DNA from: Pseudomonas phage pPa_SNUABM_DT01
Reading direction: 5' to 3' (one strand)
DNA: 64,000 nt
Sequence record: MW735835.1
Shown here: in pieces, positions 1-64,000 of the stretch
Layout: every line of letters starts with the position of its first letter
Numbering within the stretch: the stretch's first letter is position 1
Position numbers and translations under genes: made by a program
The notes under the pieces: generated by a model
The model's database searches: none
The model's input: the letters and a program-made list of their open reading frames with translations, nothing else
What the model was told of the DNA's origin: nothing

Positions 1-14
1 ACATCCTGGTCAAG

Positions 15-941
15 ATGAAGAAATGGATCAAGGAGAAGTTCGAGAACATGGCGGTCAACTCCCGCCGTACCAACTTCTACCGCGGCACTCTGGTCAAGCG
101 TGTGCAAGCCCTGCAAGCCCGTCTCGACGGCCTGCCGGAAGACTACGGTATCCCTGCCAAGCCCGTGCGCTACGACCCGCGTTACCTGGTGCAGATGTAC
201 AAGGACGGTCAGGCGATTCCGTTCACTGCGGCTGCCTTGGGCGCCGTCTGCGGCGAGATCATCTCCCTCATGGAGAAGGCCGTCAAAGACGTCCACGTCG
301 ACGCCTGCAAGCGTTCTGACGCCATTGGTGAAGTCATCGCTGCTATCCTCGTCACCCGCGACGAGATCGCTGCGGAAGAGCAGATGAAGAAGCTGTTCAA
401 GGACATCACTGGTCCGTGGCCGACCCTGGGCATGGTCAAGCCTGGCAGCGAGCTGATGGGTATCACCTGGGGAACGCCGGGTGAAGGCTATCGCAGCCGT
501 TACCGTGATGCCGAATGGATCATGGAACTGGTCGAGATGATCGAGATCAACCAGCTGCCGGTCAAGGTACGCCGTTCGGGCTCCTACCAGGTCAACATGC
601 TCGACATCAACGCCATGCGTGAGATCCTCGACGTGGTTGTCAACATGATGGAAAACCCCGTCACCGAAGATCACAGCTACTACGAGGAACTGTCTGGTTC
701 CTGGATGGAAGCCAACAAGGTGTGGGAACGTCTGTGGACCATGGTCACCACCATGGAGTTCAACCAGATGAACAATGAGTTGTGGCGCGCCTTCGACATC
801 GCGACCACCGCCATGTTCAACCTGCTGGACAAGGCGTACTACCAGATCGAAGATCTGCGTAACCCGTACTTCCGCATGCTGTCCGGTTCGCTGTATATCA
901 TGGAAGAACAGGCCAAGGCCTACGTGGCGGTCAACCGCTGA
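15..941 (+). CDS. hypothetical protein (308 aa); reading frame is open to the window start, so the gene may begin upstream
   Basis: Long ORF with GC3-rich codon use. No stop between position 3 and the ATG at 15. Followed by a hairpin at 948-977. Confidence 0.55.
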   Translation: MKKWIKEKFENMAVNSRRTNFYRGTLVKRVQALQARLDGLPEDYGIPAKPVRYDPRYLVQMYKDGQAIPFTAAALGAVCGEIISLMEKAVKDVHVDACKRSDAIGEVIAAILVTRDEIAAEEQMKKLFKDITGPWPTLGMVKPGSELMGITWGTPGEGYRSRYRDAEWIMELVEMIEINQLPVKVRRSGSYQVNMLDINAMREILDVVVNMMENPVTEDHSYYEELSGSWMEANKVWERLWTMVTTMEFNQMNNELWRAFDIATTAMFNLLDKAYYQIEDLRNPYFRMLSGSLYIMEEQAKAYVAVNR

Positions 942-947
942 TCCAAA

Positions 948-977
948 CATAGAGGAGGGGTTCGCCCCTCCTCTATG
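948..977 (+). terminator. GC-rich hairpin with UUCG loop (CATAGAGGAGGGG-TTCG-CCCCTCCTCTATG)
   Basis: Perfect 13-bp stem 7 nt after the stop of 15-941. No U-tract. Confidence 0.5.
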
Positions 978-1025
978 CCGAATCGACTGATTTTATGACA
1001 AAGATCATCCACCCGGGGAATCCCC

Positions 1026-2684
1026 ATGCCTAACCTTCTTATCCCTCTGCCGAACACGCACGACACGGTCACACGCCGTGTAGCGAAGAGCGTGATCGAC
1101 AACGTGATCCGTATTGCACGGATGGACGTAGAACGCGTTGAGATCCGTGGAGAGAGCCAACAGGCTGCCCAGCCCGGTACTGAACTGGGCGACACCAAAC
1201 TCTTCAACCGGTTCCAACATGATGGACGTGTGATTGTCACCTTGCGTGAGACCTACGTGGAATCCGAGGTGATCAACGCTGAAGTCCGTCATCCGTACGC
1301 ACAACCTATTTTTGCCGACCCCATGCTCGGTATCCACATCAAGCCCATCTACAGCAACACCGAGATGGAGCTGAACTTCACCTACCGGGCGAAGTCCAAG
1401 TCGGAAGCCAACGTCTGGCGTGACGACATCAAAGTGCGCATGGCAGACAACCGTCAGTCGCACCTGCATGAAGCCGACTACTTTTTTGCCGTCCCGAACT
1501 TCTGCTCGGAACTGCTGATCCACATGCACGAGCTGCGCGAGAAACAAGCCGGCTATGGTGAATCCCTGGGCGAGTACCTCCAGCGCTATTACACCAAACG
1601 TGCTCGTGTGCTGACCAACCAATCGGGTAACGACAAAGTCTCCCTGCTGACCATCGCAGAGAAACAGCTCGGCATCCAAGGCTGGTTCGACTTCGATACG
1701 CCCATCGAGGAAGAGAAGCAGGAAGACGGCCCCAGCTACCTCATTCAGTTCAACTACAAGTTTAGCTACTTGAAGCCTGTGGAACTGAACGTGCTCTACC
1801 CGCAAGTGGTGCACAACCAGCTGATCAGTCCTGATTACCTGGTGGTCAAGCCAAAAGAAGAAGACCCGATGCGTCTGCCGACGTACAAGAGTGATTACCG
1901 CTTTGCATTGGATCACTTCGACTACTTGGCCCGCATTCCGAGAAAGCCCATTGGAGGCATTCACATCCCGGATTACGACGAGTGGATTCCCAAAGGCGTC
2001 ACGCCTTACACCACGTCGCTGATCAACTGGATGGTGGTCTTTGAGGCCAAGGACATGAACCTCTGCTTCAACCAAGAGGACGTCCTGAACACCGGCTTCT
2101 TGCCAGAGTTCATCGAGTGGATGCGCGGTGAAGGCAACAAGATGGTGAAGCAGGGCCAGAGTCCTATTCACTTCTGCCTGTACCGTGATGACCAGTACAT
2201 CGTCGACGGTGATCTGGAAATCGTGGTCACTGATCAAGCCTTCGAGATCCGGACCAAGACCCCGTGTGACCTGCGCCAGCGGTACCACCTGCGCATGGGC
2301 TTCTGCACGGAGTTGGGCAAGTACACCGAAGAGGCCCTGATGGCCATGCACGTGAACGGCATGAACACCCTGCGACTGTTCCAATCGGTGTTGAACCGCC
2401 TGGACGTCGAGGATGCTCAGGCTAACCACATGACGCCAGACGGCAAGCTGTCCATCTCGTACATCAAGCGCTTCTTCGGCTTCCTCCGTGATCAACGCAT
2501 CGGCTCCGAGAACATCACGCAGCCTGATGGCAACAACCAGAACAACCGGTACCCCAGCGACAGCTGGTTCGAAAACGACGACAACTTCGGTTTCCGCATG
2601 GATGTTCCGTACGTCATGCAATTGACGATCCTCGCCGGCAACCGTAACAGGGTGAACGCAGATGCCAGTTCCACAGCTTCCTAA
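1026..2684 (+). CDS. hypothetical large phage protein (552 aa), possibly virion-associated
   Basis: Long ORF. The overlapping minus ORF 1005-2777 is a GC shadow. Tightly packed with its neighbours. Confidence 0.6.
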   Translation: MPNLLIPLPNTHDTVTRRVAKSVIDNVIRIARMDVERVEIRGESQQAAQPGTELGDTKLFNRFQHDGRVIVTLRETYVESEVINAEVRHPYAQPIFADPMLGIHIKPIYSNTEMELNFTYRAKSKSEANVWRDDIKVRMADNRQSHLHEADYFFAVPNFCSELLIHMHELREKQAGYGESLGEYLQRYYTKRARVLTNQSGNDKVSLLTIAEKQLGIQGWFDFDTPIEEEKQEDGPSYLIQFNYKFSYLKPVELNVLYPQVVHNQLISPDYLVVKPKEEDPMRLPTYKSDYRFALDHFDYLARIPRKPIGGIHIPDYDEWIPKGVTPYTTSLINWMVVFEAKDMNLCFNQEDVLNTGFLPEFIEWMRGEGNKMVKQGQSPIHFCLYRDDQYIVDGDLEIVVTDQAFEIRTKTPCDLRQRYHLRMGFCTELGKYTEEALMAMHVNGMNTLRLFQSVLNRLDVEDAQANHMTPDGKLSISYIKRFFGFLRDQRIGSENITQPDGNNQNNRYPSDSWFENDDNFGFRMDVPYVMQLTILAGNRNRVNADASSTAS

Positions 2685-4065
2685 TATCGACACGGTGCAA
2701 CAGAAGCCAGTCGTCGAACCGGTCAAAGTGCAGCCCAAGGAATACCAGGGTGCCACTGTTGATACCCACGAGGTCAAGTTCGACCAACTGCTGACCTACA
2801 TCGCCGGTCAAGCCTGGCACGTCAACTACCTCCCGATCGTTCGTGGTCGGGACGACGATGTCCGTCCTCTGGAGCCGGGTGTTCACCCGGTATTCCAACA
2901 GTACAAGCTCATCAAGGGCATGGAACTGAAAGTCACCAGTCCGCTGCAACCTTCGCAGATCGGTGACACCAAGGACATGACGCTGAAGGGCTCTGCGAAC
3001 GTCTACGGCGTCGTTATCCCCAACGTCGGTGACATTATCGTGGGTGACGTCGGCGACGGCCGTGAGGGGCTCTTTGGGGTCACCTCGTCGAACCGACTGA
3101 CGCACTACACCGCCACCGTGCATGAGATCGAGTACAGCCTCATCCGTCTGATGGATCAGGCCCTGGCCGATCAACTGTACGGGCAGAATGTGGTCGAGAC
3201 CCTGGTCTTCCACAAGGACTTCCTCGACACCGGGAACGATCCGCTGATCTCCGAAGAGGAGACCCTGCTGGTCAACAACCTCAAGGAACACTACGAGCGC
3301 CTGATCGCCTTGTACTTCCATGACTTTTATTCCCGGGACCGCAAATCTCTATTGGTACCCAACCAGCCGCGAGTGACGTACGATCCCTTCCTCGTGCGTT
3401 ACATCAAGACCATCCTGACCACGGATGATCACCCGCTCATGCGTCATATCACCGAGTTCAACGTACAAGGTGACCAGACGATGTACGAGTTCACCTTCTG
3501 GAACTGCCTGGAGACCATGGATCACGCAATGCTGACCATGAGTGTCCACCAAGCTGGCATCGTCGATGTCAAGCAGTTCTGGAACGGACGACCCACCATG
3601 AACAGTATCTACTATTCGGGTGTGGAAGCCGTGGTCTATCCCGACCTGTCCCCCACCAATGTGGACGCCGGTTATAACAACTGCCATTTTGATCCGGTCC
3701 TGACCGATCTGGTGCGCGGCGCAGCCCGCTTCCGTGAGCTGAACCGGTTGTTCCGTGACGACCTGGACCTCGATCCGACGCTGGAGATCTACGAAGCCGT
3801 CTCTCCGGAGCGTGCTGCACAGATCAAGCGGGTCACGGTGGACGATTACTACGTGCTGAGCAAGGACTTCTACCTCCACAAGCCCGACGTCAAGTTGAGC
3901 AAGCTGGAAGCGCTGACGATGGCTGCCATGAAAGGCGAAGCCATTGACATCCGCACCCTGGACTTCCTCTGCACCAATGCGATCAAATGGGATAACGTCG
4001 AGCGGTTCTACTACTTCCCAATTCTGTTCACGCTGCTCCGCGTGTACAAAAGGAGAATCAAGTGA
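2662..4065 (+). CDS. hypothetical protein (467 aa)
   Basis: Long ORF overlapping the upstream gene by 23 nt, suggesting translational coupling. Confidence 0.6.
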   Translation: MPVPQLPNIDTVQQKPVVEPVKVQPKEYQGATVDTHEVKFDQLLTYIAGQAWHVNYLPIVRGRDDDVRPLEPGVHPVFQQYKLIKGMELKVTSPLQPSQIGDTKDMTLKGSANVYGVVIPNVGDIIVGDVGDGREGLFGVTSSNRLTHYTATVHEIEYSLIRLMDQALADQLYGQNVVETLVFHKDFLDTGNDPLISEEETLLVNNLKEHYERLIALYFHDFYSRDRKSLLVPNQPRVTYDPFLVRYIKTILTTDDHPLMRHITEFNVQGDQTMYEFTFWNCLETMDHAMLTMSVHQAGIVDVKQFWNGRPTMNSIYYSGVEAVVYPDLSPTNVDAGYNNCHFDPVLTDLVRGAARFRELNRLFRDDLDLDPTLEIYEAVSPERAAQIKRVTVDDYYVLSKDFYLHKPDVKLSKLEALTMAAMKGEAIDIRTLDFLCTNAIKWDNVERFYYFPILFTLLRVYKRRIK

Positions 4066-4661
4066 GTAATCCCCGCTACCCCAACCTGGACTTGAAGAGC
4101 ATCGACTCTGTTCGAGAGCACATCTTCAAGGACACTTACACCTACGCCATTCCCGGCTATTTCCGGTACTCGAAAGAGTACAACCAGATCGTCGGGCACT
4201 TGAGCACGGGGTCGAAGCAGGGCGACGCCAACGCGATGGCCGAATACGTCAACATCGGTGGCACCATCGCCGACATCCTGAAGCTGTACGAGAAGGGATG
4301 TGACGTCAAGTTCGAGCACCGTGAAGATATCGTGACGGTTTACGAGGCATTGCTGGCCCACATCAACAACTGGGCCAACTACATCCGTCGTGACCCGAAC
4401 GTCAAGGATGCCCCGCTGAACTCCCTGTACTTGATGAGCGATTTCTGCACCACCATCAAGGCCCAGGTGATGGGCTTCAAGCCCAACGTGGAAGATGTCC
4501 CGCACCTCAAGCGGGTTTCCAGCCTGTTCGGCGGTGTCGTGGGCGCGGAAGAGCTGTTCAACGTCTCCGGTGTGGGCACCACGGTCGAAGAAACTGCTCC
4601 GACCATGAACCGTATCGAGAAAATGCTGGCAGAGCGTAAGAAAGACCAGCAAAAGCGGTAA
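4062..4661 (+). CDS. hypothetical protein (199 aa)
   Basis: ORF with ATGA start/stop overlap to the upstream gene. Confidence 0.55.
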   Translation: MSNPRYPNLDLKSIDSVREHIFKDTYTYAIPGYFRYSKEYNQIVGHLSTGSKQGDANAMAEYVNIGGTIADILKLYEKGCDVKFEHREDIVTVYEALLAHINNWANYIRRDPNVKDAPLNSLYLMSDFCTTIKAQVMGFKPNVEDVPHLKRVSSLFGGVVGAEELFNVSGVGTTVEETAPTMNRIEKMLAERKKDQQKR

Positions 4662-4680
4662 ATTCGACTGAGGGCGTCAC

Positions 4681-6066
4681 ATGGAATTCTCCCAAACGCC
4701 CCTTGGAGCCGAATACGAGCTGATCATGCGTGAAGGCAAAGGCGTCTACTACATGTACGACGCCACTTTCGCGACTGAACGTGAGAATATTGACGCCTTG
4801 CAGGTGGTCAGTATGGATTTCATCCGGGATTACCGTAACTCGGCCTCGGATGAAATCCTCATCAAGCTCGTTGTGCCCTGGGGCCAGTACCTGAACCGGG
4901 TTCTGCCGTTCAAAGAGAACCTGAAGGTGACCATCACTCGCAGTGAAGTTGATACCGTGAGTGGTGAGATCGTCGGGACTCGGGTGGAACAGACGTTTAT
5001 CGCGTTTCTGCCGCCTGAGACCGAAACCGGCATGCTCGATAATAGCCCTGAGACGGCCACGGAGTTCTCCGCGGACATCTCAGGTCTCAAGATCGTGCAA
5101 GTCCAGTTGCAAGAAGAGGCATTCAGCCGTGCCCGTTCGGAAATGGTGGGTGGGGTTTTCCGGGATTCGTCACCTTACGAGGTTCTGATCAGCCTGCTGC
5201 ACAACTCCATCCGACAAATGGACTTGGAGATCGCTGAAAGGATCGTTGGGGTGCACGCAACTCCTCCGAACAACACGGCGAAGCGCGGCACTACCCTGAT
5301 TCCCCACGGCACGCCGCTTGTAGCGCTTGCTGACAAGCTGCAAACCCAGTTGGGCGGTATCTACACTGCCGGAATCGGCTGCTACTTGCAGAAGGGTTAC
5401 TGGCACGTCTGGCCGCTGTACAACTACAAGCTCTATGACTCGGCTGAACGTACGGCCTTGTTCATCCTGGCGCCGTCTGGACGGTATCGGGGTGTGGAGC
5501 GCACCTACCGCATGGTGGACAAACACCTGACGGTATTCATCACTGGTGAAGTCTTGCGGCAAGACCCCTCCGAGATCCTTCTGCTCAACGAAGGTAACGG
5601 GGTCCGGTTTGCCAACGCAGACGCGATGATGGAAGGCTTCTTCGAGGTCTCCGGAAACAAAGCCGTGGCAAAAAGAACAAACAACGCCAATGAGTACGAG
5701 GCAATCAATCGTAAAGGCGTTTCCATGTCCCGAATCACCGAGGATATGGCAACCACGAACAACTTTAACGAAGCCTCCAAAGTTGCTGCCCGTAACGGGG
5801 CGTTCATCACCATGAACTGGGAAAACAGTAACCCAGACCTCATCATTCCTGGATTGCAGTGTGAGATCGGTTTCCTTGTTGAAGGCGACGTCTGCTTCAT
5901 CAACGGGGTCGTAGTGCACGCGCACGGGTATTCGGCATTGTCGGGTACTGGCCTGCACCAACGGATGCACCAGATCACCACGGAAGTGGTGTGTATGGTC
6001 GACCGTCAGTCGCCTGTGTATGCGAAGTTCCTCTCCAGTCAACAAAGCAATTCAACACAAACGTAG
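4681..6066 (+). CDS. hypothetical protein (461 aa)
   Basis: Long ORF. The minus-strand ORFs inside it are shadows. Confidence 0.6.
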   Translation: MEFSQTPLGAEYELIMREGKGVYYMYDATFATERENIDALQVVSMDFIRDYRNSASDEILIKLVVPWGQYLNRVLPFKENLKVTITRSEVDTVSGEIVGTRVEQTFIAFLPPETETGMLDNSPETATEFSADISGLKIVQVQLQEEAFSRARSEMVGGVFRDSSPYEVLISLLHNSIRQMDLEIAERIVGVHATPPNNTAKRGTTLIPHGTPLVALADKLQTQLGGIYTAGIGCYLQKGYWHVWPLYNYKLYDSAERTALFILAPSGRYRGVERTYRMVDKHLTVFITGEVLRQDPSEILLLNEGNGVRFANADAMMEGFFEVSGNKAVAKRTNNANEYEAINRKGVSMSRITEDMATTNNFNEASKVAARNGAFITMNWENSNPDLIIPGLQCEIGFLVEGDVCFINGVVVHAHGYSALSGTGLHQRMHQITTEVVCMVDRQSPVYAKFLSSQQSNSTQT

Positions 6067-6111
6067 CACTACATTATCGTGGTGCAGTAACTCAACCTGA
6101 GGTCCACAGCT

Positions 6112-6834
6112 ATGTCTGAAAATCATACGCTGGGGATGGTAACCGTCAGGGCGGGAGAGATACTTACCTTCACATTCGACGAATCCACCCCTGAGAAGCG
6201 TCGGCACCTCACAGTCGTGGCCATCCAAGACATTGATCTAAGTCGTGAGATGGCCTTGTTCTGTCAGGCGACCAACAGAGCTGGTAAGGATATCTACACG
6301 GAGAACGCGCTGCCTGCGTTTATTCAGCATCTGGCAGAGAAGCGGCTCCTGCACGTCGGCAGGGAAGTAAGTGTGCACTTTGGCGACCGTGGTCGTCCTG
6401 CTGCACGACTTATGAATGAGTACAGGTTCAGGATCAACCCCGAATCTTACTGGGAGGACAAGCTGGTCAATCGATACACGACCAGCTCGTTCACGCTATT
6501 CAACCATCAACAGCACAGCCTCATGGTGATGATGGGCGTCGATGCCCCGTTTTACATCCTGGCTGATTTGCTGGACATGCAAGGAGAACCGCTCGGTGTA
6601 CTAAGGCTTTCAATTATACCCGATCAACGGCACACCTTCATCAGTCCCGACGACGTCGAGAGAATCCGGTTGGCCCTGCAAGCCGACATCGCAATGAATG
6701 TAGAAGAGATCAGTGTCATGGTGGAACGAGTCCGTGTGGCATCCAACCCTGACTTTGGTCAAAGCGTCTTCAAGCGTCACCTTCCACCCATCGAACATCC
6801 CCCTAAAGTTGAACCCGAGACATCCACTTCATAA
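6112..6834 (+). CDS. hypothetical protein (240 aa)
   Basis: ORF in the gene array. Confidence 0.5.
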   Translation: MSENHTLGMVTVRAGEILTFTFDESTPEKRRHLTVVAIQDIDLSREMALFCQATNRAGKDIYTENALPAFIQHLAEKRLLHVGREVSVHFGDRGRPAARLMNEYRFRINPESYWEDKLVNRYTTSSFTLFNHQQHSLMVMMGVDAPFYILADLLDMQGEPLGVLRLSIIPDQRHTFISPDDVERIRLALQADIAMNVEEISVMVERVRVASNPDFGQSVFKRHLPPIEHPPKVEPETSTS

Positions 6835-6845
6835 AGGAACAGTGC

Positions 6846-7190
6846 ATGACCACCCCCAACACGTCTTGGAAGAAACCCCGCCCGCAAGGTAACCGCGACG
6901 ATCGTCGTCCGGATCAGCGCCCGCAGCGTTCCAACAGCTTCGGCAGCCTGTCCAGCCTGCGGGAACTCTCCGAACGCCAACCGGTGCGTAAACCGCAAGT
7001 CCAGCCGGAACCCCTGAAGTTCGAGGGTCCGCTGAACCACTGGTATGAAACCGAGCGCAACGGCCGGAAGTCTAAAGTCTTCCTGGTCGAAGTGAAGAAG
7101 GACGTCGTGACTTACAAGGACAAGGTCGAGGACAAGCATTCCCAGACCATGTCCCTGGCGAAGTTCATGAAGTTCTACAAGCCGGAGTAA
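6846..7190 (+). CDS. hypothetical protein with a basic, disordered N-terminus (114 aa)
   Basis: ORF followed by a UUCG hairpin at 7201-7222. Confidence 0.5.
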   Translation: MTTPNTSWKKPRPQGNRDDRRPDQRPQRSNSFGSLSSLRELSERQPVRKPQVQPEPLKFEGPLNHWYETERNGRKSKVFLVEVKKDVVTYKDKVEDKHSQTMSLAKFMKFYKPE

Positions 7191-7197
7191 GACGTGG

Positions 7198-7225
7198 CTT
7201 GAGGGGGCCTTCGGGCCCTCTCTAT
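7198..7225 (+). terminator. hairpin GAGGGGGCC-TTCG-GGCCCTCTC
   Basis: Directly after the stop of 6846-7190. Confidence 0.5.
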
Positions 7226-7254
7226 GCCCTCTCGCCCAAACCACTGAGGTTGCT

Positions 7255-7536
7255 ATGAAAGCACAGTACGTAGTACTGCCGAGTGCGAAAGTGCCGGTAC
7301 GAGCTGGTCAGTTCTTTTCTTTGTCCAGCAAGTTGGACCCAAGCACCAAGGACAACTTCAAAGCCCTCGTGGACTTCGACATGGTCGAAGAGGCACTGAA
7401 GGCTGGTGTTGATCTGCACAAACCCGGCACCCCGACTGACAATGCTCGGGCCAACATGTCCATCGCTGCTCACCTCGTTCATTCGGGCTTGGCAGAAATT
7501 GTTGACAAGCCGAGTAAAAACAAACAAACACACTGA
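7255..7536 (+). CDS. hypothetical protein (93 aa)
   Basis: ORF after a terminator. RBS-like gaggttgctATG. Confidence 0.45.
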   Translation: MKAQYVVLPSAKVPVRAGQFFSLSSKLDPSTKDNFKALVDFDMVEEALKAGVDLHKPGTPTDNARANMSIAAHLVHSGLAEIVDKPSKNKQTH

Positions 7537-7561
7537 ATGGTGTGTATCAAAGGAGTTATCC

Positions 7562-7726
7562 ATGAAACCAGCCGATAAGGAGTTCGAGTCACGCGACGAG
7601 CTGGAAAAGGCTTACAGCGCCGGGTCTCTGAAGACCGGTGAGCGTTACTACGTTCGCAACATCAACGTCACCTATCGCCTTGACGTTACACGTAAAGGCT
7701 TTGTAGAAATCCCGAATAACCAGTGA
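7562..7726 (+). CDS. small hypothetical protein (54 aa)
   Basis: ATG at 7562 preceded by aaaggag. Internal start of the longer tracked ORF 7406-7726. Confidence 0.35.
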   Translation: MKPADKEFESRDELEKAYSAGSLKTGERYYVRNINVTYRLDVTRKGFVEIPNNQ

Positions 7727-7733
7727 GGCTGTA

Positions 7734-8084
7734 ATGGACCACGTGTATATCTGGTGGCTGGACAAATGGCTGCTGATGGCAACTCACATGTTGCTGGAAG
7801 AAGCTGACCGCGGCAATCATTCGATCAACATCCTCCCGGGCCACATCAAGATAGCGTTGGATCAGGCTTGCGGCAAGCACTACGGTGGTCAGCTGTACCC
7901 ACCGATCACCCTGGCCGGGAGTGTCAACCCCGACCACCTGGACGTCCTGCAACAAGAGCGCCAACTGGCGGCCATCCTGTCCAATGGCTGGTTCGGCGTT
8001 CCGTTCGAAGAAGTGCACCTGCCCACCATCAAGCAGTACCCGGGCATCATCACTACCTTTAGCCTTCAGGCGGTGCGGAAATGA
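7734..8084 (+). CDS. hypothetical protein (116 aa)
   Basis: ORF. Overlaps the next gene by 4 nt. Confidence 0.45.
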   Translation: MDHVYIWWLDKWLLMATHMLLEEADRGNHSINILPGHIKIALDQACGKHYGGQLYPPITLAGSVNPDHLDVLQQERQLAAILSNGWFGVPFEEVHLPTIKQYPGIITTFSLQAVRK

Positions 8085-8695
8085 TCAGTGCAATCGATTT
8101 CTTGGTCAAAGGCGGCGGGCAGTTCGAGATCATCAAGGCTGACCATTGCGAAGTAGGCCTGGTCAACCTGTTCCTCGACGTTTCCTCGGCCACCACCGTC
8201 AAGGATCGTTACGATCTGATCTTCACCCCGGGTAACAGCTTCGGTCACATGACCGGCGGTTTCGACCTGGGTGTGGTGGAAGTCTTCGGGCGTGAGATCC
8301 AGATGAAGGTCCTGGAGATGATCAAGCAGAAGTACAGCGGTATGATGCCGGTGGGCTCTGCTGAAGTCGTCCAGATTGGTAACCATGCCGTGGTCTATGT
8401 TCCGACCATGATGGTGCCGACTCGTAACACAGGCCTGATCGATCCGTACATGCTCATGTGGCAAGGTCTGCGTGCAGTTGATCAATTCACCAAAGATACC
8501 GGAATCCATTTCCGCCATGCCCTCTGTCCGTTGTTCTGTGCGGGCACTGGTGGGTCGGCTCCTGACGTGGCCCTCCATCAGCAGAACATGGCGGTCTACG
8601 AGCATCGTCTCTCTCGTTCCGGTGCTCACCTGGGCTGCACTGACCTGTTCAGTGATGGCATGATCCGTTACAACTCCTTGTTCCAAGGTAAGTGA
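8081..8695 (+). CDS. macro-domain protein (ADP-ribose binding/processing fold), 204 aa
   Basis: Motifs match macro-domain signatures. DLIFTPGNSFGHMTGGFDLGV aligns with DAIVNAANsslLGGGGVdgAI. VVYVPTM aligns with VIHaVGP. ALCPLFCAGTGGSAPD aligns with AFPAIStGvyGyP. Confidence 0.5.
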   Translation: MISAIDFLVKGGGQFEIIKADHCEVGLVNLFLDVSSATTVKDRYDLIFTPGNSFGHMTGGFDLGVVEVFGREIQMKVLEMIKQKYSGMMPVGSAEVVQIGNHAVVYVPTMMVPTRNTGLIDPYMLMWQGLRAVDQFTKDTGIHFRHALCPLFCAGTGGSAPDVALHQQNMAVYEHRLSRSGAHLGCTDLFSDGMIRYNSLFQGK

Positions 8696-9345
8696 TGGAC
8701 TTCTGGAAGGCGATGGGATGGGAGTGGAGCTTCACCTGGTGTGGGGTCGGCTCCCGTGATGTCCCGGAAGAATTCGAGCCTTTGTTGATTTGGGTAGGTC
8801 ATTGCATGGCGCTGTTGAAGGGTGTGTTGTGTACCGGTGATGCCACTGGTTCCGACTACCTCTTCTGGCAAGGCTATGAGCGCGGTAAGGCAGAGAACAT
8901 GCCACCTGCGCAGATCTACTACACCAAGCTGAAGAACATGCGTAGCCTCTCTCACGACCCATTTAAGGGCCATCATGAGGCTGAACGCTATGACACCCAT
9001 GCCGAGGCCCAAGCGCTCGCATTTCGCGCTCGTGGCTCGTTTGAAGGGCTATTCCCATCAGGCATCGGGCTCCACACCCGCAACGCTTTCCAAGTCTTGT
9101 CGGAAGAGTTGTGCTTCCCGCGTTGGATCACTGTGTTCTGGGCTAAACCTGTCGGTAAGAAAGGTTTGGTTTCCGGTGGTACCAACACGGCAGTACAGCT
9201 GTCCGTCATGAACAACATCAAGAAGGTCAACCTGTACGTTGAGGAGGACCGCATCAAGTTCGTCGAGTGGCTTAAAGGGCAGCTTGTCAAGAAAGGCATC
9301 CCAGTTCCGCCCCTCGACACACCCGAGCTGCCAATGGCAGCGTAG
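8692..9345 (+). CDS. SLOG/DprA-like Rossmann-fold protein (217 aa)
   Basis: CGVGSRDVPEE followed about 25 aa later by VLCTGDATGSDYLFWQG. This resembles the DprA/Smf-LOG motifs GxGSR and SGxAxGxD. Start overlaps the macro gene by 4 nt. Confidence 0.4.
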   Translation: MMDFWKAMGWEWSFTWCGVGSRDVPEEFEPLLIWVGHCMALLKGVLCTGDATGSDYLFWQGYERGKAENMPPAQIYYTKLKNMRSLSHDPFKGHHEAERYDTHAEAQALAFRARGSFEGLFPSGIGLHTRNAFQVLSEELCFPRWITVFWAKPVGKKGLVSGGTNTAVQLSVMNNIKKVNLYVEEDRIKFVEWLKGQLVKKGIPVPPLDTPELPMAA

Positions 9346-9354
9346 GAGAATCTC

Positions 9355-9630
9355 GTGGATGACCGCATTATTGTAGTGGGTACCGATCATGGCTCTGCGA
9401 TGGAGCAACTCCGTAAGATCGCAGATTGTGAACGACCGTTGCCGGCACCTGCCATTGTGTTGGCTCCTGGCATTGAGCTGAAGCAACACCAGAGCCTCAC
9501 CACTCTGTGCCGCGAAGCCGGCTATAAGGTCACCGACATGATCGGTGGCATGGGTGTCATTCCCGACAAAAAGAAAGAACGGCCAGTGATCAAGGCAATG
9601 AGCCTGGCCGAGTTGTTCAAACTCAAATAA
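9355..9630 (+). CDS. hypothetical protein (91 aa), GTG start
   Basis: aggag RBS 6 nt upstream of GTG. Confidence 0.4.
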   Translation: MDDRIIVVGTDHGSAMEQLRKIADCERPLPAPAIVLAPGIELKQHQSLTTLCREAGYKVTDMIGGMGVIPDKKKERPVIKAMSLAELFKLK

Positions 9631-9642
9631 CCTGGGGGCTGC

Positions 9643-10317
9643 ATGCTTCGTTATCAACCGACACACAAGGGCTTCTTGCTCGCAATCGAAGGACCGGATG
9701 GGGCGGGCAAGTCTACCCTGCGTACCTGGCTGAGCGACTGGTTCCAGTCCCACGGCATTACTGCGGTGATCACCCGTGAACCAGGCGGCACGCCTGAAGC
9801 CGAGATGATCCGTCAGGATATCCTGCGTAAGCGCGAACCCCATGAAGAACCTGTCTGTGCTTTGACCCAAGCGTTGAAGTTCATGGCTGCTCGTGCCCAG
9901 CACATCGACCGTGTGCTGAAACCTAACATCGTTGCGGGCGAGTTGGTCATCACTGACCGCTTCTGCGACAGCACCTTCGCGTACCAGAGCCAGGAGGGTG
10001 TGGACCTTGGCAAGCTGCGTGCTATGCATGACGTGGCGTTTGACGGGTTCAAGCCAGACCTGACCATCTTGCTCGACGGGGACCCCAACATCTTCCGTGA
10101 GCGTATGGCAGGCCGTGGTGAAGGCGCCTTGAACTTCTACGACCTCAAGCCCATGTCGTTCCATGAACAGTCTCGCCGGGTCTACAGCGAGTGTGCTTCG
10201 ATGGATGCCAACCGTTACGCGGTGATCGACGCGACCCAGAACTTCGAACAGGTTCAGGCACAGATCATCCCGTACCTGATGGACATCGACGCCTGGCTGC
10301 GTAAACGCCCAGCATAA
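9643..10317 (+). CDS. tmk: thymidylate kinase (dTMP kinase)
   Basis: P-loop IEGPDGAGKSTL and DRF motif (ITDRFCDSTFAYQ). Lid arginines present. Length 224 aa, typical of Tmk. Confidence 0.85.
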   Translation: MLRYQPTHKGFLLAIEGPDGAGKSTLRTWLSDWFQSHGITAVITREPGGTPEAEMIRQDILRKREPHEEPVCALTQALKFMAARAQHIDRVLKPNIVAGELVITDRFCDSTFAYQSQEGVDLGKLRAMHDVAFDGFKPDLTILLDGDPNIFRERMAGRGEGALNFYDLKPMSFHEQSRRVYSECASMDANRYAVIDATQNFEQVQAQIIPYLMDIDAWLRKRPA

Positions 10318-10324
10318 CCCAGAA

Positions 10325-10348
10325 GAGTGGAGGGATGACCCCTCCACT
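10325..10348 (+). terminator. hairpin GAGTGGAGGG-ATGA-CCCTCCACTC
   Basis: 10-bp perfect stem after the tmk stop, followed by CTTTGCCC. Confidence 0.5.
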
Positions 10349-10370
10349 CCTTTGCCCTTAGGAGGGTATT

Positions 10371-10703
10371 ATGTCCATCATCATGACCACCATTTTGGCC
10401 GGTGAAGAAGAGCCCATGCAGCCTGTGGGTATCGATCCACACGGCACTCATCGGTTCCTCGAGAATCGCATCGTTCGTGACCTGCTGGACTTTGCATCTC
10501 CCCGTGGCTTCGACCTGAACCACATTGCAGTCCGTGGTCATGAAGGCCACTACTCTGATTCCGAGCATCGTCAGATGGCGCAGCTGATCGGTTACAGCGT
10601 TTGCGGTTACGGCACGTTGTCGTATGTCAATGATGCTTCGTACGAGGAAGCCTGGCGGCGGAGCCAAGCCCTCGAATCGGAAGACGATCCGAAAGAAGAG
10701 TGA
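10371..10703 (+). CDS. hypothetical protein (110 aa)
   Basis: ORF after hairpin 10325-10348. ggaggg RBS. Confidence 0.45.
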   Translation: MSIIMTTILAGEEEPMQPVGIDPHGTHRFLENRIVRDLLDFASPRGFDLNHIAVRGHEGHYSDSEHRQMAQLIGYSVCGYGTLSYVNDASYEEAWRRSQALESEDDPKEE

Positions 10704-10743
10704 TCCTACATTACACCAATACAGTCACCTAGGAGAGACAGGA

Positions 10744-11139
10744 ATGTCTAACACCCGCGCTGAAGAGTTGGCTCTCGCCGTATCCTCGATAGAGACCAAC
10801 GTCAACACCATCGAAGCATTGGTCGGTCAAGCGTACGCCAATGCTGATTTCAACTTCGTTACTGATTTCCGTGATTCCCGTGGCGCCAGCCTGGCTGAGT
10901 CCGGCGCCATCATGGGGGTCCTTGTCCGCCGTATGCAGGAGAACCTCAACTCCCTGGCGAACGTGCTTTACATTCGTGAACTGGAATCCCAACGGGAAGC
11001 CGTACCATGGCGTGAAATGGCAAAGGAAAACCGTCGTGTGGAAGCCATCTCGATGCTGCGCAAGTTCGCCAGCAATATCAGTTTCAGTGTCGGAGACGCT
11101 CGTGATGTGGTAGATGCCTACCTCAAACACGGTTTCTGA
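10744..11139 (+). CDS. hypothetical protein (131 aa)
   Basis: ATG with taggagagacaggaATG RBS. The longer tracked ORF start would overlap the upstream gene. Confidence 0.45.
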   Translation: MSNTRAEELALAVSSIETNVNTIEALVGQAYANADFNFVTDFRDSRGASLAESGAIMGVLVRRMQENLNSLANVLYIRELESQREAVPWREMAKENRRVEAISMLRKFASNISFSVGDARDVVDAYLKHGF

Positions 11140-11227
11140 CCACCCGGAATAGGTAGAGCAGACCTAAGGCCATATACTGGTATAAACCGTTTTGGATGCT
11201 CAAACCAACATCAATCGGAGAAACACC

Positions 11228-12265
11228 ATGCATACCACTCAAACCACCCACCATCGTATCTTCGCTACCAATCTCGGCGGGTCTGTGCTCGACGATGTAA
11301 TGGCGGGCATTGGCGCAGACTTCACTGGTGACGCTGGGGTATTTGACCTCGTCATCGCTGAGGGGGACGACTTCTCGCTGGACACCGTCATCCGTGACAT
11401 GTTCCCAGCACGTCTGCTTCCTGACACCGCAGAAACCCCGTGGCACGTCGATCTGGGTGTCCTGGCTGAAAAGCTGGGCGAACTCTGCGAGCAGGAGGGC
11501 TACAAGCCTCAGACTGGCATGTTCACCCGCAAGTACTACGAGGACGGCGTCCAGGCTTCCTGTGACATCTCCTGCATCGAACTGATGGACCTGCTGATGG
11601 CTTTGGCGGGCAACCATTATAAGATCGAAGGTATCTACACCCAGTGGGCGATGCACAGCGACAAAGCGCAGTTTGGTGCTCACGCTGGTGGTACCCGCAT
11701 CACCACCCGCCACTTCTCGGTGCCGTGCTTCACTCCGCCGGATCGGGCAGAGACCGTGATCAAGACTCTGGCCAAGCACAAGCTGTGCGAAGTCGGCGAC
11801 TACTTCGTCAACGAGTTCATCAACCCGATCCTGGATTGTGTCCCGGAAGGTCCGATGCAGGGTGCAGTGGAGCGTGCTGCCATTCGTTTTATGGGTGGCT
11901 ATCGTGCACCGGTGTCCGAAGGCTTCCTGGCCAGTGTGTCTGAGCCTGCGGATAAGTCCGACGTGGCAGGAAACGAGGTGCCGGTGTTCGGTGGGGTCCC
12001 GATGGAGAAAACCGGTAAAGACTGGACCGTTCGTGATCTGGACTACTACCGTAACTGGAACTTCAGGCAGGTTGGCATCCTCTCTGGGATTTCGGTGACT
12101 GAGGAAGACGCCATCTTCTACATCGACTGGTTCGGTCTGAAACTTTCCGACTACCTGCACAATCAGCTGAAACTGCCAGCAGACTACGTGGCTACCGTCA
12201 AGGACATCCGTTCTCGTCTGCTCGCTGGTGAAGAACTCACCATCCCGAATCGCGAAAACAAGTGA
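11228..12265 (+). CDS. hypothetical protein (346 aa)
   Basis: Long ORF. ggag RBS before the ATG at 11228 (alternative ATG at 11192). Hairpin terminator at 12274-12299. Confidence 0.5.
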   Translation: MHTTQTTHHRIFATNLGGSVLDDVMAGIGADFTGDAGVFDLVIAEGDDFSLDTVIRDMFPARLLPDTAETPWHVDLGVLAEKLGELCEQEGYKPQTGMFTRKYYEDGVQASCDISCIELMDLLMALAGNHYKIEGIYTQWAMHSDKAQFGAHAGGTRITTRHFSVPCFTPPDRAETVIKTLAKHKLCEVGDYFVNEFINPILDCVPEGPMQGAVERAAIRFMGGYRAPVSEGFLASVSEPADKSDVAGNEVPVFGGVPMEKTGKDWTVRDLDYYRNWNFRQVGILSGISVTEEDAIFYIDWFGLKLSDYLHNQLKLPADYVATVKDIRSRLLAGEELTIPNRENK

Positions 12266-12273
12266 CAAAATAG

Positions 12274-12299
12274 ATAGAGGGACTTCGGTCCCTCTATCA
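12274..12299 (+). terminator. hairpin GATAGAGGGAC-TTCG-GTCCCTCTATC
   Basis: 11-bp perfect stem after the stop of 11228-12265. Confidence 0.5.
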
Positions 12300-12328
12300 T
12301 TCACCAATCTTTATCAGGAATCATCATC

Positions 12329-13009
12329 GTGGCAGAAGCAGTTACCGAAATCGAATACGACACCCTTGAGCAGGAGTCCTCCGTACTGGAAATGTTCATG
12401 GCGATCAAGAACCCCAACGCCAAGAAAGTCAAGAAGCTCGCTGCCCGGCTTTATAACGAACTCCCGCTCGAGATCCAGAAGCGTCTGTGCCGTGACATCT
12501 ACCGCGCACATGACCCGGTCCTCTACATGACCACCTGCTACAACAAGATCCACGATTGCGCCATCCTCGTGAAACAGTTCATCGAAGACGGCTGCCACGG
12601 GATGATCTTTACCGGCAAGAACGGTACGGACACCTACCCGATCAAGTTGGACACCCGCACCAACTGGCTGAACGAAGGCAAACGCTGGGACCCCGAGCAG
12701 GAAATGATCATCCAGCATGAAGCCGTGAATTCATGGATGCGTGATCACGACAAGGGTTACTTCTTCGGCAAGGTCGTACTCTTCCCCACCTTCGGTTTCT
12801 CCGGTGAGCCTCGCATCATCGAGATGGCCTGCGGCGACACCGAGGGCATGGTCAAGTACCCGGGCACTGACTTCTACGTGAAGGCTGGTGCTGAACTCGA
12901 TGTGCAGGCAGTAGCTAGGGCTCAGATCGACATGGATCGCCGTCGCAATGAAAAGTCCAAGCTACTCGACCACCAACTGAAGCAGGAGTTTGCCAAGCTT
13001 GCGAAATAA
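12329..13009 (+). CDS. hypothetical protein (226 aa)
   Basis: ORF in the array. Confidence 0.5.
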   Translation: MAEAVTEIEYDTLEQESSVLEMFMAIKNPNAKKVKKLAARLYNELPLEIQKRLCRDIYRAHDPVLYMTTCYNKIHDCAILVKQFIEDGCHGMIFTGKNGTDTYPIKLDTRTNWLNEGKRWDPEQEMIIQHEAVNSWMRDHDKGYFFGKVVLFPTFGFSGEPRIIEMACGDTEGMVKYPGTDFYVKAGAELDVQAVARAQIDMDRRRNEKSKLLDHQLKQEFAKLAK

Positions 13010-13020
13010 CGAGGTGTAAG

Positions 13021-13701
13021 ATGAGCAGACCTGTCATTGATCTCATCGGGCAGCGTTTCAACATGTGGACGGTTAAAGATCTCCATAAGAACCGCTCTAA
13101 AGATGGGGGTTCTCGATGGGTCTGTGAGTGTGATTGTGGGGCGACCGGGGTGGTCTCTCGGCGCAACCTGGTTACAGGAAAATCCAAGTGTTGCGGCTGT
13201 TATGTCAGTGCGGAAGGGCTAGCCAATATCAGTCAGGCTAATTTCGTGCACGGCATGCGGACATCTCCAGAATACACCGCTTGGGCGGCGATGGTGCAAC
13301 AATGCACTAATCCAAAGCACATCGACTTTTGGAGATACGGCGGGTCTGGAATCGGGATCGTCCCAGAATGGGAGGCGGACTTCGAGAACTTTCTTACCGA
13401 CATGGGCCTACGACCCTCACCGTTGCATCGGCTCGAACGTATCGACGATACGCAGGGGTTCTCCAAGGATAACTGTCAATGGTCCATGACAGCCCACAAG
13501 AAAAGAAAGATCGATTATACTGGAACCCACACAATCCATGGCGAAGACCTCACCCTCCTTGAGATCGCTGAAAAATACAAGGTGCATTATTTTCGATTGC
13601 GGTACCGAGTCGCTAAGAAGGGACAGGCTGCTATCGATGCACTCAATGAATTACTGGAGCTAAAGAAAACATATGTCGCAGAAACTCTACATCGAGAATA
13701 A
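13021..13701 (+). CDS. putative homing-endonuclease-like / zinc-ribbon DNA-binding protein (226 aa)
   Basis: N-terminal CxCxCG...CCGC cysteine cluster. It also carries the phage endonuclease-associated signature YTAWAAMVQQCTNPKHIDFWRYGGSGIGI...DMGLRPSPLHRLERIDDTQGFSKDNCQW. This corresponds to the YxxWxxMxxRC...YGGRGI...DMG...LDRID...NCRW family commonly annotated as HNH/AP2-type homing endonuclease. Confidence 0.4.
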   Translation: MSRPVIDLIGQRFNMWTVKDLHKNRSKDGGSRWVCECDCGATGVVSRRNLVTGKSKCCGCYVSAEGLANISQANFVHGMRTSPEYTAWAAMVQQCTNPKHIDFWRYGGSGIGIVPEWEADFENFLTDMGLRPSPLHRLERIDDTQGFSKDNCQWSMTAHKKRKIDYTGTHTIHGEDLTLLEIAEKYKVHYFRLRYRVAKKGQAAIDALNELLELKKTYVAETLHRE

Positions 13702-14278
13702 CCAGGAAGTCCGTGATCTGATCACCAAGTACGGCTTTGCGCAGAATGCACACGGTCGTTACTTCCTGGATGAACCGTTCCTGGATCATGCAGTCGTGGA
13801 TGAAGAGTGCCCCGAGGGTTTCCGTCCGGTGGCATTGCATATCGTACCGTACACCATCGTTGAGGGTGAGATCATCTACTACGCTTTCAACAGCATGGGC
13901 TTGCCGACTATCTACGTCAGCTTCAGCATCACCCCGGACGACTTCGTCAACCACAAGGCCGGGGATGAACTGATGTCGCCTTGCCAGTCGATTGTGGGTA
14001 AGGTCATCCAAACCTTCGATGCGCCACACATCGACCTGAAGGTGGACATCGACAAGTTCAAGTTCCCGGCAGTGGTCGATGGTGAGTTCGTGTGGTCGAT
14101 GGAAGTCCAATCTGCTGACCATCACACTGTGGATGAGCTGGTCGCTCAGTTGGGTTCCATCCTGGGGCGCGTCACCAAAGAGCAAATCATCAATGGTGAC
14201 GTGGAAGTCAACAAATTGTCCAAGGACGTGGTCGCTTACAAGGCGCCTGACGTCGCTCCGGACATCACGGTGGGCTGA
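13673..14278 (+). CDS. hypothetical protein (201 aa)
   Basis: ORF overlapping the previous gene end by 29 nt. Confidence 0.5.
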   Translation: MSQKLYIENNQEVRDLITKYGFAQNAHGRYFLDEPFLDHAVVDEECPEGFRPVALHIVPYTIVEGEIIYYAFNSMGLPTIYVSFSITPDDFVNHKAGDELMSPCQSIVGKVIQTFDAPHIDLKVDIDKFKFPAVVDGEFVWSMEVQSADHHTVDELVAQLGSILGRVTKEQIINGDVEVNKLSKDVVAYKAPDVAPDITVG

Positions 14279-14279
14279 C

Positions 14280-14507
14280 ATGATCTTCCTCAAGGTTACC
14301 GTCATCGCACTGATCGCGATGCTTGTCCTGGCCTGGTTGGTTTATCGAGTCAGGCCGCGTTACACCAACTGGATCGACCACGACTGTGAGCGAGCCATGA
14401 GTTTCCTGATGTACCTGCGCACGACTTGGAAGGAACGCCTGTTCGCCTTGGTCTGCCTGTGGATCATCGTCTACTACAGCCTCATCAATAACCCCTGGAG
14501 TTCGTAA
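14280..14507 (+). CDS. small membrane protein (75 aa)
   Basis: ATG at 14280 directly after the upstream stop. Two hydrophobic segments. Confidence 0.4.
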   Translation: MIFLKVTVIALIAMLVLAWLVYRVRPRYTNWIDHDCERAMSFLMYLRTTWKERLFALVCLWIIVYYSLINNPWSS

Positions 14508-14508
14508 C

Positions 14509-14874
14509 ATGGGAGCCAAGGCGGCTATCCTGATTCACCTCTTTTCTATGGCGATGTTCATCACCTTGCTGGTGGCGTACATCATCCATGGGCTGATCTA
14601 CCCACGGGTATCTGGAACGATCCCGCTGGGCCCTCACACGGTCGACTACAAGGTCGGTCGAGTGCCGTTCTTCTCAGCACGCAAGTTCTTCGTCAAGTTG
14701 TACTACCGTTGGCAGTATGTCCCTGACTTGAACGGCTTCCTGCAAAGCAGTGCGGGTCGTGACTTGAAGTGCGAAGATAAGTCCTATTGGACACATCTCT
14801 TGGACTGCGGTCTTCTGTATCCGGCATTGTATGTTTATGTCTATGCCGGATTAGACTGGCTGCTGTTCGGATGA
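14509..14874 (+). CDS. membrane protein (121 aa)
   Basis: Hydrophobic N-terminal TM segments. Followed by terminator 14882-14912. Confidence 0.45.
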   Translation: MGAKAAILIHLFSMAMFITLLVAYIIHGLIYPRVSGTIPLGPHTVDYKVGRVPFFSARKFFVKLYYRWQYVPDLNGFLQSSAGRDLKCEDKSYWTHLLDCGLLYPALYVYVYAGLDWLLFG

Positions 14875-15177
14875 TAATAAGGTCGGGATAACACCCGACC
14901 CTTTATTTTTGAGGGGTCCTGTCGTGGAAGTGTCACTCAAAGCAATCCTGTTCTTCGCAACGCTGTTCCTCATCATCTCCTTCTGTACGTTGGAGGTGAA
15001 AAGAAAAGAGTGGGTCGACATGATCCGCATCATGCAGTGTGTCTTCTTCGGGGCCATCATCTGCATGTCCTTGACCGGGCTAGACATAGCCGGTTTTTAA
15101 GTACCTTGTGTGCATCATCTATGACAAACACTCGGGCTGAGGACACATCCTCAGCCCACTATTCCGAGGTACCGGTA

Positions 15178-15585
15178 ATGAATGCTTTTGGTATCAAGCA
15201 AGCCACTCTTCCTAAAGCTCCTGTCACCTGTGGCCGGATCATCGTCACGATGCCCACTCTGGAGCACGTGAAGGCTCTCCAGTTTCTGCTGAAGGACAAT
15301 GGCATCAGTCAGGAAGAGCCCATCCGTTACGAGGATTTCATCGCCAAGCCGAGTGATTACCCGGACAAGACCCGGTTGATCTGGCTGTTCCTCGAGAACC
15401 CGATGCAAATCTACTCAGTGATGGACCCGTTGACCATGTTCATGTGCGACGAGATCTTCGCTCTGGTTGGCAGGGCGGTCATTGTAACGCGCGACCAGTC
15501 TGGCAAACGCTGGGGCGTCAATGATGGTCCGTCGACGGAACACCTCGGTCAGTTCTGGGATGCGTTCGCTTACGTGAACCGTTAA
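15178..15585 (+). CDS. hypothetical protein (136 aa)
   Basis: ATG with gaggt RBS. Upstream 10-bp hairpin at 15134-15157. Confidence 0.45.
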   Translation: MNAFGIKQATLPKAPVTCGRIIVTMPTLEHVKALQFLLKDNGISQEEPIRYEDFIAKPSDYPDKTRLIWLFLENPMQIYSVMDPLTMFMCDEIFALVGRAVIVTRDQSGKRWGVNDGPSTEHLGQFWDAFAYVNR

Positions 15586-15634
15586 TAAAACCATCTGTCT
15601 GATCATCTATAGACAATAATAGCAAGGGGCCACC

Positions 15635-16360
15635 ATGTACAAACGTAAAGACACGATCGCCTTGGAGGCGGTGTTGTTGGAGAAGGGCTTGGATCTAAAC
15701 ACCGAGCTGGAGATCCTGGATGCCTGCAAACCTACGGCGAAAGATCTGTACGCTTCCCTGGCTTGTGCTCGCCGCCTGTTAGGCTATGGCATTGCTGTGC
15801 CGAACGTAACCATCGAACCCCGCAACACTTTGGTCGTGATGCAAGATATCGCGCTCAAGGGCGCTGACGGGGTCCACCTGGTCGTACGGACACAGTTCGA
15901 TGAGAACCTGCACCTAGACCGCTGTGACGTCATTATCAAAGGCGTTGTGCTCAAGGATCAAGGCCCTCGGGGCGGTGAACACACCGGCTACCTGTACTCC
16001 AAAGTGGAGATCACGACACTGGTTACGGTAACGCAGCTACTCGCTACGTTCGTCACTGACCTGTTCAAGCTGGTCTTCAACAGTGAATACGAAGAGGACC
16101 TGGTCCACATGGTCCTTCTCGAGGGTGTCGAGCTGAAGCGCGATCTGCCGATCCACTTCGCCAATCACTACCATGATGTCATCCTCAAGGACCACCCGTC
16201 CGTTGATGATCCGATTGGGGGTTACCCCGACCTGATCAAAGTGGCAGCGCTGTTGTTCCATCGCAACTGTCCAGACCAGGACAGCGTGATGTTCGTTCTC
16301 GAAAAGGGCGAAGAAGACGGCCATGCGGTCCTTGCCGTTCAGGTAGAGGAAGAGGCTTAA
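15635..16360 (+). CDS. hypothetical protein (241 aa)
   Basis: ORF in the array. Confidence 0.5.
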   Translation: MYKRKDTIALEAVLLEKGLDLNTELEILDACKPTAKDLYASLACARRLLGYGIAVPNVTIEPRNTLVVMQDIALKGADGVHLVVRTQFDENLHLDRCDVIIKGVVLKDQGPRGGEHTGYLYSKVEITTLVTVTQLLATFVTDLFKLVFNSEYEEDLVHMVLLEGVELKRDLPIHFANHYHDVILKDHPSVDDPIGGYPDLIKVAALLFHRNCPDQDSVMFVLEKGEEDGHAVLAVQVEEEA

Positions 16361-16419
16361 CGGCCTTGACCCAGGGGAGGATGATCTTATGACACAATCC
16401 AATAAAGTAACTTCGGGTA

Positions 16420-16911
16420 TTGTCTATGGATCGAACTCCCCTGGCGCTTTGGGCTAAGCACCTCATAAGGGCCGCCATTGACTACTTCAATGAACGCTCG
16501 ACCAAAGCCTGTCTTATCGTTGACAACACCATTCTCAAGGATGGGGTCCTGGCCGCAATGGCTCAGGAGAACAACAGCAGTGACTTCATTGTCTGTGTCG
16601 CACCGGGTTTCACCACCCAGTTAGATTTCGGAGACGCTGATCTGACCATCAGTGTGAAGTTCCACGATGCTGCCCATTCAATGGTCATCCCGTACCACGC
16701 GATTCGTGCAGTGATTGCTGCCGACAGCGGTGGTGTGCTGACCGAGAACGGCCACATTAACATCATCAGCGTCCCGCCGGTTGTGTACCCGCCTGCGTCC
16801 CGCTACCGTAATGAAGAAGAACTGGACAAGATTGCTCAGCAAGTGGTAGAGGAAGAAGTCCATGCCCAGCCCACGCAGTCTGAGCTTCAGCTAGTTGTAC
16901 GGAGATCATGA
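16420..16911 (+). CDS. SspB-like protein, second paralog (163 aa)
   Basis: FIVCVAPGFTTQLDFGDADLTISVKFHDAAHSMVIPYHAIRAVIAADSGG aligns with the SspB core IVLNIAPRAVGNLELANDEVRFNARFGGIPRQVSVPLAAVLAIYARENGAG. N-terminal PLALWAKHLIRAAIDYF resembles SspB PRRPYLLRAFYEWL. C-terminal LQLVVRRS resembles the XB tail LRVVK. Confidence 0.45.
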   Translation: MSMDRTPLALWAKHLIRAAIDYFNERSTKACLIVDNTILKDGVLAAMAQENNSSDFIVCVAPGFTTQLDFGDADLTISVKFHDAAHSMVIPYHAIRAVIAADSGGVLTENGHINIISVPPVVYPPASRYRNEEELDKIAQQVVEEEVHAQPTQSELQLVVRRS

Positions 16912-17230
16912 GGAAACAATGGTCGCACAAGTCTGGAATGACACCTTCGGGAAACTTGAGTCCTTTACTCAGGAACTGGAGAGAGTCAAGTCTTACGTAG
17001 CCCTGTCCGAACTCAAGCCGCTGTGGCGGATCATGAAGTCGATTCAGTTGCGCTACCTTCCTGTGCTGGACGAGGATCTTTCTCGTCGGCTTGAGAAGAT
17101 GATTGAGAAGCTGGAGATTCAGGACGTGACGCCCACGGCCTACTCCGAAGATGCTGCTCGCACCATGTTAGGTAACCTCGGGTACTCGTGCTCCATCGAC
17201 CCAGATTCCTTCGATGAGGAAGATCGTTAA
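16895..17230 (+). CDS. hypothetical protein (111 aa)
   Basis: ORF overlapping the upstream gene end. Confidence 0.4.
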   Translation: MYGDHEETMVAQVWNDTFGKLESFTQELERVKSYVALSELKPLWRIMKSIQLRYLPVLDEDLSRRLEKMIEKLEIQDVTPTAYSEDAARTMLGNLGYSCSIDPDSFDEEDR

Positions 17231-17276
17231 GTCCTTGTCGTCCCACCCAAGCCAACACCAGTAGTAAGGGAACACC

Positions 17277-17930
17277 ATGAAGAAAGAGAACATTCCCAAT
17301 CCGCGTACTTTCCTCGGTCACCCGATCGTGTTCGTCGACTCGTACGAGCAAGTCGGCCGGATCGTTGCCACCCAGGGTCACATTGGCGAGTTCTTCGTTA
17401 TCGGAGACAACGTCAAGAAGCCTGGCGCGGCTGTCGAAGCGATTTTCAAAGATCACTTCGTCAAGCAATTCCGCATTCGTTCTTCTGGTTCATGGAATTC
17501 CCTGTTCCGAGCCATGGCTGACGTCGACACTGCACGTGAGGATGGTACTCACTACAGTGAGGCTCGCGACCTGATGTTCGTCTCGTTGCATTCGCCCCAC
17601 GACATCAGCTCGGCACTGAACCGTCATCGCGCACTGAACAACATCACGTGCCGCGAGATGTACTGGCTCGACACCATCCACCTCGGTGAAGAAGCCGACG
17701 ACCTGGTTGACATGGCCCTCAAGACCATGCCCTCGGTCATCACCCCGGTCCGTTACTCTGACCTGACCATTGCTCAGCGTTTCGACCTGACCGCCTTCGA
17801 GTTCGCTCGTTTCATGCGACCGATCCATTGTGTGGATTCGGTGGACAACAGTTACAAGGGTGCTCCGTTCTACCCCGACCTCGTGATCAGTGGCCAGTTC
17901 AAGCTGCCTAACCGCATCACACCTGACTAA
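17277..17930 (+). CDS. hypothetical protein (217 aa)
   Basis: ORF followed by hairpin 17934-17951 and a T-rich tract. Confidence 0.5.
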   Translation: MKKENIPNPRTFLGHPIVFVDSYEQVGRIVATQGHIGEFFVIGDNVKKPGAAVEAIFKDHFVKQFRIRSSGSWNSLFRAMADVDTAREDGTHYSEARDLMFVSLHSPHDISSALNRHRALNNITCREMYWLDTIHLGEEADDLVDMALKTMPSVITPVRYSDLTIAQRFDLTAFEFARFMRPIHCVDSVDNSYKGAPFYPDLVISGQFKLPNRITPD

Positions 17931-17933
17931 TGC

Positions 17934-17966
17934 GAGGGGCTTCGGCCCCTCCTTCCTTTTCTTTTG
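17934..17966 (+). terminator. intrinsic terminator GAGGGGC-TTCG-GCCCCTC + T-rich tail
   Basis: Stem-loop followed by CTTCCTTTTCTTTTG. Confidence 0.6.
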
Positions 17967-17977
17967 AGAACACTGTT

Positions 17978-18256
17978 ATGATGACGCACTACCAACACCA
18001 GGATGATCACATCGTCATTGGTTCTGTCGCCGGTGACGAGGAAGCTCTGGCCAGCCTACTGAACAAGTTCAGTGACGCCGGTATCCAGCCCACGTTGATC
18101 AACCTGATCCATGAGGATGATCTGCACCTGATGATGGTGCACCACAAGGGCTTCGACGAAGCCACCTTGGCCGACCCGCAGAAAGCTCTGGCCAAGGTGA
18201 AAGAGATCCTCAATCCTTTCGCTGACGGCTTCACGGTCGCCCCTGAACAGCCGTAA
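17978..18256 (+). CDS. hypothetical protein (93 aa)
   Basis: ATG downstream of the terminator. In-frame internal start of tracked ORF 17930-18256. Confidence 0.4.
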   Translation: MMTHYQHQDDHIVIGSVAGDEEALASLLNKFSDAGIQPTLINLIHEDDLHLMMVHHKGFDEATLADPQKALAKVKEILNPFADGFTVAPEQP

Positions 18257-18330
18257 GGAGCCATTATGTCATTCCACGAGGGTCACTACACACGCTAGCC
18301 TCCATCATGTCGATGGAGGCGCGAAAGTGA

Positions 18331-18594
18331 GTGACCAAGATGTCTTACGACAAAGTATCCAAGCGCCTCAAGCGCCATCAGGATGCAGTGGCTGTGAATC
18401 AGCAACTGGCTATCTGCAAGTTTCACGAAGCGGTCGTGACGGAACCTTCTGGAGTCTTCCGTAAACGACATGCGCTGAACTGCGGACGGTCCAAATGCTT
18501 TCTTTGCTCCAATCCGCGGCGGCGGTTTAAAGCCATTACCTTGCCTGAACGTAGGGTAAACGAGGCGATGAAGTACGAACTGTTGTTCATCTAA
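18331..18594 (+). CDS. hypothetical basic protein (87 aa) with Cys/His cluster
   Basis: ORF preceded by a perfect 9-bp hairpin at 18290-18312. Followed by hairpin 18596-18625. Confidence 0.4.
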   Translation: MTKMSYDKVSKRLKRHQDAVAVNQQLAICKFHEAVVTEPSGVFRKRHALNCGRSKCFLCSNPRRRFKAITLPERRVNEAMKYELLFI

Positions 18595-18595
18595 A

Positions 18596-18625
18596 CATAG
18601 AGGGAGGCTTCGGCCTCCCTCTATG
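18596..18625 (+). terminator. hairpin CATAGAGGGAGGC-TTCG-GCCTCCCTCTATG
   Basis: 13-bp perfect stem after the stop of 18331-18594. Confidence 0.5.
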
Positions 18626-18688
18626 CCGTGACACAAGTGTTTTTGAACAAACCTGACCTATTCGATAGGTAACCAAGAGGATGCCGTC

Positions 18689-18976
18689 ATGGATTATTTT
18701 CACGTCTTTCGACAAGAAGGTCCGGTGTGCGTCTGCTTGACTCAATCACCGAACCACATCTATCAATGGGATAAATCTCGCGACTATGTGGCCAGTCATG
18801 TCATTGAGTTGCATGGTAAATGTTATCACTTGTTCATCTCGGGTGCTGAGAACATGACCATGCTTCGACAAGACAAGCACGCGGCGACTCGATTCGCTCG
18901 AGATTTCATCTGCAAAGGCAACGATGAATTTCTGGATATTGCTCGTATCCTGTTTAACCATCCGAGGAAGTTTTAA
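18689..18976 (+). CDS. hypothetical protein (95 aa)
   Basis: ORF with aagaggatgccgtcATG. Confidence 0.4.
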   Translation: MDYFHVFRQEGPVCVCLTQSPNHIYQWDKSRDYVASHVIELHGKCYHLFISGAENMTMLRQDKHAATRFARDFICKGNDEFLDIARILFNHPRKF

Positions 18977-19567
18977 GTGGCGACCAAACAACAAAAGAAA
19001 ATGAAGAAGGCGCGCAAGATGCGCGAGAAACAGATCAAAGTCTTCTGGGGTATTGGATTTCTGATCGTGCTGGCAATTGGCCTTGTCTGGGCCAAACCGA
19101 GCCATGCAGCGGTGGTCGTGTCCCGTCCGGTCATAGTGGCCAGGCCAGCGGTCACACCACCGCCACCTCGGGTATCGCCCACTCGTGTGTCCAGCACACC
19201 GACCCCCAAAGCAGCCACTGCCACCGGTGCTCACCCTACGCAACGCTATAGCTCCAGCCTGAGCGGTAGTTCGTCCTCGCCGACGTTCTTGCCGATGTAC
19301 ATCCCGATCTACCTGCCGAGTGCTTCAACTCCTGGTACGGTCGAGAAAGTCGATGTGGCCACTCCCATGTTGACCAAGTGCACGCAGGAGCAGTTCCAGC
19401 AGGCGAAGCTGTGGCAGCAGGACTGCAAGCAGCTGGAAGACATCAGTGACCGTTACTGTCCGATCCTGTCGTACTTCCGTTACTGTAAGGAGGCCCAGCC
19501 TGACGAGATCAAAGAACTCAAGCAGGCAGGTCCGAACTACAAGCACGTCTACCTGATCCCGGAGTGA
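18977..19567 (+). CDS. membrane-anchored proline-rich protein (196 aa), GTG start
   Basis: Basic N-terminus, one TM helix, then Pro/Thr/Ser-rich linker. Confidence 0.45.
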   Translation: MATKQQKKMKKARKMREKQIKVFWGIGFLIVLAIGLVWAKPSHAAVVVSRPVIVARPAVTPPPPRVSPTRVSSTPTPKAATATGAHPTQRYSSSLSGSSSSPTFLPMYIPIYLPSASTPGTVEKVDVATPMLTKCTQEQFQQAKLWQQDCKQLEDISDRYCPILSYFRYCKEAQPDEIKELKQAGPNYKHVYLIPE

Positions 19568-19570
19568 CGC

Positions 19571-19942
19571 ATGGACGAGAACGAATACCCACTCAAACAG
19601 TGGAAGTCCAACGAACTGCTCAAGGCTGCCTGCAAGCACCTCCTTGAACAGCCGGAGTACGTGGCTATGGATGTGGCTCAGCGGGACGAGATGGTCCGCT
19701 TTGCTCACGCCTTGCGTCGCAAACTCATGTTGGTCGTGGATAAGCCCGATCAGGCGGATAAAGACTTCCTCCTGCGGGGTTTCTCTAGCCTGTATGACAT
19801 CGAGATCACCACCGACGATCACCTGCGTTACGTCGTGACCATCCATGGCTATACCTTCGTCTTCATCATGGGGATTCCACTCGGTGACAATAAAATCCAT
19901 CCCGCTATGCAGATACTGTTCCCGGAAGGACGTGATAGTTGA
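19571..19942 (+). CDS. hypothetical protein (123 aa)
   Basis: ORF in the array. Confidence 0.45.
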   Translation: MDENEYPLKQWKSNELLKAACKHLLEQPEYVAMDVAQRDEMVRFAHALRRKLMLVVDKPDQADKDFLLRGFSSLYDIEITTDDHLRYVVTIHGYTFVFIMGIPLGDNKIHPAMQILFPEGRDS

Positions 19943-19999
19943 CGGCTTCTTCCCGTATTGCATTGACTACAACCGCTGTGCCATTCACAAGGACACAAA

Positions 20000-21424
20000 T
20001 TGATGATTCCGCAGAACTTGCTCGCTCTTAACGAGAACTTCATGACCCCGACCGACGACGTGTATCACGGCCTGATCGAGGACGTGCTCACCAACGGCAA
20101 CTACAAGGGTGACCGTACCGGTACCGGCACCTTCGCCGTCGTGGGCCGTATGGCTCGTTACAACCTGATGAACGGCCGTAGCCCTCGACCGACCACCAAG
20201 GCCATGAGCGACAACCCCGAACGCGAACTGTTGTGGTTCCGCAATGGTTCGTCTTCCATCAAAGAGCTACGTGACCAGAAAATCGGCATCTGGAACAGCT
20301 GGTTGATGCCTGGCTCGGCCAAGTACCGCCCGATGACCGTGGAAGAGATGAAACCCGGTATCATCAAGCATTACAAAGAGCAGGGTTACGACGACGTCGA
20401 GTTCGCTCCATATGCTGAAGGCGATGAAGACGTCACCGGTAAGTGGTTCACCGAGACCGGCATCAATCTCAACCCGAATGAAAAGACGCCCAAGGTGCGC
20501 ACGGTAGGTTATGCTGGCACGGCTGATCTGGCTGATTTCTACGCATGGCTATTGAGCATGAAAGCTCAAGTGCTGGTCGATGGTGATATCGGTCCTGGTG
20601 GCTACGGTCCTCAATGGCGCCACTGGCAGGACACTCAGCTCATCGACGAGAGCGAACTGCCAGCATACCAAGCTCAAGGTTACCAGCACGTCATCGACGT
20701 GCGTGACAGCGAAGCCTTCTATGGCAAGGTTGTGGTACACCGTGAGATCGACCAGCTGGCCAATGCGATCAAGCTGCTCCGTGAGGACCCGAACAGTCGG
20801 CGCATCATCGTGACTGCCTGGAACCCGGCACTGACCTGGAAAGCCGCTCTGCCTCCGTGCCACCTGTACTTCCAGTTCATCTCCCACGAGCTGACCTTGG
20901 AGCAGCGTTACATCATCGCCAAGGACCGTATGCTGCTCGAGAAGTACGACATCGCTCGTCATGAACAGCAAACCGGCATGATGGACTGCGCCCTGCGCAC
21001 CTGGAACGAATACGACATCCAGATCGACCGTCGTCACAAGACCGATGAAGAACTGCATGTCGTGATGGATCAGTTGCAGATCCCTCGCCGTGGCCTGTAC
21101 GGCTTCGTTCTGCTGCGTTCCAACGACCTCGGCCTGGGACAGCCGTTCAACGTCGCTCAGTACGCCAGCCTGACTCACATGGTCGCCCAGTGTGTCGGCA
21201 TGGCTCCGCTCGAACTGGTCTGGACTGCCGTGGATGCTCACGTGTATTCCAACCACGTCGAGGCACTGCGCGAACAGCTGGAACTCGAGTCCAAGGAATG
21301 TATCCCGCGGATCGTTCTGACCAAAGGCATCACCGACATCGACGCGTTCACCATCTCCGACATCAAGATCATTGACCACGAGATGCACAAGGCGCTGTCG
21401 GACAAGATGCCAGTCGCCGTCTGA
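20000..21424 (+). CDS. thyA: thymidylate synthase family enzyme (ThyA-like) with an internal insertion of about 200 aa
   Basis: N-terminal GDRTGTGT, ELLWF, GIWNSW. Catalytic RRIIVTAWNPAL...LPPCHLYFQF. C-terminal LRSNDLGLGQPFNVAQYASLTHMVAQ...DAHVYSNH. At 474 aa it is roughly 200 aa longer than canonical ThyA. Confidence 0.8.
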   Translation: MMIPQNLLALNENFMTPTDDVYHGLIEDVLTNGNYKGDRTGTGTFAVVGRMARYNLMNGRSPRPTTKAMSDNPERELLWFRNGSSSIKELRDQKIGIWNSWLMPGSAKYRPMTVEEMKPGIIKHYKEQGYDDVEFAPYAEGDEDVTGKWFTETGINLNPNEKTPKVRTVGYAGTADLADFYAWLLSMKAQVLVDGDIGPGGYGPQWRHWQDTQLIDESELPAYQAQGYQHVIDVRDSEAFYGKVVVHREIDQLANAIKLLREDPNSRRIIVTAWNPALTWKAALPPCHLYFQFISHELTLEQRYIIAKDRMLLEKYDIARHEQQTGMMDCALRTWNEYDIQIDRRHKTDEELHVVMDQLQIPRRGLYGFVLLRSNDLGLGQPFNVAQYASLTHMVAQCVGMAPLELVWTAVDAHVYSNHVEALREQLELESKECIPRIVLTKGITDIDAFTISDIKIIDHEMHKALSDKMPVAV

Positions 21425-21642
21425 TGCTTGAGACGGTAGAAAAGGATGGGGAGTACTTCTCCCCATCCGGTCTGCGCTTCAAAGTGTTGCACCTTGGCAA
21501 ACATGGCCAGGATTGTTCGTGGCCAATGGTCATCTACACCAACCTCGAACCCACCCATGATCGCCCTGCTGGCGAAATCTGGGTGATCGAGGAGACGTTG
21601 TTCATGAAGCAGTTCTCCGATCAAGTACAGGAATCTCCATGA
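21424..21642 (+). CDS. hypothetical small protein (72 aa)
   Basis: ORF overlapping the thyA stop (ATGA-style). Confidence 0.4.
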   Translation: MLETVEKDGEYFSPSGLRFKVLHLGKHGQDCSWPMVIYTNLEPTHDRPAGEIWVIEETLFMKQFSDQVQESP

Positions 21643-21839
21643 ATCATACTCGCAACGCTGTCCGATTCTTCATTGTGATCTTCTGGATCATCGTGATCGG
21701 ATTGGGGTACACCGTCATTTCGCATTCCGGCAATGCGTACGCGCTTAGCTGGGCGTCTTGGTTGTTTTACGCTGTTGTAACCATCGTGGTGCTGTATATC
21801 GGCGCCGTACTCTCCTTCAAACTCTGGAACATCAAATGA
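21639..21839 (+). CDS. small membrane protein (66 aa)
   Basis: Two hydrophobic helices. Confidence 0.35.
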   Translation: MNHTRNAVRFFIVIFWIIVIGLGYTVISHSGNAYALSWASWLFYAVVTIVVLYIGAVLSFKLWNIK

Positions 21840-22537
21840 AGAACATCTTCGCTGCTGTACTCATCATGCTCGCCATCGTTGGTTGCAGCCGTACCCCGTC
21901 GAACGTCCACGTGATCTCGACGACCAACTGCGGCGCATCGTGGGAGAAGCTCTCCGTCGGCTCCACTGTTCCCAAGCACACTGGCAACCCGTGCGGCTAC
22001 ACCGTGGCTCTGCCGAACTGGCCGATGGCCGGCGACACTCAGTTCAAGACCCAATTCTCCAAGAAGGTCCTGAGCAACGCGAAGATGTCGTACACCTACA
22101 CCATCACCGATCCGCTTCTGTTCATCAACGAAGCACGCTACCTCGGCAAGATGGGCGGCTCCCTCGAACTCTCTGCTGACAGCGTCGGCAGCCGTTACGA
22201 GATGGCTGAGAACATCATCATCGACAAGATGCTGCGTGAGGTGACGACTGAGCTGACTCGTGATCTGGACGTCGTCGATGCCAACCCGGCTGAGATCGAA
22301 GATGCGATCCTGAAGACCGCCAAGGACACCCTGGAGAAGAAAGGCATCGTCCTGAGCGATCTCGCCCTGGTCATCGAGAACGATGATCTGACTCGTCTGG
22401 CTATCGACGCCGCTACGGCGATCCGTGTGTACGAAGCTGCTGGCATCCGTTCGGTCGGCGAAAGCGTCATGACTGCTCGTGCCGGAGCTACCAAGATCCA
22501 GGTCATCACTGCCGCCGACGGCAACCCGGAACAGTAA
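21836..22537 (+). CDS. lipoprotein with SPFH/band-7-like C-terminal region (233 aa)
   Basis: Signal peptide MKNIFAAVLIMLAIVGCS (lipobox IVGC). C-terminal EIEDAILKTAKDTLEKKGIVL...IRVYEAAG resembles SPFH family helices. Confidence 0.45.
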   Translation: MKNIFAAVLIMLAIVGCSRTPSNVHVISTTNCGASWEKLSVGSTVPKHTGNPCGYTVALPNWPMAGDTQFKTQFSKKVLSNAKMSYTYTITDPLLFINEARYLGKMGGSLELSADSVGSRYEMAENIIIDKMLREVTTELTRDLDVVDANPAEIEDAILKTAKDTLEKKGIVLSDLALVIENDDLTRLAIDAATAIRVYEAAGIRSVGESVMTARAGATKIQVITAADGNPEQ

Positions 22538-22541
22538 CGCT

Positions 22542-22808
22542 ATGGTCGTGACAGGAAGACGGCCCAACATGACCCATGTCTCGGGTGCGTTCTATCTTGT
22601 TCGCACCCAGGCTGGCCTGAAGAAAGCCATCAAGCATTACTTCGACGAAGACGATGCCAAGATGGATGTGCACGGCTATCCGAAGAAGTACCCGGCGTTG
22701 ATTAGTCTCAATACCGGGTATCAGGGCTACTGGTACATCGTCGTCAAGCAAGTACATCTGAACGATCTGAAGAAGGTCCTACTGGACCAAGGTGAAATCA
22801 AGGAGTAG
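22542..22808 (+). CDS. hypothetical protein (88 aa)
   Basis: ATG just after the upstream stop. Alternative ATG at 22569. Confidence 0.35.
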   Translation: MVVTGRRPNMTHVSGAFYLVRTQAGLKKAIKHYFDEDDAKMDVHGYPKKYPALISLNTGYQGYWYIVVKQVHLNDLKKVLLDQGEIKE

Positions 22809-23009
22809 TTGTGGACAAACGTACTTTCATGCTTCAGTTCATCCTGAATGCACGTCGTTCTGGCCGTGATCGGGATATCCATAGCGAACGCGATCGTAGT
22901 GAAATTGTGGATGCAGCTGAAGATCTGTGGAACAAGGTAAACGAGAAGTGTGGCCCGGTAGCTAATCCGCACACCCCTGTGCCGAGACCCTGACGATAAG
23001 GAGAAAACA

Positions 23010-24047
23010 ATGGGTGGTAATGCACTGGCTCCGTTTGGAGCGCGTCGCGTAGACGCAAAGACTGCAAAAGCAGTGACCAGAAAGATGTTCGACGTGATGT
23101 CTGCTATCGCGGTCAAGCACGGCCTGGTTCTGAACATGCACCTGATTCCGGCTTATCGCACCAAGCCGGACTTCGGTGACCTGGACTTCGTCGTTGACAG
23201 TCGCTTCATGCAGGGGATCGACCGTACCACCCTCCTTGCCGAGTTGAAAGAACACTTCAACGCGGACATTCCGTTCAACAATGGTGGAACGGTGCTAAGT
23301 GTTGGCGTTCCGTTGGAAGAAGGTGGGTGTCTACAAGTCGATCTCATCTGGACTGCCGAAGAGAACATCAACACTTCGTTGGCGTACTTTGCCTGGAACG
23401 ATCTCGGTAACCTGATGGGTCGGATCGCGCACAAGTTCGGTTTGAAGTATGGCCATGATGGTTTGTGGATCGTCCTCCGTGACGGCACCTATGAGTTCGG
23501 CAAGATCCTCATCACGCGGGACACTGCCGAAGCTCTGACCTTCATGGGCTACGATCCCGTACGTTGGCTAGAAGGGTTCGAAACCCGTGACGATATCTAC
23601 CGTTTCACGGCATCGACTCGTTTCTTCAACAAAGCGATCTTCGAACTGGACAACCGGAACCACACGGCACGGGTACGTGAGAAGAAACGTCCTGTGTACA
23701 TGGAGTTCCTGGAGTGGGTGAAGAACCCGCCGTTCGAGTTGGCTGAGTACGAGTTCCCTGCGGACAAGTCGCTGAACCTCCCTCGTCTGTTTGAAGTGTT
23801 CCCACATGTCAAGCCGATCTACGAGAAAGAGTGGGCGAAGCTGGAAGAGCAGAAGTACCTCAAGACCCGGTTCAACGCAAGCCTTGTGAAAGAAATCACA
23901 GGGCGTGAAGATCGGGCGCTGGGTGATTACATGAAGCACTTCAAAGCAAACCACTGGAGTGCACTGGCGGACATCCGGAATATGTCGGACGACCAAGTCC
24001 GTGACCTGATCGTCCGTGTCGAGAAGGAATTGACTGAGATGGCGTAA
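23010..24047 (+). CDS. nucleotidyltransferase-fold-like protein (345 aa), function unknown
   Basis: PDFGDLDFVVDS resembles the D-x-D metal-binding motif of Pol-beta-type NTases. Sits immediately upstream of the CCA-adding enzyme. The assignment is tentative. Confidence 0.35.
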   Translation: MGGNALAPFGARRVDAKTAKAVTRKMFDVMSAIAVKHGLVLNMHLIPAYRTKPDFGDLDFVVDSRFMQGIDRTTLLAELKEHFNADIPFNNGGTVLSVGVPLEEGGCLQVDLIWTAEENINTSLAYFAWNDLGNLMGRIAHKFGLKYGHDGLWIVLRDGTYEFGKILITRDTAEALTFMGYDPVRWLEGFETRDDIYRFTASTRFFNKAIFELDNRNHTARVREKKRPVYMEFLEWVKNPPFELAEYEFPADKSLNLPRLFEVFPHVKPIYEKEWAKLEEQKYLKTRFNASLVKEITGREDRALGDYMKHFKANHWSALADIRNMSDDQVRDLIVRVEKELTEMA

Positions 24048-24067
24048 GCTACTCATAAGGAGTCTAA

Positions 24068-25378
24068 ATGGAAGTATTTCTGGTAGGTGGGTTTGTCCGG
24101 GATACACTTCTCGGACTCTCGCCGAACGATCGCGACTATGTCGTGGTTGGAGAAAGCCCAGAAAGCATGCTGGCGAAGGGGTTCACCCAAGTGGGTGGCC
24201 ACTTCCCGGTATTCTTGCATCCCGAAACCCAAGAAGAATATGCCCTGGCCCGGCAAGAGGTGAGCACCGGTGACGGTTACGGTGACTTCACCTATAACTG
24301 GGACGGGGTGTCGCTCGAGATGGACTTGAGCCGTCGTGATTTGACGATCAATGCCATGGCGATTGACACCAACGGTGAAGTGGTAGACCTGTTTGGAGGG
24401 GTAGCTGACCTCAACGCACGACTACTGCGGCACGTAGGTCCTGCATTCGTTGAAGACCCGTTACGGATCATGCGTGTGGCTCGTCTGTCTGCGGTATTGG
24501 GCTTCGACATCGCGTACGAAACCATGGCCCTCATGAAAGAAATGGTGGCCAAGGGCATGCTTCAGGCGTTACCGGGCGAACGCGTGTGGAAAGAGACTGA
24601 GAAGGCTCTGCTCAGCAAAGAACCGAGTCGGTATTTCAAGGTGCTGAAGGAATGCGGTGCTCTCCATGTCTGGTTCCCTGAACTGGACTTGATGGATCGT
24701 GTCCCGCAGCGTCCTGATTACCACGCTGAAGGCGATGTCTGGGTGCACACCCTGATGGTGCTGGATGAATCGGTGCCGCTGACCATGCATTTGGATCGTG
24801 AGCGTTGCTTGCGAGTGCGTTACGCCACGTTGACGCATGACTTCGGTAAGCTGGGCACACCGCAGAAGCTCTTGTGGGCAGATGACGGTGAGTTGCTGGG
24901 CAAACACCATGGTCATGAGGACCCAGATCGCTTTGGTCCGTTCCTGATGGCCTTCTCCAACCGGATTAAGGTGCCTACTCGCCTGCGTAAGTTCGCTCAT
25001 GTCGTGTCGGTCATTCATCAGAATGTCCACTCGATCAAGAAGATGTCTCCTAAGGGCCTGGTGTCGTTGTTCGACAAGGTCGGCGGTAACCGTTCCATTC
25101 GCGATGATGAATACTACCTGGAAGATCTCTCGATCGCCTGCTTGGCTGATAGCCTCGGTAGGCTGATAACCAAAGAAGATGGGTCGCTGGCTCAGATTCC
25201 CGGGTATCCTCAAGGCCAGTACTTCATCGACACCATGACACTCATCAACAACGTCGATGCTGGCGAGATCATGCAGAAAGAACTGGCCAAACGATGGCCG
25301 GTGAAGAAAGCACTGGAGAGCGTCCGGTCTGCTCGCAGTAAGGCAGTCGCTCCCTACGTCCGATCCCATAAATCTTAG
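24068..25378 (+). CDS. cca: CCA-adding tRNA nucleotidyltransferase (class II, head domain + HD domain)
   Basis: GGFVRDTLLGLSPNDRDYVV (GGxVRD...DxD polymerase head motif). ERVWKE body region. HD motif HTLMVL...ATLTHDFGK. Length 436 aa. Confidence 0.8.
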   Translation: MEVFLVGGFVRDTLLGLSPNDRDYVVVGESPESMLAKGFTQVGGHFPVFLHPETQEEYALARQEVSTGDGYGDFTYNWDGVSLEMDLSRRDLTINAMAIDTNGEVVDLFGGVADLNARLLRHVGPAFVEDPLRIMRVARLSAVLGFDIAYETMALMKEMVAKGMLQALPGERVWKETEKALLSKEPSRYFKVLKECGALHVWFPELDLMDRVPQRPDYHAEGDVWVHTLMVLDESVPLTMHLDRERCLRVRYATLTHDFGKLGTPQKLLWADDGELLGKHHGHEDPDRFGPFLMAFSNRIKVPTRLRKFAHVVSVIHQNVHSIKKMSPKGLVSLFDKVGGNRSIRDDEYYLEDLSIACLADSLGRLITKEDGSLAQIPGYPQGQYFIDTMTLINNVDAGEIMQKELAKRWPVKKALESVRSARSKAVAPYVRSHKS

Positions 25379-25386
25379 GAGTCCGT

Positions 25387-25884
25387 ATGGACCGTGAGTT
25401 TCTTGCTGAAATCGATCCTATCATCGCACAGATCAAGTCCGATGATGCAGGCAACTACGTCTTCCACCCGACCGAGAAGTCGTACGCCCTGATCCTGATC
25501 GACCGTACCATCGACATCTACGCTCGCATCCAGCACACCGGCCTGCAAGAGGCCATGAAGGACATGTGCGGCGTATTCGACCTCGTGTACGAGCCGCCGC
25601 AGGGCTGGAAGCTGAACGGGGTGTCATCGTTCTCGATCACTCTGATCGGCCAACGTGTCGACGTGTCGCTCGAGTTCTCCCGACACAACCCTGAAGACTC
25701 GAGCGTCATCGAGAAGGACCGGAAGGACTACGTGATCGAGCTGGCGAACTTCGCCGAGCGTGTCTACCTGTGTCGTATCCTCAGTGGCATCAATGTCAAC
25801 ATGCCTGTACACCGTAACCGTCAGCTGGACTTCGTGTTCACGTACGACGGTAAGGAACTGGCTATCAGTAAGCCGGGGGAGTGA
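25387..25884 (+). CDS. hypothetical protein (165 aa)
   Basis: ORF between the CCA and HD genes. Overlaps the next gene by 4 nt. Confidence 0.45.
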   Translation: MDREFLAEIDPIIAQIKSDDAGNYVFHPTEKSYALILIDRTIDIYARIQHTGLQEAMKDMCGVFDLVYEPPQGWKLNGVSSFSITLIGQRVDVSLEFSRHNPEDSSVIEKDRKDYVIELANFAERVYLCRILSGINVNMPVHRNRQLDFVFTYDGKELAISKPGE

Positions 25885-26525
25885 TGAACCACTTTCTTAC
25901 TCGTCTGGAAGGTAAGCTGCTGGTAGTCCTTGAGACGAATCCCAGTGCTAACCTTCCATACCACAACAACGAACACATGAAACAGATGTGGGCGCTGGCC
26001 AGGACCATCTGGGAACGTGAGGAGGAAGATGTCGGTCTGGGCGATTCCACTTGGAACTACGTGGTGCTGATGTTCGCCTGCCTGTTCCATGATTGGGATC
26101 ATTCCGGTGGCCACGACTCCGATCACTACAACGTGCTCCGGGCTCGTGAGTTCGTCGAAGAGCTGATCGCCAAGAATGGTTACACCCTCCCGGGGCGTGT
26201 CATCAAGGCGATTGACGATGCGATCGCCGTGACCGAGTTCCCCTTCGTTATCCAGCCGAAGAATCGACTGGAAGCAGTGATTCGCGATGCGGACTCACTG
26301 TATGCCACTCATCGTCGCGACCCTACCGTCATCATTGACGGCTTGCGTCAAGAGATGGAAGTCAAGTTTGGCAATGCGATCTCTGACCAGCAGATGCTGG
26401 ACGGTCATATCGACTTCATGGCCAAGACCACCATGTTCACCAAAACCGCCCACGATATCTGGGCTGCCAACGCGCAGCCGTTCGTGGAAGACCTGAAACG
26501 CTACGTTAAAGAACGAGGTAATTGA
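25881..26525 (+). CDS. HD-domain phosphohydrolase (214 aa)
   Basis: NNEHMKQMW (His) and CLFHDWDHSGG (HD) metal-binding motifs. Confidence 0.6.
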   Translation: MMNHFLTRLEGKLLVVLETNPSANLPYHNNEHMKQMWALARTIWEREEEDVGLGDSTWNYVVLMFACLFHDWDHSGGHDSDHYNVLRAREFVEELIAKNGYTLPGRVIKAIDDAIAVTEFPFVIQPKNRLEAVIRDADSLYATHRRDPTVIIDGLRQEMEVKFGNAISDQQMLDGHIDFMAKTTMFTKTAHDIWAANAQPFVEDLKRYVKERGN

Positions 26526-26830
26526 TGTCTACTCACCAGGTACGCAGCTACACCCTGAGCGGTGCTGCCATGGACGTGTTCACCAAGCTGTATCACAAAG
26601 GTCCGCAGGAAGACGGCGATCTGCCGAGCAAAGCCGGCATGACCGAATTGATCGATCTCGGCCTGGCCAAGAAAGACACCCGTCAAGACGGCATCAACAA
26701 GCTGACCAAACTCGGTGAGCATGAAGCGGGCGTGTACTTCACCCAAGTGGCCGTCAACAAGCAGCAAGAAGAAGCTGCTGCACGTGAAGCCGAGGAAGAG
26801 GATACCACCGATGAAGCAGAGCAGGCGTAA
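26522..26830 (+). CDS. hypothetical protein with acidic C-terminal tail (102 aa)
   Basis: ORF with C-terminus EEAAAREAEEEDTTDEAEQA. Confidence 0.4.
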   Translation: MMSTHQVRSYTLSGAAMDVFTKLYHKGPQEDGDLPSKAGMTELIDLGLAKKDTRQDGINKLTKLGEHEAGVYFTQVAVNKQQEEAAAREAEEEDTTDEAEQA

Positions 26831-27107
26831 TTTCCTGCGGATGATCGGTGTAGGTGCAGGAGCGGCAATTGCCGCTCCTGTGTTTGCACTGGTCCCTGAA
26901 CCGCAGGTCGACTTGGCCGCCCTCGAAGCTGAGTATCATCAGAAGGTCCTTGACGATCTGCTGACCCGCATCCGTGAAGGCGTCTACGAACAGGTCCAGA
27001 ATAGCAACTACGAAACTGCCCTCGAAGCTGCTCGTGGTGACGCGTTTGCCAACATGCTCTTTCAGAACCGGGTGGTAACGCCCGATGAAGTTGGACTCTT
27101 CGTATAA
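26811..27107 (+). CDS. twin-arginine (Tat) signal peptide protein (98 aa)
   Basis: MKQSRRNFLRMIGVGAGAAIAAPVFA matches the S-R-R-x-F-L Tat motif followed by an h-region and AxA-like site. Confidence 0.4.
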   Translation: MKQSRRNFLRMIGVGAGAAIAAPVFALVPEPQVDLAALEAEYHQKVLDDLLTRIREGVYEQVQNSNYETALEAARGDAFANMLFQNRVVTPDEVGLFV

Positions 27108-27137
27108 ACGCTCTAAGAGCACAACAAGGACTAAGAA

Positions 27138-27560
27138 ATGAAGAAGTACAGCCTGTTTCTCGCCGTCGCTTTCGCTTCCCTGACCCACATCGCCCCGACT
27201 CAAGCAGCCGAGATCATCGGCGAGGTAACGGCGGTCGTCGAGAAGGCAACCTGCACGCTCGTAGCGAAGGAAGACACCACCGGGAAGACCGTGGTAGGTG
27301 GTGGCGCTGGCGCGGTCGGTGGGGCCGTTGTAGGCCGTCTGATAGGGGGTAAGAAAGGTACCGGGTGGGGTGCACTGATTGGTGCCGGTGCTGGTGCCCT
27401 GATCGGTAACAACATGGGCGACGAGACCTACTCGTGCAACCTGATCATTACTGCTGATGGCAAGCGCCAGATGGTCGATGCGACCACCGAGAAGAAGCTC
27501 AAGCAGGGTGACCAGATCACCCTGATCAAGACCGACGACGGGAAACTGTCTGTCATGTGA
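27138..27560 (+). CDS. secreted glycine-zipper protein (140 aa)
   Basis: Sec signal MKKYSLFLAVAFASLTHIAPTQA. GGGAGAVGGAVVGRLIGG...GALIGAGAGALIG glycine-zipper repeats. Terminator hairpin at 27568-27591. Confidence 0.55.
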   Translation: MKKYSLFLAVAFASLTHIAPTQAAEIIGEVTAVVEKATCTLVAKEDTTGKTVVGGGAGAVGGAVVGRLIGGKKGTGWGALIGAGAGALIGNNMGDETYSCNLIITADGKRQMVDATTEKKLKQGDQITLIKTDDGKLSVM

Positions 27561-27659
27561 TCCAAGCGTCCGAGGGGTAACTCCCTCGGACTGTATACCG
27601 CATTGGATTTTTCTTTGGTCCTACATTATCCAGCAGCACTAAGCTAAGGGGGTAACACC

Positions 27660-27938
27660 ATGAGCGAGTCACCAGAAGAGTTTGGGCCACTGACGCCTGA
27701 ACAAGAACAAGAGATGCTCCGTCATCCGTTGAACGGACAGTACATCCACGAGCTGGAAGAGGATGTCAAGTACTACAGCCGTGTGCTCAAGGACACTTCG
27801 GAAGGCGATCCAGTACATCGCCGCTTTACCGCCCAGCTGGAATCCACGCAGCGTTACATTAACCTTCGCCGTCGGTTTGACCAATACGGCGTCGCTACCA
27901 TCTTCGACCTGGACAAAGTCCACGACACCCGCCGTTAA
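27660..27938 (+). CDS. hypothetical protein (92 aa)
   Basis: ORF with aaggggg RBS. Confidence 0.4.
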   Translation: MSESPEEFGPLTPEQEQEMLRHPLNGQYIHELEEDVKYYSRVLKDTSEGDPVHRRFTAQLESTQRYINLRRRFDQYGVATIFDLDKVHDTRR

Positions 27939-27967
27939 TTCACCCAGCAATCATCAGGAGATACCCC

Positions 27968-28306
27968 ATGAACAAAGCACTCGACGAACTGATGTGGGCT
28001 GCTCACCGCGCGGAAGGTGAAGCCGCTCATGCAATCGACAACACCGAAGGGATGTTCATCGACATCCGTGACGAGCAACAACTGCCCGTTGAAGGTGACA
28101 TCGAAGGTATCCATACCTTTAACCTGGGCGTGTCCATGGGTATCAAAACCTTCCTGGATCATTTGTCCACGGCAGGCTACAGCATCGTTACTCCTGACGG
28201 TGACGTCATTGCGCCTCATAGCGAAGGCTGCAAGACCGAACCGCTGGGTGAGACCTGGCAACACTGGCTGCTCTCGGGTGGCAAGAACCTGCGGGTGGCG
28301 GAATGA
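27968..28306 (+). CDS. hypothetical protein (112 aa)
   Basis: ORF with aggagatacccc RBS. Confidence 0.45.
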   Translation: MNKALDELMWAAHRAEGEAAHAIDNTEGMFIDIRDEQQLPVEGDIEGIHTFNLGVSMGIKTFLDHLSTAGYSIVTPDGDVIAPHSEGCKTEPLGETWQHWLLSGGKNLRVAE

Positions 28307-28659
28307 AAACGGCAGTAGATCTCCACGTGCGTGTGAAAAGTGTCTACCTTGCTTCCACGCACCATTATAAACGCCTGAAGGGAGGCAAACAACTCAGTCG
28401 TATTCGCCGTTGTGTGAAGGACGTTACAACCGAAGTCAGACCCAAGCAGGACGCTGTTAATGGCATCAACCTGATCATCGAAGTCCGTGATCGTCAATTC
28501 ACGGGTCGTCTGGAAGGTGTCCTGTGCAAGAAGACCGGTACCATCAGCTTCGCGGTTGTCGATTCCCAGATGTCCAGTTACCTGAAGAAGAAACGCTTCA
28601 ATGTAATTGGTTATGAACTCGAAGCCCGCCAAACCAACCTCAATCGCCGTAAAACGTAA
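28303..28659 (+). CDS. hypothetical basic protein (118 aa)
   Basis: ORF overlapping the upstream stop. Confidence 0.4.
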   Translation: MKTAVDLHVRVKSVYLASTHHYKRLKGGKQLSRIRRCVKDVTTEVRPKQDAVNGINLIIEVRDRQFTGRLEGVLCKKTGTISFAVVDSQMSSYLKKKRFNVIGYELEARQTNLNRRKT

Positions 28660-28670
28660 GAGAGATAACC

Positions 28671-28904
28671 ATGAGTGAGAACAAAAGCGCTGTAGATTTC
28701 ATCCTGGATCAGGCTGACCAGTTTGATCCGACCACCGTGCCCGGCTTTGAAGAGCGGGACAAGGCCGGTGAGTTCAAGAACAAGACCCCGTCCGAGATCC
28801 GCGAGATCCTCCTGAACGAAGCCGAGATGGAGGATTACAACCGCGAAGAGGCCGACGCCATGGAAGAAGAAGACCGTCGTAATGAGGAGCGCGATGATGG
28901 CTGA
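28671..28904 (+). CDS. small highly acidic protein (77 aa)
   Basis: Net strongly negative, ending EEADAMEEEDRRNEERDDG. Confidence 0.4.
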   Translation: MSENKSAVDFILDQADQFDPTTVPGFEERDKAGEFKNKTPSEIREILLNEAEMEDYNREEADAMEEEDRRNEERDDG

Positions 28905-29205
28905 GAAAGACGATCAGCTGGCTGAAGACCTGCGCGTACCTGTCGGCGGTTTCTCGGTCAGCACTCAGCTGAAAGCGCAGCTGTCCGGCGTCAAGAAGCT
29001 CCTGGAAACCGACTACTCCAAGTTCAAGGAGAAGAAGGCCTACAGGCTGAAGAAGATCCCGGACGCCGCCTACTTCATCAACTACATCGCCGTGTGCCCG
29101 AACAGCGGTCTGCCAATGGCCCTGGGCTTCACGGTGACCACCACTGGCTACGCTCCTCAGGCAATGCTGCTGAAGGACCTCAAACCGGAAGAAGTGTTCT
29201 TCTAA
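28894..29205 (+). CDS. hypothetical protein, paralog A of a tandem pair (about 103 aa)
   Basis: gaggag RBS then ATGATG. Shares FK.K..YR....DA.YFIN.I...MP.A.GF...L.P..ML..L..EVF with the next gene. Confidence 0.45.
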   Translation: MMAEKDDQLAEDLRVPVGGFSVSTQLKAQLSGVKKLLETDYSKFKEKKAYRLKKIPDAAYFINYIAVCPNSGLPMALGFTVTTTGYAPQAMLLKDLKPEEVFF

Positions 29206-29214
29206 GGAGTTGTC

Positions 29215-29538
29215 ATGTCGCTGAAAGAAGACGATCCCTGGGCAGGGACGATCGACCTCACTCAGGCCAGTTTCGGGCGAGGGCGCGAGATCAAGGTCCA
29301 GTTGATGGTGGCGCACCAGTTGGCCACCATGGATTTCAGTGGTTTCAAGGCCAAGCACTGCTACCGGGTGCGTGGTCAAGAAGATGCTGTCTTCTACATC
29401 AACGAGATCCAGAAGCACCACGAATCGGCCATGCCGGAAGCCTGCGGGTTCTTGTGCATTCCCGGCTCCCTGAAACCTGCCCGTGTCATGCTCACTGAGT
29501 TGGGCGGGGAGGTGTTCATTGGTCCTTCCGTACTCTAA
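29215..29538 (+). CDS. hypothetical protein, paralog B of a tandem pair (107 aa)
   Basis: Paralogous to 28894-29205 by motif alignment. Confidence 0.45.
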   Translation: MSLKEDDPWAGTIDLTQASFGRGREIKVQLMVAHQLATMDFSGFKAKHCYRVRGQEDAVFYINEIQKHHESAMPEACGFLCIPGSLKPARVMLTELGGEVFIGPSVL

Positions 29539-29569
29539 GCAGAAGCCATCTGTTGGTGGTCTGGCGCTG

Positions 29570-29782
29570 ATGGTTCCGGCCAACGACAACAAGCCAGACT
29601 TCGTCATCATTGGCGACCATACCAGGCTCTCCGTCAAGGCGTCTCTCTGGTTCAAGGTACGGGCAACCGTTCAGCACCAGTGGGCCTACGATCAACTCAA
29701 GAAGTTCGCTGAAGCGAATGAAATGAGTGAGCCGATCTTGGTCATCATCGATTACGACCACCAAGTCATCAAGCCGAAATAG
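29570..29782 (+). CDS. small hypothetical protein (70 aa)
   Basis: Internal ATG of tracked ORF 29483-29782. Start uncertain. Terminator at 29783-29810. Confidence 0.3.
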   Translation: MVPANDNKPDFVIIGDHTRLSVKASLWFKVRATVQHQWAYDQLKKFAEANEMSEPILVIIDYDHQVIKPK

Positions 29783-29810
29783 AGGAGAGGCCTTCGGGCC
29801 TCTCCTTTTC
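29783..29810 (+). terminator. intrinsic terminator AGGAGAGGCC-TTCG-GGCCTCTCCTTTT
   Basis: 10-bp stem + U-tract after the stop of 29570-29782. Confidence 0.6.
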
Positions 29811-29829
29811 ACCATCGTGAGGGAACGAC

Positions 29830-30639
29830 ATGTACACTGCCAAGTCTTCAGGGATCGTGCAATACAACGCAAACGACAGTCGCGTTGAGATCCTGCGGCC
29901 GGTCAACGCATCGGAACGTGCAAACCCCGAATCCTTTTATCAGCTTGAGGAATTCCTCACTGGTACCGTGATCCAGATGGTCGCTACCAAGGACCTCAAT
30001 CACTTCCGCCAGCATGAGAACCTGCATGTCTGGGGTAAAGAACTCTACACCATGGAGATGTACGTCAACCTGCTACGAGATGTGCACCGCATGGTGATCG
30101 TTCATGGACCTAATACCGAAGTCTTCGGTCCACAACCAGATCAGGGCTTCATCATGAAGTCCATCGGCAACAAGATGCACGTCGGGATGCAAGTGACCAA
30201 CCAAGCGGTGTTAATGGCCTTGGACACGCACATCGCCGGTATCATGGCAGATGGCACTATCCTGCGTGAAGGGACGGTGTCTTCGTTTGACAGTTTCGTC
30301 GCAATGGCTCAGCAACGTGTCGATAACGCGTTATCAATCATCACCACGGAGGCTTCTGGCTGCTTGCGTCGACAATGGGACCAAGCTGCTGGGTTGGAGA
30401 TCCATGAGATCCAGCACTTCTACGTTCGCAACACGTCGACAGACTGGAAGGACTACCTCGACCTGCAACGGGTCATGGACATCCTCAACGTCTCGCACAC
30501 CACCATCAATCGTTACCGAGCTGGGCAAGTCCCTGCGGGTTGCGATCCCTTCCCCAAACCTGACCGCTTTCGTGGTCGGTCCCCGTACTGGCATAAGAAC
30601 ACCATCGATGGCTGGATCGTCCGCCGGGTAATGGAGTGA
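29830..30639 (+). CDS. protein with C-terminal AlpA-type (MerR-like) HTH DNA-binding domain (269 aa)
   Basis: C-terminus ILNVSHTTINRYRAGQVPAGCDPFPKPDRFRGRSPYWHKNTIDGWI matches the Phage_AlpA pattern (..stiyr....g.FPkP...g.r...W....i..Wi). Confidence 0.5.
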   Translation: MYTAKSSGIVQYNANDSRVEILRPVNASERANPESFYQLEEFLTGTVIQMVATKDLNHFRQHENLHVWGKELYTMEMYVNLLRDVHRMVIVHGPNTEVFGPQPDQGFIMKSIGNKMHVGMQVTNQAVLMALDTHIAGIMADGTILREGTVSSFDSFVAMAQQRVDNALSIITTEASGCLRRQWDQAAGLEIHEIQHFYVRNTSTDWKDYLDLQRVMDILNVSHTTINRYRAGQVPAGCDPFPKPDRFRGRSPYWHKNTIDGWIVRRVME

Positions 30640-30641
30640 TC

Positions 30642-30663
30642 GAGGGAGCCTTCGGGCTCCCTC
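30642..30663 (+). terminator. hairpin GAGGGAGCC-TTCG-GGCTCCCTC
   Basis: After the stop of 29830-30639. Followed by an AT-rich region upstream of the tail-fibre genes. Confidence 0.5.
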
Positions 30664-30756
30664 TTATGCCGCCTCGCCTATTTATTTTTTCCAAGATATC
30701 CCTATGTACCGCTTTCTTTAATAAGCCTGTTAAGGCTCCCAAACAGGTAGTAAATC

Positions 30757-31674
30757 ATGCCGCCCAGCTTTGAAACACTCAAGACGAAGTTCATGGCGCT
30801 GTTGGTAGCGATCTCTGAGCACCTGGACACCAAGCTGGACAAAACCAGTGCCGCTGTCAGCGCAGATAAGCTTACCAATCCGTTCAGCCTGACTCTCAGT
30901 GGTGATCTTTCTGGTAACGTCTTCATCCAAGGCAATACCAGCATCAACTGGAATGTCACTCTCGTGAATTCCGGCGTTACCGCCGGGGTCTACCCAAAAG
31001 TCACTGTCGATGCCAAAGGCCGTGTGACTGGTGGCGAACTACTTATCGCGGCAGACATCCCTTCCCTAGATGCGGCCAAGATCGGTTCGGGTACCTTTGC
31101 CGTTGCTCGCATTCCGACACTCGATGCATCGAAGGTGGGTACGGGTGTGTTTGACCCTCAGCGTATCCCACTGCCCACTAAACTGGCCGCATCCCGTTCC
31201 TTCACCATGACAGGCGATGGTGATTGGTCGGTCAGTGGTGACCTCAGTGGTAACCTGACCGGCGTCCTGACCCTGGCCAACTCCGGTGTCGTTGCGGGTA
31301 CGTACGGTGGGGCTACTCAGATCCCCCAAGTGACTGTGGATGCCAAAGGCCGTATCACGGGTGTCACGCTGGTGAACATCAAGGCCCAAACGGCCATCCC
31401 GGTGAACGAATACGTGACTGTGGCAGCAGGTGGCGTGAAGCAGTACGACCTGCAAACCCTGCTCGGCGCAGGTCATGCCAGCTTCGACAAGAAGACTGCT
31501 GAGATCTGCGTCCGTGCCAAAGACACCAACAGCGCTTCGCCGATGTACCAGGCGTACGCCAACGCAGAAGCACTGGTCAGTGCGGGCATCAAGGACGAAC
31601 GCTACGTAATCATCGCCAACCAGTCCACTTCCGCGCTGGACCTGTTCGTCAAGGTCCTTGTACATCCTCTTTAA
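30757..31674 (+). CDS. tail fibre protein with internal Phage_fiber_2-like repeats (305 aa)
   Basis: Two repeats: SGDLSGNVFIQGNTS...VNSGVTAGVYPKVTVDAKGRVTGG and SGDLSGNLTGVLTLANSGVVAGTYGG...VTVDAKGRITGV. N-terminus is similar to 46430-47590. Confidence 0.6.
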   Translation: MPPSFETLKTKFMALLVAISEHLDTKLDKTSAAVSADKLTNPFSLTLSGDLSGNVFIQGNTSINWNVTLVNSGVTAGVYPKVTVDAKGRVTGGELLIAADIPSLDAAKIGSGTFAVARIPTLDASKVGTGVFDPQRIPLPTKLAASRSFTMTGDGDWSVSGDLSGNLTGVLTLANSGVVAGTYGGATQIPQVTVDAKGRITGVTLVNIKAQTAIPVNEYVTVAAGGVKQYDLQTLLGAGHASFDKKTAEICVRAKDTNSASPMYQAYANAEALVSAGIKDERYVIIANQSTSALDLFVKVLVHPL

Positions 31675-31684
31675 GGACTGAGCC

Positions 31685-34375
31685 ATGGCTGATATTTCCT
31701 TTGATGTGGCAGAAGGGTACTATCTAGCGCCCTTCACTGCCAACATGCTCTTGAGCGCCAATGTTCAGAGCTTGCAGTTCAGTGTCAACGGGGCACCGCC
31801 TGCCATTTCTAAGTACATCGCGTACGACACCCTCACTCCTCCGAACCCGTTCATCGCGGTGACCCAGGACGGTACGGGTAACGTGGTGTACGACGGTGGT
31901 TTCCCGAAGTTCTACAACAGTGTGGCTCCTGTGGCGGGGATCAATGCCTCGATCACCATGGAGTTCAAAGCCACTCGCACTGCTGGCGCCACCGGTAACA
32001 CGTACTACTACGATGCGTTCACCAACAAGAACGTCACCATTGCTATCGGTGACAAGTTGGTGTACGACATGTTCCAGGATAACATCGACGCCCGGGTCGG
32101 TATCGATGCTATCACTGCGGCTAACCCACAGACCGATCCTGCGACGTATTCCCTGCGTGATTGGGGATGGCCCACCTCTGGTTCCATTAAGGACCAGAAC
32201 GGTTTGGCAGCGCACCCTAGCACCGCCCTGGGCACCCTGCCCGTCGGACAATGGTACCACCGTGAGTTCGACCTGTCGCAGTGTGCCGGTCACACCTTCA
32301 TCAAATGGTCGCTGGCCTACGAAGGTGAAGTGGCAGGTACGTTTGCCACCCGTTTCCGTGACATCTACATCCTGGACCGTGATGGCAACATCAAGGCCAC
32401 CTTGTTCAAGGATGTCATTGACCTGCCCAACAGCTCGTCTGCTGAAGCAGGGGCTTCGGGTTACACCAACCTGAGCAAGACCCTGTACGACCCACGGTCT
32501 CAGTTGTCTGCATCATTCAAGTACCTGTACAACGCCATCAACTGGGTAGCCAACCCCAAGAAGGTGGCAGCGGGTAACCGTAAGATCCTGATTTTGGGTG
32601 ATGCCATCTCCACGGGCTCTTATCCAGTCAAGGGGACGACAGCAAGCGGGTTCAACACCAGCTTTACTCGCTTGTGCGCAGCGGCTGGTTTCACGCCGAC
32701 GTTTAAGGACATCTCTGATTACGCCGGTAGTCGACTTGACCCGACTGCTGCTGAACTGAGTCAGTACACCTGCGTACTGCTGATGTCTTCGCAATCCGGT
32801 AACATCGCTTACATCACCGATGCTGCGGTGCAGAACTTGCTGGCATTCCGAGAAGCAGGTAACGGCTTGATCGTGGTGACCGACCACGGTCCTGTCATCA
32901 GCGATATCGCTCAAGCCAACAACACCGCACTAGGCTCGGCCTTCTTCTGGACAGCAAACAAGCTGATCAGTCAATTTGGCGCGTACTTCAGTGGTGACTA
33001 CAACCGTACGCCTGTGAACGTGGGGTTCCTTCGTTCAACGTACGGCGATCATCCTCTGTATGCCGGCATGACCAACGCTGAGAACATCAGTGCAGGTGGC
33101 TCCGAGAGCCGGGTGCAGGTGGCGATCTATCCATCGCTCACGCCTGGTCAAGTGGCTCCGTTCAACATCGGCAACGGTAAGACGGTGATCCAAGTCACCG
33201 CCACGTTGAACAGCGGTGATATCGTCAGCTACAAGATCACCTACAACGTCGTGACGTTCAAGATCTCCTTCTCGGATGGGACTCAGATCCGGGATAACGG
33301 CCAGACCATGGACGTGGGAGCGAAGAACCAATCCCTCATCAACGCGGTCTTGGTGGGTTCTCTCGACCAGGCGGTTAACGGCATCGTCTACAAGAACGGT
33401 GTTCGTGTAGGGGCTGTCACGTACACTGTTGCCGGTGGTCTAGTACAGACCTGGGACGATTCAAGCGCAGGTGGGGTGAAGGTACAGAACTCCGACAAGT
33501 TCACTGTGATCATGGGCGCTCCCCTGAACATGACCAGTGAGATCACCATCAAGCGATTCCAACCTATCACGGTTCGTGGTAAGAAGGACCTCGCCGACAT
33601 CATGAACACCCTGCGGACGTTCAAGCCTGAGTTGACTGACATCAAGCGGGTTGGAGCAATCATTGCCGACATCGCTGCTGGTGCCCCTGGGCTTGGGATT
33701 ACCCACTCGGTTAACATCCCGCTCAACCTGAAACTGTTGGGCGACCACTTCAACAACGAAGGCCGCACATCCGCTGACCACATTTGGAAACTGGAAGCCG
33801 ACCTTGCAGACCTCATGGGAACCAAAGCAGCAGTTGCAACCGGAGCAATGAACTACGTCACCTTCGGTGGCAAGAACGCATTGAAGTTTACGCCGGGCAG
33901 CAACGCATGGGTGACCATCAACAACCTGAAATTCGGTACCGGTCCGTGGTCGGTGAACCTCTGGTACAACCCAGTCAACTTCACTGATTACCACCACCTC
34001 CTCTCGACACCGGACAACGCGACACTCATCTTCAAGATAGGCAAGAACACTGACCCAATCGCAGCGGCCAAGCCTTATGTAGTCGCGAGTTCGTTCAACG
34101 TCGCCGGAGGTAAGGTTGGAGCTGATTTGGTTACAGCGGGGGCTTGGTCGATGTTCACGTTCACGTTTACCGGGTCTTCTTTGAAGATCTACGTGAACGG
34201 CGTACTGAAAGGTGACTTCGCCGTCACCATGAACGTACCTCTGTCCAATTTCAAGATTGGACATTACACGAACGGGACGACCACCGAGCAATCCAACGGC
34301 TATCAGCGTGACCTGTCCATCTACAGTCATGCCTTGACGACCAATGAAATACTCGAACTGTACGCTTCTGGATAA
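31685..34375 (+). CDS. large tail fibre / tailspike-like protein (896 aa) with C-terminal LamG-like jelly-roll
   Basis: Largest ORF, in the tail-fibre module. C-terminal region (WSVNLWYNPVNFTDYHHLL...SLKIYVNGVLKGDF) resembles concanavalin/LamG folds. Overlapping minus ORFs are shadows. Confidence 0.6.
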   Translation: MADISFDVAEGYYLAPFTANMLLSANVQSLQFSVNGAPPAISKYIAYDTLTPPNPFIAVTQDGTGNVVYDGGFPKFYNSVAPVAGINASITMEFKATRTAGATGNTYYYDAFTNKNVTIAIGDKLVYDMFQDNIDARVGIDAITAANPQTDPATYSLRDWGWPTSGSIKDQNGLAAHPSTALGTLPVGQWYHREFDLSQCAGHTFIKWSLAYEGEVAGTFATRFRDIYILDRDGNIKATLFKDVIDLPNSSSAEAGASGYTNLSKTLYDPRSQLSASFKYLYNAINWVANPKKVAAGNRKILILGDAISTGSYPVKGTTASGFNTSFTRLCAAAGFTPTFKDISDYAGSRLDPTAAELSQYTCVLLMSSQSGNIAYITDAAVQNLLAFREAGNGLIVVTDHGPVISDIAQANNTALGSAFFWTANKLISQFGAYFSGDYNRTPVNVGFLRSTYGDHPLYAGMTNAENISAGGSESRVQVAIYPSLTPGQVAPFNIGNGKTVIQVTATLNSGDIVSYKITYNVVTFKISFSDGTQIRDNGQTMDVGAKNQSLINAVLVGSLDQAVNGIVYKNGVRVGAVTYTVAGGLVQTWDDSSAGGVKVQNSDKFTVIMGAPLNMTSEITIKRFQPITVRGKKDLADIMNTLRTFKPELTDIKRVGAIIADIAAGAPGLGITHSVNIPLNLKLLGDHFNNEGRTSADHIWKLEADLADLMGTKAAVATGAMNYVTFGGKNALKFTPGSNAWVTINNLKFGTGPWSVNLWYNPVNFTDYHHLLSTPDNATLIFKIGKNTDPIAAAKPYVVASSFNVAGGKVGADLVTAGAWSMFTFTFTGSSLKIYVNGVLKGDFAVTMNVPLSNFKIGHYTNGTTTEQSNGYQRDLSIYSHALTTNEILELYASG

Positions 34376-34386
34376 CGGAGAATAAC

Positions 34387-34836
34387 ATGAGCGTCGCTCT
34401 TCCCAAGTTCACTGAACCGCTCGAGGAGATCCACTACCTCAAAGCGTTCTCAAACTTCGACACGCGTCAAATCGGCAAGCGTCAGTACATGATGCTTGAA
34501 GAGTTCTCGTTCGACGACGAAGTCTTCGGCAAGATCACTGTACCGAAAGGCTTCGTTACCAACTACGCCTCCCTGGATGCATTGCGCAACATCGTCCTCT
34601 TCCCGGTCTACGCTCTGCTGGCCGATTACGGGGACATGTCCGCGACCATTCACGACTACCTGTACAGCAAAGGCAGCCGAATCACCGTCAACGGTGAGTT
34701 GGTGCGCCCGACCAAAGAACAGGCAGACGAGATCTTCTACCGCGCCCTGCGCAGTGAAGGCATCGCTCGGTGGCGTGCAGGTATGTTCTTCTACGGCGTG
34801 CATCTGTTTGCAGAAGACGCTTACGAAGAAGACTGA
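34387..34836 (+). CDS. DUF1353-like protein (149 aa)
   Basis: KITVPKGFVTNYASLDALRNIVLFPVY resembles the DUF1353 motif (vP.GF.TD.aSiP). Confidence 0.45.
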   Translation: MSVALPKFTEPLEEIHYLKAFSNFDTRQIGKRQYMMLEEFSFDDEVFGKITVPKGFVTNYASLDALRNIVLFPVYALLADYGDMSATIHDYLYSKGSRITVNGELVRPTKEQADEIFYRALRSEGIARWRAGMFFYGVHLFAEDAYEED

Positions 34837-34847
34837 AGGATCTCATT

Positions 34848-35537
34848 ATGCGCATCCTGTTGATGGCCGCGGCAAACAGCAAGAATGGTTACCCGACCGA
34901 TGTCCTCGCTGACATCATCAGCCAGTTCACGTTCAAGAACAACTCGATCGTGGATGAGAAATCTAAACGCAACCTCACCTTCACAGGCGGTGCGTCGGTG
35001 GTTGATGGTCAGGCCGTGGTCCCACATGGGACTGGTAAATACACCCAAGTGGCGATTGACTACTTTGGTGCGGGAGACTTCACCTACGAAATCCACTTCA
35101 CCAGGACTAATCCCGTTTCGGGTGAGGGCATGGTATTGCCTTGTCATTGGGCAAACGGTGGACTTACCAGCGACGATAACCGCTTCAGTGTGTTGGTTGC
35201 TCCAGATGGTTCGATTGGGGTCTGTTTCGCCACCTCGGGCGCAGCAGGCGCTTATACGTGGCGCGCTAGTGCGGCGAATGTCGTGGGTGTTCTCAACAGG
35301 GAATACCATGTGGTCGTCGAGCGGTATAACGGGATCATCAAGGTCTTTGTTGACCGTGTCGAAGTGTTGTCGTGGAGTCAGCCTGCTCCGCTCTGGGCCA
35401 CGACCGGCAACTACCTCAGAGACACCTATAGTGGCACAGGTAACGCAGGGCACAAATGGCGTAACCTCCGGGTTGCTAAGCGTGCGCTCTACAAACACGT
35501 CATTCCGGCATTCGTGCCGTTCCCAGCGATTCCGTGA
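34848..35537 (+). CDS. LamG/concanavalin-like lectin domain protein (229 aa)
   Basis: aagga RBS 7 nt upstream. Jelly-roll-like sequence FTYEIHFTRTNP...YHVVVERYNGIIKVFVDRVEV. Terminator at 35546-35567. Confidence 0.5.
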   Translation: MRILLMAAANSKNGYPTDVLADIISQFTFKNNSIVDEKSKRNLTFTGGASVVDGQAVVPHGTGKYTQVAIDYFGAGDFTYEIHFTRTNPVSGEGMVLPCHWANGGLTSDDNRFSVLVAPDGSIGVCFATSGAAGAYTWRASAANVVGVLNREYHVVVERYNGIIKVFVDRVEVLSWSQPAPLWATTGNYLRDTYSGTGNAGHKWRNLRVAKRALYKHVIPAFVPFPAIP

Positions 35538-35545
35538 CAGGCATA

Positions 35546-35567
35546 GAGGAGGGCTTCGGCCCTCCTC
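35546..35567 (+). terminator. hairpin GAGGAGGGC-TTCG-GCCCTCCTC
   Basis: After the stop of 34848-35537. Confidence 0.5.
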
Positions 35568-35588
35568 ATTTATTCGATTCGAAATATT

Positions 35589-35612
35589 TTCAACGATACA
35601 TAGTAGCAGTGA
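35589..35612 (+). promoter_or_regulatory. 24-nt dyad motif copy 1 (TTCAACGATACATAGTAGCAGTGA)
   Basis: One of 5 near-identical intergenic copies. 54 nt upstream of the ATG of 35666-35875. Confidence 0.45.
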
Positions 35613-35665
35613 GTAGGAAGAATAATCTACCTATCTCACTTACCCAACTCTCTGGAGAGACTACT

Positions 35666-35875
35666 ATGTACACTGTTAAACACAACCGCATCATCGACAA
35701 CTACATCGAGCTGCTGAAAGCTGGTCTGGAAAAAGCCATGGCTACCTTCATCGCTCGTGCTCTGTCGGCCAAAGTGATCCTGGACGTCGCTGTTAGCGAT
35801 ACCGGTATCCACCTGAACATCTGGGACAACGAAACCACCAGCGAGAAAGCTGTGGTCTTCGCGTTCAAAGCGTAA
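35666..35875 (+). CDS. small hypothetical protein (69 aa)
   Basis: ggagag RBS. Preceded by the 24-nt dyad motif at 35589-35612. Confidence 0.4.
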   Translation: MYTVKHNRIIDNYIELLKAGLEKAMATFIARALSAKVILDVAVSDTGIHLNIWDNETTSEKAVVFAFKA

Positions 35876-35975
35876 GGAGAAAAGGGGATGTACTTCCCTT
35901 TTCTTTTTTCTTTTTTGCCTGGGTTTAACAGCCAAATCCCTATGACATAAACCAATCGGCATCAAAGGAACGACC

Positions 35976-36638
35976 ATGCTCGATTTCAGTCCGCTTACGC
36001 TTGCGATCCAACGCTTTACCGACAACATCAAGACCCTCCTGTCGTCTGCTCCCGTTGTGTACGTGGGCGAATACAAAGGCTGGGCTCCGAGCACCATTCC
36101 GACTGGCTGGCTGCTGTGCGACGGCAGTGCAGTGAGCCGTACCGAGTACGCTGACCTCTTCGCTGAGATCGGCGTTGCGTTCGGAGCAGGAGATGGTAGC
36201 ACAACCTTTAACCTGCCTGACTTCCGTGGTCGAGTGCCTCGTGGTTTGACCGATCTCGAAGCCATGGGTTCAACTGGCGGTAGTGACGACGTTGTTCTCG
36301 TGGAGGGCAACCTGCCGGCGCACGCACACGCCCTTGGTGCAGAAGCCCAAGCCGATACCGTCATGAAATTGGCGACTACCGAGATCAGTCCTGTCAATGT
36401 CCCGACGAGCACGAAGAACGTCTTCGGACCTGCCTTCAGTGGTAGAACTCCAGTCACTACCTATACCGAACCCTCATCTCTTGCCAGTGGTGAGGCCAAT
36501 TATGGTTCTATCACTACGGATCTGTCGGGTGATACCAGCACTGTCGGTTCTGGTGATCCGGTCGACATCACGCCTTCGTATATCGGTCTCCGCTGGATCA
36601 TCGCCGCTGTCGGTGTACGGGCTACTGCTGTAGCCTAA
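35976..36638 (+). CDS. phage tail-collar domain protein (220 aa)
   Basis: GWLLCDGSAVSRTEYADLFAEIGVAFGAGDGSTTFNLPDFRGRVPRG matches the tail-collar signature (W..CDG......Y..LF..iG..yG.gdg.tTF.lPDlRGR). Confidence 0.65.
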   Translation: MLDFSPLTLAIQRFTDNIKTLLSSAPVVYVGEYKGWAPSTIPTGWLLCDGSAVSRTEYADLFAEIGVAFGAGDGSTTFNLPDFRGRVPRGLTDLEAMGSTGGSDDVVLVEGNLPAHAHALGAEAQADTVMKLATTEISPVNVPTSTKNVFGPAFSGRTPVTTYTEPSSLASGEANYGSITTDLSGDTSTVGSGDPVDITPSYIGLRWIIAAVGVRATAVA

Positions 36639-36653
36639 ACAGCAATAAGGATA

Positions 36654-36690
36654 GGGGATAGGGGCATTGCCCCTATCCCCATTTATTTAA
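36654..36690 (+). terminator. intrinsic terminator GGGGATAGGGGC-ATT-GCCCCTATCCCC + AT-rich tail
   Basis: 12-bp perfect stem after the tail-collar gene, then ATTTATTTAATGG. Confidence 0.6.
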
Positions 36691-36772
36691 TGGATTTTCT
36701 GATTATTCACAGGATACAAAACACCTGTCTTTGAAAACGTATGGAAAATACCCTATTTAGAAAGGTCTCGAC

Positions 36773-37315
36773 ATGACCACCTATTTAACCGAAATAGCCA
36801 GGTACGCTGCCAACCTCAAGACGCTACTGAACAACACAGCAGCCTTGATGAAAACTATCAGGGACTCGAACAGCTATCGCGCTCAAGATGTGTTCAGGAC
36901 GTTTATCATTGGTACTGGAGGTCCTTCAGGCACTGGCGGTACTGGCGACATGACTGTCGACAACCTGGGTCAGACAAACAACGTCTACCTCCACTTAAAA
37001 CTCCCCATCACCAACGCACAAGACAAGGTCTCCTTCCTGATGCGGATGGAAGGGTACAACTACGGTGCTAGCAAGATAATCAACGTAGCTTGGAGTGGTG
37101 GCATGAATGGTGGGAGTCTCCTCAAAGCCACGTCAGGGACCCATCCTGTTGATGTCTACGTCGACGCCAATGGCAACCTCGTGTGCTCGATCTTCTTCAC
37201 CAGTATCTACTACACGACTGTCAACATCGAGACCATGTGTCAAGACGACAGTAAACGAATCATCAGGGGTCAGCTTCAAGGTAAGGTTTCCCTAGCTTCT
37301 CAGATCAATTTCTAG
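36773..37315 (+). CDS. hypothetical structural-module protein, paralog 1 (180 aa)
   Basis: Paralogous to the next gene (YLHLK..., ...IFFTSIYYTTVNIETM versus LFPSIYYVTLEIDSM). Confidence 0.5.
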   Translation: MTTYLTEIARYAANLKTLLNNTAALMKTIRDSNSYRAQDVFRTFIIGTGGPSGTGGTGDMTVDNLGQTNNVYLHLKLPITNAQDKVSFLMRMEGYNYGASKIINVAWSGGMNGGSLLKATSGTHPVDVYVDANGNLVCSIFFTSIYYTTVNIETMCQDDSKRIIRGQLQGKVSLASQINF

Positions 37316-37888
37316 GTGAGTGCCATGACTCTAACCGCCTCGATACTCAACTACACGAGTAAAGTAAAAGCCAAGATAGACAAGATCATTGCAGACAAGG
37401 ACATCATCGGCACTGACAACGTCCGTGGTAGCATCTACCGCAATATCTTCAAGGGTTTCATCCGTACGGTCAGCACGCAGGAAGGTGGACCGAGTGTATC
37501 GGGCGATTTTCCTGCTGTCGGTACTCCGTTTGCAGATAACCTGAACATTTACCTACACTTCCGGATACCCTACAACATCAACGTGGATTCCAAGATGTTC
37601 TGGTTGAACATCCGAGGTTACTGCTTCGGGGGTTCCCAGATCATCGGCACGACTGCGGTCGGGTACAGCTACGCTCCTACCAAGCAACTCTTGAACACGC
37701 AAGTGTCCTCGGTTCAAACAGCTGAGCTGTACGCGGATACCAACGGAAACGTCGTACTGTCTATTCTGTTCCCCAGCATCTACTACGTCACGCTTGAGAT
37801 TGACTCCATGATGGTAGGGAACGGAACCCCGATCAAACGCGACATGTTGCAGGTGAAATACTCGAAGTCGAATCGCGTGGTGTTCTAA
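37316..37888 (+). CDS. hypothetical structural-module protein, paralog 2 (190 aa), GTG start
   Basis: Tandem duplicate of 36773-37315. Confidence 0.5.
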   Translation: MSAMTLTASILNYTSKVKAKIDKIIADKDIIGTDNVRGSIYRNIFKGFIRTVSTQEGGPSVSGDFPAVGTPFADNLNIYLHFRIPYNINVDSKMFWLNIRGYCFGGSQIIGTTAVGYSYAPTKQLLNTQVSSVQTAELYADTNGNVVLSILFPSIYYVTLEIDSMMVGNGTPIKRDMLQVKYSKSNRVVF

Positions 37889-38071
37889 ACCCTATTGTAT
37901 GTACAGGCAGTTGATACTGTCTAGTGAGGGGGTGATCCAGCACGAGTTTTGACCCGGAACGGTTTAGCCTCGACGGGAGTCAGTTGCATACGTTCCAACG
38001 GCGCCTGTACGACGACCCACGTGGCGGCGGTCACGTGGGTCATTTTGCCGCCTCTATCCCAGGGTATTGAA

Positions 38072-38446
38072 ATGAGCGCATCCGCTAGCTTGAATGCTCT
38101 GGCACAGAGCAGCAGTCGGTATCTCGCCCTACTGCGAGACATCATCCTTAAAGGCATTCCGCAAGTCTTCACTCCGTCTGGAAGACTCACCACCGGTCCA
38201 TTGAAAGAGTGGTATGGAACGGTAACGTCCGTCAACGGAGTGTGGACGGCCAACGTGCAGAACGCAGGGTTTGTTCAGATCCTTCACGTTGATCCTCAGG
38301 CTGTTTACAATGATACCGCGTACAACCAGCAAGTCACAGCGTCCATCAACTCTGTCTCCCTGACTTCGATCTCCGGTCGTGTCATCCGGGATGGCGGTAA
38401 AGCGGGCCCGAACTGTTCTGTCATGGTTAAAGTTACGGGAAGGTAA
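38072..38446 (+). CDS. hypothetical protein (124 aa)
   Basis: ATG after a 180-nt structured gap. Start uncertain. Confidence 0.35.
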   Translation: MSASASLNALAQSSSRYLALLRDIILKGIPQVFTPSGRLTTGPLKEWYGTVTSVNGVWTANVQNAGFVQILHVDPQAVYNDTAYNQQVTASINSVSLTSISGRVIRDGGKAGPNCSVMVKVTGR

Positions 38447-38452
38447 TGTCCT

Positions 38453-39070
38453 ATGTACTACTTCTACCCCGCCGAAAAGGCATTCAACCATGGCGCCTCC
38501 ATTTGGCCTACGTCTGTCGAAGTCACTGATGCGGTTTATGCTCAGTTGATGATCGATCTGGACAACGGCTATGTGTTGGAGGTCGATGAGAACGGTCATC
38601 CGTATAGCGTGGCTCCTTCCGAACCTTCGGTGAAGCCAATCGCTGATCTGTTCCAAGAACGCTTGGCCAGATTGAACAACGACTACGAGGCAGCAGTCTT
38701 GTACCTCAAGTCGACGTACCCGCCATCGGAAGTCATCACGTGGCCCGTGCAGATCATTGAGGCACGCGCTATTTTCTCGTGGCTGGATGCGAACCCCACC
38801 CTGACCATCGCTGATATGCCTGAAAGCATAGCGCCGTTCCTGGTGGCGCTGAGTGCCTCACGTGTAGCATTGGGTTATCCCAGTGACTTGCAACACTTGG
38901 CGCAACGCGTGATCGAGAACGATGCATTGTTCACCCCTGCTTTGGCGAATGTCACCGCGGTGCGTCACATGACCGAGAAAGAGATGTTGGCTGCGGTGAA
39001 TGCGAACGATAGCATCCTGCTGATGGCCATCACTTGGACGTTCCCCTATCCGCCTGTCGTGATCGAATGA
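38453..39070 (+). CDS. hypothetical protein (205 aa)
   Basis: ORF followed by dyad motif 39078-39101. Confidence 0.5.
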   Translation: MYYFYPAEKAFNHGASIWPTSVEVTDAVYAQLMIDLDNGYVLEVDENGHPYSVAPSEPSVKPIADLFQERLARLNNDYEAAVLYLKSTYPPSEVITWPVQIIEARAIFSWLDANPTLTIADMPESIAPFLVALSASRVALGYPSDLQHLAQRVIENDALFTPALANVTAVRHMTEKEMLAAVNANDSILLMAITWTFPYPPVVIE

Positions 39071-39077
39071 AATAAAA

Positions 39078-39101
39078 TTCAACGATACATGATAGCAGTG
39101 A
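39078..39101 (+). promoter_or_regulatory. 24-nt dyad motif copy 2 (TTCAACGATACATGATAGCAGTGA)
   Basis: 35 nt upstream of the ATG of 39136-39549. Confidence 0.45.
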
Positions 39102-39135
39102 TCATACTAACCATGTCCCTTTGGGAGATCTCAAG

Positions 39136-39549
39136 ATGCGTGACAGACACGGCATTAGCATCATCATGGCCGACTCCGGTGACGAAGTCGACAGTATCAT
39201 TCATCTGCTAGGCATTACCGAAGCATTTCCGCTCCGTTCTTTGGAGCAGATGTTTCAGCTCGACCCTGACGCGGTCTACTTCGTGGTCATGCGGACCAAG
39301 GAAGAGATGACCAAGTTCGCTGAGTACTTCACTGTCAAACGTGGAGTGATGTCAGTGGGCGGACATCGTAGCAGTCTGGGCTTCAACGTGGATTGGATGT
39401 CGAAGATCCTCCTGAAGCCTCGGACTCAACCATCTCCCAGTGTGGCAGCGGTGGTGGAGAAAGCCTTACCCAAGGCGTTCACTGCAATCGAGATCCCGCC
39501 GCACATCGAGAAGGACGATCCGTACGCCGATTTGGGTTACAGGCGCTAA
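39136..39549 (+). CDS. hypothetical protein (137 aa)
   Basis: gggag RBS 8 nt upstream. Terminator at 39557-39590. Confidence 0.45.
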   Translation: MRDRHGISIIMADSGDEVDSIIHLLGITEAFPLRSLEQMFQLDPDAVYFVVMRTKEEMTKFAEYFTVKRGVMSVGGHRSSLGFNVDWMSKILLKPRTQPSPSVAAVVEKALPKAFTAIEIPPHIEKDDPYADLGYRR

Positions 39550-39556
39550 TAAGCAT

Positions 39557-39590
39557 GGGCGGGGTAATCCCCGCCCTTATGCCCTTTTTT
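39557..39590 (+). terminator. intrinsic terminator GGGCGGGG-TAAT-CCCCGCCC + TTATGCCCTTTTTTCTTT
   Basis: 8-bp GC stem + U-tract after the stop of 39136-39549. Confidence 0.65.
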
Positions 39591-39596
39591 CTTTGG

Positions 39597-39626
39597 TTGT
39601 AATTAAAAATTATAGAGCAATACATT
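39597..39626 (+). promoter_or_regulatory. sigma70-like promoter TTGTAA-N18-TACATT in an AT-rich intergenic region
   Basis: Same -10 hexamer (TACATTAT) as the promoter at 47647-47675. Upstream of 39669-40508. Confidence 0.3.
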
Positions 39627-39668
39627 ATAACCATGGAAGCACAACCATAAATCCATTAAGGGGATATC

Positions 39669-40508
39669 ATGAAAGAAGCACTCGCCAACGAAACTGAACG
39701 CAACCAACAAGCCGCTGGGAAGGCTGAAGGGGACGTTCGGATCAGCGATCTGCCAGTCATGGGAGAAGGGGTTGAGGATCTCTCGCTGAGCGACAACAAT
39801 CCGCATGTCGGTATGGAGGCTATCATGGGCAAGGCACTCGATGAGCCTGAGCATGAGGTTGTCAATGACGAACAAGGTCGTCCGATCAAGATTTACGGAT
39901 ACAGCGGCAACAGCTCTGCTGGTTCGGTAGCCCACACTGATCGCGGCGACATGTCCATCAGTGATATCATCGATCTGCGCAATGGTGTACCTCGCGGTAC
40001 TACCAGCCGTGACCTCGCCATCGATCCCGGCATCCGCGCCCGTACTCGTCTCGAGACCCGCGGTCAAAAGATCAAGCGTGCTGCGGTGCGTACCTACCTG
40101 ATCCTTCTCACGTTGATCCTGGCAGCTGTAGGTAGCCTCGGTTACTACATTTACCATCAGACCTTCGAAGTGCCCGGCAAACGCCTGACCGACTATCGTC
40201 CCTGCTCCTACGTCGACGAGAAGCTCGGCCTGGAGATCACGGGTCGTCGTGAATTCTCCTACCTGGAGCGTTCGCTGTTCGGCGTTCACTACCGGCTGGA
40301 GAAGGACATCAGTGAGCGCACTCAGATCGACATCCGTGGCGAGGCCATCACTGCCGTCGGCTTGACTGGCGACAAAGCCAAGCCATTCTGGGCGAAATTC
40401 GCTGACATGGGTGAACGAGGTATTATGATACTCGACCCCGCGAATCAGTATGTCTTCACCACCAAGAAGAAGGCAGTCGTGATCGACTACGATCAATTCT
40501 GCCGCTAA
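39669..40508 (+). CDS. membrane protein (279 aa)
   Basis: Central TM segment YLILLTLILAAVGSLGYYIY. Hairpin at 40526-40543. Confidence 0.5.
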   Translation: MKEALANETERNQQAAGKAEGDVRISDLPVMGEGVEDLSLSDNNPHVGMEAIMGKALDEPEHEVVNDEQGRPIKIYGYSGNSSAGSVAHTDRGDMSISDIIDLRNGVPRGTTSRDLAIDPGIRARTRLETRGQKIKRAAVRTYLILLTLILAAVGSLGYYIYHQTFEVPGKRLTDYRPCSYVDEKLGLEITGRREFSYLERSLFGVHYRLEKDISERTQIDIRGEAITAVGLTGDKAKPFWAKFADMGERGIMILDPANQYVFTTKKKAVVIDYDQFCR

Positions 40509-40576
40509 GTAACGACATCAAGACAGGGAGGCTACGGCCTCCCGCATTATCCATCTGCACGCAACCAAGGAACATC

Positions 40577-40786
40577 ATGGCAGACATCGACGCATCGGTA
40601 AAGAACATCCAGCAATCCATCGCCGCACTGCTGGAGCGCGTCAATAAAGGGGAAGTTCTGTCCAAGGAAGAAGCTCAGGCACTCCTCGAGTGTCGAAAGC
40701 AGTTCGACCAGCTCAAGCAGGTCGACACTTACAAGGAAATTCTGCGTGGCACCAAACTGAAAGAACTCACTGACAAGTGGGCTTAG
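40577..40786 (+). CDS. hypothetical coiled-coil protein (69 aa)
   Basis: ORF with aaggaacatcATG. Confidence 0.4.
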   Translation: MADIDASVKNIQQSIAALLERVNKGEVLSKEEAQALLECRKQFDQLKQVDTYKEILRGTKLKELTDKWA

Positions 40787-40794
40787 GGGGCATC

Positions 40795-41154
40795 ATGAGT
40801 AATCGCAATCTGGCAGCGTGTTACGACACGGTCATCTATTTCCAGGACAAGGGCAAGCCGCGTCAGTACATCAAGGCGATCGGCAAAGACCTCCTCGAGT
40901 TCATTTACTTCACGGAGAATCTGGACGAAGCCAAACTGTTCCGCCCCCATGTAGGCTGGGCAGGTGAAGGCATCGACTACGACTCTTACCACAACGCGTT
41001 CAACATCTTGGTCCAGCGCTTGCGCAAGGATGACAAGTATCGTGTGGCGTTGGGGAATGAGATCTTCGACGAAACCAATAACCAGACGGTCGTCGCAGCC
41101 ATGCGCATCGAGCACACCGACCGTCTGACCACCGTACTGATGCCGCAGGAGTAA
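40795..41154 (+). CDS. hypothetical protein (119 aa)
   Basis: ATG after ggggg. Avoids overlap with the upstream gene. Confidence 0.4.
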   Translation: MSNRNLAACYDTVIYFQDKGKPRQYIKAIGKDLLEFIYFTENLDEAKLFRPHVGWAGEGIDYDSYHNAFNILVQRLRKDDKYRVALGNEIFDETNNQTVVAAMRIEHTDRLTTVLMPQE

Positions 41155-41156
41155 CC

Positions 41157-41513
41157 GTGAGCAAATCTGAGGAACCGATTGTCGTCATCAAATGGCTACA
41201 CTCGTCCTCGGGCCGCAGTAAACGCAGCGAGATCGTCAACCAAGGATGCTTCGTGCTCGAGCACGAAGCTACCGGGCGCTTCTATCTGGGCCAGAGCGAC
41301 AACGTCAGCAAAGACGTCGATAAACAACTTTCCCAACTGGCAAACGGCAAGCACCCGAACAAGATCCTGAACGTCCTCTACGAGAAGGACAACGAGATCC
41401 GGGTGTTCGAATATCCACAGAAGGCAAAGAAGAAACGCGTAACCCTCATGCGTGAGCTGATTGAGAAGGCCGGCTACCTTTGCCTAAATCCAAGAGATGT
41501 CCGCAATGTATAA
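41157..41513 (+). CDS. GIY-YIG domain protein (118 aa), GTG start
   Basis: GCFVLEHEATGRFYLGQSDNVSKDVDKQLSQLANGKH matches the GIY-(10 aa)-YIG...R...H core. Confidence 0.5.
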   Translation: MSKSEEPIVVIKWLHSSSGRSKRSEIVNQGCFVLEHEATGRFYLGQSDNVSKDVDKQLSQLANGKHPNKILNVLYEKDNEIRVFEYPQKAKKKRVTLMRELIEKAGYLCLNPRDVRNV

Positions 41514-42012
41514 AGACCTGAAGCTTCCCAAGCTGGTGCAGCAGATTCTCCTGGTCACCCGTGACCACATTCTTTCTTCGTCCGCCAAGTGCCACATGTT
41601 GGTGCTGGCGACTCCCAAGTTCCTCAAGGACAATCCGCACCTGAAGCCGAGCGCGTTCGAACACGCGATCTTCGGCCCGGTCGTGGTCCTGAACATCACC
41701 CCGCAAGCGATCGGCCCGATCACCTTGGGTGATGACTTCATCAGCTTCGAAGCCCGCTACAGTGGTGCCCTGCTGACCAACTTCGTGACCATGGGTGACA
41801 TCGTTGGCTTGTATTCGCCAGAAGAAGGCTCGGTCATGATCGACGTCGGTGTGGTCAACCTCATCGGTGATACCGGCATGGGTGACGGCAGTGTCGGCAT
41901 GATTGCTGCCCGTCCGCTGAACAGCTACGAGCCGGCAGAATCCGAAGCCCAGGTCCAAACCCAACCCGTTCAACCGCCGCGTGAGCGCCCTAGCCTGAAG
42001 GTAGTCAAATGA
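41497..42012 (+). CDS. sspB: SspB homolog (ClpX adaptor-like), 171 aa
   Basis: GPVVVLNITPQAIGPITLGDDFISFEARYSGA aligns with E. coli SspB GQIVLNIAPRAVGNLELANDEVRFNARFGG. C-terminus PPRERPSLKVVK aligns with the SspB ClpX-binding tail PPRGGRPALRVVK. Confidence 0.6.
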   Translation: MSAMYKDLKLPKLVQQILLVTRDHILSSSAKCHMLVLATPKFLKDNPHLKPSAFEHAIFGPVVVLNITPQAIGPITLGDDFISFEARYSGALLTNFVTMGDIVGLYSPEEGSVMIDVGVVNLIGDTGMGDGSVGMIAARPLNSYEPAESEAQVQTQPVQPPRERPSLKVVK

Positions 42013-42431
42013 GTCAGATAGCTCTGTTCGATGACGGCCGTAAAGAACCTGTCGAGTACGCTTTCGGCGTCCCGGTGCAGGTCTTAATCCCGGACTCCCA
42101 TGGCCTGACCCAGGCTGAGGTCGATGACCTGATGCCGTCGGCTGCCCTGCCGATCTTCACCACCTATCCGAAGCGCAACCTGCGTCCGGGTCTGGCGGAT
42201 TTCTATGCCAAGCTCAAGCCGGCTAAGATCGGCTACCTGCGGGCCTCAGGCTTCGTAAAAGGAAATGAAGGCTGGGTATTACATGGGAGAATCGAGTATG
42301 GGGACAATGTGCGCAGTGAACTGCTCACCGATCCCCGCCTGGTGGTTCTCAGTGTCGACATCGAACGTGGCGATCCTTCTAAGGGGCGAAAGGCTATTGG
42401 CCTGGACCGGATGATGGTAAGCCCGAAGTAA
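42009..42431 (+). CDS. hypothetical protein (140 aa)
   Basis: ORF overlapping the SspB stop by 4 nt. Confidence 0.45.
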   Translation: MSQIALFDDGRKEPVEYAFGVPVQVLIPDSHGLTQAEVDDLMPSAALPIFTTYPKRNLRPGLADFYAKLKPAKIGYLRASGFVKGNEGWVLHGRIEYGDNVRSELLTDPRLVVLSVDIERGDPSKGRKAIGLDRMMVSPK

Positions 42432-42440
42432 GGAGCCTCC

Positions 42441-44435
42441 ATGGACAACCGCATCGAAGCCCTGCGGGCAGAGATCAGTCGTCTGAACGATCTCTACTAC
42501 AACGAAGGGGATTCCGGCGTCGAAGATGCCGTGTACGATTCCCTGAAGAAGGAACTGCGGGAACTCGAAGGTGAAACCGACGACCCGCTGTCCCCTCTGA
42601 ACATCATCGGGGCTCCCGTCGCCGGGGGCTTCGATAAAGTCAAGCACCTGACCCCCATGCAGAGCCTGGGCAACGTGTATAACGAGACTGAACTCACCGA
42701 CTGGTGTGACAATCTCGAGTATCCGGCCTGCGCTCAGATGGAACTCAAGCATGACGGCCTGGCCATTGACCTGCTGTACGACAAGACTCACCTGAAGTAT
42801 GCCGCTACCCGCGGCGACGGTGAAGTCGGTGATGATATCACCGATAACGCCATTTACTTCGAGGGTGTGCCAGAGCAGCTGCGTGGTTTCAGCGGTAAAG
42901 TTGAAATCCGTGGTGAAGCTGTCATCCCGCACAAGCACTTCAAGCGTGTTTGTGAACTGCGTGAGTCGCTGGGCAAGAAAGTCTACGCCAACCCCCGCAA
43001 CATGGTGGCTGGACTGGCTCGCAAAAAGGAAGGAGCGGAGCTGCAAGGCATGGGCATCCGCTTCATCGCCTACGATGCAGTCATTCACACCGACGAAGGC
43101 CCGCTTTCGGTGCCGATGTCGTACTTCCAGCAGGATCTTCAGAGCCAGTTCTACATCTCTCTGCCGGTCTGGGAGGGTTTGACCAGCGATATCGTCAACA
43201 TCGTCGAAACAATCGACGACGTAGCCGAGACTCGTGAGACCCTAGGGCATGACATTGACGGCTTGGTACTGAAATTGATCAAGCCTGAAGACCGCAAAGC
43301 CCTCGGCAGCCGTTCTACCAGCCCGCGATGGGCCGTGGCGTACAAGTTCGAAGCCCAGACCACGACCTCAGTGCTGCAAAGCGTCGAATTGCAGGTCGGT
43401 CGTACCGGGGCCATCACCCCAGTGGCCAAGATCAAGCCCGTCAAGCTCTGCGGTGTGACCATCAGCAGCGTGACGCTTCACAATTTCGAAGAAATCGAGC
43501 GGTTGGACCTCCGTCTGCTCGACACGGTTGTCGTTTCCCGTCGTGGCGACGTCATCCCGAAGATCGAAAGCGTGATCACGGCTCTGCGTACTGACGAACA
43601 CGGCATCATCCCCATTCCCACGGAGTGTCCGTGCTGTGGGGCGCCGTTGAGCAAGAAGGAAGTGGGCAAAGAAGAAGGTGTGAAGCTGTACTGCACCAAC
43701 TCCGTCACCTGTCCTGCTCAGGTCATCAACAAAATGGCCTACTTTGTCAGCCGCGATGGCATCGACGTGAAGAACCTCGGCCCAGCCGCCGTCGAATCCT
43801 TGATTGTGTCGGGTTCGTTGGGGTCGTTCAGCTCGTTGTTCCACCTGACCGAGTCGGATTTCTACAACGCTGGCATCGGGGAAGCCATGACCGACAAGAT
43901 CATGGCCAGTATCGAACGCTGCAAGAAGCTGCCGTTCAAGAAAGTCCTGCGTGCTGTCGGTATCCCGGAAGTCGGCGACTCCACTGCTCGTGATTTGGCG
44001 TTGTTCTACTCGTCGTTCAAGGAGTTGTTCGAAGCCAAGGCTGAAGACATTGAACGAATCCCGGACATCGGCCCTGCGGTCTCTGCAAGCCTCGCTAAGG
44101 CGTTCGAATCCAATGGCGCCGATTACCTGGCCTTGGATAAGATCCTCACCTACGAGGCTGATACGGTCCTTAAAGCCGAGATTCAGGACCTCGCCGGCAA
44201 AACTGTGGTGGTGAGTGGCAGTGACTTCGATGGTAAGTCGCGCAAGGAGATGGAAGCCGACGTGATTTCGCGTGGTGCTAAGCTCTCCAAGTCCGTCAGC
44301 AAGAAAACCGACATCCTCTTCGCAGGTATTGGTGCTGGCCCAGACAAAGTCAAGACCGCCAAAGAGCTGGGGTTCGTCGTTGATGGCATCATGATGACCA
44401 ATCCCAATTCCCTCACTCGCATTCTTCCTCTGTAA
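42441..44435 (+). CDS. ligA: NAD-dependent DNA ligase
   Basis: Adenylation motif ELKHDGLAIDLLY (KxDG). OB fold. Zn-finger CPCCGAPL...C...C. HhH region. C-terminal BRCT (GKTVVVSGSDFDGKSRKEME...). Length 664 aa. Confidence 0.85.
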   Translation: MDNRIEALRAEISRLNDLYYNEGDSGVEDAVYDSLKKELRELEGETDDPLSPLNIIGAPVAGGFDKVKHLTPMQSLGNVYNETELTDWCDNLEYPACAQMELKHDGLAIDLLYDKTHLKYAATRGDGEVGDDITDNAIYFEGVPEQLRGFSGKVEIRGEAVIPHKHFKRVCELRESLGKKVYANPRNMVAGLARKKEGAELQGMGIRFIAYDAVIHTDEGPLSVPMSYFQQDLQSQFYISLPVWEGLTSDIVNIVETIDDVAETRETLGHDIDGLVLKLIKPEDRKALGSRSTSPRWAVAYKFEAQTTTSVLQSVELQVGRTGAITPVAKIKPVKLCGVTISSVTLHNFEEIERLDLRLLDTVVVSRRGDVIPKIESVITALRTDEHGIIPIPTECPCCGAPLSKKEVGKEEGVKLYCTNSVTCPAQVINKMAYFVSRDGIDVKNLGPAAVESLIVSGSLGSFSSLFHLTESDFYNAGIGEAMTDKIMASIERCKKLPFKKVLRAVGIPEVGDSTARDLALFYSSFKELFEAKAEDIERIPDIGPAVSASLAKAFESNGADYLALDKILTYEADTVLKAEIQDLAGKTVVVSGSDFDGKSRKEMEADVISRGAKLSKSVSKKTDILFAGIGAGPDKVKTAKELGFVVDGIMMTNPNSLTRILPL

Positions 44436-44448
44436 ACAGGAGTACTCA

Positions 44449-44913
44449 ATGAGCACCCAACAACTGATCATGTTCGACAAGCCGCTGACCATCGAGGAGG
44501 CCGTGCAAGCGGCCCCTGACCAAGCTCTGGCGCTTCCCTGGGGTGTCCAGTCCATGGTGGCCGACACGGTGCGTCACATGGTCCTGCTGGCGTCGTCCAT
44601 CAGCGAACACTACCGCTATGCCCTCGGCCTGTCCGGAGGCATCGCCCAGTACCTTTACGACCAACCGGCCGGTGCCATCACCAACCCGGATCTCTTCCTG
44701 CGCACCGCTCAGGTTGGTAGCCTGATCGGTCACTTCGATGGCTTGGAAACCCATGCCATCCAGGCCGAGATCCCCGAAGACGAACAGTGCATGATGCTGC
44801 TCGTCATCAACGACGACAAGCTGGTAGTCGGCTACCTGCTCACCAAGCTGCGCGAGTACGGCGACCACATCAACGTGAACAACGTCCTTCCTAAGACCAA
44901 GGCGGCTCAATAA
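44449..44913 (+). CDS. hypothetical protein (154 aa)
   Basis: ORF in the array. Confidence 0.45.
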   Translation: MSTQQLIMFDKPLTIEEAVQAAPDQALALPWGVQSMVADTVRHMVLLASSISEHYRYALGLSGGIAQYLYDQPAGAITNPDLFLRTAQVGSLIGHFDGLETHAIQAEIPEDEQCMMLLVINDDKLVVGYLLTKLREYGDHINVNNVLPKTKAAQ

Positions 44914-45474
44914 ATGGAAATCTTCAACAAGCTGGTCGACGCCCTGCGTGCTGCGCAGAATGACGACATTCAACTGACCCTGACCGGTAAAGCCGGCCAA
45001 GGCAACCTGACTGCGCGAGTGCACTACAAGCGCGACAACCTGCTGACCAAGATCCTGTACCGCCACGACCTGTCGCGCCTGGGCCCGAACAGCGAAGAGT
45101 TGGCCATGTATTGCGCCGGTCTCGAACGTCCGCAGCAGCACATGTGGACCAAGATCCCCGGCCGTCAAATGGTCGAGTTGGCACGTGTCACCGGTAGCCT
45201 GGGTGTGAACCCGGACATGTACCTGCCGGCCTGCTGCGACATCGGCGGCCTGGTGCTGAAGGGCTACGACGAGTTCCCGCACACCAGCGCGTACCTGCGC
45301 CAGTGGTCTGCCAAGGGCAAGGGCATCGGCCTCGAGCTGATCGTCCTGTACCGCAGCGAAGCCGAAGTCCACGTCTTCGAGTCGTCGATCAACTACTACA
45401 TCCAGCCGGACATGGACAAGTTGGTCGCCAGCCTGAAGAAGATCCACGAAGCCGGCGCTCTCAAGGTCGGCTAA
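44914..45474 (+). CDS. hypothetical protein (186 aa)
   Basis: ORF with ATG overlapping the upstream stop (TAAATG). Confidence 0.45.
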   Translation: MEIFNKLVDALRAAQNDDIQLTLTGKAGQGNLTARVHYKRDNLLTKILYRHDLSRLGPNSEELAMYCAGLERPQQHMWTKIPGRQMVELARVTGSLGVNPDMYLPACCDIGGLVLKGYDEFPHTSAYLRQWSAKGKGIGLELIVLYRSEAEVHVFESSINYYIQPDMDKLVASLKKIHEAGALKVG

Positions 45475-45990
45475 ATGGTCAAGGTCTCGCTGATCTACGC
45501 CCAGAACGAGGACGGTGCCATCGGTTTGAAGGGTTCTCACCCGATGCCGTGGCACTTCCCGGAGGACATGCAGCGTTTCGCAGCCCTTACCAAAGGTAAG
45601 GCGATGGTCATGGGGTCGAGTACCTTCGACTCCCTGCCTCGTATCCTTCCGGGTCGCTTCCATTACGTGATGACCCGTAGCCAGGGTCTCCCGCGTCTGG
45701 GGCGCCTCGATCAAGTACAGTTTCTGAACAGCCTCGAGCAGGTGTTCGAGAAAGCCACCCTACACGCTGAAGAACTCTTCGTGATCGGCGGTGGTGACAT
45801 CTTGAACCAAGCCATGCATTGGGCTGACACCATTTATCGCACAGTCGTGCTCAACACTCCGCTTCGGGGTCGTGAGCTGGCCAAGGTCAAGAAGCCGGGT
45901 GAAGACCCGATCTGGAAACGCTTCAAGCTGACCGACACCCAGCGCATCGATGATCGTCTGATCTTCGAGACCTACGAACGCATCATCTAA
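45475..45990 (+). CDS. folA: dihydrofolate reductase
   Basis: VSLIYAQNEDGAIGLKGSHPMPWHFPEDMQRF...KAMVMGSSTFDSLP matches the DHFR N-terminal NADPH/folate-binding motifs. Length 171 aa. Confidence 0.8.
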   Translation: MVKVSLIYAQNEDGAIGLKGSHPMPWHFPEDMQRFAALTKGKAMVMGSSTFDSLPRILPGRFHYVMTRSQGLPRLGRLDQVQFLNSLEQVFEKATLHAEELFVIGGGDILNQAMHWADTIYRTVVLNTPLRGRELAKVKKPGEDPIWKRFKLTDTQRIDDRLIFETYERII

Positions 45991-46000
45991 GGATTGCATC

Positions 46001-46345
46001 ATGAAGAAATGGCTTTTGGTTATGTTGTCTCTGTTGTGTACTTCTGCATTCGCTGAAGAGCAGCGCTTTGTAATGGAACCCGCTCATTGCAAGGTCCTGA
46101 GGCTTCATGCCCTAAAGGCCATCACGGGTAAGCAAACTGGGGTTGTGTACCCTCAGTATGTCCGTGAACGGGTGGAGGACTCCCAGTCACTCGTGGCAGG
46201 GGAACGGTTGATCTACATGGACATCCTTCCGTACTCGCTGGAAATGGCGTACGAGTACTACCACAACGACTTCAACGACAGCACCCCTTACGAGGAAGTG
46301 ATCTACGACAACTGCATGAAACGCGTCGGCGACGTCGCGCAATAA
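46001..46345 (+). CDS. secreted hypothetical protein (114 aa)
   Basis: Signal peptide MKKWLLVMLSLLCTSAFA. Terminator at 46340-46369. Confidence 0.5.
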   Translation: MKKWLLVMLSLLCTSAFAEEQRFVMEPAHCKVLRLHALKAITGKQTGVVYPQYVRERVEDSQSLVAGERLIYMDILPYSLEMAYEYYHNDFNDSTPYEEVIYDNCMKRVGDVAQ

Positions 46346-46369
46346 TACCGGGAGGGCCTAGGCCCTCCC
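46340..46369 (+). terminator. intrinsic terminator GGGAGGGCC-TA-GGCCCTCCC + TTTTTATTTTG
   Basis: Stem + U-tract after the stop of 46001-46345. Confidence 0.65.
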
Positions 46370-46429
46370 TTTTTATTTTGTCATCTTATGACTCTGTGTC
46401 GTTCATTTTTCTTTTAGGGAATAAATAAG

Positions 46430-47590
46430 ATGGCCTCTTCAAGTCAGTTGTCTGCAAAGTTTGCAGCGCTGTTGGTTGCCATTGCGGGTAAGATCAATGG
46501 AAAGCTGGATGCCGGAGCCAAGGCTGCGGACTCTGCACTCCTTGACGGTAAGAACATCACGCAGGTAGGGGCCGCAGCCATTGCAGCCAACCTGGGCGGT
46601 GTGAACGGCCGTAAAGGCGAGCTTCCATTCTTCACCCAAGATGGCGTCCCCATGGCTCTTGGCAGTGCTGAACTTTTGACGCAACTGCGAATGGCCAATG
46701 ATGACACCACCATCGCCAACCTCAAGAGCGCTTCGGTCTCGTTCTCCGAGATCTTCAACAAATGGAAGCGCATCAGCCACGGAAGCAACCTGGTGTTCCC
46801 GAACATCCCGGCTGAACTGGATGGCTGGTCTTACGACAGCGGCACCGATCGAATCTCCTCGACCATCAATAGCGTCAGCTTGATCGGTATCATCAGTACC
46901 GATCGGTTCGACAGCTACGAGTTCGAGACCATCATGAAGTCCACTGCGGCGGACGACGATGGTGTGGGCATGTGCCTGGCGTTCAAGACCATAGGCTCTC
47001 GCGAGTACACCCTTTCGGTGATGATCTCCGCAGGTGGGATCAGTCCAGCTGGTGGAGTGGTGAACGGGCAGTTGCCTCTCGTGATGGTGGCCGTCAACTA
47101 CGGACAAGGTGCGGCGAACGGTCAGGAAATCCTGGCAGTGCAGAACCTGGGTGTCCCTGCTCAGATGTGGAACAACGGTGCGGACTTCGCTGCTGGTGTA
47201 AGGGTTGTGGCAAAGCGCACAATCACCAACCAGCTCGAGATCACTTGTACCCGTGCCGACGGTTCGCCGTGGCCGACCCCGTTCTACTGGACCGGCGCAT
47301 TGCCGACCATCTTCCAGACCAAATGTCCGATCGGTTACCTGGCTATTTCTCAGCCAGGGGCGACTTGGCAGAACGTCAAGCTCCCCACCTCGAAAGCCGA
47401 TATCATCGACATGCGCGATCTGACCGTGTGGCGGTACTTGAACAACAACTGGGTGAACGCAGGTAAGGCGAACAACGCCGGCGTGCTGACTCCAGGGCGG
47501 CTGTACAAGAACAACATCGGAACGATGGGCTCGTACTACCTGGACTTCGAGGGTAACTTCATTACCCTCGGCGTACCGAACGTGCTGTAA
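46430..47590 (+). CDS. tail-fibre-like protein (386 aa)
   Basis: N-terminus SAKFAALLVAIAGKINGKLD is paralogous to the N-terminus of 30757-31674 (KTKFMALLVAISEHLDTKLD). Terminator at 47595-47620. Confidence 0.5.
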   Translation: MASSSQLSAKFAALLVAIAGKINGKLDAGAKAADSALLDGKNITQVGAAAIAANLGGVNGRKGELPFFTQDGVPMALGSAELLTQLRMANDDTTIANLKSASVSFSEIFNKWKRISHGSNLVFPNIPAELDGWSYDSGTDRISSTINSVSLIGIISTDRFDSYEFETIMKSTAADDDGVGMCLAFKTIGSREYTLSVMISAGGISPAGGVVNGQLPLVMVAVNYGQGAANGQEILAVQNLGVPAQMWNNGADFAAGVRVVAKRTITNQLEITCTRADGSPWPTPFYWTGALPTIFQTKCPIGYLAISQPGATWQNVKLPTSKADIIDMRDLTVWRYLNNNWVNAGKANNAGVLTPGRLYKNNIGTMGSYYLDFEGNFITLGVPNVL

Positions 47591-47594
47591 TAGA

Positions 47595-47620
47595 GGGAGG
47601 GCTTCGGCCCTCCCCTTTTA
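47595..47620 (+). terminator. intrinsic terminator GGGAGGGC-TTCG-GCCCTCCC + CTTTTA
   Basis: After the stop of tail-fibre-like gene 46430-47590. Confidence 0.6.
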
Positions 47621-47646
47621 TGCGCCAAATCGTATGAATCGGGCTT

Positions 47647-47675
47647 TTGACTCGATTGTTTCATGGCACTACATT
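47647..47675 (+). promoter_or_regulatory. sigma70-like promoter TTGACT-N17-TACATT
   Basis: Near-consensus -35, 17-nt spacer, -10 TACATT. About 80 nt upstream of 47754-48236. Confidence 0.4.
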
Positions 47676-47753
47676 ATTCACACGGACAAGGTTATGCCAA
47701 CACCCTACCCAGTGAAAGAGAGCCGCAGTTGAGACCGTAAAGGAAAGACTCTC

Positions 47754-48236
47754 ATGTCGAAAGGCAAATACGTAATTCCGGTGATTTTGGGGCAACCGGG
47801 CAGCGAGCTTTATCTCGTGAAAGGGGACTTGCCTCCGCGACAAGGTATGGCACTCGTTCGTTTGACTGGTGAACGCCAGCTGAACGCCAAGGACGAGAAA
47901 GAACTGGACAAACTCATCGAGCGGATGGGGCCGCCGAAGAATCGTCCAGCACGTCTGACGGAACTCACCTTCCTGAACGACACTGTCATCACCCTCGTTG
48001 ACCAGCATGAGGCCACTCTCGTGCAAGGTTACATCAACAATACTCTGCCAGGTGCGTTCCGGGCTCCGGAATTGAACAACTGGTACATCTTCGAGCGCCA
48101 GGGTGATCTCACCCCGCTGAAGCTTGCTCGCTTCGCCATCAACCTGCTTGAGCGAAGTCAGCGCATGGAGCTTCTCGGAAACCTGTCGGGTAAGAGCGTG
48201 TCCTTCACGCACTACAAGTACGACAACTTCCGTTGA
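47754..48236 (+). CDS. hypothetical protein (160 aa)
   Basis: aaggaaagactctcATG. Preceded by sigma70-like promoter 47647-47675. Followed by hairpin 48243-48264. Confidence 0.5.
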   Translation: MSKGKYVIPVILGQPGSELYLVKGDLPPRQGMALVRLTGERQLNAKDEKELDKLIERMGPPKNRPARLTELTFLNDTVITLVDQHEATLVQGYINNTLPGAFRAPELNNWYIFERQGDLTPLKLARFAINLLERSQRMELLGNLSGKSVSFTHYKYDNFR

Positions 48237-48242
48237 TCCTCA

Positions 48243-48268
48243 CGGCACTCCTTCGGGGGTGCCGTTTA
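48243..48268 (+). terminator. hairpin CGGCACTCC-TTCG-GGGGTGCCG + TTTATG
   Basis: 9-bp stem after the stop of 47754-48236. Confidence 0.5.
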
Positions 48269-48274
48269 TGCCGC

Positions 48275-49429
48275 ATGTCAAAGAAAACGAACCCATCATC
48301 AAGTATGTCACCAAGAGAGTACTCATCAATGTCGCAGCAAACTGAGCGGTACAACATCTTCTACCCGGCCATCTCGGTCGGTGATGTGCAAGCATCTTTC
48401 GGTGAAGGTCGCCGGATCGGTATCACCATGCAGGATGTGGCTGAGATCGTGAAAGTCACCGAGAACCTCAGTCAGGTCCCGGATGTGAGCGAGCTGCGCA
48501 TCGTTCAGCGCAACAACAAGCCCTGCGTCAAACTGGGCAAGGTCCTCGTCGGCGTTCTGATGTGGCCGCCGGTCGAAGAGCTGGCGAACTGGGAGCAGTG
48601 GGAAAACTCCTTCGTCATCGAAGCGCCGGCCTGGTTGAAAGAAATGGCCATGGCGCAGAAGATCGCCGAGAAAGGTGTGGTCACCGAAACGATGGCCTCG
48701 ATCTGGATCAAGGAGATGCGAGAGAAACTGGTAGCATTGAATCCCGATGATTCGACGCTCATCTATTTCGACTCCTTGAGCGAAATCGTACCCAACATCG
48801 ACAAGGTGGGTGATACCCACGTCGTTGTGCCGAACGCCGAGAACATGACTGAGGACATGATCGACGCGTCGCGTTCCCTGCTGCTTTATACCGACACCTT
48901 CAGCACTGCGAACATCCAGAGCATCCGTCGCAAGATTTCGTTGCGTCCCTGGACTGCCCGTCACCTGCCGAAGTGGTTCCTCGAGACCGACTGCCACCTG
49001 ACCAAGGCTGGTCGCGCTATGTTGGCGTACCACCTGACTCTAGCAGCCGCCATCGATCCGCCCGTGGAGGAAGAGAAATACTTCCACACCAAGGAACCCA
49101 AGCAGTTGACCGCCTACGGCGTAGAGCTGGTGCTGGATGCCAACGGTCGTCAGCTGGCTCTGACTCAGGCCTTCGAGTCCCTGTGGCTCAAGGTGGAAGA
49201 CGGTCAGATGTTCGATCTGCAAGTCAACCGTCATCAGCTGCCTGACGAGTGGAAGGGTTTCTTCCGCAAGCAGGCCGTTGAGATCAGCGGCGTCATCCGT
49301 AAAGGTGAAGGCGGCGTCATCGAACTGAAGAACCCCATAGTGCGTCTGGGTCTGAAGAACGAGTTCGCCGACATTGTCACCTACTCCATCAATCCTTCCG
49401 CGGACATCCCGCGTAACAAGAAGGTGTAA
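48275..49429 (+). CDS. hypothetical protein (about 384 aa; start uncertain, alternatives at 48305 and 48329)
   Basis: Long ORF. Overlapping minus ORFs are shadows. Confidence 0.5.
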   Translation: MSKKTNPSSSMSPREYSSMSQQTERYNIFYPAISVGDVQASFGEGRRIGITMQDVAEIVKVTENLSQVPDVSELRIVQRNNKPCVKLGKVLVGVLMWPPVEELANWEQWENSFVIEAPAWLKEMAMAQKIAEKGVVTETMASIWIKEMREKLVALNPDDSTLIYFDSLSEIVPNIDKVGDTHVVVPNAENMTEDMIDASRSLLLYTDTFSTANIQSIRRKISLRPWTARHLPKWFLETDCHLTKAGRAMLAYHLTLAAAIDPPVEEEKYFHTKEPKQLTAYGVELVLDANGRQLALTQAFESLWLKVEDGQMFDLQVNRHQLPDEWKGFFRKQAVEISGVIRKGEGGVIELKNPIVRLGLKNEFADIVTYSINPSADIPRNKKV

Positions 49430-49431
49430 CC

Positions 49432-49890
49432 ATGGCTATCCACATGATGCTCGTGGCGTTCGGCACTAACGACCCTAGCACCGACAACGCTGCTCTGCTC
49501 AAGCACTGCGGTTGGAACCCGGAGACTGAAGGCCGGACTATCGACGGTGCTGTTCAACAGTACCAAGTCGATACCGAAGTGCCTGGCGTGAAGATCCGCA
49601 TCGTCTCGATCATGGACAGGCAGATCGCTGCTGAGAACGTGACGGTGGTCTTCGAGAACGCGTTCCCTGAGGAACTCTCTCACGAAGAGTACATGACCCG
49701 GATCGATAAGATCGAGGCCATCCTTCAGGAGTTCTATAAGCGCATCTCGCTGCCCGAGGACTTCAACACCACGTACTACAACCTCAATGGCGACACTGCT
49801 GTTGTTCTGCCAGGCATGGCCGGCAACCTGACTGCTGCACTCGCCTCCAGCCGTAAAGAAGATATCAAGGCCCAAAATGAAACTGAATGA
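49432..49890 (+). CDS. hypothetical protein (152 aa)
   Basis: ORF in the array. Confidence 0.45.
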   Translation: MAIHMMLVAFGTNDPSTDNAALLKHCGWNPETEGRTIDGAVQQYQVDTEVPGVKIRIVSIMDRQIAAENVTVVFENAFPEELSHEEYMTRIDKIEAILQEFYKRISLPEDFNTTYYNLNGDTAVVLPGMAGNLTAALASSRKEDIKAQNETE

Positions 49891-50140
49891 AGTCTTCATC
49901 GTCACCGCCATCGTTGGGATCATTGCCACCAGTGTGGGTTGGGCTGATCCCGATGGCGCCAAGCAATTGTTGGAATCCGAAGGGTTCACTGGCGTGCAGA
50001 TCAAAGGACGTACCTTCTTTGGCTGCGGCAAGACGGATATCTGGAGAACCGAGTTCAGTGCCAAGAACCCTCGCGAGATCCCGGTTCATGGGGTCATCTG
50101 CAAGAGCGTGACTGGCGAGGCCTACATCAGAAGGAAGTAA
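49877..50140 (+). CDS. small membrane/secreted protein (87 aa)
   Basis: Hydrophobic N-terminus VFIVTAIVGIIATSVGWA. Confidence 0.4.
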   Translation: MKLNEVFIVTAIVGIIATSVGWADPDGAKQLLESEGFTGVQIKGRTFFGCGKTDIWRTEFSAKNPREIPVHGVICKSVTGEAYIRRK

Positions 50141-50143
50141 GGC

Positions 50144-50572
50144 ATGCAACAGGTACGTGTAGGGGTCGGCGTTATCATCATGCGTGATAACAAGATCCTG
50201 ATGGGTAAGCGCAAGGGCAGTCATGGTGCGGGTTGCTATTCTGTCCCGGGCGGTCATCTGGAGTTCGGCGAGAACATCGGTGCCTGTGCCAAGCGTGAAG
50301 TTCTGGAAGAAACGGGGATCGTGCTTCTCGATCCCCTGGTCCAAGGTGGCTACACCAACGACATCTTCAGTGAAGAAGGCAAGCACTACGCCACGCTCTT
50401 TGTGGTGTCGCGCTTCAACGAGGGCGAAGCTCAGAACCTCGAGCCAGAGAAGTGTGATGGTTGGGCCTGGTACGACATGGCCGACCTTCCCCAGCCCTTG
50501 TTCTTGCCGTTCCAGAACTACATGGACAAGGTGCACGAGCATCTGTTCGGCCGTGAGAAACTGACCGCCTAA
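50144..50572 (+). CDS. NUDIX hydrolase (MutT-like)
   Basis: Nudix box GGHLEFGENIGACAKREVLEETGI (Gx5Ex7REUxEExGU). Confidence 0.7.
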   Translation: MQQVRVGVGVIIMRDNKILMGKRKGSHGAGCYSVPGGHLEFGENIGACAKREVLEETGIVLLDPLVQGGYTNDIFSEEGKHYATLFVVSRFNEGEAQNLEPEKCDGWAWYDMADLPQPLFLPFQNYMDKVHEHLFGREKLTA

Positions 50573-50581
50573 GGAGCCGTC

Positions 50582-50854
50582 ATGTGCAAGCGTCTCGGTA
50601 AGAAGCACTTCCAGTACGTCGGCACCGATGGCCTGGATAAGTTGAAACAGGACAAGTCCCATTGGAACCCCAAGCGCCGGCTATGGGACACCTATCGGGT
50701 ACAGATCCTGCTTGCCCACACCAACTTGCGGGATGTCTATTGGAATCCCCAGCATAAAACCCCTGCCGGGATCGAGAAGAAGCTCACCCGCGCTAAAGCA
50801 GCTTACTACGCCAAACTCGAGAAGTACTACGAGCGCACTGGCAACGGCAAGTAA
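50582..50854 (+). CDS. hypothetical protein (90 aa)
   Basis: ORF in the array. Confidence 0.4.
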   Translation: MCKRLGKKHFQYVGTDGLDKLKQDKSHWNPKRRLWDTYRVQILLAHTNLRDVYWNPQHKTPAGIEKKLTRAKAAYYAKLEKYYERTGNGK

Positions 50855-50893
50855 CTCATCAAGTATTTTCAGCAAAGAAGAAGGAAGAACGAC

Positions 50894-52765
50894 GTGACTG
50901 AAGCAATCCAATACCACGAAGCCCTGGACGAACTGCGCGCAGCCTCCGAGGCTCTCCTGAAAGATGGCGCCGGTGTCATCTTCACCACCCAGTGCCGTAA
51001 GAAGCTGGGCGAACAATATCTGCGCGCGATGGCCAACGCGGCCAAAGAGCTGAACATGGACGTCAACGAGGTGGTCACTCACTTCCGTTGCTCCACCTGC
51101 TCCCGCTTCATGGCCCGTGTGGGTCACCTGGTGATCTCCAACCCGGAAAACCCCTTCGCCGTTCGTTCTGTGTTCTGGAACCCGGCAGTCGTCACCGACC
51201 CGCTGATGAAACTGGTCGTGGCCGAGATGAAGCGTTACGTCGAGAGCGCTCGTATCCAGAACGTCTACAACGTGGACGGCCCGTACAAGCAGTACACCGA
51301 GGTGACCAACCTGGGCGGTAAAGAGTTCCGCCACTACTTCATCCCGCAGGCCGTGCTGACCCACCGCGTCCCGGTGCTGAACAACCCGATCAGCATCGCC
51401 GACTTCTCCAAGAAGTTCGACCAGGTCGCAGCCCTGATCCGTTTCACCGGTGAAGTGTCGCTGGACACCGTGATGTACGTCGACGGCCTGTTCCAGGCGC
51501 GCATGATCGAACACGTCGGCGCGTCCGAGAAGACCATGGGTGATCTGAAGGCCCTGTTGGCCAGCCTGCAAGTGGCCAAGTCCACCTCGGACTACGGCCT
51601 GGCTCAGGGTGACTACAACAAGGAAACCATTCTGGTCAACACCATCTGGATGGCAGCCCTGCGCAACATGAACATGCTGTCGATCCGTGGTTCGATCCTC
51701 GGCAAGCTGCTGGCCTTCACCCACGATGCCCTGGCCAAGGGCGCTCGTGAAGCGCAACTGGACGGCATCAAGAAGTTCTGGGCCACCCAGACCGACGGCC
51801 TGCACTACCAGCGCACCACCCGTGAGGCTAGCGAGTCGCAGCTCTCCAAGACCGCTCGTTTCCTGGAAGAAGGCGGCTGGAACGAGTCGCTGAAGCAGGT
51901 CGAAGCGGCCGAACTGGACCTGCCGGTACTCTGGCAAGCCAAGGAAGCCTGGACGTTCGAAGAAGGCCACAAAGCCATCTCCAACGACTTCGCTGCCTTC
52001 GCGGCCAAGAAGGGCGTCGAGCTGAACGATCCGACTCAACCGAAACCCATCGACCTCGGCTACTTCATCAACGAAGTCCTGCCGTTTGTCGAATCCATGG
52101 GCTTCGTGGCTACCGGCCTGACCTTCATGCCGATCCTGGTGAACCGTATGGCCAACCTGGAAGCCAAGCCGATCTTCGTCTACGACACCCTCGAGAACCG
52201 CGCTCCGTTCATCCCGTGGCGTTACGACCGTAACTACTCGGTGCGTGAGCTGAACCCGCTGGCCAGCCTGACCAAGAACGGCGAGACCGTCCTGCCGGTG
52301 CTGTCGATCACCTCGGATTCCACCATTGGTTACAAGGGCCGTCGTCCTCAGGACAACGACATCTTCTTCCAGTTCGGTGGCATCTCGATGCCGCAAGCGC
52401 CGCGCCCGGCACTCTTCGCCGAGTCCATGGACAAGCAGTTCTACGAGCACCGTCGTGCGATCGAGGACTACTGCCGCAACACCATCGTACCGCGTTCGGA
52501 AACCCAGCAGTCGATCTCGATGGTCTTCGGCCCGCGTCATCCGCAGGACCACTCGAATGTGTTCGTGCTCCTGCACGTGCGTTTCGGTGAAGAAGGCAAG
52601 GCCCGTTTCGGTGCGACCAATGTGACCTACCGCTTCGATGCGCGCGGTTACACCGTCCAGCCGGACCTCAGCAAGTTCGAAGTGATTCGTGACCGGACCA
52701 AGGTCGCCGTCACCGAGCCGACTGAAGCGCCGAAAGTGCCCACGGCAGAAGTCCGCGCACTGTAA
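50894..52765 (+). CDS. hypothetical large protein (623 aa), GTG start
   Basis: aaggaag RBS. Long ORF. Terminator 52773-52798. Confidence 0.6.
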   Translation: MTEAIQYHEALDELRAASEALLKDGAGVIFTTQCRKKLGEQYLRAMANAAKELNMDVNEVVTHFRCSTCSRFMARVGHLVISNPENPFAVRSVFWNPAVVTDPLMKLVVAEMKRYVESARIQNVYNVDGPYKQYTEVTNLGGKEFRHYFIPQAVLTHRVPVLNNPISIADFSKKFDQVAALIRFTGEVSLDTVMYVDGLFQARMIEHVGASEKTMGDLKALLASLQVAKSTSDYGLAQGDYNKETILVNTIWMAALRNMNMLSIRGSILGKLLAFTHDALAKGAREAQLDGIKKFWATQTDGLHYQRTTREASESQLSKTARFLEEGGWNESLKQVEAAELDLPVLWQAKEAWTFEEGHKAISNDFAAFAAKKGVELNDPTQPKPIDLGYFINEVLPFVESMGFVATGLTFMPILVNRMANLEAKPIFVYDTLENRAPFIPWRYDRNYSVRELNPLASLTKNGETVLPVLSITSDSTIGYKGRRPQDNDIFFQFGGISMPQAPRPALFAESMDKQFYEHRRAIEDYCRNTIVPRSETQQSISMVFGPRHPQDHSNVFVLLHVRFGEEGKARFGATNVTYRFDARGYTVQPDLSKFEVIRDRTKVAVTEPTEAPKVPTAEVRAL

Positions 52766-52772
52766 GTCCCTT

Positions 52773-52798
52773 GGGGGTGGACCTTCCACCCCCTTTCC
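52773..52798 (+). terminator. hairpin GGGGGTGG-ACCTT-CCACCCCC + TTTCC
   Basis: After the stop of 50894-52765. Confidence 0.5.
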
Positions 52799-52810
52799 AT
52801 TCAAGATTCA

Positions 52811-52834
52811 TTCACTGATACATCATGTCAGTGA
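52811..52834 (+). promoter_or_regulatory. 24-nt dyad motif copy 3 (TTCACTGATACATCATGTCAGTGA)
   Basis: Perfect inverted repeat TCACTGA-N9-TCAGTGA. 23 nt upstream of the GTG of 52857-53984. Confidence 0.45.
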
Positions 52835-52856
52835 ACATCCACTAGGAGTAACACCT

Positions 52857-53984
52857 GTGCTCAAGCCCACCCCGCTCGTACGTACCAAGCGCGATGAAAT
52901 GACCTTCGGCATCCTGCCGGAATACGTTCCCCAGGACCTGGTCGGCAACATGAAAGGCGATGCTCGTCTGTACAGCTCCGACGAGATCTACAACCTGATG
53001 ATGAAGATGGACGAAGGCTTCGTCGGCATGCGTCGTTCGGTCATCGACAAGACCGAAGCTGTACGTCAGCTGATCCTCTACGCCCTGGCCACCAAGCTGA
53101 TCGGCGGCGTGCTGCACTACGCTGTGTACCAGCGTGCTGCTGGCGCTGAAGCCCAGCTGAAAGACGGCTTCTCCATCGGCTTCGGCGGTCACGTCGAGAA
53201 GAAGGACCTGTGCAGCCACGTCTCGCTGGACGAACACGGCAACGAAGTGGAAGTGGAAGAAGTCCCGTCCTCCTTCTACTCCACCATGCGCTCCGGCATC
53301 CGTGAGCTGCAAGAAGAAGTGCTCTTCTACCACCCGAGCGACGTTGAGCGTCCGTTCACCCAGGAAGAGATCCTCAACCACATCGGCGCTGGCTTCGGCT
53401 ACCGTCAGTTCGCGCTGGTGGAAGTGGAGAAGCTCTCCGAAGAACAGCAAGTCGCTTCCAAGTACAACCACGCCCACTTCGCCGTCATCGACGCCGATAT
53501 CCCGGGTGCTGGCGCTCTAGTCGTCGAGAAGGACGTGTTCTTCGCCGGTGACGCATTCCGCGAACTGTTCCAGCAAGAACCGATCCGTCGTGTGCAGGGC
53601 GCCCAACTGGGCAGCAACGTCGTACCGTTCGCCTTCATCAGCGACCGTGACGTCGAAGGCAAGCCGGGCTTCGTCGGTAACACCCACCTGGGTCTGGCAG
53701 CCATCCTGCGCGTTGAAGGCGACATCTCCTTCAAGGTGCTGGAAGAGAAGTACACCACCATTGGTTGGAAGACCAAGGAAGAACTCCTCGAACTGCGCTC
53801 GCGCTGCGAACCGTGGACCCAGTACCTGCTGGAGCACATCGACGCCATCGAACTGATCGCGCGCAACGAGTGCTTCACCCAGCCGCCGCAAATGCAGGCT
53901 GCGCCGACCGTGGAAGAGCTGGCTGCCAAGCAAGCTGAAATCCCGGCCGAAGAAGGCCTGGTGGGCGACGAAACCGTCCACTAA
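52857..53984 (+). CDS. hypothetical protein (375 aa), GTG start
   Basis: aggag RBS 8 nt before the GTG. Preceded by dyad motif 52811-52834. Hairpin at 53996-54021. Confidence 0.5.
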   Translation: MLKPTPLVRTKRDEMTFGILPEYVPQDLVGNMKGDARLYSSDEIYNLMMKMDEGFVGMRRSVIDKTEAVRQLILYALATKLIGGVLHYAVYQRAAGAEAQLKDGFSIGFGGHVEKKDLCSHVSLDEHGNEVEVEEVPSSFYSTMRSGIRELQEEVLFYHPSDVERPFTQEEILNHIGAGFGYRQFALVEVEKLSEEQQVASKYNHAHFAVIDADIPGAGALVVEKDVFFAGDAFRELFQQEPIRRVQGAQLGSNVVPFAFISDRDVEGKPGFVGNTHLGLAAILRVEGDISFKVLEEKYTTIGWKTKEELLELRSRCEPWTQYLLEHIDAIELIARNECFTQPPQMQAAPTVEELAAKQAEIPAEEGLVGDETVH

Positions 53985-54062
53985 GCAGTAACAAAGAGGT
54001 GAGGGGTCCGCCCTCACCTCTCTGCCGTCTCGCACATTCACCTGATCTATCAAGGAATCATC

Positions 54063-54992
54063 ATGTCTGACAAGAAACCCGCTACTGTTTTCATTGTTCA
54101 TCGCAACGACGCAGTCCTCCCTGACGAGGTGCGTAAGAATTACAACATCTTTGAGATGTCTGAGAAGTGGAGCCTTTCTGCGCTGACGCCGGAGAACTTC
54201 GCGCTCATCAATCCCGAAGACAAGGTCGTTGGTGTCGGTTACACCAAAGACGCCGAAGATGCATTCGGGTTCATCGACCCCGATTACGAGAAACTGTCGA
54301 TGGACGCTGCCAAGCGTTTCTACGCTCGGCCCACTGTTGCCCATTTCTTGGGTCTGCTTCTGGGTTGGTCGATGGTCAACGAAGAGCTGGAGTCTTACGA
54401 CGACGGTGATGGTGCCTCCTGGACCCGTGTCGATGACGAATGCTGGTACGGCGATATCGACTCTGTGATCCTGAACCTCGTCATGCCGAAGGATGGCGGC
54501 GGTGCCTGTGGCTGCGGTAGCAACTACGCCGCTGTGTTGTCGCTGGACAAGTTCCTGCGCACCCAGATGAACCACCCGTTCATCTCCAAGGATGAAGATG
54601 ACATCCGCAAGGGTCATCTCGAAGACACCGTTTATCGTGAAGACCTGCTCGGCCACGCCTTCTGGTTCATTGCCTACGTCATGGACGCGGCGGGGATGAC
54701 CGAACACGGCTCCGGCATTCGTCATGGCTGGCTGCAACTCAAAGGCGTCCTGTTGGCGCTGTTGATCGGCGAATCTATCCGGATGAGCACCTCTCAGGAT
54801 GAGGAAGAGCCGGTCGACCAAGAAGTGCATGACGAATTCAACCCGACTAAAGAAAAGGCCATGGAAGCTGCCATCCATCTGGATAAAGACCTTCAGATGT
54901 TGATGGCTGGAACCTGGGTACCCGATCGCCATTCCTGCGAAGCAGCACTGGATAACGTCGGGGTCGTCCGTCGGTTCATCGAATCCAAGTAA
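54063..54992 (+). CDS. hypothetical protein (309 aa)
   Basis: ORF with aaggaatcatcATG. Confidence 0.5.
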   Translation: MSDKKPATVFIVHRNDAVLPDEVRKNYNIFEMSEKWSLSALTPENFALINPEDKVVGVGYTKDAEDAFGFIDPDYEKLSMDAAKRFYARPTVAHFLGLLLGWSMVNEELESYDDGDGASWTRVDDECWYGDIDSVILNLVMPKDGGGACGCGSNYAAVLSLDKFLRTQMNHPFISKDEDDIRKGHLEDTVYREDLLGHAFWFIAYVMDAAGMTEHGSGIRHGWLQLKGVLLALLIGESIRMSTSQDEEEPVDQEVHDEFNPTKEKAMEAAIHLDKDLQMLMAGTWVPDRHSCEAALDNVGVVRRFIESK

Positions 54993-55033
54993 CTCGCACA
55001 TCCACCTCCGAACATTCATCAAGGAATTTCACC

Positions 55034-56263
55034 ATGCCTGCACAAGTCAACATCAACAACTACGACAACCACCTCGTGATCACCGCCACCGACCAGAGCA
55101 ATCTGGTGGATCATGTCCCGGCGATGGTCTACAAGGCAGTGTTGCGTCCGTACGGCATCGTGCTGATCAAGGACCGTCCGACCTTCACCCTTCCGCAACT
55201 GCGCTTCGGTCGCCATAAGCGTTTCTTCACCCAGATCAGTAACAGCTATGACCGCGATGGCCGTGGCACTGGCGTGCTGTTGGCTGGTGAAAAGGGCACC
55301 GGTAAGTCGCTGATGGCGGAAGAACTGGGCGCCTGGATGATCAAGCAGGACCTGCCGGTGATCATGGTCAGCGAACCCATGTCGGCTGAAGACCTGTCGG
55401 TCGTCATTAAGGCTGTCGGGCCGTGCATGGTGCTCTTCGACGAGTTCGGTAAGGTGTATCACGATGTCCACGAGCGTGAACGCCTGCTGACCCTGTTCTC
55501 GGACACCTCGTTCGTCGGTGTGATGTTCGTCATCACGGGCAACGCTGCCAGTGAGTTCTCCGAGTTCCTGGTTCACCGCCCTCAGCGGTTCCTCTACTGC
55601 ATCAACTACCACAGTGGTGTGGACGAGGAGACCATGGAAGACATCCTTACCACCATGCAGGTCAAGCCGGAGATGCATGAGCTGTTCCGCGAGTACCGGG
55701 TCGATAGCCGTACCCTGAACATCGACTCGCTCATGTGCGTCGTGCGTCAGTCGGCGGACTGCAAGACCCCGGAGGAGCTTGTAGAGCGTTGCGAGATCCT
55801 CAACGTACCGGAACTTCCTAAGAAGCGCTGGTACATCAAGGATGTCGTTCAGCTCAGCACGGACACCGAGGAAGTCAAGCCGTTTGGCTGGGACTTCAAC
55901 GCGAACCGTGTAGGCTTCATCGGCCTGATCGAAGGACGTGTGATGGAAGCCCGCCATATTCGCGATCCAGAGGGCCGTCGTACGTCTGTCGAGTACCAAG
56001 TCTCTGCTGACAACAGCGACGTCAAGATCGTCGTAGAAGGCATGCGCACTTTCGAGGTAACCCTCACTTACGGTTACATGCGCCCATGCTTTGATGCTGT
56101 GAAGCATGGTGAGCCGCACCCTGAGGCGGTTCTTACCAGAGAAAACAACCTCATGGTCCCTTCACGGGCAGGTGGTTTTGGTACGTTCCATTCCGAGGCC
56201 ACCGTGGATAGCGGCTCGCCGCGTGAACCGTGGCGAGCCGTTCAACCGGCAGGCCGTCATTAA
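55034..56263 (+). CDS. AAA+ ATPase (409 aa)
   Basis: Walker A GVLLAGEKGTGKSL. Walker B CMVLFDEFG. Sensor-1-like FVITGN. Confidence 0.65.
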   Translation: MPAQVNINNYDNHLVITATDQSNLVDHVPAMVYKAVLRPYGIVLIKDRPTFTLPQLRFGRHKRFFTQISNSYDRDGRGTGVLLAGEKGTGKSLMAEELGAWMIKQDLPVIMVSEPMSAEDLSVVIKAVGPCMVLFDEFGKVYHDVHERERLLTLFSDTSFVGVMFVITGNAASEFSEFLVHRPQRFLYCINYHSGVDEETMEDILTTMQVKPEMHELFREYRVDSRTLNIDSLMCVVRQSADCKTPEELVERCEILNVPELPKKRWYIKDVVQLSTDTEEVKPFGWDFNANRVGFIGLIEGRVMEARHIRDPEGRRTSVEYQVSADNSDVKIVVEGMRTFEVTLTYGYMRPCFDAVKHGEPHPEAVLTRENNLMVPSRAGGFGTFHSEATVDSGSPREPWRAVQPAGRH

Positions 56264-56302
56264 TCCCTGTTCCACCCAACCCAAGGACTAAGGAGTCCAG
56301 CA

Positions 56303-56620
56303 ATGCAAGTGAAAAACCTGAGCAACATCGCTGAAGCCCTGAAAGCCGTCTCCAAAGAAGGCAAGGTCACGTTGGTCATCGACACCCTGAAGAAGCGCGA
56401 CAGCGCAGCTGTGGGCAAGGTCGGTGACGTGTACTTCCAGCTGTCCTTCGACTCGTTGGCTGACGGTATCAAAGCTGGTCGTTCCGTGGAACTGAACGTG
56501 GAAACCGGCGAGGCTGTACTGCTCGACGTTCCTGTCCAGCCAGTGACCAAGGCCGTAGAGCCTACTTCTCGTCCTGGCCGCTCCTGCTCCTCCCGCATCA
56601 GCAACAAGGACATGATGTAA
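56303..56620 (+). CDS. hypothetical protein (105 aa)
   Basis: ORF with aaggagtccagcaATG. Terminator at 56635-56665. Confidence 0.45.
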   Translation: MQVKNLSNIAEALKAVSKEGKVTLVIDTLKKRDSAAVGKVGDVYFQLSFDSLADGIKAGRSVELNVETGEAVLLDVPVQPVTKAVEPTSRPGRSCSSRISNKDMM

Positions 56621-56634
56621 CCACCCCGTTCAGA

Positions 56635-56665
56635 GAGGAGGGCTTCGGCCCTCTTTCTCTTTTGT
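56635..56665 (+). terminator. intrinsic terminator GAGGAGGGC-TTCG-GCCCTCT + TTCTCTTTTGTTTG
   Basis: Stem + U-rich tail after the stop of 56303-56620. Confidence 0.6.
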
Positions 56666-56678
56666 TTGCGAGGAAAGC

Positions 56679-57209
56679 ATGACCACGATCGTTTATCATC
56701 AAGGCGCCATCTACGCGGATCAGGTCCACGTACGTGCTGGCACACCCTGCACCAGCCATCTGGCTGTTAAAATCTTCACCTCTGCCGATAAGCAGTTCGC
56801 CTACGGCGTGAGCGGTCGAGCCATTGCCCCGAAGGAGCGCGAATCTCTCGAACAGATTCTTCGCAAGGGCCTAGAGAAGCTTCTTGTAGCGAACATGGGC
56901 GATTCTATCATGACTCCCATGATCTTCTCTGAAGAGGAAATAGAACGTCTCAGCGATTTCGGTGGTTGGGTCATCATGACCAAGACCAGGGCATTCATTT
57001 GGCTGTCGCGGATGATCCGCGAGGCCACAGGAGCAACCATGGGCGCCGGTACCGGTTGCTGGCTGGTGTGCGGAATGATTTACGGCGGCATGAAGCCGGA
57101 GAAAGCCATTCTTAACACAGGTGACTTGGATTGCTGCACTGGTGGCGGTGTGAACAAGATCAGTGCTAAATCCCTGAAACCCTTCGTCATCAAAGGAGAG
57201 TCCAAATGA
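56679..57209 (+). CDS. HslV-like / proteasome-beta-like Ntn-hydrolase (176 aa)
   Basis: N-terminus MTTIVYHQGAIYADQ aligns with HslV [20 protein letters not shown] (catalytic Thr2). KIFTSADKQFAYGVSG aligns with RLYNDKVIAGFAGG. TMGAGTGCWLVCGMIYG aligns with IAIGSGGPYAQAAA. Confidence 0.45.
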   Translation: MTTIVYHQGAIYADQVHVRAGTPCTSHLAVKIFTSADKQFAYGVSGRAIAPKERESLEQILRKGLEKLLVANMGDSIMTPMIFSEEEIERLSDFGGWVIMTKTRAFIWLSRMIREATGATMGAGTGCWLVCGMIYGGMKPEKAILNTGDLDCCTGGGVNKISAKSLKPFVIKGESK

Positions 57210-57787
57210 CCCTCGCAGTCTGGCTCGACGACGAAGTCGGCCTTCAAGCCCAGGCCAACCCGATGGAAGGTGTGTACTTCCGCCTACCGGAAGACAACTT
57301 CGATCGTTGCTTCTCCAAGTATGGTTTCGTCTACTCCCTCAAGGAGTTCGAGATCAACTACCCGGCCGTGGTGGAAAATCGCCTCCCGCCAATCCCACGC
57401 CACATCAACAATGCGTCCAGTCAGCTGGTCTACATGCTGATCGATCATTATGGAGAAGTCTGGCAGATCGACTATTGGTCTGATCGCGAAGGCCGCGTCA
57501 ATGCTCCTCAAATGTCCATCTTCTCCATGCCGGCCGGAAAGGTGAAGACCCTGGTAGCGTGCACGGATGAAGGCGATTTGGAGTTGCTCACTGGTTTCGT
57601 CATGGCCAACCGAAACAAAGACGAAATCAACCAGTTCATCTTCGATAAGAAGCTCGGTCACGGCAAACGCCTTACGTGGCTGAGCAAAAAGGACATCGTC
57701 GAACGTCTCAATAAGGAGTTCCCGCTTGAGAAAGATCCCGGTGAAAGTAATCCCTTCGCCCAAGCCATCGCCACCCCCTCGCCCTAA
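57206..57787 (+). CDS. hypothetical protein (193 aa)
   Basis: ORF overlapping the upstream stop (ATGA). Confidence 0.5.
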   Translation: MTLAVWLDDEVGLQAQANPMEGVYFRLPEDNFDRCFSKYGFVYSLKEFEINYPAVVENRLPPIPRHINNASSQLVYMLIDHYGEVWQIDYWSDREGRVNAPQMSIFSMPAGKVKTLVACTDEGDLELLTGFVMANRNKDEINQFIFDKKLGHGKRLTWLSKKDIVERLNKEFPLEKDPGESNPFAQAIATPSP

Positions 57788-58799
57788 CGCGGTGGTAACC
57801 TTCTCTCCAGAAGGCAAGATCGTGCTCGGACCTGGGCCTATTGGTGGCCCGGGTAAATAAATACGATCCGACCAAAGATCTATGTAGTAGCACTGTGACA
57901 TCATCCCAAGATCACAAGGAACCCAATGCTGCTGAGCCCGGTCATTGGTCTCCTGTGCCGCCCTAACGTCCTATCCTTCGCCTGGAAGGCGCTGATCAAG
58001 GCCGTGGCTTTCGAGCCGCCGCCTACCGAACCCAGCTGGACGCGGCCGCACCCTAAGGAGACCGCCTCTTCGCGGTCCGAGCATTCTGGTCCCTGCCTCA
58101 CGGATAAGGCCCGTGGCATGGTGGCGACCGAACGCTTAGACCTAATGTACATCTGCTGAAGCGAACGCTTAAAACTATCGCCTCTAAGGAGAGCTTGCGA
58201 TCAAAACCCTCAGCGTTGCCACTATGGCGATGCTAACCCTGCTCGTCGCCACCGTCGCTAACGCGGCACCCGTAGTCGGGAGCCCAGGCAAACGGAAGGA
58301 CGCGGTCGAGATGCCGGATAGGACCCTCACCCAGGACTCGACACCTGGTCTATCGAGGGCAGTCCCTACTGTGGACTGCTTTGGGTACGAGGCTCCTCTG
58401 ACAGCGGCTCACGACTGGCGTGATTCGACACTGGAGCGGGGTAGCTACGTTGTAGTGCCCGAGAGGACTGTCAAGCGCGTGCTTCCGGTGCACGGCAGCC
58501 TGACAGTATCGGGAAATACAATTTAAGTACCGATACTGATTCGATTAAGTTCGAAGATGATGAGGGGGCAGTGGTCCTCCGTCCTTAGCAGTTAGGCCAC
58601 CCAAGTATAACGGGACAGGGCGATTGCCCGACGACACCTGTTGAACGGCTCGAGCCTGGTGCGGGACAAACGTGGTAAAGGTTACGGGGCGTCGTTAGTT
58701 TGTAGTTCCTATGGCGGGGTTGATCTCCCAGCTGAGGTGCTGCCAAACGACGGCCCCTAGACTTCTCTTTATTTTTTGTTTTGCCGGGATACCAATCCT

Positions 58800-59138
58800 A
58801 TGGTTACTAATCCCGAGACTTTTATCATGTCCCTGACCCCTCTGGTACAAGTCACCACCTCGTTTGCCAACAGCTCCTCTCCGGGGTCGTTGGATAACCG
58901 TGAGCGGTGGCAGGCTGCGCGAATTACCGCAAGCCACATCAACACCTTCCTCGTTCTCATGACCCGTTGCCCGAAAGAAGCGTTCTCGGGTGAAGAGTTC
59001 GAGTCTGCCAAGCACTTGATGACCACGTTCCAGGCGGCCTGTGGTATATTCATCGATGGTCTACATACTGCGACCACCGTAGAGCAATTATTGGAGATCA
59101 ACCAGGAATTCTACTCCATGTGCTGCGCTAAAGGATAA
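58800..59138 (+). CDS. hypothetical protein (about 112 aa; start uncertain, alternatives 58776 and 58827)
   Basis: First convincing ORF after the low-coding 57.8-58.8 kb region. No clear RBS. Confidence 0.3.
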   Translation: MVTNPETFIMSLTPLVQVTTSFANSSSPGSLDNRERWQAARITASHINTFLVLMTRCPKEAFSGEEFESAKHLMTTFQAACGIFIDGLHTATTVEQLLEINQEFYSMCCAKG

Positions 59139-59143
59139 ACACC

Positions 59144-59794
59144 ATGACCATTAGAACGCTGCTGTGCGCTGGCGCACAGACCAATAAAACCTACTTGCCA
59201 GGACCCCAGAACCTCGCGTTTGGCACAATGGAAGACCGTGGGTATTTCGGCGAGGTGAGTAGTGCTGACCTCGCTACCAGCGCCGAGCTGGCCACTTTGG
59301 TTGATTTGGATTCGATCGGCACGATAATGAATCCGGCAGCCAGCTGGTTGAAATTCGCTCACAAAGGCAAGGTCCTCTATATTGCCAAACAGCCCCTGCG
59401 CCGGGGCTTGACGATCGCTCAGTATAGCGCCCGTGGTCTGATATATGGTCGTGATGTCACCATTAAAGACATTCCGTTTAAGGTCAGGTTCATGACCGGG
59501 GGTGACGCCGATCCCGCTACCGTCGGCGGTGGTGAATGGAACGACCTCATGTACCCGGTATGTTCAGCCAGGCCAGCGGGACAACCAATATGGGCCAACT
59601 TCTCCGAAGCTACCCTCATGGTCAATAACGCTGATGTGGGCCGGGCTACTTTCTGTCAAGAATTACGATCAGGGTCTACATTCCACATCTACCGTGGTTA
59701 CACGTCACTGCAAACTTTTGCAGCAGCAGTAGCTAACTCCGACATGAACAACTACGGTTGGCGTCCTGTCCTTGAGTACACCGGTTCTCTCTGA
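59144..59794 (+). CDS. hypothetical protein (216 aa)
   Basis: aaggataaacaccATG. Terminator at 59800-59831. Confidence 0.5.
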   Translation: MTIRTLLCAGAQTNKTYLPGPQNLAFGTMEDRGYFGEVSSADLATSAELATLVDLDSIGTIMNPAASWLKFAHKGKVLYIAKQPLRRGLTIAQYSARGLIYGRDVTIKDIPFKVRFMTGGDADPATVGGGEWNDLMYPVCSARPAGQPIWANFSEATLMVNNADVGRATFCQELRSGSTFHIYRGYTSLQTFAAAVANSDMNNYGWRPVLEYTGSL

Positions 59795-59799
59795 TGCGT

Positions 59800-59831
59800 C
59801 ATACAGGGCAGGCCTAGGCCTGCCCTGTATG
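59800..59831 (+). terminator. hairpin CATACAGGGCAGGCC-TA-GGCCTGCCCTGTATG
   Basis: 15-bp stem after the stop of 59144-59794. Immediately followed by the 48-nt repeat. Confidence 0.5.
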
Positions 59832-59875
59832 CCGATTTGATTGAAACTTTTTTCAACGATACATGATAGCGGTGA
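59828..59875 (+). repeat. 48-nt exact repeat copy A (TATGCCGATTTGATTGAAACTTTTTTCAACGATACATGATAGCGGTGA) containing dyad motif copy 4
   Basis: Identical 48-mer at 63553-63600. Motif ends 35 nt upstream of the ATG of 59910-60632. Confidence 0.7.
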
Positions 59876-59909
59876 ATAACCCCCGCAATAATCTAATGGA
59901 GATTGAACT

Positions 59910-60632
59910 ATGAACGCTACTAAAACTGCTCTGATCGCTGGCGCCGGTGTCCTGGGTGTGGCTGCTGTTGCTGGTCTCGGCTGGCGCTGCCTGAAGTCCC
60001 GCAATAAAGCCAAGGCTGTCGAGCCGGTAGCTGCTGTTCCGGTGGTACCGCCGGTGACCAAGAAGCCGGAGACTGTGGAGGTGAAAGAACTCTCCACCCT
60101 GTCGCTGCGCAAGGCTGGCGATCCTGTCCTGTCGGCAGTCGCTGACATGATGGACAACAACTGGAACCTGGGTAATCACCCGGTGACAGAAGAAGCTGTT
60201 GTTGAAGAGGTCGTGACCGAGGCTGTTGTTGCTCCCAACGACAAGGTCGAAGAAATCCAGGATGGCGAAGGTCAACCGCTCGTCTCGGTCTCCCGTGTCC
60301 GCGTCCCGGACCAATCGACTGAAGCCGAACCGGACATGACCCCAGTCTTCTGGAAGAACTTCCTGGCCAACATCAAGCGCCCTGACGTGATCGCTGTCGA
60401 GTCCAAGTCGGACTTTGCAGTGCACGATACTAAGCGTGCCAAGGGCTTCCATCGCTGCACCCTGGATGGCGTGGAGGGTGTCCTCCACGTCACCAAGTCC
60501 CACACCACTGCTCTGATTCATCTCGGTGGTACGGAGTTCAGTGGTATCAGCACCAGCTCCTCGCGCTTCCAAGGCAAGGGCCTGCGCAACCTGAACGCCG
60601 ATCAAGCCAAGAACTTCTTGGCCGGTCGGTAA
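59910..60632 (+). CDS. membrane-anchored protein (240 aa)
   Basis: N-terminal TM ALIAGAGVLGVAAVAGLGW. Pro/Val/Glu-rich linker. Preceded by dyad motif 59852-59875. Confidence 0.5.
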   Translation: MNATKTALIAGAGVLGVAAVAGLGWRCLKSRNKAKAVEPVAAVPVVPPVTKKPETVEVKELSTLSLRKAGDPVLSAVADMMDNNWNLGNHPVTEEAVVEEVVTEAVVAPNDKVEEIQDGEGQPLVSVSRVRVPDQSTEAEPDMTPVFWKNFLANIKRPDVIAVESKSDFAVHDTKRAKGFHRCTLDGVEGVLHVTKSHTTALIHLGGTEFSGISTSSSRFQGKGLRNLNADQAKNFLAGR

Positions 60633-60641
60633 GACAGCATA

Positions 60642-60680
60642 AGAGGAGGCCTTCGGGCCTCCTCTAGCTTTTCTTTTTTG
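60642..60680. terminator. bidirectional intrinsic terminator AGAGGAGGCC-TTCG-GGCCTCCTCT + AGCTTTTCTTTTTTG
   Basis: Sits between the convergent genes 59910-60632 (+) and 60684-61151 (-). Confidence 0.65.
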
Positions 60681-60683
60681 ACC

Positions 60684-61151
60684 TTACCAGTTCAGCGCAG
60701 CACGATCCGAGGTGATGGTCAACTTCTTCCGAGCCAGCCAAGCCTTCAGGTCCACTTCGGTGCACGAGTCAATCATGCTTGCCGAGATGGTCTCCTTGGT
60801 TTTGTACTCGTTGAGGATACCGTTGTAGAGGTTGTCCACTTTGACCCACAGTGCTCGGTCCCAGTCAATCTTGTACAGGTACACCTGGAGTTTCTCCAGT
60901 TCCTGCTTGCTGGGTACCTTACCCTCGAAGCAAAGCATGATGTCGTTGCCAGCGGATTTGAAGCGGTTCAGCTTGTAGTGTTTCTCCACCACGGAAGCGA
61001 AGCCCTGGGCAATGGCTTCTTCCAGCAGAGTGGTCGCGTACAGCCACTCATTGGACTCCGTGGTGTCCCACTCGACCTTGATCCCAGTGTAGGCGATACC
61101 TGGCTTGAGTTCGGGTTGACGGTAGCCCGATCCGTGGTAAAGGTGCGGCAT
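60684..61151 (-). CDS. minus-strand hypothetical protein (155 aa) with a possible PARP-like (H-Y-E) ADP-ribosyltransferase signature
   Basis: Only credible minus-strand gene. Its RBS is gggga. It converges on the bidirectional hairpin at 60642-60665. LYHGSGY..GIKVEW resembles the PARP/DarT-type NAD-binding H-G-S motif. LNEYKTK, about 108 aa downstream, resembles the catalytic Y-N-E-Y segment. The assignment is tentative. Confidence 0.4.
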   Translation of the reverse strand: MPHLYHGSGYRQPELKPGIAYTGIKVEWDTTESNEWLYATTLLEEAIAQGFASVVEKHYKLNRFKSAGNDIMLCFEGKVPSKQELEKLQVYLYKIDWDRALWVKVDNLYNGILNEYKTKETISASMIDSCTEVDLKAWLARKKLTITSDRAALNW

Positions 61152-61213
61152 GATGATCCCCGTTATTTAGAAAGGAGAGGCCTCATAGTGTAGAACTTTA
61201 CAAGGCCTACTCC

Positions 61214-61756
61214 ATGAAAAAGTTGTTGGTTTTCCGAGAGGGGGTACACCCCGATCCTCGAGAGCTTGACGACTTCCTATACGATAGCGAGCTATTCCGA
61301 AGTGACTTCCTTGACCTTTCCCCTGAGGAGAAGTTCGAGCACTACTCGGATAACCTGTCGCTACACACATCGACATGGGAAGTCGTCTTCAAGGATGACG
61401 ACAAGTACGACTTTTGGCACTTCCTCTGCGTGGGCTCTGACACTTACGCCTTCGATGAGCCTGCATTCATCGCGACGTTCGATTTCTTTCCTAAAGAATT
61501 GATCAACGTCCGCTGCTGCAACTGCCGTGCCGTGTTCCACAAAGACAATTACATGGTGGTGATCTACCGCCTTCCGAAAGCAGTGTCGCATCTGGTCGAT
61601 CTGCACCTCAAATATCGACTGGAAAGCTTCAAAGATGGAAAGTACCACTATGATCTACCTAAGGATGACCTGGGATCTGTTAATGTACAAATGGAGGAAG
61701 CGGAAGTTTCTGAAGGAGACGAAACAAGCAATCCTAAACACCGTACTCGATCCTGA
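61214..61756 (+). CDS. hypothetical protein (180 aa) with acidic C-terminus
   Basis: ORF diverging from the minus-strand gene across a 62-nt intergenic region. Confidence 0.45.
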   Translation: MKKLLVFREGVHPDPRELDDFLYDSELFRSDFLDLSPEEKFEHYSDNLSLHTSTWEVVFKDDDKYDFWHFLCVGSDTYAFDEPAFIATFDFFPKELINVRCCNCRAVFHKDNYMVVIYRLPKAVSHLVDLHLKYRLESFKDGKYHYDLPKDDLGSVNVQMEEAEVSEGDETSNPKHRTRS

Positions 61757-62198
61757 CACCTTTTACGTTTACTTGGCCATTCGAGCTGGCGGTAATAAGG
61801 AATACGCCTACCAGAACCTGGTGCAGTCGGTCTACGCGATGATCTATAGCATCTACCGCGAGAAAGGCCTCCAGAAGGAGTTCTACACGTCTTTGATGCC
61901 CAAGCACATAGACGAGTGGGCTAAGACGTTGGAGTACCGTGGAGCGCTTGCTACGGCGGCTAACGCGACGAAGTGTGTCTTTGCTCAACCTGGGGTCACC
62001 GAAGGTCGTCGGATGTACTTCCTGCTGGGTGATTTGGTCTACAACCGCCTGAGTGAAGATGAACACCTTAGGCTGGAATTGTCGGAGATGATGTTTGACC
62101 TGATTGCAGATCAAGCCGAGCCAAGCATCAAGCCTGTGGTGTTCGCCGATGGCGATCGGATCGTCAATCTGTTCACATTGCGCTTCGAAAATACTTGA
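61683..62198 (+). CDS. hypothetical protein (171 aa), overlaps the upstream gene by 74 nt in the +1 frame
   Basis: Internal ATG of tracked ORF 61635-62198. Either a real overlap or an unrecognised frameshift. Confidence 0.35.
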   Translation: MYKWRKRKFLKETKQAILNTVLDPDTFYVYLAIRAGGNKEYAYQNLVQSVYAMIYSIYREKGLQKEFYTSLMPKHIDEWAKTLEYRGALATAANATKCVFAQPGVTEGRRMYFLLGDLVYNRLSEDEHLRLELSEMMFDLIADQAEPSIKPVVFADGDRIVNLFTLRFENT

Positions 62199-62253
62199 TA
62201 GTATGAGGTTGATCAAAAATCAGCCAACACTAGACACTATCAAGGACGCCATC

Positions 62254-62661
62254 ATGCCCGTCAAGAAAAGCATCGCTGCTGAAGTTAAGCCTGCCGCCAA
62301 ACCCGCTGTCAAGAAACCTGCCGTGAAGAAGCCCGCCGCCAAGAAGCCGGCTGCAAAGCCTGCTGCCAAGGCTCCGGTAGCCTCGATCAAGGTGCCGGCC
62401 AAGGTCGCTGCCGCTGCTGCCAAACCGGCAACCAAGAAGGCCGCCACCAAGCGCAAGCCGGTCGATCAGATCCCCGCTGCCCTGAAGGAAATCCTGGCTT
62501 CCTTCAAGACCGGTGGCCTGAGCCGTACCGAGTCCCTCGGCGGTAAGGTCAGCAAGGCCCAGAAAGAAGCGCTGGCACGCGTTGCCAAGAAATACGACAT
62601 CACCCCGTCGGAACTGGTTGCCGCTCTGGTGATCAACTTCCTGAGCGTCGCTGACGTCTAA
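62254..62661 (+). CDS. histone H1-like / AlgP-like lysine-alanine-proline repeat DNA-binding protein (135 aa)
   Basis: aagga RBS. KPAAKPAVKKPAVKKPAAKKPAAKPAAKAP repeats typical of bacterial H1-like nucleoid proteins. Terminator at 62677-62698. Confidence 0.55.
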   Translation: MPVKKSIAAEVKPAAKPAVKKPAVKKPAAKKPAAKPAAKAPVASIKVPAKVAAAAAKPATKKAATKRKPVDQIPAALKEILASFKTGGLSRTESLGGKVSKAQKEALARVAKKYDITPSELVAALVINFLSVADV

Positions 62662-62676
62662 GGCGTCCATCGCACT

Positions 62677-62698
62677 GAGGAGGGCTTCGGTCCTCCTC
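62677..62698 (+). terminator. hairpin GAGGAGGGC-TTCG-GTCCTCCTC
   Basis: After the stop of H1-like gene 62254-62661. Confidence 0.5.
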
Positions 62699-62740
62699 TT
62701 TGCCGCATGCTATGAGTCTAGCCCTTATGAGGATTATGCA

Positions 62741-63247
62741 ATGGGTAAAGTATTCACCGGTACTGTGCTGAAGTACGGCCTCCTTGCCCTGGTGCTCCTT
62801 GGCGGTTTGTACTACTGGATTGACTGGTCGTTGGATAAAGTCACTGAAGTGGCTAACCAGAAGACCACCATCGAAGAACGTGACAAGACCATCACTGATC
62901 TGCGTCAACAGATCACCGATTACGTCACTGGCAAACAACATACTGACAATGGTTACGCCGATATCGAACAGGATCAGGTGGACCTACTCTGTGCGGCCCG
63001 TTACAAGGCGCCACCGCCTGTCGCCCCTGTTGCACCCAAACCCGAAATCGTCGAGGTGGTGAAATGGCGCGATCGGACCACCCAATGTCCCACCACCGAT
63101 CCTGAGAAGGCCGAGCCGTTCGATCCGAACACCAGTGAGCTGCGACCTGTCAACGAAGAGATTGCCTTGCAATCGCTCAATAACACCTGGAAGGCGTACT
63201 GCCTTGCAGTCAACAACAAGGAGGAGATATGTGCTCCATTCCGTTGA
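62741..63247 (+). CDS. i-spanin (Rz-like), 168 aa
   Basis: N-terminal TM (LLALVLLGGLYYWIDW), charged coiled-coil, Pro-rich linker. The o-spanin ORF overlaps its 3' end. Confidence 0.5.
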   Translation: MGKVFTGTVLKYGLLALVLLGGLYYWIDWSLDKVTEVANQKTTIEERDKTITDLRQQITDYVTGKQHTDNGYADIEQDQVDLLCAARYKAPPPVAPVAPKPEIVEVVKWRDRTTQCPTTDPEKAEPFDPNTSELRPVNEEIALQSLNNTWKAYCLAVNNKEEICAPFR

Positions 63248-63522
63248 CGGGCCGGCCTAAGGTCCCGCCACCCAGTGGCCTGCTGCTGTTGGCTGTGCTA
63301 CTGGTGCTGCCCTTCCTGCACGGGTGCGGCAATAACCAGTACAAAGCTGTCCCGGAGTGTGCCATCACTACTCCGCCTGATGTCAAGCGTTTCGCTCAGG
63401 GTAACCCTGACGAGCGTCTGGTCCTGATGTCCAACGCGTACATCTCCCAGACCAAGAACGTCAACGATTGCAACGCCAAGATCCGTTTGGTGAACGCATC
63501 GAACAAAGCCGTGGACAACTGA
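63229..63522 (+). CDS. o-spanin (Rz1-like) outer-membrane lipoprotein, 97 aa
   Basis: Starts inside the i-spanin end in another frame. Signal with lipobox LLVLPFLHGCGNN. Pro-rich. Terminator at 63529-63555. Confidence 0.4.
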   Translation: MCSIPLTGRPKVPPPSGLLLLAVLLVLPFLHGCGNNQYKAVPECAITTPPDVKRFAQGNPDERLVLMSNAYISQTKNVNDCNAKIRLVNASNKAVDN

Positions 63523-63528
63523 ATAATT

Positions 63529-63555
63529 GGCGAGGGCAAATGCCCTCGCCTTTAT
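63529..63555 (+). terminator. intrinsic terminator GGCGAGGGC-AAAT-GCCCTCGCC + TTTATG
   Basis: After the o-spanin stop. Followed by the 48-nt repeat. Confidence 0.55.
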
Positions 63556-63600
63556 GCCGATTTGATTGAAACTTTTTTCAACGATACATGATAGCGGTGA
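63553..63600 (+). repeat. 48-nt exact repeat copy B containing dyad motif copy 5
   Basis: Identical to 59828-59875. 33 nt upstream of the ATG at 63634. Confidence 0.7.
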
Positions 63601-63633
63601 TCTACCATAACCTAGTCGTCGGAGACTATCATC

Positions 63634-63762
63634 ATGATCTTTCAAATCATCAATCTGCTGTCCGCTGTCAGCGTCATCAGTATCAACTGCCCGTTCGCGG
63701 ATAAAGCAGTCATCACTGAAGTCTTCAAATTCGCCAAGCGCATCATCAGCGCTGTAATCTGA
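63634..63762 (+). CDS. small hydrophobic protein (42 aa), holin/antiholin-like candidate
   Basis: ggaga RBS. Preceded by dyad motif 63577-63600. Not in the ORF track (below 60 aa). Confidence 0.3.
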   Translation: MIFQIINLLSAVSVISINCPFADKAVITEVFKFAKRIISAVI

Positions 63763-63772
63763 GGACATCGCC

Positions 63773-63937
63773 ATGAGCCTTCAAAACGCTGTCATCAGTG
63801 TCGCCATCGTGGGTAGTGGAGTCGGGGTGTACTACCTCGCCAAACACTACATTCAAAAGAAGAAAGAAGCTGAGGCCCGAGAGGTCGTCAGCAAACTGAT
63901 CGCCGATGTACCGGAGATCATCAAACCTTCCCGCTAA
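63773..63937 (+). CDS. small TM protein (54 aa)
   Basis: gagga RBS 7 nt upstream. TM helix AVISVAIVGSGVGVYYLA then basic tail. Confidence 0.3.
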   Translation: MSLQNAVISVAIVGSGVGVYYLAKHYIQKKKEAEAREVVSKLIADVPEIIKPSR

Positions 63938-63971
63938 ACGTGCACTTACCCTAGATCTAAGGAGATCTAAA

Positions 63972-64000
63972 ATGTCTTACCTTGATTCTGTTGTGTCGGT
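63972..64000 (+). CDS. 5' end of a gene truncated by the window end
   Basis: aaggag RBS then ATGTCTTACCTTGAT... Confidence 0.3.

Follow-up and report, generated by a model that had tools for sequence, protein, structure and literature searches.

A probable divergent threonine peptidase of the HslV and proteasome-beta kind in a conserved gene cassette of jumbo phages

Pseudomonas phage pPa_SNUABM_DT01 encodes a 176-residue protein with the predicted fold and the conserved candidate catalytic residues of a proteasome-type threonine peptidase, and its gene belongs to a cassette that recurs across jumbo-phage loci. The stretch of phage DNA that was analysed, called the window here, is 64,000 nucleotides long. 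The explanation that we favour, with somewhat better than even confidence, is that of a divergent T1-type phage peptidase in a conserved cassette, with a coupled, probably inactive paralog and with a neighbouring ATPase that is not the equivalent of HslU. The initial annotation of this DNA had pointed to an AAA ATPase gene and an HslV-like gene, and both are present on the plus strand at the positions that it gave (Table 1). The peptidase gene already has labels: its product is 100% identical to the "putative protease" of pPa_SNUABM_DT01, and it matches PHROG 1040, "peptidase HslV family", with an E-value of 9.7e-15. Long open reading frames on the minus strand that overlap the genes of Table 1 (e.g. 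55019-56119 and 56260-56745) were set aside as artefacts of the antisense strand, because the plus-strand genes have homologs in many phages and GC3 is lower on the minus strand.

Table 1. Features of the peptidase region (positions in the window)
Feature	Position	Strand	Remarks
Classical-clade AAA ATPase gene, PHROG 2376	55034..56263	+	409 aa; PHROG and Pfam AAA matches
Gene for conserved 105-aa protein	56303..56620	+	directly upstream of the protease gene; orthologs across loci
Terminator-like hairpin and T-rich run	56635..56666	+	terminator scan; stem-loop 56635-56656
Gene for HslV/proteasome-beta-type Ntn threonine peptidase	56679..57209	+	176 aa, propeptide-less
Gene for 193-aa protein, putative dead Ntn-fold paralog	57206..57787	+	ATGA stop/start overlap with the protease gene

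Fold and candidate catalytic residues of the peptidase

The assignment of the 176-residue protein to the Ntn hydrolases of the HslV and proteasome-beta type is borne out by its fold, its N-terminal residue and its catalytic residues, which all point the same way. The AF2 model (pLDDT 96.1, pTM 0.91) has the four-layer alpha-beta-beta-alpha arrangement of the Ntn fold and is proteasome-like. In a Foldseek comparison with the PDB, the best matches, with probability 1.00, were 20S beta5 at the top, HslV (3ty6, 1e94) and BPH (5ovs), and there were 245 matches at E<=1e-3. Identity to cellular HslV is 9-17%, with a TM-score of about 0.6. A phmmer search of PDB sequences with the single sequence gave no match, and HslV was reached only with the profile of the family, for which solved HslV chains are the best sequence-profile matches in the PDB (E 1.3e-5); Lys33 and the GSGG loop line up in these matches. 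The matches to PHROG 1040, between profile and PDB, and in Foldseek place the resemblance to HslV above chance.

Pfam has no match for the 176-residue protein, which stays below the gathering threshold of PF00227 (Proteasome), and PF00227 matches just 1 of 106 family members (E 0.0037). Recognition of the family comes only via PHROG 1040 and 11389 and via profile or structure comparison. Megablast and tblastn searches of a phage collection with the region and with the protein gave nothing useful, and four distant single family members used as queries found no viral contigs. Scans of plasmids and genome contigs found no relative, and a cellular origin of close relatives is therefore without support; as far as sampled, the family is confined to jumbo phages. 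A defence or anti-defence label has no support either, since Pfam, NCBIfam and PADLOC gave no match for the protease or for the 105-, 193- and 309-residue proteins.

Residue conservation in the peptidase was scored over 106 homologous sequences. The window protein begins with MTTIVYHQG, and the initial annotation had placed a catalytic threonine right behind Met1, as in HslV. All 106 sequences have threonine (82) or serine (24) at aligned position 2; the residue follows Met1 immediately in 102 of them, and the remaining 4 have short N-terminal extensions. D14, K31 and G124 are each conserved in 100% of the sequences, G46 in 95%, T/S125 in 86%, T/S154 in 75% and D151 in 72%. The positions without any variation thus include those that correspond to Asp17, to Lys33 and to the glycine in the GSGG loop. 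We take Thr2, Asp14, Lys31, Gly46, Thr125, Asp151 and Thr154 as the candidate catalytic set. Asp14 and Lys31 are the equivalents of Asp17 and Lys33, and Gly46 and Thr125 those of Gly47 and Ser129, while D151 and T154 are putative equivalents of Asp166 and Ser169, equated by position only. The alignment with HslV that had been claimed to include the GSGG loop holds for the register but not for the loop sequence itself, which reads GAGTGC in the 176-residue protein and follows the pattern G-x-G-[TS]-G in the family. Since the full catalytic set is kept across more than 100 jumbo-phage sequence clusters, selection appears to maintain an active enzyme, and the 176-residue protein is very probably an active peptidase.

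The neighbouring ATPase and the intervening gene

The initial annotation had seen in the upstream AAA+ protein the possible unfoldase of a phage HslUV-like machine, encoded some 400 nt away in the same transcriptional unit. Its motifs were read correctly: Walker A GEKGTGKS occupies residues 85-92 of the 409-residue protein, and Walker B VLFDEF contains D136/E137. These two residues are invariant among 27 sequences of the ATPase family, as are G85/K87/G88/G90/K91, T168/N170 and R182/R185 ("NRPGRF"); together they cover Walker A, Walker B, the sensor-1 Asn and the Arg fingers of the second region of homology. It matches PHROG 2376 (E 3e-50) and Pfam AAA PF00004 (E 3e-5; 24.8 bits vs a cutoff of 21.2), and the family profile matches p97/Cdc48 D2, VAT, NSF, Rix7 and Msp1 at E of about 1e-13. 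Its sequence places the ATPase among the p97/Cdc48-like proteins of the classical AAA clade and not with the HslU type, and Pfam finds no HslU-type AAA_2 or I-domain in it. In the alignment to p97 D2, an aromatic-hydrophobic-Gly pore-loop-1 is absent from the window ATPase; the p97 D2 pore-loop "MWFG" is an insertion missing from the phage profile, and the window sequence there is S-E-P-M-S. Some distant family members keep Y/F-x-G at this site. A search of the C-termini of the family for an HbYX-type tail found no hydrophobic-Tyr-X and no conservation, the window ATPase ending in ...QPAGRH.

The idea of one transcriptional unit does not sit well with the content of the gap, which holds the 105-residue protein gene and the hairpin. 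An ortholog of the former is the immediate 5' neighbour of the peptidase gene at all loci from the pPa_SNUABM_DT01-like clades, L014, L020 and L021 among them, and the C-terminal tail of the protein carries the motif R-[GKS]-C-[SGAT]-[ST]. A C-terminal docking peptide shared by the ATPase and the 105-residue protein was rejected, as the motifs differ. The hairpin has the sequence GAGGAGGGC-TTCG-GCCCTCTTT, is followed by a T-rich run, and lies about 12 nt ahead of the RBS/start codon of the protease gene. Hairpins of -16 to -29 kcal/mol occur at the equivalent position in 10 of 10 loci examined, with a T-run behind them in the window and in L007-L010. The hairpin probably attenuates read-through transcription.

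In the reading of the initial annotation, the ATPase and the HslV-like protein would form a two-component ATP-dependent protease comparable to HslUV or PAN-20S, in which substrates are unfolded by the former and passed into the chamber of the latter. Within the pPa_SNUABM_DT01-like clades the genes of the two stay close together, on the same strand and 0.4 to about 1.3 kb apart, in about 11 independent loci and in two gene orders. The Walker A/B, sensor-1 and Arg-finger motifs are all intact, as would suit a motor, and the classical AAA clade also contains the proteasomal ATPases. At L017, a distant locus, two tandem ATPases of the family have an SspB gene, confirmed by Pfam, just 5' of them. 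However, the two genes are uncoupled in 10 loci, all from more distant phages. Six of these have the ATPase with no protease within 4-8 kb (L001, L002 and L015-L018; including phAPEC8 and Bacillus phage WH1), and four have the protease cassette without the ATPase (L011-L013 and L021; including Ea35-70, PCH45 and RSF1). With these loci, and with a gene and a conserved hairpin between the two, the adjacency and co-inheritance of an HslUV-style gene pair are not found. Moreover, the ATPase family, which comprises 389 phage records, recurs beside a different gene as well: that of a DUF8224 protein, which is found directly upstream of the ATPase in Bacillus phage WH1 too. Together with the non-HslU clade, the missing aromatic pore loop and the lack of an HbYX or otherwise conserved docking C-terminus, this speaks against the ATPase as the unfoldase, and we consider the two-component protease unlikely. 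The link between ATPase and protease is weak; the ATPase is a lineage-specific neighbour of the cassette and could serve the protease or have no part in its work.

The peptidase might instead use an ATPase encoded elsewhere, either by the host (HslU or a different AAA+ unfoldase) or by the phage outside the window (an HslU-type protein). Its role would then be that of a substitute or decoy proteolytic core. Pseudomonas hosts encode HslUV of their own. In Erwinia phage RAY, gp56 is an unannotated member of the protease family, and gp57 is coupled to it. At a distance of 37 kb, RAY encodes gp116, a genuine HslU-type ATPase (Pfam AAA_2, E 1.9e-14) whose place in the infected cell is the phage nucleus (bioRxiv 10.1101/2023.02.24.529968). 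However, gp116 and gp56 have no physical or genomic link, the window has no HslU-like ORF and no phmmer match to gp116, and the low identity of the phage peptidase to cellular HslV makes conservation of the HslU docking pocket doubtful. We regard this arrangement as improbable. The products downstream of gp116, gp117 and gp118, were tested for HslV likeness and are not HslV-like.

Two genes elsewhere in the window had been called SspB-like, and the whole had been taken to suggest extensive hijacking of host AAA+ proteolysis. Against SspB PF04386, ORF 16420-16911 reaches 18.3 bits (E 2.5e-3) and ORF 41497-42012 reaches 20.9 bits (E 3.9e-4), both under the gathering cutoff of 27 bits, and the L017 SspB used as a probe matched no window ORF. 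The two are possible remote SspB homologs. With two sub-threshold matches 15 and 40 kb away as its basis, the hijacking claim is speculative.

The coupled 193-residue protein and known proteasome-type systems

The gene downstream of the peptidase gene is translationally coupled to it. Its 193-residue product is probably a catalytically dead Ntn-fold paralog and a partner subunit of the peptidase. The structure was predicted from an alignment of 5 sequences only, and the model is for that reason of low confidence; significant sequence similarity to alpha subunits was not found. Connectase and acylases are among the structural relatives of this low-confidence model. Since many chemistries are possible on the Ntn fold, and since the peptidase family lies outside Pfam PF00227, the 176-residue protein could in principle be something other than a self-compartmentalising protease, such as a specific ligase or transpeptidase like Connectase, an amidase, or an enzyme that processes a phage protein in a single turnover. 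Its own best matches in structure and sequence are, however, the proteolytic 20S beta5, HslV and BPH, and the whole proteasome-type set is conserved (equivalents of T1, D17, K33, S129, D166 and S169). Such other chemistry appears to us even slightly less probable than a motor encoded elsewhere.

The peptidase reading brings several known systems to mind. Like HslV (ClpQ), the phage protein has about 175 residues, no propeptide and a threonine (serine in some phage members) straight after Met1, on an Ntn fold with the Asp17, Lys33, Gly and GSGG-loop equivalents conserved in the family. It differs in its sequence divergence, which puts it under the Pfam Proteasome threshold, and in being encoded by a phage, and it is adjoined by a classical AAA protein and not by an HslU-type ATPase (HCLR clade, AAA_2, I-domain). 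Whereas HslV is homo-dodecameric, the phage peptidase is encoded with a coupled second, probably dead, Ntn-fold subunit. This also sets it apart from the bacterial proteasome homologs Anbu and BPH, which are homo-oligomers of cellular origin with operon contexts of their own and no known ATPase partners. The 20S proteasome comes close in that beta5 tops the Foldseek matches, that the phage family retains the complete catalytic set of beta subunits, and that PAN and Cdc48/VAT belong to the same broad clade as the phage ATPase. If the 193-residue protein is an inactive Ntn-fold partner, its pairing with an active subunit would parallel archaeal and actinobacterial 20S alpha/beta. The propeptide-less peptidase, the partner without significant alpha similarity and the ATPase without HbYX are the differences.

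The catalogued phage "HslV family" (PHROG 1040 and 11389; ORFs 1 and 116 of the Salmonella jumbo phage pSal-SNUABM-04, "HslV protease") is the same kind of gene, described at the level of annotation only. The occurrence of HslV genes without HslU in pSal-SNUABM-04 was noted by its authors (PMC7823757). The literature that we found on phage HslV-family proteins gives no account of catalytic-residue conservation, of the three-gene cassette, of a coupled probable dead paralog or of the conserved hairpin, and in the searchable literature viral proteasome-type proteases appear as annotation labels only.

A model for the cassette and its possible meaning

We suggest that the peptidase gene codes for a threonine peptidase that is of the proteasome-beta/HslV kind (MEROPS T1-type) but divergent, and that has no propeptide. 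Methionine aminopeptidase prefers small second residues, and because of this preference the host enzyme would be expected to take off Met1. Thr2 would then stand at the N-terminus and act as the nucleophile, with the support of the other residues of the candidate set. The conserved cassette, with the peptidase gene at its centre, consists of the 105-residue protein, a probably attenuating hairpin, the peptidase and the coupled 193-residue protein. The latter, most likely an inactive paralog, would be produced at a constant ratio to the peptidase, and both may co-assemble into a self-compartmentalising hetero-oligomer, which would degrade host or phage proteins during infection.

More tentatively, it is possible that several jumbo-phage lineages have their own minimal two-subunit proteasome-like particle, built from an active HslV/beta-like subunit and a dead alpha-like or spacer subunit. 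The unfoldase would then differ by lineage, being a classical AAA protein without pore loop in pPa_SNUABM_DT01-like phages and the HslU-type gp116 of RAY in Agricanvirus. Proteasome-type proteases are textbook cellular machines. The two-subunit particle, if it exists, would be a virus-encoded compartmental protease, perhaps for removing host defence or regulatory proteins. Should the 193-residue protein indeed be a dead paralog, the active-plus-inactive architecture would have arisen independently in phages, with about 370 coding residues. This would provide a compact model for the origin of hetero-oligomeric proteasomes, and it would point to a takeover strategy of jumbo phages in which host or defence proteins are selectively degraded.

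The 176-aa proteasome-like protein

Both ORFs lie where the initial annotation had placed them. The 176-aa ORF, with a GAGGA ribosome-binding site at its 5' side, is 100% identical to an NCBI entry named 'putative protease [Pseudomonas phage pPa_SNUABM_DT01]' (265,520-bp contig). The protein has no Pfam or NCBIfam match, and it matches PHROG 1040 ('peptidase HslV family') with an E-value of 9.7e-15. An exhaustive profile search with the protease family yielded 119 representative clusters, almost all of which align residue 1 to residue 1. According to an alignment of 106 sequences, position 2 is a threonine in 82 and a serine in the other 24, and D14, K31 and G124 are invariant; G46 (95%), T/S125 (86%), D151 (72%) and T/S154 (75%) are also conserved. 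By position, residue 2, D14, K31, G46, T/S125, D151 and T/S154 correspond to Thr1, Asp17, Lys33, Gly47, Ser129, Asp166 and Ser169 of proteasome beta subunits. Among solved structures, the family profile finds the HslV chains 3ty6, 4hnz, 2z3a and 1yyf (E about 1e-5), with the lysine and the GSGG loop in register.

An AlphaFold2 model built from the 106-sequence alignment (pLDDT 96.1, pTM 0.91) retrieved 20S beta5, HslV (3ty6, 1e94, 1m4y) and BPH (5ovs) from the PDB in a Foldseek search, with probability 1.00 and TM about 0.6. The protein is a proteasome-beta/HslV-type Ntn hydrolase; of the two refutations proposed at the outset, a fold other than Ntn and an unconserved N-terminal Thr, neither came out, the N-terminal residue being Thr or Ser in 106 of 106 sequences. 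As this residue directly follows Met1, propeptide processing is not needed; judging by its known specificity, methionine aminopeptidase would remove Met1.

Features of the window
Feature	Coordinates	Strand	Details
SspB-like ORF	16420-16911	+	PF04386, 18.3 bits
HD-domain protein, weak	25881-26525	+	E 6e-4
DUF1353 protein	34387-34836	+	E 1.5e-13
SspB-like ORF	41497-42012	+	PF04386, 20.9 bits
Dihydrofolate reductase	45475-45990	+	PF00186, E 1e-31
DUF8224/PHROG 1735 protein	50894-52765	+	623 aa
309-aa ORF	54063-54992	+	no family match
AAA ATPase ORF	55034-56263	+	409 aa; Walker A GEKGTGKS (residues 85-92), Walker B VLFDEF
ATPase tail	56170-56263	+	degenerate GGFGTFHSE...QPAGRH; not HbYX-like
105-aa gene	56303-56620	+
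Hairpin	56635-56666	+	GC-rich, followed by T-run
Protease ORF	56679-57209	+	176 aa, begins MTTIVYHQGAIYADQ...
193-aa gene	57206-57787	+
Virion structural protein match	59144-59794		PHROGs, E 5e-44 to 1e-19

A conserved three-gene cassette

The 415 nt between ATPase and protease hold the 105-aa gene and the hairpin. In all loci of the pPa_SNUABM_DT01-like clades, the independent contigs L020 and L021 among them, the protease has an ortholog of the 105-aa gene on one side and one of the 193-aa gene on the other; the conserved unit is a three-gene cassette of 105-aa gene, protease and 193-aa gene. A 4-nt overlap (ATGA or GTGA) between protease stop and 193-aa start is seen in the window and in the comparison loci L003, L004 and L007-L010, and the same overlap links the protease to a 172-183-aa ORF in phages Ea35-70 and RSF1. 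In L014 the protease overlaps the next ORF by 1 nt, in PCH45 by 26 nt. Read from the sequence, this is classic translational coupling, which would fix the stoichiometry of the two products. The 193-aa protein is probably a dead Ntn-fold paralog that would partner the protease.

In 10 of 10 loci examined (the window, L003, L004, L007-L010, L014, L011 and L013), a stable hairpin of -16 to -29 kcal/mol comes after the small upstream ORF and before the start of the protease; a T-run follows it in the window and L007-L010. It often has a TTCG loop, and its sequence differs among clades. It has the appearance of a conserved attenuator or terminator, which would lower expression of the protease pair. 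Only about 12 nt separate the T-run from the ribosome-binding site of the protease, leaving no room for a promoter, so that attenuated read-through is the most likely mode of protease expression.

The 105-aa protein and its orthologs carry the motif R-[GKS]-C-[SGAT]-[ST] in their C-terminal tails, past a variable Pro/Lys-rich linker (e.g. ...SRPGRSCSSRISNKDMM, ...SSPRKSCSSHAELRESRGGY). The tail might resemble a substrate of the protease or regulate it.

The AAA ATPase and its neighbors

The 409-aa protein matches PHROG 2376 (E 3e-50), which has members in 389 phage records, among them rV5/phAPEC8-like, Lactococcus 949, Bacillus and Enterococcus phages. A 27-sequence alignment shows no variation in Walker A and Walker B, in sensor-1 (T168/N170) or in the arginine-finger motif 'NRPGRF' (R182/R185). 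Searched as a profile, the family matches members of the classical AAA clade (p97/Cdc48 D2, VAT, NSF, Rix7, Msp1; E about 1e-13), with no match to HslU or ClpX. In the profile alignment, the pore-loop-1 'MWFG' of p97 D2 is an insertion absent from the phage profile; the window ATPase has S-E-P-M-S at this place, and some distant members retain Y/F-x-G. The C-termini are not conserved across the family, and no HbYX-like motif was found in them. The protein is therefore a genuine AAA ATPase but no homolog of HslU, and its competence as a threading motor is not obvious. Many clade ATPases (L003, L004, L007-L010, L023, L024) share a conserved C-terminal tail, 'G[IM]GR..SE...[AS]MLS[SGT]KH...'.

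The best evidence for a link to the protease comes from the pPa_SNUABM_DT01-like clades, where the two genes never lie far apart and occur in two different orders. ATPase, 105-aa gene, protease and 193-aa gene follow each other in the window, L007-L010, L014, L022-L024 and the P0153 locus; L003-L006 and L019 have the cassette first, next two small genes, and the ATPase about 1.3 kb further downstream. Beyond these clades the association breaks down. No HslV-like ORF occurs within 4-8 kb of the ATPase in phAPEC8, Bacillus WH1 or L015-L018, although, at 38-44% identity, the ATPases of L015 and L016 are closer to that of the window than those of L003 and L004 are. Conversely, no ATPase of the PHROG 2376 kind was found within 8 kb of the protease in L021, Erwinia phage Ea35-70, Serratia phage PCH45 or Ralstonia phage RSF1. 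Of the pairing originally proposed, the protease thus holds, but the ATPase partnership is unsupported, the ATPase being uncoupled in distant loci and not of HslU type.

The DUF8224 gene precedes the ATPase by two or three genes in the window. A DUF8224 homolog adjoins the ATPase on its upstream side in Bacillus phage vB_BceM_WH1 (L002 1857-3929), making it a second recurrent neighbor, and because of this position the functional partner of the ATPase may be the DUF8224 protein and not the protease. On L017, a metagenomic phage contig of 42.6 kb, a Pfam-confirmed SspB gene stands a short way upstream of two tandem ATPase-family paralogs, with two small ORFs in between (6797-10447), which favors a proteolysis-related role for the ATPase family and hints at a tie to adaptor-mediated protein remodelling. 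The two SspB-like genes proposed for the window do give PF04386 matches, but weak ones, below the 27-bit cutoff; they lie 15 and 40 kb from the cassette and are at most possible remote homologs.

The 309-aa ORF, which immediately precedes the ATPase, occurs in the window, L007-L010, L022 and L023 but not in L014 or at the P0153 locus; it is an insertion into the block that is specific to some lineages. On the minus strand, very long ORFs (up to 707 aa; e.g. 50681-52804, 53517-55022, 55019-56119) overlap plus-strand genes and have a lower GC3 than these; they resemble antisense artefacts produced by GC-rich codon usage, and may lead ORF-based scans astray.

Relation to known phage HslV genes

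Phage HslV-like genes have already been catalogued in PHROG 1040, in PHROG 11389 and as 'HslV protease' ORFs 1 and 116 of Salmonella jumbo phage pSal-SNUABM-04; the authors of the pSal-SNUABM-04 paper remarked that they had detected no HslU (PMC7823757). The pPa_SNUABM_DT01 genome paper does not mention protease, HslV or proteasome, and ATPase only with regard to SbcC (PMC8541153). Literature searches turned up no functional work on a proteasome-like protease from any phage. As pPa_SNUABM_DT01 is absent from the annotated phage collection (megablast and tblastn null), relatives from metagenomes and IMG/VR were used for the comparison.

In Erwinia phage RAY, gp116 (L025 1353-3062; AAA_2 E 1.9e-14) is an ATPase truly of the HslU type, and it is published as localising to the phage nucleus (bioRxiv 10.1101/2023.02.24.529968). 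The RAY genes gp55-gp56-gp57 (L026 740-2119), 37 kb from gp116, are unannotated members of the cassette, gp56 being HslV-like and gp57 the coupled partner; the RAY study does not connect gp116 with gp56/gp57. RAY also carries a cytoplasmic SspB-like protein, gp039.

Since the protease was already annotated, the basic finding is not new. New are the evidence for selection on the catalytic machinery throughout a large jumbo-phage family, and the definition of a conserved cassette with a hairpin and, in the 193-aa protein, a probable dead-paralog partner.
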